A stretch of 30,409 nt of DNA, taken from assembly GCA_002269645.1 (NCBI GenBank), contig NIVC01004948.1, positions 1 through 30,409 of the forward strand, in the 5' to 3' direction. The stretch is from Macrostomum lignano (taxonomy: Eukaryota). This document shows positions 1 to 30,409 of this stretch, in pieces. Numbering within the stretch: the first letter of the stretch is position 1; each line of letters opens with the position of its first letter. The position numbers were made by a program, and so were the translations under genes. Under the pieces are notes generated by a model that was not told the origin of the DNA, ran no database searches, and saw only the letters and a program-made list of their open reading frames with translations.

Positions 1-1
1 T

Positions 2-266
2 AAGCTTCCAGGAGTTGAATCACCATACATACTGACAAACTCTGAGTTTCTACGCTTTTTATATCTACCTGGAGAGCTAGAGAAAGACACCAAAAGAAGA
101 GCTACAGATCCATACTTCAGCCTTGATGTACATAAAATAGACAGACATTTTACCTCCGACTCGGTGACTATTACTTTTTATCTCAGGCCTTTAACCCTAA
201 ATCCCCACGCGGTCATTCACTAGAGCTGAACTCCTAGTGATACCAGCTGACACGGAAATTAATTAA
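2..266 (+). pseudogene. int: C-terminal end of Polinton RVE integrase (partial, frameshifted as given)
   Basis: From base 2: KLPGVESPYILTNSEFLRFLYLPGELEKDTKRRATDPYFSLDVHKI; from 201 in another frame: IPTRSFTRAELLVIPADTEIN* (TAA 264-266). Matches the recalled PGELE..RRATDP..S..V..I / P.R.F.R.ELL..P.DTE tail of Polinton integrases. Two -1 shifts join the pieces. Confidence 0.7.
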
Positions 267-282
267 AATATTAAAATAAAAA

Positions 283-725
283 ATGACAAAGATTGAAACC
301 AGAACCATCAATAAACTCAATAAAATCATTGAATCAAAGAAACCAGGTCTTATATCAATAAAAGGTGCCAAAGTAAAATCGATCCCGTGCAGCAAATAGT
401 TCAATGTAATGACAAAGACACAGCATCACAGATGAAAAGTCAGGAGGAATCCTACCATTAGCAGCTCTTATTCCGATCATTGCAGGCGCTGTAAGTGCCG
501 CAGGTGGTGTAGCTGGAGGTGTAGCAACTGCTGTTAAAGCTGGGAATGATAGAGCCACCAGCTAGAATTGCAAAAGATTGCAAGAGACAAAGGTATAACA
601 ATTAAGGCAGGAGAGGGCTGCCCCGATCGTGATGATTTTGAGCATGAAAATTCTGTAAGCAAGTCTGACATTGTCAAAGCATCATGACACTGCACAATGC
701 TGGGTTTACAATAATGCGCATGTGA
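283..725 (+). pseudogene. Adenovirus pX(mu)-like small virion protein (four -1 frameshifts as given)
   Basis: ATG 283 MTKIETRTINKL..., then DPVQQIVQCNDKDTASQMKSQ, then GGILPLAALIPIIAGAVSAAGGVAGGVATAV (from 443), then HQLELQKIARDKGITIKAGEG..., then IMTLHNAGFTIMRM* (723-725). GGILPL..IPII resembles the adenovirus pX precursor GGILPLLIPLIAAAIG. Confidence 0.65.
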
Positions 726-850
726 TGAGGTTTAAAACCCCACTTTATCCAGCTTCATAAACCTAATACTACTGATAGGATGTAGAAACAGTTCAACTTT
801 TCTATCAGGGTGGTCACCCTCAAAAATTTTTTTTTCTTTTATAGAAAAAA

Positions 851-3800
851 ATGCCAAAAGCTAATCCAGCAAAAGATTTAGTCAACAAATATTTTTCAAA
901 AGGCGTCTCATTTCAAGACAAAAGTAATTTACTAAGAGAAGCATGTAAACAAAGTTTAACACAGACCCTGGTCACCTGGGAAGCTATGAAAAACAGTTGG
1001 AAATCATCAATCAATTAGAATCCAACCAGTATGCGCCTATAAAAAATTCTGCAAAGGAACACCAAGAGAGGAGTCGCAACTTAGTTAACAAATACGAAAC
1101 TCTCACTGGTGAAAAAGCAAAGTACCCACAAAATAAGCAGGAACAAGAGAAATTAGAGCAATTAATCCATTTAAAAGAGTCGGAGCTTGCCATTGAAGAG
1201 ATTAATTTTGCACAGAGGAAGTTTACAGAACATTACATAGAGTACACAATCCCAATTAACGGCACCACCGCAAACATCTACGACTATAAAGACAGCATCC
1301 AATCAGTTGTTGATCACACACTCAAAACACGCAAGACCTTTAAACTACAGATATCATTCAAGATTGCGTTTTATATGCCTGCGAAACCCACTGAGCATCT
1401 CGAGTATTACATGACAACAAAGGCAAAGCCATTCACCCAACAGACACACTGGATCCTTTCCTTCAAGATGTCACTAAGAAAATTGAAGCGTTTACATCCA
1501 GAGGTTCCGGATGGGTCGTGGGAGGGATTCAAAGAGCGACTGTCATGGTCATGAAATATGACCCACTTAAAGCCTCCTCTTATATAGAGCTCCCGCATAA
1601 GCTAGCCGGTAAAAAAGCTTGCATAAATGTTAAAAATAAAGACAATTGCTGTGCTCTATGGGCAGTTCTTTCTGCACTTCTTCATGATAGTGTACCTCAC
1701 CACCCGAAAGAACCTCAAATTATCAAAATTATTTCAACTACTATCTCATCGAATGCGAAAAGAAGGGAATCAGGTTTGACAAAGGAGGCTTGGCGATCTC
1801 TCAGATCCCAAAGCTAGAAGAGTGTTTAATAACAAAATTAGAATCACAGTCTTTGAGTGGAGTGAAAAAACTGAGAAAGTTCAACCGGTCAGATGTAGCA
1901 AAGACGTTTTAGATCCTGAGGGGAAAAGGCGGACTGAAGTGGATCTTCTAGTGATTGGTAATTTACTAGAGGAGGCTCACTATGTTTGGATTAAAGATCT
2001 TTCAAGACTCATTCACAAGCAGTTGAATAATCATCACGAGGCTGTTGCCATCTGCCGCTTGTGCCTTAAGCATTACAGTGGACCTGAACGCTTTGAAAAC
2101 TAACAGAGCATGAATTATCATGCGAGGATCACCCGACAAACTGCTCTCTTCCTTCAGCTGAAGAGAAGTATCTCGGTTTAAGAACTATCACAAGATGGAG
2201 AAGCTCCCATTTGTTGTATATGCTGATTTCGAATGCTCAATCGTGCCGGAAACACAAAAACAAACTCAAACTCAAAAACATGTCCCCAATTCAGTAGCAT
2301 ATGCCTTTATTAATACAAAAGGACTTGTTGAGTATAATTATTTCTTTGGAGAGCAGTGTGTGGAGCAGTTTATTGCCAGAATGTTAGAGTTGCAAAGAGT
2401 GATTAGCACCCTTCAACCTGTTCCAATAATGATGACTGAGGAGGATGAAAGCAATTTCCTATCAGCAACTCATTGCCACATCTGCAGGAAACATTTAACT
2501 TGCACTAATATTAAAAACCCCACCGTTAGGGACCACTGCCACTTTACTGGGAAATTTAGAGGTGCAGCGCATAACACCTGTAATCTAAAGCTAAAATCGA
2601 ACATTCATGATCTAACGATATTTTGTCACAACGCAAAGAACTATGACATGCATTTAATAGTTGAAAAAATCGGCATGATTCCAGACATACACCTTGACTG
2701 CATCGCAGAGAACAAGGAGAAGTTTAAGTGTGTTGATATTAAACAGGATAATTCGGTAAAGGTAAGGTAAAATAAGACTGAAGGATTCATATCAATTTCT
2801 AGCTGCCAGTCTAGACGAACTAAGCAAGAATCTAAAAGATGAACAATGTACATATACAAAGATGTTTGCAAGTAAAATTACAACAGTGATGAATCATTTA
2901 AACTCCTGAGAACCAAAGGCTTCTATCCCTATGAAAATATTACTGGGTATCACGTATTTGAAGAAGGTTTACCACCAAAAGAAAAGTTCTTTTCAAAGCT
3001 AACAGACTCTGGAATCTCTGACAAAGACTATGAGCACGCGAAGCATGTCTATAATTACTTTAATTGTCAAAACTTCTTCCAGTATCACCTGCTTTACCTC
3101 TTCACAGATGTGTTTCTGCTGGCTGATGTGTTTGAAACCTTCAGATATACCTGGTACACAGCATATGGCCTCGATCCAGCACATTATGTGTCTCTGCCTG
3201 CCACTAGCTGGGAATCTTTGCTTAAAATGAAATGGGATCAAGATCCAGATTGGTACATTGAACTTCTTACAGACATTGACATGTACAATTTTGTCGAATC
3301 GTCAAAGCGAGGGGGATCTCAATTTGCGTTAACAGGTATGCAAAAGCAAACAATCCCTACATTGATCTTACAATAAGGAGCAGCCCTCAAACTACATTAC
3401 TTACTTGGACGCTAATAATCTCTACGGGTGGGCGATGAGTCAAGATCTTCCAGTTAGAGATTTTCGATGGCTACCCTCATCAGAACTAAAGTGGACTTTT
3501 CATTGGCTGCCATTTATGAAGTTGATGTTTACATTCCACCAGAGCTTCACGACTATTTCTCTGACTTTCCACCCTTCCCAGAGAACATCAAGTGCCCGAA
3601 AATAATCGAAACTCCCAATGATAATAATGGAACTTGGCACCTGTCAGGAACAGAAAAAGAACATACAGAGAAACTAACACAGAATCTAAACAACAAGACA
3701 CGTTACAAAATCCATTACAAACTGCTTCAGTATTTTATCTCACTTGGTTGCAGGGTCACCAAAGTTCACAGGGCTCTTACATTTACAGAGGAAGCGTGGA

Positions 3801-4680
3801 TGAAACCCTACATTGATAAGAACACCCAGTTTAGGACCAAAGCAACCAACGACTTTGACAAGAACCTCTTTAAGTTGGCCAACAACTCTGTCTATGGCAA
3901 GACTCTTGAGAATGAGAGGAAAAGAACAAACCTGAAACTTGTTACCTCATCAGAGCCTGCTGTTATTCAGGCAAATATGTCAAAGCCAACATTCAAAGAA
4001 CTCCATATCTTTAATAGCTACTTAGGTGTGATCATATTTTACAAAACCAAGGTGACGCTGCGCAAGCCGATCTATACAGGTGTCACTGTTCTCGACGAAT
4101 CAAAACGTCTGATGTACCAGTTCTTCTATGGCATGAAGCAGCAGTACAAGGATAAAATGAAACTCTTGTACACTGACACAGACAGTTTTATTATGGACAT
4201 TCAAACAGAAGACATTTATCAGGACATGCTGCAGCAAAAAGATTTGTTTGACTTGTCTGAGTATGATAATCTTTCAGGACACAGAATGGCGATCAAGTGT
4301 TTGACGCTACTAACAAGAAAGTGATTGGGAAAATGAAGGACGAGATTGCTGGTGACATAATCACTGAATTCATTGGGTTGAGAGCAAAGTCCTATTTTGT
4401 AAAATGTGAGTCGTCAGACCCAATTAAAAAATCAAAGGGAATTCCGAAACGTGTGGTTAGGAAGGAAATTAATGAAGCTGAATACAGAGACGCCTTGAAT
4501 TGCAACAAAAAGACATCACATGAGTTCTCAAAGCTACAATCTAAAAACCATATTATTCACACAATTCAGCAAAAGAAGATTGGACTGTCAGGTGCAGATA
4601 ACAAGAGATTCATTTTTGATGACAACATTAACAGTCTACCGTTCGGGCACTGGAGATTAGGTTTAGGAGATTGGGTTTAG
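851..4680 (+). pseudogene. polB: Protein-primed family B DNA polymerase with endonuclease VII-like insert (12 frame changes as given; may be intact in vivo)
   Basis: Stitched frames give RGSGW..., KACINVKN.DN.C..WA, ExoI VVYADFE, HCHIC...RDHCHFTGKFRGAAHNTCN, ExoII FCHNAKNYD, KGFYPYE, ExoIII YLFTDV, motif A YLDANNLYGWAM, motif B KLANNSVYGK, motif C YTDTDS, GLRAKSY, KSKGI and PFGHW. Confidence 0.92.
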
Positions 4681-4725
4681 GAGGTTGAGGTTGGGTTTAG
4701 GAGGTGGAGGTTAGGTTTAGGTTTA
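4652..4725. repeat. G-rich degenerate tandem repeat, GGAG(A/G)TT(A/G)GGTTTA-type units
   Basis: ggagattaggttta ggagattgggttta ggaggttgaggttgggttta ggaggtggaggttaggttta ggttta, spanning the PolB stop codon. Confidence 0.8.
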
Positions 4726-4753
4726 AGAGAAAGTTTAATAAACCTCATAAAAA

Positions 4754-5155
4754 ATGACGACAAATAACTTTCTTGAAGATTTGGCTAACGAACTGGAAAT
4801 CCCAAACTTTAGAGGAATATTTATGAGGGACACTCTGCCTGATTTTCCTCTAAGAAAGGAATGCGGCATCATGAACTTTGACACCACCGATAAGCCAGGA
4901 TCTCATTGGGTTTGCTGGGTGATTGATCCCGATCGCAAGCACAAGTGTTATTACTTCGATAGCTATGGGACGGCAGTACCAGAAGAGCTAAGAAATTATA
5001 TGAAGGGGAAAAATAATAAAAAAATTTATCGCTCAGACTTTATTCTCCAAGGTCTTAGCAGTGATATTTGCGGTGAGCTGTGCATGACTGTTTTGTATGC
5101 AATGACCAAAACACGAAAGACCTACAAGGAAATTATTCTTGGCTGTGTTTCATAG
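4754..5155 (+). CDS. Adenain-like cysteine (maturation) protease
   Basis: 133 aa with FRGIFMRD.LP, ECGIMNFD...GSHWVC (His), YYFDSYG (Asp) and Q...SDICGELC (Gln/Cys); frame intact. Confidence 0.9.
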   Translation: MTTNNFLEDLANELEIPNFRGIFMRDTLPDFPLRKECGIMNFDTTDKPGSHWVCWVIDPDRKHKCYYFDSYGTAVPEELRNYMKGKNNKKIYRSDFILQGLSSDICGELCMTVLYAMTKTRKTYKEIILGCVS

Positions 5156-5892
5156 GGTTCATTGTGCATTCCTCGTCGTCCTTCTTGCCGAATTTCTTGC
5201 CGAATTTTTCGCCGACTTTCTTTCCACATAATGTTGAAAAACTTTCTCGAGTTCATTTTCAGCTGACTCATGTCATCAGTACCGACCATGTTCAAGTTCA
5301 TTCGAATTGATTGTTCATAAAGATCCTGAATGGTTTTGAACTCATCCTCTGAAATGAACTTATCCTCGATTGCCCTTGAAATGTACCCTATGATTGATGT
5401 GTGCACCCCTTTCTCTTTTACTTGCTTCTCCTGTAGCTGCTTTAGTTTTTTTCGCCTGTTTCGCGCTAATGCTCCAGTAATTGCTGAAATAAGTCCACAT
5501 GCAGCACCCACAGAGCCGAGCGGGATTGCGATTGGGGCTGTGATGACTGGCAACACTGAGACAGCTGCAGCAGATCCAGATAGAACAGACACAGATCCTA
5601 GAATCATATTGCTGTAGTCGAAAAATTTACAGTGGTTGTCATAGCGCTTAATTTTCTTTGTTTGTGGAAAATATTTTTTTCAAGATCATCGCGCATTTTT
5701 TGAATCTCCACCAGTCGAAACTGTTGAGAGTTACAAGTAATGACGGGGTAGAGTTTTTGTTGCTCATATTGGGTGCATTCAGATTCGGTGCCAGGTTTTG
5801 TGTGTTCGAATTCGGTGCCATTGAGTTTGGTGCTGTCGGTATTTTAGGTTCAACGTATTGAGACTGATCGTATAGAGAATTTTTTGGGCCAT
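5122..5892 (-). pseudogene. Polinton membrane protein with two hydrophobic helices (three -1 frameshifts as given)
   Basis: ATG 5892 after an A-run gives MAQK/NSLYDQSQYVEPKIPTAPNS..., then QFRLVEIQKMRDDLEK (from 5723), then KRYDNHCKFFDYSNMILGSVSVLSGSAAAVSVLPVITAPIAIPLGSVGAACGLISAITG...ISRAIEDKFISEDEFKTI. The FRL..I, TM pair and IS.A..D..IS..EF pattern recalls a common Polinton ORF. Confidence 0.6.
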
Positions 5893-5984
5893 TTTTTTCT
5901 CTAGAAAAAATAAAAAAAATTATAAAACTATCCGGTTGAAAGATCTGTTTTCTTTTTGATAATTCCATCTGCACCGCCGGTTGT

Positions 5985-6458
5985 CTAGGCGGCTCTCGTG
6001 ACGCCGGAGGATCGCGAGTCCAGCAGGCAGCGGCTGGGCGGCTGACGTTTGAGAGCGTGCCGGATTACTCCGTCGGGGTCCAGAGCTCCTTCTACTCGAT
6101 CTGTAGACATGACCGGACGAGCAGCAGATTCTGCTTCATCAATAGCAATATCACGAAGATTGAGTGTTCTCTCCAGACGATCAAGCCTCCTTATTATTTT
6201 ACCCCAAGAGCTATACATTCCGTTTAGATAGCTACTGTGTGATACATCCTTTCTCTTTAATGCTTCAAGTCTTTCTTTGATTCGATCATGCAACGATGTT
6301 GACTGAGTCATGAACTCTTCTAAATTATTGACTTTAACTGTGTTGGTTGCGACGTTTTCTTTAATTCTATCATGCAACGCTGTTGACTGGTTCATGAACT
6401 CTTCTAAATTATTTACTTTAGCTGTGTTTGTGAAAACTCCTCCTTCAAGAATACGCAT
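5985..6458 (-). CDS. Hypothetical coiled-coil protein with 28-aa internal duplication
   Basis: 157-aa ORF; TNTAKVNNLEEFMNQSTALHDRIKE and TNTVKVNNLEEFMTQSTSLHDRIKE lie at an 84-bp period (TGAACTCTTC at 6311 and 6395). Confidence 0.6.
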   Translation of the reverse strand: MRILEGGVFTNTAKVNNLEEFMNQSTALHDRIKENVATNTVKVNNLEEFMTQSTSLHDRIKERLEALKRKDVSHSSYLNGMYSSWGKIIRRLDRLERTLNLRDIAIDEAESAARPVMSTDRVEGALDPDGVIRHALKRQPPSRCLLDSRSSGVTRAA

Positions 6459-6465
6459 CCGTCTA

Positions 6466-6801
6466 TCAGGAATTTCCCAGAAGATTAACTGATGATCTCA
6501 AGCCGTTGATTAGCGAGACTATCGAAGTTATTTCTGACCTTAGTTCATTAGTTGCGTTTAACAACGGCACATAAAGCTTATCACTTTCAAACTTCTGCCT
6601 AGCTACTTTAAGCCTGAGATCTTCCATGTTTATTTGCAACTGGTGCATGGAGCGCTCTAGGGCTTTCAGTCTGTTTTTATTCAGTTTGATCTCTGGGATC
6701 TTTTCGTCGCTGTTGATATATCGCCTGTCAAGGATGGATATCTGAGCTGATGTAAGAGCGCTGTTGCCAGAAATGGATTCACCTGCAAAGTTTATCGACA
6801 T
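6466..6801 (-). CDS. Hypothetical coiled-coil protein (possibly one gene with 5985-6458)
   Basis: 111-aa ORF co-oriented between the ATPase and the next ORF; heptad-like Leu/Ile spacing; 7-bp gap to the next ATG. Confidence 0.55.
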   Translation of the reverse strand: MSINFAGESISGNSALTSAQISILDRRYINSDEKIPEIKLNKNRLKALERSMHQLQINMEDLRLKVARQKFESDKLYVPLLNATNELRSEITSIVSLINGLRSSVNLLGNS

Positions 6802-6822
6802 CTTTTAATAGCAAATTTTAAA

Positions 6823-7617
6823 TTACAGTTCTTTTTTCTTGCTGATAATCACAAACTGGTAAGGCTGATTCCACTTGTCATAGCAAAGATTAACGAATTC
6901 CTCTTGTGAAATCTTTCTGCTTGAGTTTTTTGTTGGATTTATGAAATAGGCAGGCGCAATGACCTCATTGTAAAATCTTTTTAGCCTGTCCTGTGGAATG
7001 GTTGGAAACAGGAGAATCAGATTGCAGTTCCCACGAATTGTTTTGTTCGGGAGCTCGAACCAATTCTGTGCAATGTAAATTACATTGCAATTGTTATGTC
7101 GCCCTCTTGTAAAATAGTTTTCTATCTGCTTCTGTGGGCCTGTCATACAATCATCAAAGACGATCAAATGCTTTCTCCCCTTTTCTAGCTCATCTGGTTG
7201 GGGTAGAAGTTTGGTCTTTGGATCAGCCTGTGGATCTCCATAGGTGAACACTTTAATGTTCTGCCATTTTTCATTGTCTTTGAGGTGCTTTGCATATTCA
7301 GCAGCTACAATTTCAGGGTTACTGGGAAGGCTCATTTGGTTATTAAAACATGCAATAATGTCCTCTTTGTGCAGTTTGTTTTGCAATCCAGAAATCAACA
7401 TTTTATACTCATCTTGATACAGTGTGGGAGAGTAGATGTGCAGAGTGTCATAGTCGATAAAGCCAGGTCTAAGAAGCATGTTAAAGACTCTGAATGTTTT
7501 ACCTGAACCTGATGAACCAACAACAATGCATCTGAAGTGACTCGGAATTGACTCGTGATGAGAAAACTTAATCTGATTACGCGTCCAGTGAGGATTGAAG
7601 TCGTTTGAAAAGTCCAT
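6823..7617 (-). CDS. A32/FtsK-HerA-like genome packaging ATPase
   Basis: Walker A GSSGSGKT, Walker B LIVFDD, FTRGRH arginine finger, IYIAQ, TIRGN; intact 264 aa. Confidence 0.92.
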   Translation of the reverse strand: MDFSNDFNPHWTRNQIKFSHHESIPSHFRCIVVGSSGSGKTFRVFNMLLRPGFIDYDTLHIYSPTLYQDEYKMLISGLQNKLHKEDIIACFNNQMSLPSNPEIVAAEYAKHLKDNEKWQNIKVFTYGDPQADPKTKLLPQPDELEKGRKHLIVFDDCMTGPQKQIENYFTRGRHNNCNVIYIAQNWFELPNKTIRGNCNLILLFPTIPQDRLKRFYNEVIAPAYFINPTKNSSRKISQEEFVNLCYDKWNQPYQFVIISKKKEL

Positions 7618-7656
7618 TTTTTCTATGATGAAAAAAAATTAAATAATAAATAATTT

Positions 7657-7801
7657 AGATGTGTCATTTCGGGACTTAATGTGTCATTTTGGGACTTAGA
7701 TGTGTCATTTTGGTACTTAATTGTGTCATTTCGGGACTTAGATGTGTCATTTCGGGACTTAGATGTGTCATTTTGGGACTTAGATGTGTCATTTCGGGAC
7801 T
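7657..7801. repeat. Seven tandem copies of a 21-bp unit AGATGTGTCATTT(C/T)GGGACTT
   Basis: Read directly; copy 2 is 20 bp, others differ at 0-2 positions; intergenic, upstream of the ATPase. Confidence 0.95.
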
Positions 7802-7827
7802 AGTCTTGTACCCTCGGAAAGTACCCT

Positions 7828-8217
7828 TTAGTCAAATTTGAAACCACTTCCTTTTTTAATGCTAGCCCTCATCTTCTCATAGACTGCAGGGTCCACACTG
7901 TCTGGATTTGGGGCCAATGGAGCCAGCGGGGCCAGTGGAGGCTGAATCTCTTGTTTAGGTGTTACAGTATCCTTTATCTTTTTGGCTGCTGTGGCTACAC
8001 TGCCAGCCGCTTCGGCAACGTTCTTGATGTTCTCTTTGTTCTCTCCAATGACCTTAAAAATCTTGGCCCCCTGAGCGATCAAATCGGCAAGACCGTTCCC
8101 AGAGCGTTCTTTTCTTGGATAGTGGCCTGCAGGGAAAAGTCCAGATCCGCGTTTAATAAGATTAAGTTCCTCTTTGTCATAGTATTTGTCCACGTCTTTC
8201 TCAAAAATAATCGGCAT
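7828..8217 (-). CDS. Small putative virion core/membrane-lytic protein with GxG motifs
   Basis: Likely start MPIIFEKD (ATG 8217 after an A-run); KRGSGLF, RSGNGLADLIAQGAKIFKVI (amphipathic) and terminal KKGSGFKFD. Confidence 0.6.
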   Translation of the reverse strand: MPIIFEKDVDKYYDKEELNLIKRGSGLFPAGHYPRKERSGNGLADLIAQGAKIFKVIGENKENIKNVAEAAGSVATAAKKIKDTVTPKQEIQPPLAPLAPLAPNPDSVDPAVYEKMRASIKKGSGFKFD

Positions 8218-8233
8218 TTTTACTTGAAATAAA

Positions 8234-9448
8234 TTATTTTTTGTTGAACCGCGAAAGCAGAAGCTCTCTTGCTCTTTTGTCAATATACTTCTTTTCCATC
8301 ATTTTGTCCAGGATGTTGACAAATTCTTTTCTATTTTCATCTTTCATTCCGGTCTTTGCTGCTCCTAGAAGAACCGCTACTCGCTTGTAGATTTCAGAAA
8401 TTCCTTTTCCTGTTGAGGGCGGTTGGTCTTGGGGTTGTGGAGTTGGTTGGGCTTGTAGCTGCTGGGGAGGTGATGCAAAAGACTGCTCACTTTCAGAGAT
8501 GGAACTGTCATGTGGTGCCTGTCTTTGTTGAGGTGTGAAAACTCTTTGCTTGATTCTGTTCATTCGATCTGGAGAGTGTTGTTCTAAGTGTTGCCAGGCA
8601 TCTGGGTGATCATTTTTATATTTAGCTACTTGAGTCGGATCTGCATTTTCCAGTTGCCTGAGTACTTCTGTGAAATGTTGCTGCTGCTGTGGTTGTGGTT
8701 GTTGCTGTTGTTGTTCTAGATATTTTATGACTTCCGCCTGATCTGGCAAATCGAACCATTGTTTAAAGTGCTTGTACTTTTTGAATTTAGTCAGGTTGAC
8801 ACCGCTATCGTACATGTGTTTCAGAACTTCTGGGACCTTTAGTATTTCTATATCTCTAACAAGAGAAAAAGTCACTAGATTTCTGTAGTTCTTTAGCTGC
8901 TTCTCGGAGATTTTCTCTTGGTTCTTGGTCATAAAAGTCAGTAAGGTGTCTGTGAAAGGAATTTTCATAGTTTCTGAGCCTTTGACAACAGAAATATTTT
9001 CCTTATTTATGTCGATATAATATTCCACTGGTTCATTATAAATGTTTTTTCTCCACATACTTATTCCAAATACATATTTCCCATCATGTTCGACACGCTC
9101 TACTGGTCCAAAAATATTATCTGTCACTTTTAGTTGCTGTTGTGGTTGTGATTGTTGTTGTGATTGTTGTGGTTGCGGTTGTGTCTGTGGTTGCGGCTGT
9201 ATCTGTGGTGCTTCTGGAATTTTGCCCAAAACCTTTTGCACTTGGGTTTCCTGTATGTCGTCGATAGTTTCTTTGACCTGATCAATATTTTTCTTAGCTT
9301 CTCCATACCCGGGTTTATGAAACTCTGTGGCTGCTTGGACAAACTCATTGTAGGATTGTTGCTCCTTATTTATTAGCCCGGTAACTCGTTTCTCTGCTTG
9401 TGCCAGCTTCTCCAATTCAGATATTCGCTGTGTACTTTTTCGCTTCAT
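8234..9448 (-). CDS. Gln/Pro-rich Polinton protein with conserved C-terminal helical domain (putative cement/core)
   Basis: 404-aa intact ORF with QP low-complexity tracts; C-terminal GKGISEIYKRVAVLLGAAKTG...EFVNILDKMMEKKYI recalls a conserved Polinton C-terminal motif. Confidence 0.6.
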   Translation of the reverse strand: MKRKSTQRISELEKLAQAEKRVTGLINKEQQSYNEFVQAATEFHKPGYGEAKKNIDQVKETIDDIQETQVQKVLGKIPEAPQIQPQPQTQPQPQQSQQQSQPQQQLKVTDNIFGPVERVEHDGKYVFGISMWRKNIYNEPVEYYIDINKENISVVKGSETMKIPFTDTLLTFMTKNQEKISEKQLKNYRNLVTFSLVRDIEILKVPEVLKHMYDSGVNLTKFKKYKHFKQWFDLPDQAEVIKYLEQQQQQPQPQQQQHFTEVLRQLENADPTQVAKYKNDHPDAWQHLEQHSPDRMNRIKQRVFTPQQRQAPHDSSISESEQSFASPPQQLQAQPTPQPQDQPPSTGKGISEIYKRVAVLLGAAKTGMKDENRKEFVNILDKMMEKKYIDKRARELLLSRFNKK

Positions 9449-9478
9449 TTCTTATTTTATTTTATTTTTAGTTAAAAA

Positions 9479-10765
9479 ATGAACGACCCACTGACACCAG
9501 TTTTCTACAAAATTAACAAGCCTATTTTGAGTGATGATAGCACAATCAAAGCGACTCAGGTAAGAGTTCCCAGTCAGGAAAATCAGAATGAAACTAATCT
9601 TGGTCCTGGCCAAACACTGACATTCACATACAATGGATGTTCGTCTTTGGTTAGTGTGCACAGTCTTAAGAGCGGCTTCCATATGACATTTCAATTCAAG
9701 ACAAAAGGTGGTGCGGATGCGGCTCGTGCTAACGTTGACAAGCATGATGCGGATGTGGCTCTGATCAGTAACTTTTGGGCGTACATGTTCAAGGAGTTTA
9801 GTGTATCGAATGGGAGCACTGAGTTGGAGCGAATCGCCAACTTTGGAATTGTCTATGACGCTCATTGTTTGATCGAGAATCCTGATTTTATTCAATTGGG
9901 AAGTGGTGCGGGTTTTATCGCAGATGAAAAAGAAGGAGACATCAATGACAGTGGCTATAAAAAGAGGAAGAAGAGATACAACTATGCATTGCAAGGTGCT
10001 GATGATGCTGCTAAGAACCCGCTGTATCGGTCTGTTGATGTATTTGTACCATTGAGATTCATGAGTGGATTCTGTAATACATTTAATCGACTGACTAGTA
10101 ACTTTAGCTACACATTTAGACTGACTAGAGATGATCGCAGTAGAGTGTTGTGGACTGGGGCGGACCACACTGGGATGGCTGTGAAGCTAACCGGAATCGA
10201 GCTGTATTTGGAAGTCATTGAGCCAAAGACTGCACTAAAAGCAGACTATCTTAAGGCAATAGAGAAGGACATTGATGTTGCATACACGGCCTACATGTGT
10301 CGAGATGAGCGAAACGAAACTAGAACAAACATCTGCATCAAAGAGGGATCATGCAGCAATCCAAGGTATGTCATTATTAATATGAGAAACCCAAATAGCA
10401 TTATACGCTACATGCATGGAGACGTGCGGTCCATTCAGCATGAAATCAGTGATAATCTTTACCCTGCACTGCCACAAAATGGAGATTTCAGTCAGAACAA
10501 GATTAGCAAATTTTACAGCGAGTTAGTCGACTTGGCTGTGAAAGAGAACAATGGAATTGCTATCACTGCTCTTCAATATGGAACTCTATATCCGATGTTT
10601 GGCGCTGATGTGTCTGCCAGACAAATGCCTACTGATAACAGCCCTGTGAATATCGTGACTAACATTGAAAGGACTGCCGCAACACCCGTGGACCTGTACA
10701 TTGTCTATGCATTTGAGAGGAAGGTGAAGCTTAACATGATCAACAATTCATCCAGTAAAGTTTAA
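9479..10765 (+). CDS. mcp: Major capsid protein (double jelly-roll, hexon-like)
   Basis: 428 aa, beta-rich; ILSDDSTIK near the N-terminus, VFVPLRFMSGFC, YPMFGADVS; directly upstream of the minor capsid gene in a Polinton context. Confidence 0.78.
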   Translation: MNDPLTPVFYKINKPILSDDSTIKATQVRVPSQENQNETNLGPGQTLTFTYNGCSSLVSVHSLKSGFHMTFQFKTKGGADAARANVDKHDADVALISNFWAYMFKEFSVSNGSTELERIANFGIVYDAHCLIENPDFIQLGSGAGFIADEKEGDINDSGYKKRKKRYNYALQGADDAAKNPLYRSVDVFVPLRFMSGFCNTFNRLTSNFSYTFRLTRDDRSRVLWTGADHTGMAVKLTGIELYLEVIEPKTALKADYLKAIEKDIDVAYTAYMCRDERNETRTNICIKEGSCSNPRYVIINMRNPNSIIRYMHGDVRSIQHEISDNLYPALPQNGDFSQNKISKFYSELVDLAVKENNGIAITALQYGTLYPMFGADVSARQMPTDNSPVNIVTNIERTAATPVDLYIVYAFERKVKLNMINNSSSKV

Positions 10766-10788
10766 ATATTTTTTTGTGGGTGAAAAAA

Positions 10789-11652
10789 ATGGAAGCTATA
10801 GCCGAAAGACTAAACAACATTGTTTCACACTCTAAGGAGAGCATTCCTATTACAATAACCGGGCGAATTAATGACTCAAACGGGATGTTTGTTGAAAAAT
10901 TAGAGCAGGCGATTCGCCTGGATCCTGGCGCTAATTACCATGTCTATCTTAACGACTTCACTGGTTGGTCAAACGTTCCCAATGTGATGGCAGCAAATAA
11001 TAAGTTTTATTACAAATGGAAAGGTGCAGCAGCAGACTCTGTGGTATTCCATGTGAGCACGCAAAGTGTGGATACCTACAATAACTTTCTAGAAAATGTC
11101 TTTACTAAGAGAGGCCATTTTGAGACACCTGATGCGAGTAAGCCAGAGAAGAAACTGTTCCCTGTCAAACTAACCTATGATCTCACTGTAATGAGAGTGG
11201 TCATGCAAGTTCACAAAGATGCGGAGGTTGAGTTTAAAGATGACACTTGGTATAGGGAACTGGGATTCGAGAAGAAAGTTTATAAGGCAGAATCCGCGGC
11301 GCGGACCGCCACTCAAGCATCGGGGACCGTTAAAATGGCCCGGGAAAATGTAAGCGGTTTGTTCTTAGCACCCAATATTGCAGACATTGTAAAGGGTTTG
11401 AATATTCTAATCAGAAGCAATCTCAGTCTTGATTGGGTATTTAAGGGAAAGCGAACGAATATTTTGTACAACATCTCCAACTCTGTTGCTGGAGGACAGA
11501 TGGTGGTAGAGAAACCAAATCCAGTGAAAAGAGTTGTATTGAGTAATAAGGAGATTCACGAGATTGTGCTACAGTTTGAGACTGAAGATGGGATGGGCGT
11601 TGATTTTAATGGGGAAGAGTTTGTATTGACGTTGATCATTGAGAGAATGTGA
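10789..11652 (+). CDS. Minor capsid protein (penton-like single jelly-roll)
   Basis: YHVYLNDFTGWSNVPNV..NNKFY, LGFE, and C-terminal EKPNPV...EIHEIVLQFETEDG.GVDFNGEEFVLTLII; ATG 10789 after an A-run. Confidence 0.8.
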   Translation: MEAIAERLNNIVSHSKESIPITITGRINDSNGMFVEKLEQAIRLDPGANYHVYLNDFTGWSNVPNVMAANNKFYYKWKGAAADSVVFHVSTQSVDTYNNFLENVFTKRGHFETPDASKPEKKLFPVKLTYDLTVMRVVMQVHKDAEVEFKDDTWYRELGFEKKVYKAESAARTATQASGTVKMARENVSGLFLAPNIADIVKGLNILIRSNLSLDWVFKGKRTNILYNISNSVAGGQMVVEKPNPVKRVVLSNKEIHEIVLQFETEDGMGVDFNGEEFVLTLIIERM

Positions 11653-11920
11653 TTTTAAAATAACTTAATATTTTATTTCAGTTCTATTTCGAATTTTTAG
11701 TATATTTTTTCTAGTCATATTACTTATTAATAGGCAACCTCACGCTTTTTAGACTGACCAAGCATTATTTTTTTTTCTAACCAGTATTTAGTGAAAGGAT
11801 TGAAAACACAAAAGAAATCGGATACAAAAGGATAGTCTGTGCTCAGTCTATTGTTTTATTATGTCAAAAGTTGGTTAACTTCGCAAGTATTCGCACATAA
11901 CAAACACAAGTCTGTCATTG

Positions 11921-12067
11921 GTCTTTCTCAGAAAAAAAGCTTTTTTTTGCACAGTTGAATTCGTGCGAATTCCTGTTAAGACAGGAAATAGCGCGAATCC
12001 AACTGCGCACTAGTCTTTCTCAGAAAAATGCTATTTTGCACAGTTGAATTCGTGCGAATTCCTGTTA
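11921..12067. repeat. Two direct copies of a ~55-58-bp unit, each with a GAATTCG-tg-CGAATTC hairpin
   Basis: Copies at 11921-11978 and 12013-12067; hairpins at 11957-11972 and 12046-12061. Confidence 0.9.
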
Positions 12068-12289
12068 TGCACATGATTTTTACGAACGTTCGTAAAAATC
12101 ATGTAACCATTGAGAGCCGCTTTATGCTGCACATGATTTTTACGAAAGTTCGTAAAAATCATGTAACCATTGAGAGCCGCTTTATGCTGCACATGATTTT
12201 TACGAAAGTTCGTAAAAATCATGTAACCACTGAGAGCCGCTTTATGCTGCACATGATTTTTACGAATGTTCGTGAAAATCATGTAACCA
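12068..12289. repeat. Four tandem 60-bp units, each with a 34-bp palindrome ACATGATTTTTACGAAC|GTTCGTAAAAATCATGT
   Basis: Palindromes start at 12071 (perfect), 12131, 12191 (1 mismatch each) and 12251 (2 mismatches); linkers nearly identical. Confidence 0.97.
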
Positions 12290-12527
12290 GTGGGAATCGA
12301 ACCATGCGGGGCAGACTGAGACCGGTTTCGGGCTTGTTTGCCCTCGTCAGTCAGTCATAGCCACACGAGGTCGGCTCCACCTCTAGCCAGCTGAGTGGAA
12401 CTGCTATTTATACGCCCTTGCACCAAGTCCTTGCCTTGCACATGGCGACATTTTCTAGTCCACCATGTGAGGAATTCGCGCCATGTTCAAATAGCTTTAC
12501 TATCAGTAAGCTATCGCTTACAAATAC

Positions 12528-12590
12528 GAGCCGCTTTATGCTGCACATGATTTTTACGAACGTTCGTCTAATTAATGTAACCAATAAGAG
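12528..12590. repeat. Solo degenerate fifth copy of the 60-bp palindromic unit
   Basis: gagccgctttatgctgcacatgatttttacgaacgttcgtctaattaatgtaacca; left arm perfect, right arm decayed. Confidence 0.9.
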
Positions 12591-12777
12591 CCACTTTCGT
12601 GCGCTTTAAAAGATATATTTGCTTCAACCAATAGATACAGCTTAAAGGACTACTGTAGACGAAAGAAACTTGCCAGTACAAATAAGAGTATATTACGAGT
12701 ATTTTAACACACAGAATACGCTGAAAAATGTGAAGTAAAAGCCATCACTGTTTAACGTAGAGAATAATCATTCATAG

Positions 12778-13641
12778 TCAGTACTTCGTCTTCATCAGTT
12801 CAAGACCTCCGTTGTGGTCGCTTCGTCTTCTTCTATCTATGCCTAAAAAATTGTTTATTCGACTTGTATTGTTTGTTTGTACAAACTTTCTTTCAGAATT
12901 TGTTACAAAAAAAAATGTTATGTATTTACTTTCTTCATACCAACACCTGACATCCTTCTCATGTTGTTCATCCAGGGAAATACCCTCGATTTGCATCTTC
13001 AATAAGTCCGCAAAGCGTTCATCGATTTTCGCCTTCTCTTCAATCGCCGATTTGTAGCGAAGCAGGGTTCCCATTGTGTAACTTGAAAATATTAGACCTG
13101 GGTACATGATACAGAGAGAGTAAAATTTGTCGTAGTCTCCCACTGTTCGCTTGCTGATGTTGAAAGTGGTGGCGAGCTCTTCCACATTCATTTTGTGCTT
13201 GTAGACCAAAACTTGAATTAAGCGCCCCTGCTCAAACTGCATCATGGCCTTCGCAGTTGACAGGTTCTCGATAGAATAGGTCAGCTTCTTAAACCTCGCT
13301 TCCAAGTCTACCTTTTTCGTTCCATTCAAATTCATGGCGACCAAGTTGAGACCTTCGGAAATTGCACCCAGAGACAACATTACACCACGACTCTCATTCT
13401 CTTCCAGCTTCGCGTATATCCTCGCAATAACTCTCTCTCGCTCGCTCTCTTCCTTTTTCTTGGGAAGCGCCCTCTTCTTATCCGGAATACCTTCAAGCTT
13501 TTCCAAGCTCTCCTGAAACCTTACCAACTCTTCTTCTTTCCAGCTGCTCAGTCTGCTTCCCATTGCCGACCTTTCTTTAGATGACAGCGTGACCGCCAGT
13601 TCAGCAATCGTTGCAATTCTTGTCTCTTTTGACATGGCCAT
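12778..13641 (-). CDS. Orphan helical protein with helix-turn-helix-like motif
   Basis: Likely start MAMSKETR (ATG 13641; frame is open to 13821). Charged helical N-half, then QFEQGRLIQVLVYKHKMNVEELATTFNISKRTVGDYDKFY (HTH-like). The AT-rich 3' part (12843-12935) may be an intron. Confidence 0.65.
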   Translation of the reverse strand: MAMSKETRIATIAELAVTLSSKERSAMGSRLSSWKEEELVRFQESLEKLEGIPDKKRALPKKKEESERERVIARIYAKLEENESRGVMLSLGAISEGLNLVAMNLNGTKKVDLEARFKKLTYSIENLSTAKAMMQFEQGRLIQVLVYKHKMNVEELATTFNISKRTVGDYDKFYSLCIMYPGLIFSSYTMGTLLRYKSAIEEKAKIDERFADLLKMQIEGISLDEQHEKDVRCWYEESKYITFFFVTNSERKFVQTNNTSRINNFLGIDRRRRSDHNGGLELMKTKY

Positions 13642-13714
13642 GATAAAAAGTATTCCTTTTATTGAAGAAAGTTTCGGTTTGACTTGCGGGGCGAGGTCCG
13701 GTGTGAATCGGTTG

Positions 13715-13722
13715 TTTTTATA
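13715..13722 (-). promoter_or_regulatory. TATA box TATAAAAA upstream of the HTH gene
   Basis: Plus strand TTTTTATA at 13715-13722; about 75 bp upstream of ATG 13641 and 58 bp downstream of the HSE. Confidence 0.55.
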
Positions 13723-13780
13723 CCTTTGGTGGTATACGGTAGTACTCGGAAATCCCTGAATATTATCTATCGGATATCCA

Positions 13781-13808
13781 GAATATTCTAGAATATTCCC
13801 TTCTAGAA
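13781..13808. promoter_or_regulatory. Heat-shock element: GAAtaTTCtaGAAtaTTC plus TTCtaGAA
   Basis: Four perfect alternating nGAAn units (an 18-bp palindrome, 13781-13798) followed by a two-unit TTCtaGAA (13801-13808). Confidence 0.6.
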
Positions 13809-13825
13809 GGGAAACCCGCATGGCA

Positions 13826-13944
13826 TGGGTTTTATTTTTAGATCTTACGTCTGCACTCTACAGGGTACAACCTTGTAATTGCCCATGCCATGTGGGTTTT
13901 ATTTTTAGATCTTGCGTCTGCACTCTACAGGGTACAACCTTGTA
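13826..13944. repeat. Two 52-bp direct repeats at 67-bp period
   Basis: tgggttttatttttagatctt(a/g)cgtctgcactctacagggtacaaccttgta at 13826-13877 and 13893-13944, one mismatch. Confidence 0.93.
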
Positions 13945-13960
13945 CGAGCGTAGTTGCCAA

Positions 13961-14200
13961 CTACAACTGTCTTATGACTTCAGCAAAGTTATAGTAGCTG
14001 TCGTAATCTTTTACATAGGTTACTCCATACTTATGAAACCAGTGTCTTTGGAGAGCTAGATTAATATTAGGGACATTGATATGAACGTCGGGCCAATATT
14101 TTTTCATGTATTCGCTGCATTCAAGTTTGCATCGGTACTTGGATTTGTACAATGGATGAGGCTGAGTATAATAAGAACCTGGAGAGACAACTGGAAACAT
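13961..14200 (-). CDS. Possible small Tyr-rich ORF or terminal exon
   Basis: 79-aa frame MFPVVSPGSYYTQPHPLY...; a tttccAG acceptor-like site lies just inside its 5' end; no recognisable family. Confidence 0.25.
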   Translation of the reverse strand: MFPVVSPGSYYTQPHPLYKSKYRCKLECSEYMKKYWPDVHINVPNINLALQRHWFHKYGVTYVKDYDSYYNFAEVIRQL

Positions 14201-14355
14201 TTTTAGAGAAAATTTAGATTTTTTCAAAGGGTAAGGACCCTGCGCTGATGCTTTAAAGTCTTAGGGATCTGGTCTCGCGTTGCAAATTGAATGTGGGGAG
14301 AAGAATGCAGATTATTTTCTGATTGTCTCGAAGATGCTATGGGTGGATTTGGAGC

Positions 14356-14544
14356 TGTTATGCTCAGAGCATAAACCCTCAGAGCATAACAGTAGGACAC
14401 CTGTTATGCTCTGATTCTGTCAGAGATAATATGGATGGATTTAATGGGATTATGGAGGACGTTTTGTGAGCGAGTGCGACCCCCCTTTTTTTCTGATTCT
14501 GTCAGGGATAATATGGATGGATTTAATGGGATTATGGAGGACGT
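14356..14544. repeat. Cluster of inverted and direct repeats at the left edge of element 2
   Basis: 14-bp-arm hairpin TCAGAGCATAACAG/CTGTTATGCTCTGA (14379-14414, 8-nt loop), a further TTATGCTC-a-GAGCATAA hairpin, and 53-bp direct repeats at 14410-14462 and 14492-14544 (one mismatch). Confidence 0.9.
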
Positions 14545-14655
14545 GAAAAATTTTGTCCCAGAAGCCCCCTCATGCCTTCTACTTTTTTTAATTCCATACT
14601 GTATTTTAGTCCTAAAAATCATCAAAATTCTTGCATTATTTGTTTAATATTAACC

Positions 14656-15424
14656 ATGATAAAAGCACGTTTTTTAAAGAAAAAAAAATTGTTATTCCAG
14701 CCAAGAGCTCGCTGCCTGGTTTGTCGAAAGACCTTCCGCAATGTGGCTGCGCTGCATGCTCACTCGCATGGAGAATGCTTTGCGCCAGATCGACTGTTGG
14801 AGGGGCCATTCGAGGAGCTTCAGGCGCACCCACCAGACGGTTGGTCTGTTCACCTGGAAGAAAGTGCGCATCAGGGGCGAGCCAACTTTCTGCAGTTTGT
14901 TCCTAATTCCGCTGAATCTCCATCGCAAACATCCGCCACCACCGACGACCTTCTACCTGCCGACAAGCTGAACCAGCTGCGCGCCCCAATCTATTGGCTT
15001 TTCAATATGACTTTACAAAAAGGACTGATGTTGAGAACATGTCTGCATGTCAAGGTGAAGCTGTTTCGGATGCTGGCGGATTTGCGGCAACACCCCGATC
15101 TCTCAACAGGCGCTTTAAATTCACCAGCAACTGAAATAATCTCTGCATATTTCAACAGTCACATGGTTACAATTTCACTGGATAAAGAGGGCACCGGTAC
15201 TGGCGAACTGTCTGAGGAGAGTTTCAACGACTGGTTTATGCGTGCAATCACCGAAGTGACAAGCAAAATTGACAGCTTCCAGAAACGTGGCAGTGGTTGG
15301 AAGTATGACAGCATTGAACAGCTTGACCTGATGCTATGCCCCTATAGGAAGTCTCGTTCTCGGCCAAGCTACAACCCGGGCAGTAGGAATTCCACAGCGG
15401 CAGAGCAACAGCTGGGCGGTGGTA

Positions 15425-15459
<35 letters not shown>

Positions 15460-18400
15460 GCCAGAACATTTAAAGTCCCGTTGTCGGTTGGATGCAAGAG
15501 AGGAGCCGTAATATTTTTGAAGCCAAACAATAATCGGCAGCCTAACTGCTTCAAGTATGCAATCGTAGCAAGCATCTTTTATGCCCAAGTGAAGCGTCCT
15601 CATTTGAAGAGCAGCTATACAGAACATTTGCGAGAATTGGATTTTGGAACTAAATTACAAGTCGGATCAGCGAGACATGCCAAATGCTCATATATTAAAT
15701 TTTTGAACAAAAATCCAGGGTTAAGTTTGCGTGTATTCGTTTGGGATTACGAAGCAAAGACTGCCGTGCATTACTTTTCGCGCCACTGTTCCCCGGAGAC
15801 AGCCCGCTTCATGGCAAACTGTTTGTTCATCCCACCATATGGCAAATTCAAGCTGGGCCACTACATGCCTGTTCGTAATTTGAACTCACTTCTAAGCTGC
15901 CGAGGCAAACGACGGCGTGTCTGCCCAACTTGCCTGGCTCCGTTTTCGGAAAAAATATCATGGGACTTCATTCTGAACGAGCACCAATGCATCGGAGGGT
16001 GCGAGAGCCAGTCCTCGCTCCGCTGGATGTCCGAGCCGCTGCCACAAATACGGGAGGTGCGCAGGCCGCCAATTGAGAAGATGCCTCTGCCGGAGAATGC
16101 TAGTCTTGAGTTTACCGAACATGCTGCAAGGCTGCCGGCGCTGTACGTAGTTTATGCCGACATGGAATGCCTATGTGCACCGCCGGACGCCAGCGCTCCA
16201 CATGTGGGAGCCTCTCAAAAGATTCGCGAGATCCACAAACCGCTTTGCATCGGTTATCGGGTGGTGGCCTGTCCCGGAGTTGAAAGCCGGCTGCCTTCAC
16301 TATATGGCGAAAGGTCCGCCTGTTCGGTTATCTATTCGCGGCCCAACGGTGGAGATGATTGCATTGGGCTGTTTTTGATCAAGCTCCGCCAGCTAGCAAG
16401 CGAGATCTACCGACACGCCAAGGATGAAACATATGTTCCTTTGCTTAAAAAATATCTTCATCTGACGGACCGTGTCGAGAAGCGGCGCCACAAGCATTGT
16501 CAGCTATGTAATCGCGTTTTTGAGCTTGATGAACGCCAAGTCCTGGATCACGATCATCTTACTGGCCTGCCTAGGGGAGTTTTGTGTGTCAGCTGCAATC
16601 GCAAATTGAGCTTGAATCGCCACCGGCTGTTGGTCTATTTTCACAACCTGTCGGCATATGATGGCAAGTTTATTGTTCGCCAAGTTTACGAAACCTTTTC
16701 CGGTGAAGAAGTTAAACTTTATGTTTTGCCTGAAAATCGCGAGCGATTCAAAACGTTCTCTATCAAGTTCAAGCTGCCTGCTGCTGATGGGCAGCACCAC
16801 GTTTGGTTTGAAATCTGCTTCAAGGACACTTTTGCGTATTTACCAACTAGCCTAGCAAGTCTAGCTGAACGCCTGCTCCCTTCTCAGCTGGTGCACACAA
16901 GCAAACTATTGGAGCAATACCCGAGACTACGACCGGAGACGTTGCAGCAGAAGGGAGTTTTTCCCTATTCGTTCCTTGATCGAATGGACAAATTGGACAG
17001 CGTAAAATCTCTGCCAGCAAAGGAGAGGTTTTTCAATAGACTAACAATGCAGCATTGCTCTGACGCCGACTACGCTCGAGCCAAGGCCAGCTGGGAGGAA
17101 TTCGGCTGCCACACTCTGCGTGACTACACTACTGCCTACCTGCGATTGGATGTGCTTTTGCTCTGCGACGTGTTTGAAAATTTCAGAAATAATGCAATCA
17201 AAGAGTATCAAATTGATCCCGCTCATTTTCTTGGCTCTCCAATGTACAGCCTGGCGGCGTGCTTGCTTCAACTTGCAGAGCCAATTCAACTCTTCACTGA
17301 TACAGCCATGTATGCTGAAATTGAGAGCTCTGTGCGCGGCGGTTTCAGCTTTGGGACACGTCACGTAACCACAGCAAATAACTCGTTGGTTTCGCTCATT
17401 CGTCAAGATTTGGACAGGGACGAGGGCAAATTTGCGAGCCTGAGGGCAAATGCACCAGAAAACACCTTTTTGGTTTACTTGGATGCAAACTCGCTCTATT
17501 CTAGTTGCATGGTACAACCTCTACCATACAAGAACTTTCGTTGGCTTTCTGCTCGAGATGTGAATCGCATACCATGCGATAACACCCCCGGCGCAGGCTA
17601 TTACCTCGAAAATCCGCAAGTGAAGAGTCAAATGCTAGACTGGCTGACGAAGTTTTGTTCTGAGGAGCGAGGAGCTTATTTCACAGTCGATCTGCATTAT
17701 CCCGAGTTTCTACACGATAGCACTGCTGACCTCCCACTGGCGATTGGGCACGAGATTGTGAGAGAAGATCGGCTGACGGATCAAATGCGGCAAGATTGGA
17801 CAGCACTTCAACGACAACTGAACCCCGAGCGATATGCCTCTGCCAGCTGTTACCAAGACGTGAAGGCATTCAAGAGCCCTGCGCGCAAGCTCATCGGTTC
17901 TGTCGAGCACAAGCGCGAATATGTGTTGCACCACCGTGCATTGCGACTTTACCTCGAGTTGGGGATGCGAGTCACAAGGGTCTATCGCGTCATCTGTTTC
18001 ACCGAGAAGCCAATATTACGCTCTTACATTGAGCGCAACATTAGCCGACGAATAGAAGCCAAGACGGAATTTGAACGTGATCTGTTCAAGCTACTCAACA
18101 ATGCTTTGTTTGGCAAGTTTCTGCAACGTGTTCGTGACCGATTGTGCTTCAAGATGTGCACCGACGCTGCAAAGCTGGAGTCCTATGTCAGCATGGAAAG
18201 CTTCCTAGATGTTATCATTTACAACGAGAATTTGGCGGGAGTTAGTCTATCTCCTCGTCAAGTTTTGCTTAACAAGCCAATTATCATTGGCGCGTCAATT
18301 CTGGACATTGCCAAAACTATGGTTTACAATTTTTATTACAACCATGTTCAGGCTCATCATTCGCTTTCATGTGCACGCGTTCTGGCAGGCGACACCGACA

Positions 18401-18936
18401 GTCTGATGATGGCACTGGTGATGCGCAGACCTGGTGACACGCCCTATAATTCATTGTTCAAGGACCTGATCGCTCAAGGACTACTTGATACCAGCAACTA
18501 TCCGCCGGATCATGCCCTTTATTCTACCCAACACAAGGGTCGGCTGCTTGCATGGAAAGACGAATTTGCTGGAGCGGTTCCAATCGAGTTGGTATTTTTA
18601 CGACCAAAGAACTACTCTTTTCTCTACGTTACCGATACGATTCGGCAACTCTCTCGATGCAAAGGCGTGAGCAAGCAAGTGGCTCGCACGTTCAAGCACA
18701 CGGCCTACCTCTCGGTCTTGGAGAAGAGAAGAGTGATGTATGCAAGCTTCGCTCGAATTGCTTCTAAGAAGAAAGTTGTTTTTCTCATGGAACAGAAGAA
18801 GCTCGCGCTCGGATTTTTTGATACAAAGCGCGCTTGGACAACCCTCCTTGCTTCTCAACCATTCGGACATTGGCGGCTGCGAGCAGCATGCGAAACGCAG
18901 GCAAGAATTACTTTCTTGATACTGTTTAGCATCTAG
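14656..18936 (+). CDS. polB: Protein-primed family B DNA polymerase with N-terminal zinc finger and endonuclease VII domain
   Basis: Uninterrupted ORF (frame opens at 14572; ATG 14656 preferred). CLVCRKTF.....LHAH zinc finger, RGSGW, ExoI VVYADME, DHDH..G..RG.LC..CN, ExoII FHNLSAYD, KGVFPY, ExoIII YLRLDV, YLDANSLY, KLLNNALFGK, GDTDS, LRPKNY, CKGV, PFGHW. Confidence 0.96.
15427..15456 (+). repeat. (GGC)10 microsatellite encoding a poly-Gly linker in PolB
   Basis: Ten perfect GGC codons after GGC GGT GGT AGC. Confidence 0.95.
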
Positions 18937-18987
18937 ATGATACAGTAGCATCTTTAGCTTAATATTTTTTCGTTTTTTTAATTTCAG
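18901..18987 (+). other. Candidate GC-AG intron at the 3' end of polB (terminal exon 18988-19035)
   Basis: CAG|gcaaga donor; long T tract then tttcag|G acceptor; phase-0 splice gives ...ACETQ-ATIDSEKEDYSMDEN*. Confidence 0.45.
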
Positions 18988-19265
18988 GCAACAATCGATT
19001 CGGAAAAGGAGGACTATTCGATGGATGAAAATTGACTTTTGCTTTGTACATTAACACCATATATGCCAGGCATCGTGTGTAGACTAGTCATCATTTTAGC
19101 ATGGTGTCCTATCTCTTGAGGTTCACTCATTTTCGTTGGCTGACACAGCGCTCTAGAATAAATGTGTATTGAATGACTAACGAACGTGATTGGTTTTTCG
19201 CTCCTTCTTTTGCAAGAGTATATAAGCCCAGATGTTGAGACTTTAGTTTAACTTTTGTCCGAAAA

Positions 19266-20135
19266 ATGCAGTCGTCCTCTTCGCCTAGCCAACCGAGTTT
19301 AAGAAGTAGGAAAAGCCAATTATCGAAACTGTTCATTTCGCCATATACACAAACGAGTGGTTTGTGCAATTTCCCAGTCCCGCCACCAACTCCCACTCCC
19401 GAGAATGCAAACAAAAAATTTATTTTCAATGTTTCAGCCAGTACAATGCAGCGCCAGCAGCAAGAATCTCTAAATCCAAGTGACACTAGCAGCTGTAAAG
19501 ACGCAGCGCCAGTTCCGCTACGCCTAAATCCCGATTGGTGTCAACAATACCTCGCAGGCTCACCACCGATCGAGAAAAATCTAATTGTCCGCCTTCTCAG
19601 CAATCATGCTGCGGTTCCGGCCAGACAGACAGAGGGCTCTATCGGGTATGATCTGACTGCAGCCGAGACCAAGACCGTCCCTGCGCAGGGACGAGCGATT
19701 TTTGATATTGGGATTTCAGTCCGAGTACCGGCTGGCACCTATGGAAGAATCGCTGGGCGCTCTGGTCTGTCAGCGTTTCACGGAATCACGGTGGGCGGCG
19801 GAGTAATTGACCCAGACTACTGCGGACGAATTACGGTGATTCTCTTCAACCACGGCATACGAGACTATCATGTTCGCATCGGCGAAAGGATTGCGCAGCT
19901 GGTTCTGGAGAAGGCGGAAATCGCTCCGGTCAAGGTAGAGAACTACACTATCGCTCGCGGGAAGAAGCGTGAAGCGCTGGACAACCAGCGTCAGTTGTCA
20001 GCGTCAGCATCGTCAGTTGCGGAGACCGCCAAGGTTGATGAAGAAGAGAAGATGAAGAATCTGGCGGACGCAATCGTTCAACAAGAAGCTTGCAAGCAGC
20101 GGGGCGATTCAGGCTTTGGCAGCACGGGGATGTAA
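19266..20135 (+). CDS. dut: Trimeric-type dUTPase with N-terminal extension and lengthened C-terminal arm
   Basis: All five motifs present: GYDL, IAGRSG, GVIDPDYCG, ERIAQL, RGDSGFGSTG. Confidence 0.95.
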   Translation: MQSSSSPSQPSLRSRKSQLSKLFISPYTQTSGLCNFPVPPPTPTPENANKKFIFNVSASTMQRQQQESLNPSDTSSCKDAAPVPLRLNPDWCQQYLAGSPPIEKNLIVRLLSNHAAVPARQTEGSIGYDLTAAETKTVPAQGRAIFDIGISVRVPAGTYGRIAGRSGLSAFHGITVGGGVIDPDYCGRITVILFNHGIRDYHVRIGERIAQLVLEKAEIAPVKVENYTIARGKKREALDNQRQLSASASSVAETAKVDEEEKMKNLADAIVQQEACKQRGDSGFGSTGM

Positions 20136-20201
20136 AGATTGCAGGTTTAAATTGCGCGCAAGAGCGGTAGTATCTGGAAATTACTGCAGTTCATTCTTTT
20201 T

Positions 20202-20416
20202 TTCAAGAATAAACAATTCTGCATGCATATAAAGACTATAAGTTATGCTCCAAAATTGCAAGGAACAAATATATCTGTATCTGAATCCTTAACGCATATA
20301 AGCTATCTTTTATTCAAGAATAAACAATTCTGCATGCATATAAAGACTATAAGTTATGCTCCAAAATTGCAAGGAACAAATATATCTGTATCTGAATCCT
20401 TAACGCATATAAGCTA
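20202..20416. repeat. Identical 104-bp direct repeats at 111-bp period
   Basis: Copies at 20202-20305 and 20313-20416 read identical; intergenic, ending 51 bp before the PLA2 ATG. Confidence 0.95.
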
Positions 20417-20467
20417 AACTAAATTATTTGCTATTGGTTTTCAAGTCTTTACTATTTAAGCAACAAA

Positions 20468-20961
20468 ATGTACGCATCAAAACGCAGAAAAGGTGTCTGC
20501 AAGCAAAAGAGGAAATCTGTCCCGAATCGGAAATCGCGCTCTAGCAAACGTGTTCAGAGAGGATCTGGGATTGTAAACTGGTTAATCAATCACCTACCAT
20601 TTGAGGTCCACCTCCCTGGTTACAATTTTTGTGGACCGTAAGTGAGCCAAACTTTTTCATGATTTAGTTTGACACTGTTCTAACTAGGAAGTATTAAATT
20701 CGCTCTTAATTAAGGGGCACGCGGTTGCGAAAACGGCTTGCGGAAGGACAGCGAGGGAAAAACCGGTTGGATGATCTTTGCCTACTACATGATGTTGCAT
20801 ACGAAAAGAGCTCGGACACAAACTCTCGTCTGGAAGCTGATCGGTTGTTAGAAGCCGGAGCTAGAGAGATTATAAGCGATCCGAATACTGGGTGGGGAGA
20901 ACGCCTTGCTTCAAAATTCGTGGCTAAGGTGATGCACGCTAAGCAGCGATTGGCAGCCTGA
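20468..20961 (+). CDS. Parvovirus VP1-type phospholipase A2 domain protein, two exons (20468-20637, 20715-20961), 138 aa
   Basis: Spliced product MYASKRRK...QRGSGIVNWLINHLPFEVHLPGYNFCGP|GTRLRKRLAEGQRGKNRLDDLCLLHDVAY... restores the Ca-binding GPG loop and the catalytic HD. Confidence 0.88.
20638..20714 (+). other. 77-nt GT-AG spliceosomal intron in the PLA2 gene
   Basis: Perfect GTAAGT donor, TTCTAAC branch-like site at 20678-20684, ends TAATTAAG; removal restores frame and motif, retention gives an immediate TAA. Confidence 0.85.
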
Positions 20962-20967
20962 ACACAA

Positions 20968-21675
20968 ATGGAAACTTTCAATCTGCAGTTGGCACACGAT
21001 TCCTCAATCATCTTGGCCGGACCATCAAACTCTGGCAAAACTGAATGGGCGCTGCGTTTGCTGCGCGAACGAAATTTGTTATTTAAGCAAGCGCCAACGC
21101 GTCTCGTGTGGTGTCATGGCACGGACCTGAGTCCTGGTGAACAGCACCGCATTCGTTCAAGCTGGGAGGAGGGCGGGAGCGGGCAGCATAATTTGATTCG
21201 AGGATTTCCGCTCGAGCTTATCTCTCAACTTCGCCCACACGATTTGCTGGTTGTCGATGATCTCCAGAGTGAAATGGCCAAGTCCCCCGAATTTACAGCA
21301 ATTTTTACAAAATATGCCCACCACACACCACTAACTTGTCTCTATTTATGTCAGAATCTCTTTCATCGTTCTGATGCTGAAGCGCGCTCGCGAAGCCTCT
21401 CTGCTAGCTACATCTGCCTGACCCGAAATATTCGCGATCGAACGGTTGTTCAAAGCCTAGGGAAGCAAATGTTTCCAAAGAGGAGCAACTTTCTAGTTCG
21501 TGTCTATGAAAACGCAACTGACAATAGGCCCTATTCATACCTGTTTATTGATCTGCGACAAGAAACTCCCGACTTTTTAAGGCTTCGTACTGGTATTTTC
21601 CCGGGTGACAAACAGCTTGCGTACACCTCTGGTAAAAGCAACTCTGTTTCACTTGATTTTATAAGCAATCCATAG
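20968..21675 (+). CDS. A32/FtsK-HerA-like genome packaging ATPase
   Basis: Walker A GPSNSGKT, Walker B LLVVDD, FTKYAHH, YLCQNLF, RSLSASY, RPYSYLFIDL. Confidence 0.92.
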   Translation: METFNLQLAHDSSIILAGPSNSGKTEWALRLLRERNLLFKQAPTRLVWCHGTDLSPGEQHRIRSSWEEGGSGQHNLIRGFPLELISQLRPHDLLVVDDLQSEMAKSPEFTAIFTKYAHHTPLTCLYLCQNLFHRSDAEARSRSLSASYICLTRNIRDRTVVQSLGKQMFPKRSNFLVRVYENATDNRPYSYLFIDLRQETPDFLRLRTGIFPGDKQLAYTSGKSNSVSLDFISNP

Positions 21676-21708
21676 ATTGCACTTTGCTCCTTTGTAGAAA
21701 TTTTGAAA

Positions 21709-22698
21709 ATGAGTTTTTATGTGTTTTTGCCTTCGAATGACAAGAGTTATGCAGATAATTCACCCAGCGAGTTTCGAGTCCGGCTAAAGGATCCACTGAA
21801 TGTTGGAACGCGCTATGAAGTAGCACTGGTTGAGCTAATCTGCGGAGGGTTTCCTGCTTCGGCTGCAAAGGACTCTTCGTTAGATAAAAAGGAAATTGTC
21901 TACTATCAAAGAGACGTGCAAACGTATTTTTCTTCAACAGCACCTCGATTTGTGAAGTTGTGGTCCCAAGCAAACTTGGAGGCATATCTTTTGTGGAGGC
22001 AAGCGGAGGCGGGCTCGGGAGCAAAAATCACATATCAGTGGTTCCTGCGAAACGGTGGTAGCCGATCGGTTCATGTGGAAATTCCAATGACGTTTCTCAG
22101 TACATTTGCCCTAGACGAGTGGGTTGTGGTTCGAGCGGGGATAGGCAATGAAGAAGGTGAATGGAGTGAGGCTTCTCTACGGACTTTGGAAGAGGTTTCA
22201 GCGAAGATGGATAGATTGAACGATAAGTATACTATGATTTTTAATTTTGTTCTGGACCCATATCATGCTGTGAAATTTTTGGGCGATGGAGAACGCATGA
22301 AATCTCTACAAAGTGGTTCAGTGGACGACGCTCTGAAAAAAAATGTTTGGAAGCTTGTGCACCCGTGGACATTTACCATACAATATTTGCCTGGTGAGCC
22401 GTCCGGTGCTGGGGACGACAATAGCAAGCAGTATATGCATTGCTACACTGACATCATCGACTATCAGCCCGTTGGAAGCACATCTGTTCCACTGTTGCGC
22501 GTCGTGGATTTGCAGCGGAAGGGACACGAAGTAACGCATGAACATAGTTCCTTGACAAATCCTTACTATGTTGGAGTGAATCGTCAGGGCATCAGCGAGA
22601 TTTCAATTCGACTGACTGATCAGCGTGGCAAAGGAATACAATTTCAACCGGGCTCGCATACTGTGGCGGTGCTCCATTTTCGTCCTAGAATTGACTAG
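21709..22698 (+). CDS. Minor capsid protein (penton-like)
   Basis: N-terminal MSFYVFLPSN...SEFRVRL..PL....YEVALVE and C-terminal YTDII..Q.VG...VPLLRVV...P.YV.V...I..I.I.L.DQ.G..I.F, typical of Maverick minor capsids. Confidence 0.85.
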   Translation: MSFYVFLPSNDKSYADNSPSEFRVRLKDPLNVGTRYEVALVELICGGFPASAAKDSSLDKKEIVYYQRDVQTYFSSTAPRFVKLWSQANLEAYLLWRQAEAGSGAKITYQWFLRNGGSRSVHVEIPMTFLSTFALDEWVVVRAGIGNEEGEWSEASLRTLEEVSAKMDRLNDKYTMIFNFVLDPYHAVKFLGDGERMKSLQSGSVDDALKKNVWKLVHPWTFTIQYLPGEPSGAGDDNSKQYMHCYTDIIDYQPVGSTSVPLLRVVDLQRKGHEVTHEHSSLTNPYYVGVNRQGISEISIRLTDQRGKGIQFQPGSHTVAVLHFRPRID

Positions 22699-22755
22699 GT
22701 GACTAATTTATAAGCAAACTTTGGGGTGTTGAGTATGATTTGACCAATAATTTAA

Positions 22756-23199
22756 ATGCCTTTATTAACAGAAAAAGCTAGGAAGAGCCTCTGCTCGCTT
22801 TCTAAGTGTGCCATTTTATTGCAGAGTGCGGCCCGCTTGAAAGATAAGCACCAACGCCGCCAATTTCTGCAAAGCTTGACTCTGACGGAAGTCCGCTGTC
22901 TACTTGAACTGTTGCTGAATATTGTCAAGCGGCGCGTGCCGATAAAAGCCTGCGATCAGCGCCGATTGCAAAAACACGCGCCTGTGATACGCAAGCTGCT
23001 GAACGGTGGAAAGAGTCTAGTTGAAAGGAAGAAAATTATTGTTCAAAACGGAGGCTTCCTTCCTTTCCTGGCGCCCATCATTGCTGGCATCACCTCGGCC
23101 TTGCCTGCCATTGGAACAGCGCTAGGAATTACGTCCGGAATTGCGGGCACAGCAGCTGGAGCAGCAACTCTTGTGCGGAATATTCAAAACAAGAAATGA
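22756..23199 (+). CDS. Adenovirus pX(mu)-like small virion protein
   Basis: CLLELLLNIV...VPI...L...IRKL...S...KK...QNGGFLPFLAPIIAG; GGFLP plus hydrophobic tail resembles the adenovirus pX precursor. Confidence 0.75.
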   Translation: MPLLTEKARKSLCSLSKCAILLQSAARLKDKHQRRQFLQSLTLTEVRCLLELLLNIVKRRVPIKACDQRRLQKHAPVIRKLLNGGKSLVERKKIIVQNGGFLPFLAPIIAGITSALPAIGTALGITSGIAGTAAGAATLVRNIQNKK

Positions 23200-23945
23200 G
23201 TCGGCACGACGGGCTTCAGCGGATGGTTCTACTTCCCGAGGCAACATACAATATGATGTGTGATAAAAAAACTCCCCCTACAAATGAAGCCAATACCTCT
23301 CTGCCGGAGCACGAGGAACCTCGAACTAGCGTTTTGGACGGGCCACGCGAGGCACTAGGCAAAAATCTGGTTGGGATGCGACAACGGTTAGATGAACTTG
23401 ATGCGGCTGCTGCTTCTACTCAGCACCCGCCCAATACAAGCGCACACCTGCAGCGCTCACAGTTGGAAAGTCGGCTTCTTCACGCGCGTCGAGATTATTT
23501 TCAGCCTTTACCACCTGCGCCTCCGAGCAAAGTTAAAAAGGAATCTGCTGGAAGCTTCATTACTGTTGAAGAAACAAGCATTCCGAAAGCTTTGAGGGCC
23601 CGATATAAACGCCTTGCAGACAAGGTGTTTGAAGAGAGCGAGGAGGCTGCACTACCATCTGAACTTACTCAAGATGAGGTTAAAAATCTAATGGAATATG
23701 TTGTGCGAGACAAGCCGCTTAAGCGCCACGTAGAGCGGCCACCGAGTGGACTATCAAATTTTATAGAATATCTGCAAAAGAGGAATTTAGATCCCAGCAT
23801 GATTGGGAAGCATCTTCGTGGAGATTTGCAAAATGGCGGACCAAATCTTGGAGACAAGGAGGCCGACAGTTCTGCTGAAATGCCACATGGCGAGAGAAAA
23901 GGCGTTGATATGGAAATGCTTGAAAACTATGAAACTCTAAATTGA
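23196..23945 (+). CDS. Conserved-position Polinton hypothetical protein
   Basis: 249 aa; RMVLLP near the N-terminus recalls the KMVLVP start of the ORF that often follows the pX-like gene; ATGA overlap with the upstream stop. Confidence 0.65.
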   Translation: MSRHDGLQRMVLLPEATYNMMCDKKTPPTNEANTSLPEHEEPRTSVLDGPREALGKNLVGMRQRLDELDAAAASTQHPPNTSAHLQRSQLESRLLHARRDYFQPLPPAPPSKVKKESAGSFITVEETSIPKALRARYKRLADKVFEESEEAALPSELTQDEVKNLMEYVVRDKPLKRHVERPPSGLSNFIEYLQKRNLDPSMIGKHLRGDLQNGGPNLGDKEADSSAEMPHGERKGVDMEMLENYETLN

Positions 23946-24029
23946 GTATGCAATGCTGGTGGTTTGGTTAATCTATATGCAAACTTGTTTTTATTCGAGA
24001 TAAATATAAAACATTTGCGTGTGTATGTT

Positions 24030-24245
24030 ATGGCTTCTTTGGGCCAGCGATTTTTTCGTTTTCTGGTGGAAATCTTTCGCGTTTGCTTCCATGGATCGCT
24101 TTGCGGTGAATTGATTCAAGATGAAGTAGACAATGTGACAGTAAACCTGCGGACAAATATCAAATGCTGCACTAAGCAGAGCAACACCATTTCGTTCGAG
24201 AATGTCGGAGCAGAGGACGAAACAGCGGTTGCGGGCGCGAACTAG
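24030..24245 (+). CDS. Possible 71-aa protein with amphipathic N-terminus and CC motif
   Basis: MASLGQRFFRFLVEIFRVCFHGSLC...NIKCCTKQ fills the gap before the integrase and overlaps its start by 44 nt. Confidence 0.3.
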   Translation: MASLGQRFFRFLVEIFRVCFHGSLCGELIQDEVDNVTVNLRTNIKCCTKQSNTISFENVGAEDETAVAGAN

Positions 24246-25404
24246 TTTGAACGACGCGGCTGCAAATGAACAAGACGCGTGGAAATTTCTGAGCGAGAAT
24301 TTTTTTGACTTGGAAAATCCAACTTCATTTGGAGGGAACAAGGCGGAGCTGGTTCGCGCTGTACGAAAGAAATTCGCAGGACTTACCTTTGCTGCTGCAA
24401 AAAAGTTTGTAGACAAATGGGCGCGGGGAACACGCGAATATAACTTATTTCGCAAGGCGCGCCTGCGATTTCCCACGCCCCGGATTAGCGTGCCTCCAAC
24501 AGCAAAATTTCAATTTCAAATTGACCTTGCTGACTTGCAGCAGTACAAGGACATCAATAAAGGTTATCGCTTTGTTCTCGTTTTGATTGATTGTCTAACA
24601 CGAGTTGTTCGTCTTCGACCGCTGTACACAAAAAAGCCCACAGAAGTTAGTCAAGTGTTGCGTGCGATTTTCAACACCGGTTTCAAACCAAAGTATTTGC
24701 AGGGGGATGCTGGGATGGAGTTTTTAGGACGTGCAACACAAACGATGCTGCGTGAAGAGGGAGTTCACTTTTTTGTAAGCCAAAGCACATACAAGGCCGC
24801 AATGGCTGAACGAATCATTCGAACTCTGAAGGAGCGGTTGTCGCGCTATTTCAGGTCAATTAACTTGCCACAGTGGTATGACATTTTACCAAAGATGGAA
24901 AAAAATCTAAACCAAAGTGCGAACCGTTCATTGTATGGCCTAACGCCACAAGTGGTGCAAGCAGATCCCCATCTGCAGGGAATTCTGTGGGATCAGATGT
25001 TTGGTGCAATACCGACTTCGCCTCGTTATGTGCCTGGCGATTGGGTTCGAATCGCGCGACGCAGAGGAACGTTTGAAAAGGGTTACTCGACTGTTTGGAG
25101 CAATGCTGTCTATCGAATAGGACGAGTCCGCGAAGGAACCCCGCCCATGTATGTGCTCGAGGATCCAGAAGATGACTTCGAACCGCTCAAGGGATTTTTT
25201 AATGAGGCAGAGCTTCAGCAAGTTGAGGGACCTGAAAACGACGTGAATGAAATAGAGAAAGTTCTTCGAGTGGAGAAGCTGCCGGGCGGGAATCGACGCT
25301 ATTTTGTAAAATGGAGAAATCTACCAGAATATCGGGCGCAGTGGCTGAAGAAACAAGAGCTGGACGAAGAGACCCAGAAACTGTTCAAACGTGTCTATAA
25401 GTAA
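24202..25404 (+). CDS. int: RVE (DDE) integrase with C-terminal SH3-like region and chromodomain
   Basis: FQIDLADL (D), LIDCLTR, LQGDAGMEF (D), KAAMAERIIRTLK (E), GDWVRI..FEKGY..WS, then EIEKVL...YFVKWRNLP...QWL; intact. Confidence 0.95.
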   Translation: MSEQRTKQRLRARTSLNDAAANEQDAWKFLSENFFDLENPTSFGGNKAELVRAVRKKFAGLTFAAAKKFVDKWARGTREYNLFRKARLRFPTPRISVPPTAKFQFQIDLADLQQYKDINKGYRFVLVLIDCLTRVVRLRPLYTKKPTEVSQVLRAIFNTGFKPKYLQGDAGMEFLGRATQTMLREEGVHFFVSQSTYKAAMAERIIRTLKERLSRYFRSINLPQWYDILPKMEKNLNQSANRSLYGLTPQVVQADPHLQGILWDQMFGAIPTSPRYVPGDWVRIARRRGTFEKGYSTVWSNAVYRIGRVREGTPPMYVLEDPEDDFEPLKGFFNEAELQQVEGPENDVNEIEKVLRVEKLPGGNRRYFVKWRNLPEYRAQWLKKQELDEETQKLFKRVYK

Positions 25405-25443
25405 ATGTAAGCATGAACTTGCTAAATGTATGCCTGTATTCAA

Positions 25444-25941
25444 ATGGATCCCGTGTTTCGTTTCTACGCGGGCCCGAACCATGAACAGGTGGGTGGACGC
25501 GGAAGTTCCTCTTCGCGCTCAATTCCCGTATACGAGGGCTACGGATTCTTGTCAAGCCTTGCGAATCGTTTGTTTTACCCTGTTCTGCGCAATACTGGCA
25601 AAGATCTGCTGCGACGAGGATTGACCTACCTTGCAGATAGCGATGAAGAATCCCGAAAGGCAAAGAAGAGAGGAGGGGGATTCGACTATGGAGTAATTGG
25701 GAACGAACCGGCTGCCTCTCCCCCAAAGAGAAGGAAACATGGGCGTTCGCGTACCAACAAGATGCCAGCTACTATAAGCAAGGCGGGGCGCGGACGAGGA
25801 AAACTATCAAGGACAAGCAAGCAGAAGGGTCGTGGTGTGCAATCAAGAACCGGCAGGAAAAAGCTTCGTGGCAAGCGGCACAAGAAACGAGGCAAAGCAA
25901 GCGCTTCAAAGAGTCTGTTTAGTCTGTTTAATAAAGAATGA
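25444..25941 (+). CDS. Basic core (DNA-condensing) protein, pVII-like role inferred
   Basis: MDPVFRFY...QVGGRG...GYGFLSSLANRLFYPVL..GKDLLRRG, then a very Lys/Arg-rich C-half; stop overlaps the MCP ATG. Confidence 0.7.
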   Translation: MDPVFRFYAGPNHEQVGGRGSSSSRSIPVYEGYGFLSSLANRLFYPVLRNTGKDLLRRGLTYLADSDEESRKAKKRGGGFDYGVIGNEPAASPPKRRKHGRSRTNKMPATISKAGRGRGKLSRTSKQKGRGVQSRTGRKKLRGKRHKKRGKASASKSLFSLFNKE

Positions 25942-27263
25942 ACCAGCTGCTGGGACCGGATGTTGTCGCACTGAAGAGTGAATTGTCTCTTTTTGACCCC
26001 TCTCCGGTCCAGTTTAGTGTTTTGGAGAGTCAGTTTACGAACATTCAGCCGCAGCATGGCCTCGCTGCTGGTGCTCCAATTGAATTCGAAATTCCTCCGG
26101 CTGGGGATTTGTATCTCGACTTGCATGAGACTGCGCTCAATGTGAGTTTTCGAGTGGTGGATTCGGAAAACAAAAGCATCGATGCTGCAAAAAACTTTGT
26201 GTGTCTGAACAACCTGCCGATTGCCTCGCTGTTTCAAGATGCGCAGCTTAGCATTGGAGACAGCGTTATCGAGGGCGGAAGCTTTCTCTATCCATACAAG
26301 AGTATGCTGCTGACGCTGCTTGAGTATGGAAGCATCGCTCAGAAGGCTGCATTGGTGCCCTGGGGATTTTACAAGGATACTGCGGGAGAAATGGATTCTG
26401 CTACGGATGCAAATGTCGGACGCAAATCGCGCGTGGCGTTGATTGCTGGAGGGAGAACTTGCAGTCTCTCAGGACCGTTGTTCCTTGATTTGTTCCGTCA
26501 GCCACGTTTCTTGCTGTCAAAGACAAACTTGCGACTGAAGTTGATTCCCTCCGATCCGAAGTTTGTGCTCAGTGGAGCCGGCGTCGGTGCAGAACCGCTG
26601 AAGGACTATTTGGTGGTTATTGAGCGTGCAGAGCTGCGAGTTCATTATGTGCTGCCATCGCCTAGTGTTCTGGCTGCCCATGCACAGGGACTCAAGAAGC
26701 ATAATGCGCTTTACCCGCTGAACAGCCTGCAAATGAGCACCTTCACAATTCCGCAAGGAACCTCCAGCTACACGCGCGAGAATATGTTCCAGGGAGGCGT
26801 GCCGAAACTGCTGCTGGTCGCTTTTGTGACCAACAAAGCTTTCAACGGTAGCATGGATACGAATCCGTTCAACTTTCGACATGCAAACGCTTCATGCATT
26901 GCTGTGTTTGTGAACGGAGAGTCAGTTCCTTCGCGCCCCCTGCAAGTAAATCTGGCGAAGGAGAATGGTGAGGTGGAGTACAATTGGTTGCTACAGCAAC
27001 TGGGCCTGTATATGCAGAGCAGAGAAATTGGCTTTAGAATGGACGAGTATGCTCGAGGATATGGCATCTTTGCGTTCAATCTCTGCAGTGAGCTGGGAGT
27101 GGGTGTTGGAACACAGCTATACAAAGAGGGCAGCGTGCGCTTGGAACTGCGGTTTAGCACCGCTACTGCAAGTGTCTACAATGTAATTGTTGGAGGGCTC
27201 TTTGATAAGCAATTGCAGCTGACGGAGTTTCGTGACGTTGTGCCTGGCACCGCCTGGAAATGA
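25938..27263 (+). CDS. mcp: Major capsid protein (double jelly-roll, hexon-like)
   Basis: KSELSLFDPSPVQFSV..S, PIEFEI, YLDL..T.L, NNL..SLF, YPYK, GPL..DLF.Q..FL, PKLL.VAFV..AFNG...NPFNF, Y..GYGIFAFNL, G.VRLELRF; typical Maverick MCP. Confidence 0.92.
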   Translation: MNQLLGPDVVALKSELSLFDPSPVQFSVLESQFTNIQPQHGLAAGAPIEFEIPPAGDLYLDLHETALNVSFRVVDSENKSIDAAKNFVCLNNLPIASLFQDAQLSIGDSVIEGGSFLYPYKSMLLTLLEYGSIAQKAALVPWGFYKDTAGEMDSATDANVGRKSRVALIAGGRTCSLSGPLFLDLFRQPRFLLSKTNLRLKLIPSDPKFVLSGAGVGAEPLKDYLVVIERAELRVHYVLPSPSVLAAHAQGLKKHNALYPLNSLQMSTFTIPQGTSSYTRENMFQGGVPKLLLVAFVTNKAFNGSMDTNPFNFRHANASCIAVFVNGESVPSRPLQVNLAKENGEVEYNWLLQQLGLYMQSREIGFRMDEYARGYGIFAFNLCSELGVGVGTQLYKEGSVRLELRFSTATASVYNVIVGGLFDKQLQLTEFRDVVPGTAWK

Positions 27264-27817
27264 AAAGCGGCGTCCCGAGCGGATTGACAAACATTTATCT
27301 GGCCGCAGTATCCCGCAAACTGCAACGCATCTACCGGCACGCCGTGTTTTTGGGAGTCTACTCTAGCAACTCTCTGCCTTTACTGCCCGCAAGAAACGGT
27401 GGCTTGCTTGACACTCAAAGTTATTTTTTAATTGCAAACACAGACACTAGTAACCTACCTGGCCGGCATTGGATTGCTATTTGGGTTGGACCTGGTCCGA
27501 TTGGGGCCGCGGGGCGACGAGGAGAATTTTTTGACCCACTAGGACTGCAACCAATGCCTGAATTTTCGCAGTGGCTGAGCCGCGAGTGTGGAGGCACTTG
27601 GAGTTTTACTCGCTTTTCTGTTCAGCATCCCTCCACGGGACATTGTGGCGTGTGGGTTTTGTTTTATCTGTATTTTAAACTTGCTACTAGAGAACCTCTG
27701 ATACATTTTATCAACTTTGTTTTGCGCGGATATCGCCGTAGTTCTGTTTCGTTCCGCGCTGCTTTTCATGCTCTACGCAGTTTTCAGCTGAAAATTCTTA
27801 ATCCCCTAAAGTGGTAA
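27260..27817 (+). CDS. Adenain-like cysteine (maturation) protease
   Basis: FLGVYSSN.LP, IANTD....PGRHWIA (His), EFFDPLG (Asp), Q...TGHCG (Gln/Cys). Confidence 0.92.
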   Translation: MKSGVPSGLTNIYLAAVSRKLQRIYRHAVFLGVYSSNSLPLLPARNGGLLDTQSYFLIANTDTSNLPGRHWIAIWVGPGPIGAAGRRGEFFDPLGLQPMPEFSQWLSRECGGTWSFTRFSVQHPSTGHCGVWVLFYLYFKLATREPLIHFINFVLRGYRRSSVSFRAAFHALRSFQLKILNPLKW

Positions 27818-28336
27818 TCTCTGACGTATCAGTTTTTTAACTCCTTGGATTATTGCCTGCTTTAAAACGCTTTTGCACGCTGTTATTTCAGTCTGTCTCG
27901 CGTTACTTGTTTATGCGGTGGCGAAATAAAATATCGTTTATGAAAAAATCTTTGCCGTTGTTGGTCTGATTTAAAAACCTCTCCGGTCGACGCACCATGG
28001 AAAAACGGGCGGGTAATTAGAACAGAAAATTAGTCTGGCATCGAGAAAAAAGGCAGTGGCACTTTGGCCGACGGACGGAGGAAAAAGCAAAAATCTGCTT
28101 TTGCACGGACCTAGCTACGATCATTTGCACCACTCTGGCGGCAAGGGAAAGAAAAACTGGAGGTCTGCGCTGCATGGAAGAGAGGAAAATTGCGCCCCAG
28201 TTGCTATCGGGAGAGGGATGAAAATTTAGCCGAAGTTTCGGCTATCTCCCATGTATTTCGCCCATGTACCAACCATACATTTTTCGTATTTAAAAAAACC
28301 CTCCGTGTCCGATTTTTATCTACTACTTATAACATC

Positions 28337-28793
28337 CGGCGTAACACAACAGCTATGCCAATTGTGCGCCACTGCGCCGGCGTATCGGTGTCTGGCATAG
28401 ATGTCTGGCGTGGCAATAGACATATAAAATGATGTATTCACATATTGTATGTTCAATTGATGTACAAAAAACGTTTAAAAATGTTTTTACGAACAAAATG
28501 TTAAAACAAAATACAAAACAAGAAACACTATACAACAGTTACTATTTATTTATTCCCAGATTTTTGTGTTTATTAAAGTAAAAGGTAATTTTACTCAAAA
28601 AGAAAAGGGACCTAAAATTTGAGTTTCAATTTGGCATAATGTTGCAATTTCGTTCTAGCGTACATATATCATGTACAAAATTTTTTTCTGGCATAAACTT
28701 AAATTTATGGCGTAAGGGGTCATTTTTTCTGGCGTACCATATAACAGATTCGAGAGTGTGGGGATAATGTGTCTCTCGAGTAACACTGGCATA
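28337..28793. repeat. Cluster of dispersed YGGCRTA heptamers
   Basis: Plus-strand copies at 28337, 28378, 28393, 28632, 28689, 28708, 28730, 28787; one reverse copy at 28354. Confidence 0.7.
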
Positions 28794-29153
28794 TGATAGC
28801 TCGCTGCTTCTTTCTTACTTTTGTTTCACGAGACCCGTAAGCAATATTCCTATTTTGCAGTCCTCTAAAACGAAAGTGTATATACACAGTGACCTCATGG
28901 CACTAGCGTAATATAGTTTGATAGGCTGGGTATGAGATTGGTGGAATAAATGCTTGCGATTACAGTAAAACAACTTTGTGTGAAATTAAGCACTGTCAAT
29001 TAAAGCATCAACTTTGTGTGGAATTAACTTTTGCTACGCTTTCATTTTGTTAGTGAATGCTCGTTTTTTGATTGATTTCTTCCCCTTTTCTATGGGTCTT
29101 CCATTACGAAAGTCACGCATTTTTGGGTCTTTTATAATGAAAGAATGCCATAT

Positions 29154-30037
29154 TGGCAATAGTGCAGTTTCATTTGCAAAATTATTTTTCATTTAAATTT
29201 GAAAGTTTGAAACCAGAAAAAAATAACAATGATGTTTCAAACCATTCTAGTGACTATGCCAGAGCAGGCAGAGCTCACTGGTCACGGAACTTTAAAGCAA
29301 ATAGGTGCTCTATAAATATACTTTTTTCATTAAATCTGTGCCACACTTGAATGCTACTTGAAATGCAAGTTGTCTATGGAAAAAATAGTTTAAAAAATCA
29401 AAAGGGGCTAAAGTGGGGGAGGGGGGCTTGAACTGTTTCCCTTTAGCTGAGAAGCTGCTAATAGGGCCTATTTGCTTTTTCTTTTGGACAACATATTGTA
29501 TCATGGCTAGACAACCACCAAGACCCTCGTGGATAATTCCACCGAATGAAGTGCTGCCAGCGAATGCTCTACTAGAACTAAATGCCTGCAAGCTGATGGC
29601 TGCCACGGCAATGCCGGAAGATACAATATGCTGGATAGCCAAGGTTGGGCTTATCAGCAACCAATGTACATGCTCCTGTCTAGCCCAGACCCCCATGAAC
29701 CTGCAGCGTCGAGCTGGTGATTGCTTTGTAGATAGCTGGGCCTGGACTGCAATCCAGGAGTTTATGTGGCGCCAACTGTTTGGAGCAAACAGGGCTTTTG
29801 GAAACATGCTTTTCTAGATTTGCCACTAGGCTACTACAGTGCCCAGTGACAAGCTCTGTATCTGCCACTTAGAACACAATGACGAGTTGGCAAGTTTGGC
29901 AACCAGGGAGCTAAAAACTCTGCACAATCGTTAGAATGGTTTAAAACTTCAATTTTAATTGTTGTTATTGTTTTCTGGTTTTGAACTTTCAAATTTAAAC
30001 GAAAAATAATTTCGCGAACGAAACTGCACTATTGCCA
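29154..30037. repeat. Diverged ~100-bp inverted repeat pair enclosing ~680 bp (MITE-like or two opposed repeat copies)
   Basis: 29154-29249 (tggcaatagtgcagtttc...aaaccattcta) matches the reverse complement of 29932-30037 with scattered substitutions and one indel. Confidence 0.8.
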
Positions 30038-30409
30038 TTGTATTCCCTAGTCACCGGACCTTCGTCCCTCACTAAGTTCCTTACCTATGATATTTGCGAG
30101 AAAAATTGTAATCCATTCCTGCTTATGATTTGCGAAACGAGGTCATTTCTTCTAAATTGAATGAATCAGTGACAGTGAGAGGATACTAAAAGTCTAAATG
30201 ACAAATGGTACAGTACGTTCGATTCAAATTTAACTCGAAAGTTCACCTGAATCCTTTTAAAAATAAAAAAGAAATTTTACTTACCGAAGATTTATCCAGT
30301 AAAGAAGGCAAGTACAGAAGTACTTGTAGTGACATTCGCGAAAGTTCGATGCATTAATTATGAAAATTATTTATTTCTAGAAATTTCCCCGTAGAGTACA
30401 AATTAAATT

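Follow-up and report, generated by a model that had tools for sequence, protein, structure and literature searches.

Splice-acceptor-like signals before start codons of a decayed Polinton and their possible use in host spliced-leader trans-splicing

Introduction

Polinton/Maverick elements and adintoviruses encode pPolB, an A32-like ATPase, adenain, a DJR capsid protein, a minor capsid protein and pX-like proteins (10.1101/697771; 10.1101/2022.07.12.499685), a set shared by the element described here. Very little is known about the expression of Polinton genes, whose back-to-back starts lie too close together to accommodate a usual promoter and 5' UTR. Passages of the same sources call the core Maverick genes intronless and report that transcription was not seen in nematodes, and the strings 'splic' and 'leader' have 0 occurrences in the adintovirus preprint text.

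In animals such as Ciona, Oikopleura, Caenorhabditis and flatworms, monocistronic and polycistronic mRNAs alike can receive a spliced leader (SL) by trans-splicing at an unpaired acceptor near the start codon (PMC1488885; PMC7986045). The available text of PMC1488885 states that the SL is added only to unpaired acceptors, and that of PMC7986045 describes a patchy distribution of SLs, with none in vertebrates and insects. In cis, the marbled eel adomavirus uses acceptors just upstream of the LO4-LO7 ATGs together with a three-exon leader; as in adenovirus major late units, these acceptors stand just before virion-gene ATGs and no upstream coding exon is involved, an arrangement resembling that of the locus studied here (10.1101/341131, in part). 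The virion genes concerned have relatives among Polinton and adintovirus genes. Late promoters of poxviruses place a short AT-rich motif immediately in front of the ATG. So do the promoters of mavirus, which imitate the late promoter of CroV, its helper virus (10.1101/068312, in part).

Polinton DNA and trans-splicing come together, as in the present proposal, in C. elegans eri-6/7, where trans-splicing is mediated by Polinton TIRs; that case, in the portion of the source available, differs in that TIR-derived repeats pair two host pre-mRNAs and neither an SL nor a Polinton gene takes part (10.1101/2024.01.15.575659). Densovirus integrations in tapeworms are described with TATA-type starts and, in the available part of the source, no SL claim is made (PMC6880638); Oxyrrhis PLVs are mostly silent, and a leader is not mentioned (PMC12721341). 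The Tor retroelements of Oikopleura were rejected as an SL precedent: 'trans-splic' has 0 occurrences in PMC4402516, where env is described as expressed by cis-splicing or from an internal promoter. The literature searched contained no report of Polinton genes using an SL.

Element 1 and Its Gene Starts

The window, a 30,409-nt stretch of Macrostomum lignano DNA (contig NIVC01004948.1), holds a decayed Polinton/Maverick, element 1, and a second element, element 2 (Table 1). Matches above cut-off in element 1 are PF04665 (A32-like packaging ATPase), PF00770 (adenain) and PF05829 (pX-like); PF21738 was matched below it (E 1e-4, 22 bits, cut-off 27), and 9/9 homologues carry this domain, as judged from sequence alone. 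The protein-primed family B DNA polymerase is present in pieces, with 3467-4321 matching the element 2 polB at E 6e-35; the latter carries PF03175. No retroviral-type integrase was detected in 1-11900, element 1 extending past the left edge of the window, and no matching pair of terminal inverted repeats occurs in the window, which excludes the left end of element 1. An Rfam search of the window returned 0 matches, and a protein atlas search with the ORFs 12781-13821 and 8237-9448 gave no usable match.

Table 1. Features of elements 1 and 2, in coordinates of the window.
Feature	Position	Strand	Details
Element 1, decayed Polinton/Maverick	1..11900	.	pX-like, pPolB, adenain, membrane gene, ATPase, MCP, minor capsid; left end outside window
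Acceptor-like site	164..186	+	96 nt before ATG 283 of pX-like gene; no intervening ATG
polB site	827..853	+	T-tract, TAG 843-844, A6, ATG 851 (6 nt after AG); gene broken
Protease start, counter-example	4738..4756	+	A-run, no T-tract; nearest AG 20 nt off; AATAAA at 4737
Membrane-protein gene site	5890..5922	-	T-tract, TAG 5902-5901, A-run, ATG 5892 (8 nt); gene broken
Weak site	6799..6822	-	AAG 6803-6802 abutting ATG 6801; 21-nt spacer
A32-like packaging ATPase site	7615..7645	-	T-tract, TAG 7624-7623, A5, ATG 7617 (5 nt)
Weak site	8215..8233	-	AAG 8224-8223, 5 nt before ATG 8217; 16-nt stop-to-start spacer
MCP site	9449..9481	+	T-tract, TAG 9470-9471, TTA5, ATG 9479 (7 nt)
Minor capsid start, counter-example	10766..10791	+	T7 + A6, no AG
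Predicted cis intron, PLA2-like gene of element 2	20638..20714	+	77 nt, GTAAGT to AAG
Element 2 site before minor capsid	21632..21711	+	AG 21696-21697, 11 nt to ATG 21709

The motif runs T-tract, YAG, A-run, ATG, and is found on both strands, at polB and capsid genes alike. The AG coordinates given in the original prediction for the strong, weak and element 2 sites were all reproduced exactly, and the three element 1 starts that it described as lacking the AG behave as described, with none in the last 25 nt before 283 and 10789 and the nearest to 4754 at the distance tabulated. It had also held that no upstream coding exon is needed, and this agrees with the homologues of the ATPase, MCP and minor capsid proteins, which start at the same Met. 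The polB and membrane-protein gene starts are putative, because the frames that follow ATG 851 and ATG 5892 in this decayed copy are just 55 and 37 codons long.

Several further details belong to individual sites. The membrane gene site has a second AG at 5900-5899 (minus strand). The MCP site occupies the 30-nt spacer of two back-to-back genes, and its T-tract complements the A-rich leader of the gene starting at 9448; the ATG of the latter, absent from the earlier listing, is preceded at 2 nt by TAAG without a T-tract. The acceptor-like site upstream of the pX-like gene lies within an upstream open frame and may be a chance product.

Frequency of the Motif

A strict motif was defined as a 14-nt stretch (Y content 75% or more, T content 60% or more) followed by YAG at 0-12 nt from the ATG, with thresholds chosen post hoc, once the motif was already known. 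It is present at 4/10 element 1 starts (polB, membrane gene, ATPase and MCP), where, as in SL targets, the first coding exon is preceded by a U-rich tract with YAG. The means in shuffled sequence were 0.043-0.148 under four nulls, and four starts were reached in 0/20,000 shuffles per null, so that the motif is far commoner than in shuffled sequence (4/10 starts vs 0.04-0.15 expected). Nine strict sites exist in 1-11900 on both strands, four of them at starts (site-placement p ~1e-7 overall and 1.3e-4 with spacers only). In the last 25 nt before the four starts every G is part of an AG.

The strict motif is missing at the other six genes, including two that follow another gene in a tandem row, and the weak AAG sites fail the strict and the relaxed rule. 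An A-rich run ends all ten starts, AG present or absent. The AG-to-ATG distances obey no phase rule, and a leader-borne AUG in frame at all sites was rejected; branch-point matching was discarded as a test, AT-rich spacers matching by default when judged by eye.

Relatives and Sibling Copies

The related DNA comprised 80 of 568 confirmed metagenome loci, all 80 being 32-46% identical. Across these, the strict motif was found at 2/419 starts, at 0/155 of those that are AT-rich with an A-run, and at none of the ATPase starts; under the relaxed rule, 4/10 element 1 starts compare with 21/468 starts of related loci. The data support an element 1 motif that is non-random, lineage-restricted and 3' splice site-like in shape. 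DNA of relatives 60-78% identical was not found in viral-contig scans (ATPase, MCP and their alignments) or genome-contig scans.

Two observations concern conservation at closer range. P0014, whose ATPase is 74% identical, reads FNFFFRLEK before the Met, in register with FFFIIEK of element 1, so that conservation extends to the T-run and to the G at -6, the only features readable in this way. Sibling copies have G at 842 in 177/177 (X6), 52/52 (X4), 3985/3985 (X15) and 72/739 (X1) depth units; this G creates an additional TAG abutting the polB T-run, so that the site is kept or sharpened. The nearest relatives among the loci listed, L001 (46%) and L002 (41%), have a YAG 1-7 nt before 5/5 starts with no T-tract, one of these YAGs being a stop codon; in L001, TATAG precedes 3/3 starts with no pyrimidine tract. 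P0099, a sibling of L001/L002, has no G in the 18 nt before the Met.

Mapped Sequencing Runs

Twenty-three runs from 8 studies were listed, 19 of which contain at least half of the element 1 words; 14 runs were guessed to be RNA and none is recorded as such. Four of the 23 were mapped on 1-11900, all of them as assembled contigs, three being probable RNA but possibly DNA, with no silent control stretch. All 30 bins were covered in all four runs, spacers included, and the contigs of the three probable-RNA runs cover the whole element evenly (contigs whose RNA or DNA nature is a guess). In the three probable-RNA runs, which may be DNA, contigs cross the polB site unspliced, no leader-like loose end was found at 844, 5901 or 7623 among 24 of 1167 loose ends, and no GT-AG or CT-AC joint was found at the sites among 15 of 18 joints; the MCP site is masked (9438-9477). 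As the runs are possibly DNA, these absences weigh little against acceptor use.

Possible Origins of the 5' Ends

The explanation adopted tentatively here is that the four T-tract/YAG blocks of element 1 act as unpaired 3' splice sites for the host SL. Host Pol II would transcribe each gene from a more distant upstream promoter, frequently within a neighbouring or antisense gene, a position suggested by the spacers, which at several genes measure only 16-30 nt. The U-rich 5' segment would be removed as an outron when the host spliceosome attaches the SL, and the resulting mRNA would be capped, with a 5' UTR that is short and A-rich. The signal-less pX-like, protease, 9448 and minor capsid genes would retain 5' ends of their own, so that the process would amount to gene-by-gene capping and not to general operon resolution.

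A host-supplied leader suits sites lying on both strands and including polB as well as capsid genes. The original prediction had proposed either an SL or a common leader as the source of the 5' ends; what stands of it is a non-random, lineage-restricted, acceptor-shaped signal, and a single adenovirus-like leader is ruled out because the sites lie on both strands. Its further idea that polycistronic transcripts are resolved in this way fails as a general rule: every downstream cistron of an SL operon is trans-spliced in the text available of PMC1488885, and here the downstream protease and minor capsid genes lack an acceptor. Tandem spacers are 16-23 nt in element 1 vs 23-30 nt in Oikopleura, and genes bearing the signal coexist with genes lacking it both here and in animal SL systems, as far as the available text of the latter extends (PMC1488885; PMC7986045). 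Unlike animal SL genes, those of element 1 are virus-like, and some downstream ones have no acceptor.

SL addition is favored by the absence of a strong plus-strand donor in 1-844, the comparison of the 4/10 starts with shuffles and with related loci, the placement of four of the nine acceptor-like sites at starts, the restriction of G to AG before these starts, the register of P0014 and the sibling G at 842. Against it count the 6/10 genes without the strict motif, the YAGs of L001/L002 that have no T-tract and suit a start signal as well, the missing G of P0099, and relatives that manage back-to-back spacers of 7-45 nt (48/76) without the strict motif at ATPase starts. The MCP tract, moreover, is accounted for by the A-rich leader of its neighbour 9448 alone, and since the left end of element 1 lies outside the window, a cis donor could be located further upstream.

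Cis-splicing on long read-through transcripts, in which either a viral leader exon for each strand or a short intron in the 5' UTR is involved, seems unlikely. It draws on the same sequence evidence as any acceptor, on the adomavirus precedent, on minus-strand donors at 11186, 8490, 7502 and 6782, strong donors lying far upstream of the sites other than polB, and on the even cover of the whole element, which would fit long transcripts. Two separate leaders would be required, however, no strong GT donor exists on the plus strand in 1-844, and no corresponding joint was found among 15 of 18 joints of the mapped runs, which may be DNA. Adomavirus and adenovirus late leaders serve one strand and cover the virion genes, whereas the motif occurs on both strands, at polB and at 2/5 virion-module genes (ATPase and MCP), skipping minor capsid, protease and pX. 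Were cis leaders used, Polinton expression would be linked to adomavirus and adenovirus late transcription.

It is also rather improbable that T-run, (T)AG and A-run form a compact transcription-start signal for host Pol II or for a large DNA virus acting as helper, RNA synthesis beginning at or just before the A-run. The family-wide back-to-back starts need very compact signals, the G-to-ATG distance is short and narrow (-6 to -9), L001 has its TATAG, and TAAATG is present at 21/76 related ATPase starts. TAAATG is the late initiator of poxviruses, whose late signal consists of a T-run and TAAATG. Helper-read promoters such as those of mavirus, however, stand before the majority or the whole of a gene class, late and not early, whereas the element 1 motif has YAG rather than TAAAT and ignores these classes, being present at polB, absent from pX, protease and minor capsid and missing at 6/10 genes overall. 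No recognised RNA polymerase gene was found in element 1 within the window, and PMC11296320, on entomopoxvirus-associated elements, does not contain 'promoter', 'TAAAT' or 'motif' and gives no support.

Equally doubtful is the absence of any dedicated signal, with T-runs being upstream 3'-end elements or complementary to the A-rich leader of an adjacent gene, the A-run an ordinary invertebrate start context and the AG arising by drift: the 9448 leader holds AATAAA at 9466, opposite-strand AATAAA occurs at 5909, 7645 and 8228, T-tract/TAG blocks without a following ATG lie right of the minor capsid gene, and the 7/10 AG-bearing element 1 starts differ from related ATPase starts (AG in the last 14 nt of 23/76) with p = 0.03 only, but shuffles keeping composition and A-run never reach 4/10, the register is conserved in P0014, and no canonical AATAAA precedes the polB, membrane and ATPase tracts on their own strand.

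If SL addition is taken further, one Polinton clade may, somewhat speculatively, have rebuilt its AT-rich spacers, independently at several genes and on both strands, into host-SL acceptors, outsourcing capping and 5'-end formation. This would represent an animal DNA virus lineage adapted to host trans-splicing, of which no case was found in the literature searched; promoters could then hide inside neighbouring genes, and the host range of the clade would be tied to animals with SL trans-splicing. Use of the host SL would provide a mechanism and a sequence mark predicting the hosts in which a Polinton lineage can work, and SL-primed RT-PCR would be an easy assay for active elements. SL and cis-leader mechanisms are both known, and the novelty would lie in their use in a Polinton.

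Acceptors in Element 2

The intron in the PLA2-like gene of element 2 presents the likely look of a spliceosomal acceptor in this host; Polinton RNA therefore likely meets the spliceosome in this genome, which speaks for SL addition in element 1. The strict rule is passed at 0/11 element 2 starts, and the site with AG 21696-21697 passes the relaxed one. This AG is explained equally well by an ordinary cis intron, a candidate 66-nt GT-AG intron running from the ATPase 3' end and in frame with the minor capsid ATG. The sites of element 1 are TAG or AAG, whereas element 2 acceptors include TTTCAG. Element 2 also encodes rve and a chromodomain.

Two Polinton elements and their gene order

Two Polinton/Maverick elements are present in the window, and their features are collected in the table. 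The genes of element 1 form three tandem rows: pX-polB-protease (+), 9448-8217-ATPase-6801-membrane gene (-; numbered genes are named by the position of their ATG) and MCP-minor capsid (+). The gene set is adintovirus-like, which points to an animal as host of the elements; adintovirus virion and accessory genes are apparently restricted to animals, according to the adintovirus preprint (10.1101/697771).

Features of the window and candidate splice signals of the two elements
Feature	Position	Strand	Remarks
Element 1	1 to about 11900		left end beyond the window
pX-like gene, element 1		+	PF05829
polB, element 1		+	broken, several frames
Adenain (protease), element 1		+	PF00770
A32-like ATPase, element 1		-	PF04665
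Capsid genes, element 1		+	DJR-like MCP and minor capsid gene
AG before polB	843-844	+	ATG 851
AG before membrane gene	5902-5901	-	
AG before ATPase	7624-7623	-	
AG before MCP	9470-9471	+	
TTAGG-like repeats, degenerate	4653-4715		separate polB and protease; shortened form (4661 joined to 4706) in 3/3 probable-RNA runs
Tandem array	7658-7822		21-nt units; spacer directly upstream of the ATPase acceptor
Tandem 60-nt units	12008-12295, 12482-12589		between the elements; each unit with a near-perfect 34-nt palindrome
ORF	12781-13821	-	347 aa; no Pfam family, no informative Atlas match
Element 2	about 14500-28330		polB (intact), dUTPase, PLA2-like gene, ATPase, pX, integrase with chromodomain, MCP, protease
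Candidate GC-AG intron	18901-18987	+	87 nt, strong T-rich TTTCAG acceptor; near element 2 polB end, alternative 15-codon C-terminus
TTTCAG acceptor, dUTPase ORF	19306-19437	+	in low-complexity N-terminus, 8 nt before ATG 19446; GTAGGA donor 132 nt upstream, frame kept if spliced
Direct repeat	20195-20416		111 nt, 3' of dUTPase gene
Intron, PLA2-like gene	20638-20714	+	77 nt, GTAAGT to weak AAG; 81 codons open in phase beyond it, weak PF08398 match
Candidate intron, minor capsid start of element 2	21632-21697	+	GTAAAA donor
CTACTACT	28320-28327		closes element 2; resembles a Polinton right terminus; matching left terminus absent from the window
MITE-like element	29154-30037		inverted arms of 76 and 42 nt

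An acceptor-like signal at element 1 starts

The starts of element 1 carry a real, lineage-restricted acceptor-like signal, a T-tract and YAG block ahead of the ATG, and each AG was re-read at the position where the original prediction had placed it. Under a strict rule (14 nt with at least 75% pyrimidine and at least 60% T, then YAG, then 0-12 nt to the ATG) the signal was found at 4/10 element 1 starts vs 0/11 element 2 starts. The rule was defined after the motif had been seen, so that chance values are optimistic: in the comparison with shuffled spacers that had been named beforehand (upstream 30 or 45 nt, A-run fixed or free) the shuffle means were 0.043-0.148 and four sites were reached in none of 20,000 rounds, while the chance of site placement at starts was about 1e-7 element-wide and 1.3e-4 in spacers alone. 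Both strands of element 1 hold nine strict sites, four of them 5-8 nt ahead of starts and a fifth (186) 96 nt ahead of ATG 283. That tract and YAG are a mere by-product is improbable.

The ATPase, MCP and minor capsid homologues (55-78% identity) share the Met start, hence no upstream coding exon is missing, in agreement with the original prediction. The starts of polB and the membrane gene are putative, with 55 and 37 open codons, respectively, in the broken copy. Between MCP and gene 9448 lie 30 nt of spacer, all taken up by the MCP tract, which is complementary to the A-rich leader of gene 9448.

The earlier interpretation is supported in part: the acceptor-like signal is lineage-restricted, enriched and partly conserved; general resolution of polycistrons by acceptors falls, since the protease and minor capsid genes have none and genes 8217 and 6801 have AAG alone, without a tract. 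AAG may still act as an acceptor, given the weak AAG end of the PLA2-like intron.

Comparison with related loci

Related loci came from a metagenome scan (80 of 568 confirmed loci listed; ATPases 32-46% identical), many of them from a few shared assemblies and thus non-independent. Among these 80 of 568, the strict motif occurs at 2/419 ORF starts and at 0/155 AT-rich starts with an A-run, and a relaxed rule was passed by 21/468 starts vs 4/10 in element 1 and 2/11 in element 2. ATPase starts were compared at 76 of the 80 listed loci (three dropped without an in-frame ATG, one at a contig edge): 48/76 have a back-to-back small cysteine-rich gene 7-45 nt away, beginning M-(Y/F/H)CxxC across an AT-rich spacer; AG lies within the last 14 nt at 23/76, YAG within the last 15 nt at 10/76, and TAAATG occurs at 21/76. 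Judged by these motif and spacer counts in the listed relatives, the family as a rule has very short AT-rich spacers, and T-tract plus YAG is peculiar to the branch of element 1.

In P0014, a related ATPase 74% identical to that of element 1, the read-through N-terminus FNFFFRLEK is in register with the window's FFFIIEK, so that both T-run and G (position -6) are conserved; the Leu codon does not fix which base precedes this G. In L001 and L002, the nearest loci with DNA among the matches listed, YAG lies 1-7 nt before 5/5 visible starts, one YAG being itself a stop codon, and the T-tract is absent; in their sibling P0099 the 18 nt before the Met hold no G. This ambiguous pattern may represent an early acceptor form or a start signal, and it is compatible with the T-tract and YAG of element 1 being themselves a start signal, an explanation considered unlikely. 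TATAG lies 1-3 nt before 3/3 visible starts of L001 (397-406, 1244-1255 and about 2163-2176), pyrimidine tract absent. L002 carries the ATPase and a homologue of gene 9448 in one open frame (550-2220), which reaches the end of the contig after 557 aa without a stop.

Contigs of sequencing runs over element 1

Nineteen of the 23 sequencing runs listed contain at least half the words of 1800-11700 (8 studies; none recorded as RNA). Three probable-RNA runs, each from a separate study, were mapped onto 1-11900 together with a probable DNA run, and 30/30 bins were covered in 4/4 runs, spacers included, without a silent control. Among the loose ends (24 of 1167) and joints (15 of 18) displayed, none falls at 844, 5901 or 7623, in contigs, which drop rare forms; the MCP site fell outside this test (9438-9477 skipped as repeat), and the polB site is crossed unspliced by contigs.

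Sibling copies carry G at 842 (all depth in runs X6, X4 and X15; 72/739 in X1), which gives a TAG abutting the T-run with another AG behind it, the arrangement also seen at the membrane gene. Chance decay of the window copy thus does not account for the signal. Depth in X1 at 836-842 is 739 vs about 90 nearby, from a short source without sibling variants. Run X15 yielded 7424 contigs on 1-11900 at 90-100% identity; variants are numerous among them, and internal deletions join 325 to 11170 and 9804 to 10931. Element 1 therefore probably exists in many sibling copies.

Possible role of the signal

The U-rich tract and YAG, whose AG supplies the sole G letters in the 25 nt ahead of the start, are most readily interpreted as a 3' splice site, and, all acceptor readings together, this is probably what they are; splicing there is suggested by sequence. 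Viral cis-spliced leaders joined at these acceptors are doubtful: the sites occupy both strands and span replication and capsid genes, and no strong donor precedes polB within the window, which favours a leader supplied in trans, tentatively by addition of the host spliced leader (SL). Genes would then be expressed one by one from promoters in neighbouring sequence, the outron upstream of the acceptor would be discarded, and the host SL would cap the mRNA a few bases ahead of the A-rich start.

Published work reports used acceptors directly before the LO4-LO7 ATGs of adomavirus, with a three-exon leader (10.1101/341131), core Maverick genes that are intronless and untranscribed (10.1101/2022.07.12.499685), TIR-driven trans-splicing affecting a host gene (10.1101/2024.01.15.575659) and, in 10.1101/2024.03.23.586382, trans-splicing for the mirusvirus terminase only. 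'Splic' and 'leader' occur 0 times in the adintovirus preprint (10.1101/697771), and SL use by Polinton genes was not found in the literature searched (listings and opening lines of abstracts, few subscription papers). Host SL addition is the use that Polinton start acceptors might most plausibly serve.

For the element 2 minor capsid site an ordinary cis reading would suffice: the donor lies 66 nt upstream, the ATPase-minor capsid fusion would be in frame, and the intron would be similar in length to the nearby PLA2-like one.

What the first reader, a model, noticed from the sequence alone, without database searches (positions are those of the whole stretch)
12778..13808. Heat-shock promoter driving an orphan HTH gene between two endogenous viruses: a possible stress-triggered switch
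On the minus strand the order is a perfect four-unit HSE (GAAtaTTCtaGAAtaTTC, plus TTCtaGAA), 58 bp, TATAAAAA, about 75 bp, then ATG of a ~287-aa helical protein with an HTH-like segment (NVEELATTFNISKRTVGDY). HSE-TATA is the established HSF-responsive hsp promoter layout. Twelve fixed bases make a chance hit in 30 kb unlikely (rough estimate about 1%). The gene is not a chaperone and not a core Polinton gene. Inference: an HSF-induced regulator that reactivates or represses a provirus under stress, analogous to prophage induction, possibly via the adjacent palindrome array.
Basis: partly seen in the sequence, partly recalled or inferred. Interest (0 to 1): 0.75.

Follow-up and report, generated by a model that had tools for sequence, protein, structure and literature searches.

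The report
Heat-shock promoter on Polinton regulator gene
A textbook heat-shock promoter sits in front of a spliced gene, probably carried at the end of an endogenous Polinton virus of a flatworm, whose protein is predicted to bind DNA; it is likely heat-induced, but whether it switches the virus on or off is untested.

Summary
The motif is real: the window's only four-unit heat shock element (13781-13798), 58 bp, TATAAAAA, then ATG 13641; 0 of 100 shuffles and 0 of 80 related Polinton loci (468 kb) have one. Three annotated Macrostomum lignano models of the gene start 31-33 bp after the TATA box, so the HSE is promoter, not coding. Corrections: the gene is spliced (258 aa here), and is no orphan but a multicopy family. 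Its predicted fold has a confident helix-turn-helix within a ParB/KorB-like DNA-binding domain. It is tied to the left Polinton's end region and its five-palindrome array; the join to the right element runs through a very high-copy repeat and is absent from two runs' polymerase contigs. HSE-driven heat induction is proven for LTR retrotransposons of this worm, but I could not map this gene in that dataset, and no palindrome lies at a viral promoter. Best reading: a likely HSF-induced, element-borne DNA-binding regulator (0.45). A true stress switch for the provirus remains possible (about 0.17). My searches found no Polinton with an HSE promoter in print.

The parts
13781..13798 (-). Four-unit heat shock element (two overlapping canonical three-unit HSEs)
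13801..13808 (-). Distal two-unit TTCtaGAA, in 5-bp phase with the four-unit element
13715..13722 (-). TATA box TATAAAAA, 31-33 bp upstream of the inferred start
13689..13691 (-). Inferred transcription start region (5' end of three transcript-based gene models)
   Evidence: inference
12930..13641 (-). Coding exon 1 (237 codons): helical N-terminal part plus HTH domain
12994..13257 (-). Predicted tri-helical HTH (residues 129-179) within a ParB/KorB-like DNA-binding domain (residues 130-216)
12843..12929 (-). 87-nt GT-AG intron, in frame and without a stop
12778..12842 (-). Last coding exon; gives a basic tail in this copy, whereas sister copies carry a further middle exon and an acidic tail
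12068..12289 (.). Array of 60-bp units, each with a 34-bp palindrome whose core is GAAnnTTC (four palindromes)
12528..12597 (.). Fifth, partly diverged array unit, directly downstream of the gene's 3' region
12290..12527 (-). Insert that splits the array; holds a minimal type I hammerhead ribozyme motif at 12296-12368
   Evidence: other flanks
13826..13944 (.). Two 52-bp direct repeats upstream of the HSE; one contig joins 12554 directly to 13900, skipping gene and HSE
13963..14583 (.). Very high-copy interspersed repeat, unclassified, separating the gene from the right element
   Evidence: depth 55,000-294,000 against 170-300 on the gene in X15; loose ends at 13963 and 14583
1..11652 (.). Left Polinton-like element core: pX-like fragment, broken pPolB, adenain protease, A32 ATPase, DJR capsid, minor capsid candidate
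14584..28327 (+). Right Polinton/Maverick: pPolB, dUTPase, ATPase, pX-like, integrase-chromo, major capsid, protease; candidate terminus CTACTACT at 28320-28327; left end not in the window

Best explanation
The gene is a spliced, multicopy accessory gene, probably carried in the end region of the left Polinton, whose HSE-TATA promoter is likely switched up by the host's heat shock factor and whose product is predicted to be a ParB/KorB-like helix-turn-helix protein that would bind the neighbouring 34-bp palindromes. Shown: promoter motifs, splicing, family, array. Predicted: fold. Inferred: HSF induction (about 0.75), belonging to the left element (about 0.7), DNA binding (about 0.85). I commit to an early, stress-boosted regulator of its own element, more likely an activator given the acidic tail of most copies; that last step is the weakest.
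Confidence: 0.45

Rival explanations
1. Heat-inducible passenger: the gene and its HSE promoter are cargo that rides with the element and acts on host DNA or does nothing for the virus.
For: Spliced, lineage-restricted, and dispensable in at least one variant (12554-13900 joint). Nematode Mavericks carry such cargo. No operator-like palindrome at viral promoters.
Against: The fold resembles phage and plasmid HTH regulators, not a known host family, and a palindrome array lies directly beside it.
Confidence: 0.2
2. Partition or tethering module: protein plus five phased palindromes work like ParB-parS or KorB-OB, holding or organising the element's DNA, with heat control secondary.
For: Longest fold matches are ParB, KorB, SopB, Noc and VirB DNA-binding domains; a tandem palindrome array away from promoters is the parS layout (established knowledge).
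Against: No ParB CTPase domain by Pfam and an all-helical N-terminal part in the model; no reason for a partition protein to need an HSE.
Confidence: 0.12
3. The gene and HSE form a small mobile cassette of their own (or belong to a third element) that landed in the left element's end region.
For: Cassette bounded by duplicated sequence on both sides (array unit, 52-bp repeat), a variant without it exists, and the region has attracted two other insertions.
Against: The variant without the cassette breaks the palindrome in its middle and has a 5-letter filler, which looks like a deletion from the longer form (inference). No transposase or inverted ends around the cassette.
Confidence: 0.13
4. 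The HSE is inert or accidental; the gene is transcribed from its TATA box without heat control.
For: About 0-4% chance per 30-kb window, and many windows are scanned. HSE presence did not suffice in 2 of 6 LTR families.
Against: Perfect four-unit element plus a phased two-unit element at the expected distance from a TATA box and a mapped 5' end; the two silent LTR families had a single three-unit HSE.
Confidence: 0.1

Closest known systems
HSE-bearing LTR retrotransposons of Macrostomum lignano (Mlig-id115 Mag, id36/id55 CsRN1, id38 Gmr1/Osvaldo; PMC12801592)
   Same: Same host species by the named homologues; canonical HSEs upstream of a TATA promoter in a mobile element.
   Different: Here the element is a DNA virus-like Polinton and the HSE drives a separate small regulator gene, not the element's genomic transcript. 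The HSE motif was not found in that paper's LTR sequences. Induction is untested here.
ONSEN (Arabidopsis) and Helitron1_CE (C. elegans), as described in PMC12801592
   Same: Mobile elements that recruit host HSF through canonical HSEs.
   Different: Different element classes; no element-encoded HTH regulator under the HSE.
Maverick cargo genes of nematodes (wasp proteases, krma kinases; 10.1101/2022.07.12.499685)
   Same: Intron-bearing accessory genes in a variable region near the element's end.
   Different: Cargo there is enzymatic; no heat control mentioned ('heat' 0 occurrences).
ParB/KorB/SopB/VirB/Noc DNA-binding domain; DeoR/SorC-type HTH
   Different: 9-20% identity, no CTPase domain detected, eukaryotic spliced gene; target unknown.
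HSF-dependent immediate-early control in herpesviruses (PMC12047821; 10.1101/2024.09.23.614483; search listing only) and prophage induction (recalled)
   Same: Host stress factor acting on a small viral regulator gene.
   Different: No evidence here that the regulator starts a replication programme; no operator at viral promoters.

Membership tests
HSF-responsive (hsp-type) promoter | Three or more contiguous inverted nGAAn units | tested here: met
   Four perfect units, 13781-13798
HSF-responsive (hsp-type) promoter | TATA box about 30 bp upstream of the start, HSE promoter-proximal and untranscribed | tested here: met
   Indirect: three annotated models start at codon 13689, TATA at -31 to -33, HSE at -90 to -109; the annotation is transcript-based but its 5' ends are not exact
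HSF-responsive (hsp-type) promoter | Heat induction of the transcript | tested here: inconclusive
   Published heat-shock table uses cluster ids that I could not map to this gene
HSF-responsive (hsp-type) promoter | HSF binding and HSE dependence | not testable with these tools
   needs ChIP, EMSA or reporter
Polinton/Maverick (flanking elements) | Protein-primed PolB, A32-type ATPase, adenain protease, double jelly-roll capsid | tested here: met
   Pfam hits in both elements, several below cut-off; right capsid has 78 homologues at E <= 1e-20; left polymerase broken into several frames; the two capsids are unrelated by BLASTP (E 0.41)
Polinton/Maverick (flanking elements) | Retroviral-like integrase | tested here: inconclusive
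   Right element: rve E 2.4e-4 plus chromodomain. Left element: none in the window, which cuts it off
Polinton/Maverick (flanking elements) | Terminal inverted repeats and 6-bp target duplication | tested here: inconclusive
   No repeat pair in the window; one candidate terminus at 28327 by a recalled AGTAG motif; no whole genome held
Polinton accessory gene | Lies inside the element in most copies | tested here: inconclusive
   One contig joint ties both flanks to the array; other genomic copies could not be fetched
ParB/KorB CTPase family | HTH plus helical DNA-binding domain | tested here: met
ParB/KorB CTPase family | N-terminal CTP-binding domain | tested here: not met
   No ParB Pfam hit in 11 family members; N-terminal 100 residues predicted as helices
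ParB/KorB CTPase family | Dimer binding to a palindromic site | not testable with these tools
Prophage-type genetic switch | Operator sites at promoters of the lytic genes | tested here: not met
   All close palindrome and half-site matches lie in the array; none upstream of viral genes in this window. The true operator could be another motif
Prophage-type genetic switch | Stress leads to replication of the element | not tested
   Only indirect: one pPolB cluster up, one down after 2 h at 37 C

The most novel reading that the evidence does not exclude
An animal Polinton encodes its own stress switch: host HSF induces a ParB/KorB-like regulator that loads on the five-palindrome array (whose GAAnnTTC cores could also recruit HSF) and starts the element's gene programme, a eukaryotic counterpart of prophage induction and the first named trigger for Polinton activity in an animal.
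Probability: 0.17. Interest if true: 0.85.

Novelty: new variant of a known kind. Interest (0 to 1): 0.6.

Why it matters
What, if anything, wakes animal Polintons is open: a coral study could not compare stressed with unstressed expression (PMC11131425), and my searches for Polinton with heat shock element, Macrostomum, reactivation or helix-turn-helix found no such report. Here a precise promoter, a candidate regulator and a candidate binding array sit in a transgenic-capable model worm that already has a public heat-shock RNA-seq set and HSE reporter vectors, so the first half of the idea can be tested by remapping existing reads. Even without a switch it would add a DNA-virus-like element to the list of mobile elements that recruit HSF, and it defines a new HTH protein family.

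Full report
Observation. The minus strand reads TTCtaGAA (13808-13801), GAAtaTTCtaGAAtaTTC (13798-13781), 58 bp, TATAAAAA (13722-13715), ATG 13641 and a frame open to 12778. The four-unit element is unique in the window; 0 of 100 shuffles held one, Markov simulations gave 8, 4, 0 and 3 of 200, and 80 metagenomic loci related to the right element's capsid (467,867 bases, many lacking ends) held 0 four-unit HSEs, 8 three-unit ones and none followed by a TATA box.

The gene. The closest proteins are named Macrostomum lignano hypothetical proteins, so the host is probably this flatworm. P0006 matches the window at 274 of 274 residues with a 29-codon gap: an 87-nt GT-AG intron at 12929-12843, giving 258 aa from ATG 13641. 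P0002, P0006 and P0008 are 5'-partial models that all begin at codon 13689; the annotation is built from transcript assemblies (PMC5730564, passages), so the transcript probably starts at 13689-13691, 31-33 bp after the TATA box, with the HSE at about -90 to -109. Contigs of runs X5 and X9 (RNA by guess only) join exon 1 to the last exon across the intron with 60 further letters between; these fit sister copies with a middle exon and an acidic tail (P0008-P0010: 14-15 acidic residues in the last 30 for the two counted), while this copy and P0002 end in a basic tail.

The family. An exhaustive search found 10 representatives at E <= 0.001: five named M. lignano, four unnamed, one Pterocystis (weak, E 1.5e-4). 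One subfamily (52% identical) has five full-length named proteins 99% alike on different contigs. At least five lineages in one species suit mobile cargo better than a single-copy host gene (inference). No member was found in IMG/VR, JGI metagenomes, phages or the 80 Polinton loci.

Which element owns it. Two unrelated Polinton-type elements flank the gene. The left one has a broken polymerase and runs off the window. The right one looks largely intact and ends at a candidate terminus at 28327 (motif recalled), but no matching left end exists in the window. Laying four runs on 12300-15400 showed that 13963-14583 is a very high-copy interspersed repeat, and that in X1 and X15 the polymerase contigs carry about 3.5 kb of other sequence upstream of 14584; the join of gene and right element is therefore rare, secondary or an assembly product. 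In X15 one contig joins 12554 to 13900 with a five-letter filler, skipping gene and HSE, which ties both flanks of the gene to the left element's array region. Intron-bearing cargo near Maverick ends is known from nematodes (10.1101/2022.07.12.499685, passages).

The array. Five 34-bp palindromes at 60-bp period, split by a 238-bp insert, lie between the convergent ends of the minor capsid candidate and this gene. Each has a GAAnnTTC core, half of an HSE. No close copy or half-site lies at a viral promoter, which speaks against a simple operator and leaves an origin, partition or enhancer role.

Heat. In M. lignano four of six HSE-bearing LTR families rise about 250-fold at 37 C, and HSE mutation abolished the response of the one promoter tested; the two silent families had a single HSE (PMC12801592, main text parts 1-3 of 6). 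hsp20 responds from 30-33 C (PMC6371448, passages). The supplement lists 1,120 induced rows under cluster ids that I could not map to this gene (parts 1-2 of 80 read, plus term searches). By Pfam label one pPolB plus endonuclease VII cluster is up (log2FC 2.8, baseMean 4.4, padj 0.010), another pPolB cluster is down (-1.6), and no A32, adenovirus protease or dUTPase rows appear: no sign of a coordinated Polinton programme at 2 h, with the caveat of low counts and filtered repeat models.

Mechanism and verdict. Most likely HSF binds the HSE on heat stress and raises a TATA-driven, spliced transcript of an element-borne HTH protein that binds the adjacent palindromes and regulates its own element; only the anatomy is shown, the fold is predicted, the rest inferred (0.45). 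Rivals: heat-inducible passenger (0.2), independent cassette (0.13), partition-like module (0.12), inert HSE (0.1). Searches for Polinton with heat shock element, Macrostomum, reactivation, cargo or helix-turn-helix (listings only, in an open-access library) found no earlier report; the adintovirus paper (PMC8502044, passages) and the coral paper (PMC11131425, passages) showed no such gene in the passages read. It is a new variant of a known kind, HSE capture by a mobile element, with a real but unproven chance (0.17) of being a provirus stress switch. Interest 0.6.

Noticed in passing
window 12296-12368 (-), inside insert 12290-12527: Minimal type I hammerhead ribozyme motif (Rfam HH9, E 1.1e-5, 32.7 bits, below the gathering score of 52) with full catalytic core and a palindromic, very short helix III, as in metazoan retrozymes (PMC7229834 passages). 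The insert splits the palindrome array, has a TATA box at 12412 and occurs with other flanks in three runs.
   Followed up: partly
window 13963-14583: Very high-copy interspersed repeat with internal 72-82 bp repeats, unclassified; another copy is joined to 12605 in run X15. The ATG at 14572 that opens the 1454-aa polymerase frame lies inside it.
   Followed up: partly
window 30335-30387: Two three-unit HSEs 40 bp apart at the window's right end, in host-like DNA; possibly another heat-responsive promoter beyond the window.
   Followed up: no
window 29154-30037: Small element with 76-111 bp inverted arms (MITE-like) enclosing short ORFs.
   Followed up: no
window 28320-28327: CTACTACT, candidate right terminus of the right Polinton, without a partner in the window.
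   Followed up: partly
window 19266-20135: dUTPase gene inside the right element, followed by a 111-bp tandem duplication at 20195-20416.
   Followed up: no
window 7655-7801 and 11921-12067: Seven copies of a 21-bp unit between the ATPase and the next gene of the left element; a 34-58 bp direct repeat with paired GAATTC sites just left of the palindrome array.
   Followed up: no
window 949-4680: Left element's polymerase is broken into several frames by stops and shifts; the pX-like and other genes in 1-900 are broken too.
   Followed up: partly
PMC12801592 supplement 2, row 940: A Polinton-type polymerase transcript cluster (pPolB plus endonuclease VII) is induced about 7-fold by heat in M. 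lignano at very low counts; a term search of the paper's supplements for Maverick and Polinton gave nothing.
   Followed up: partly
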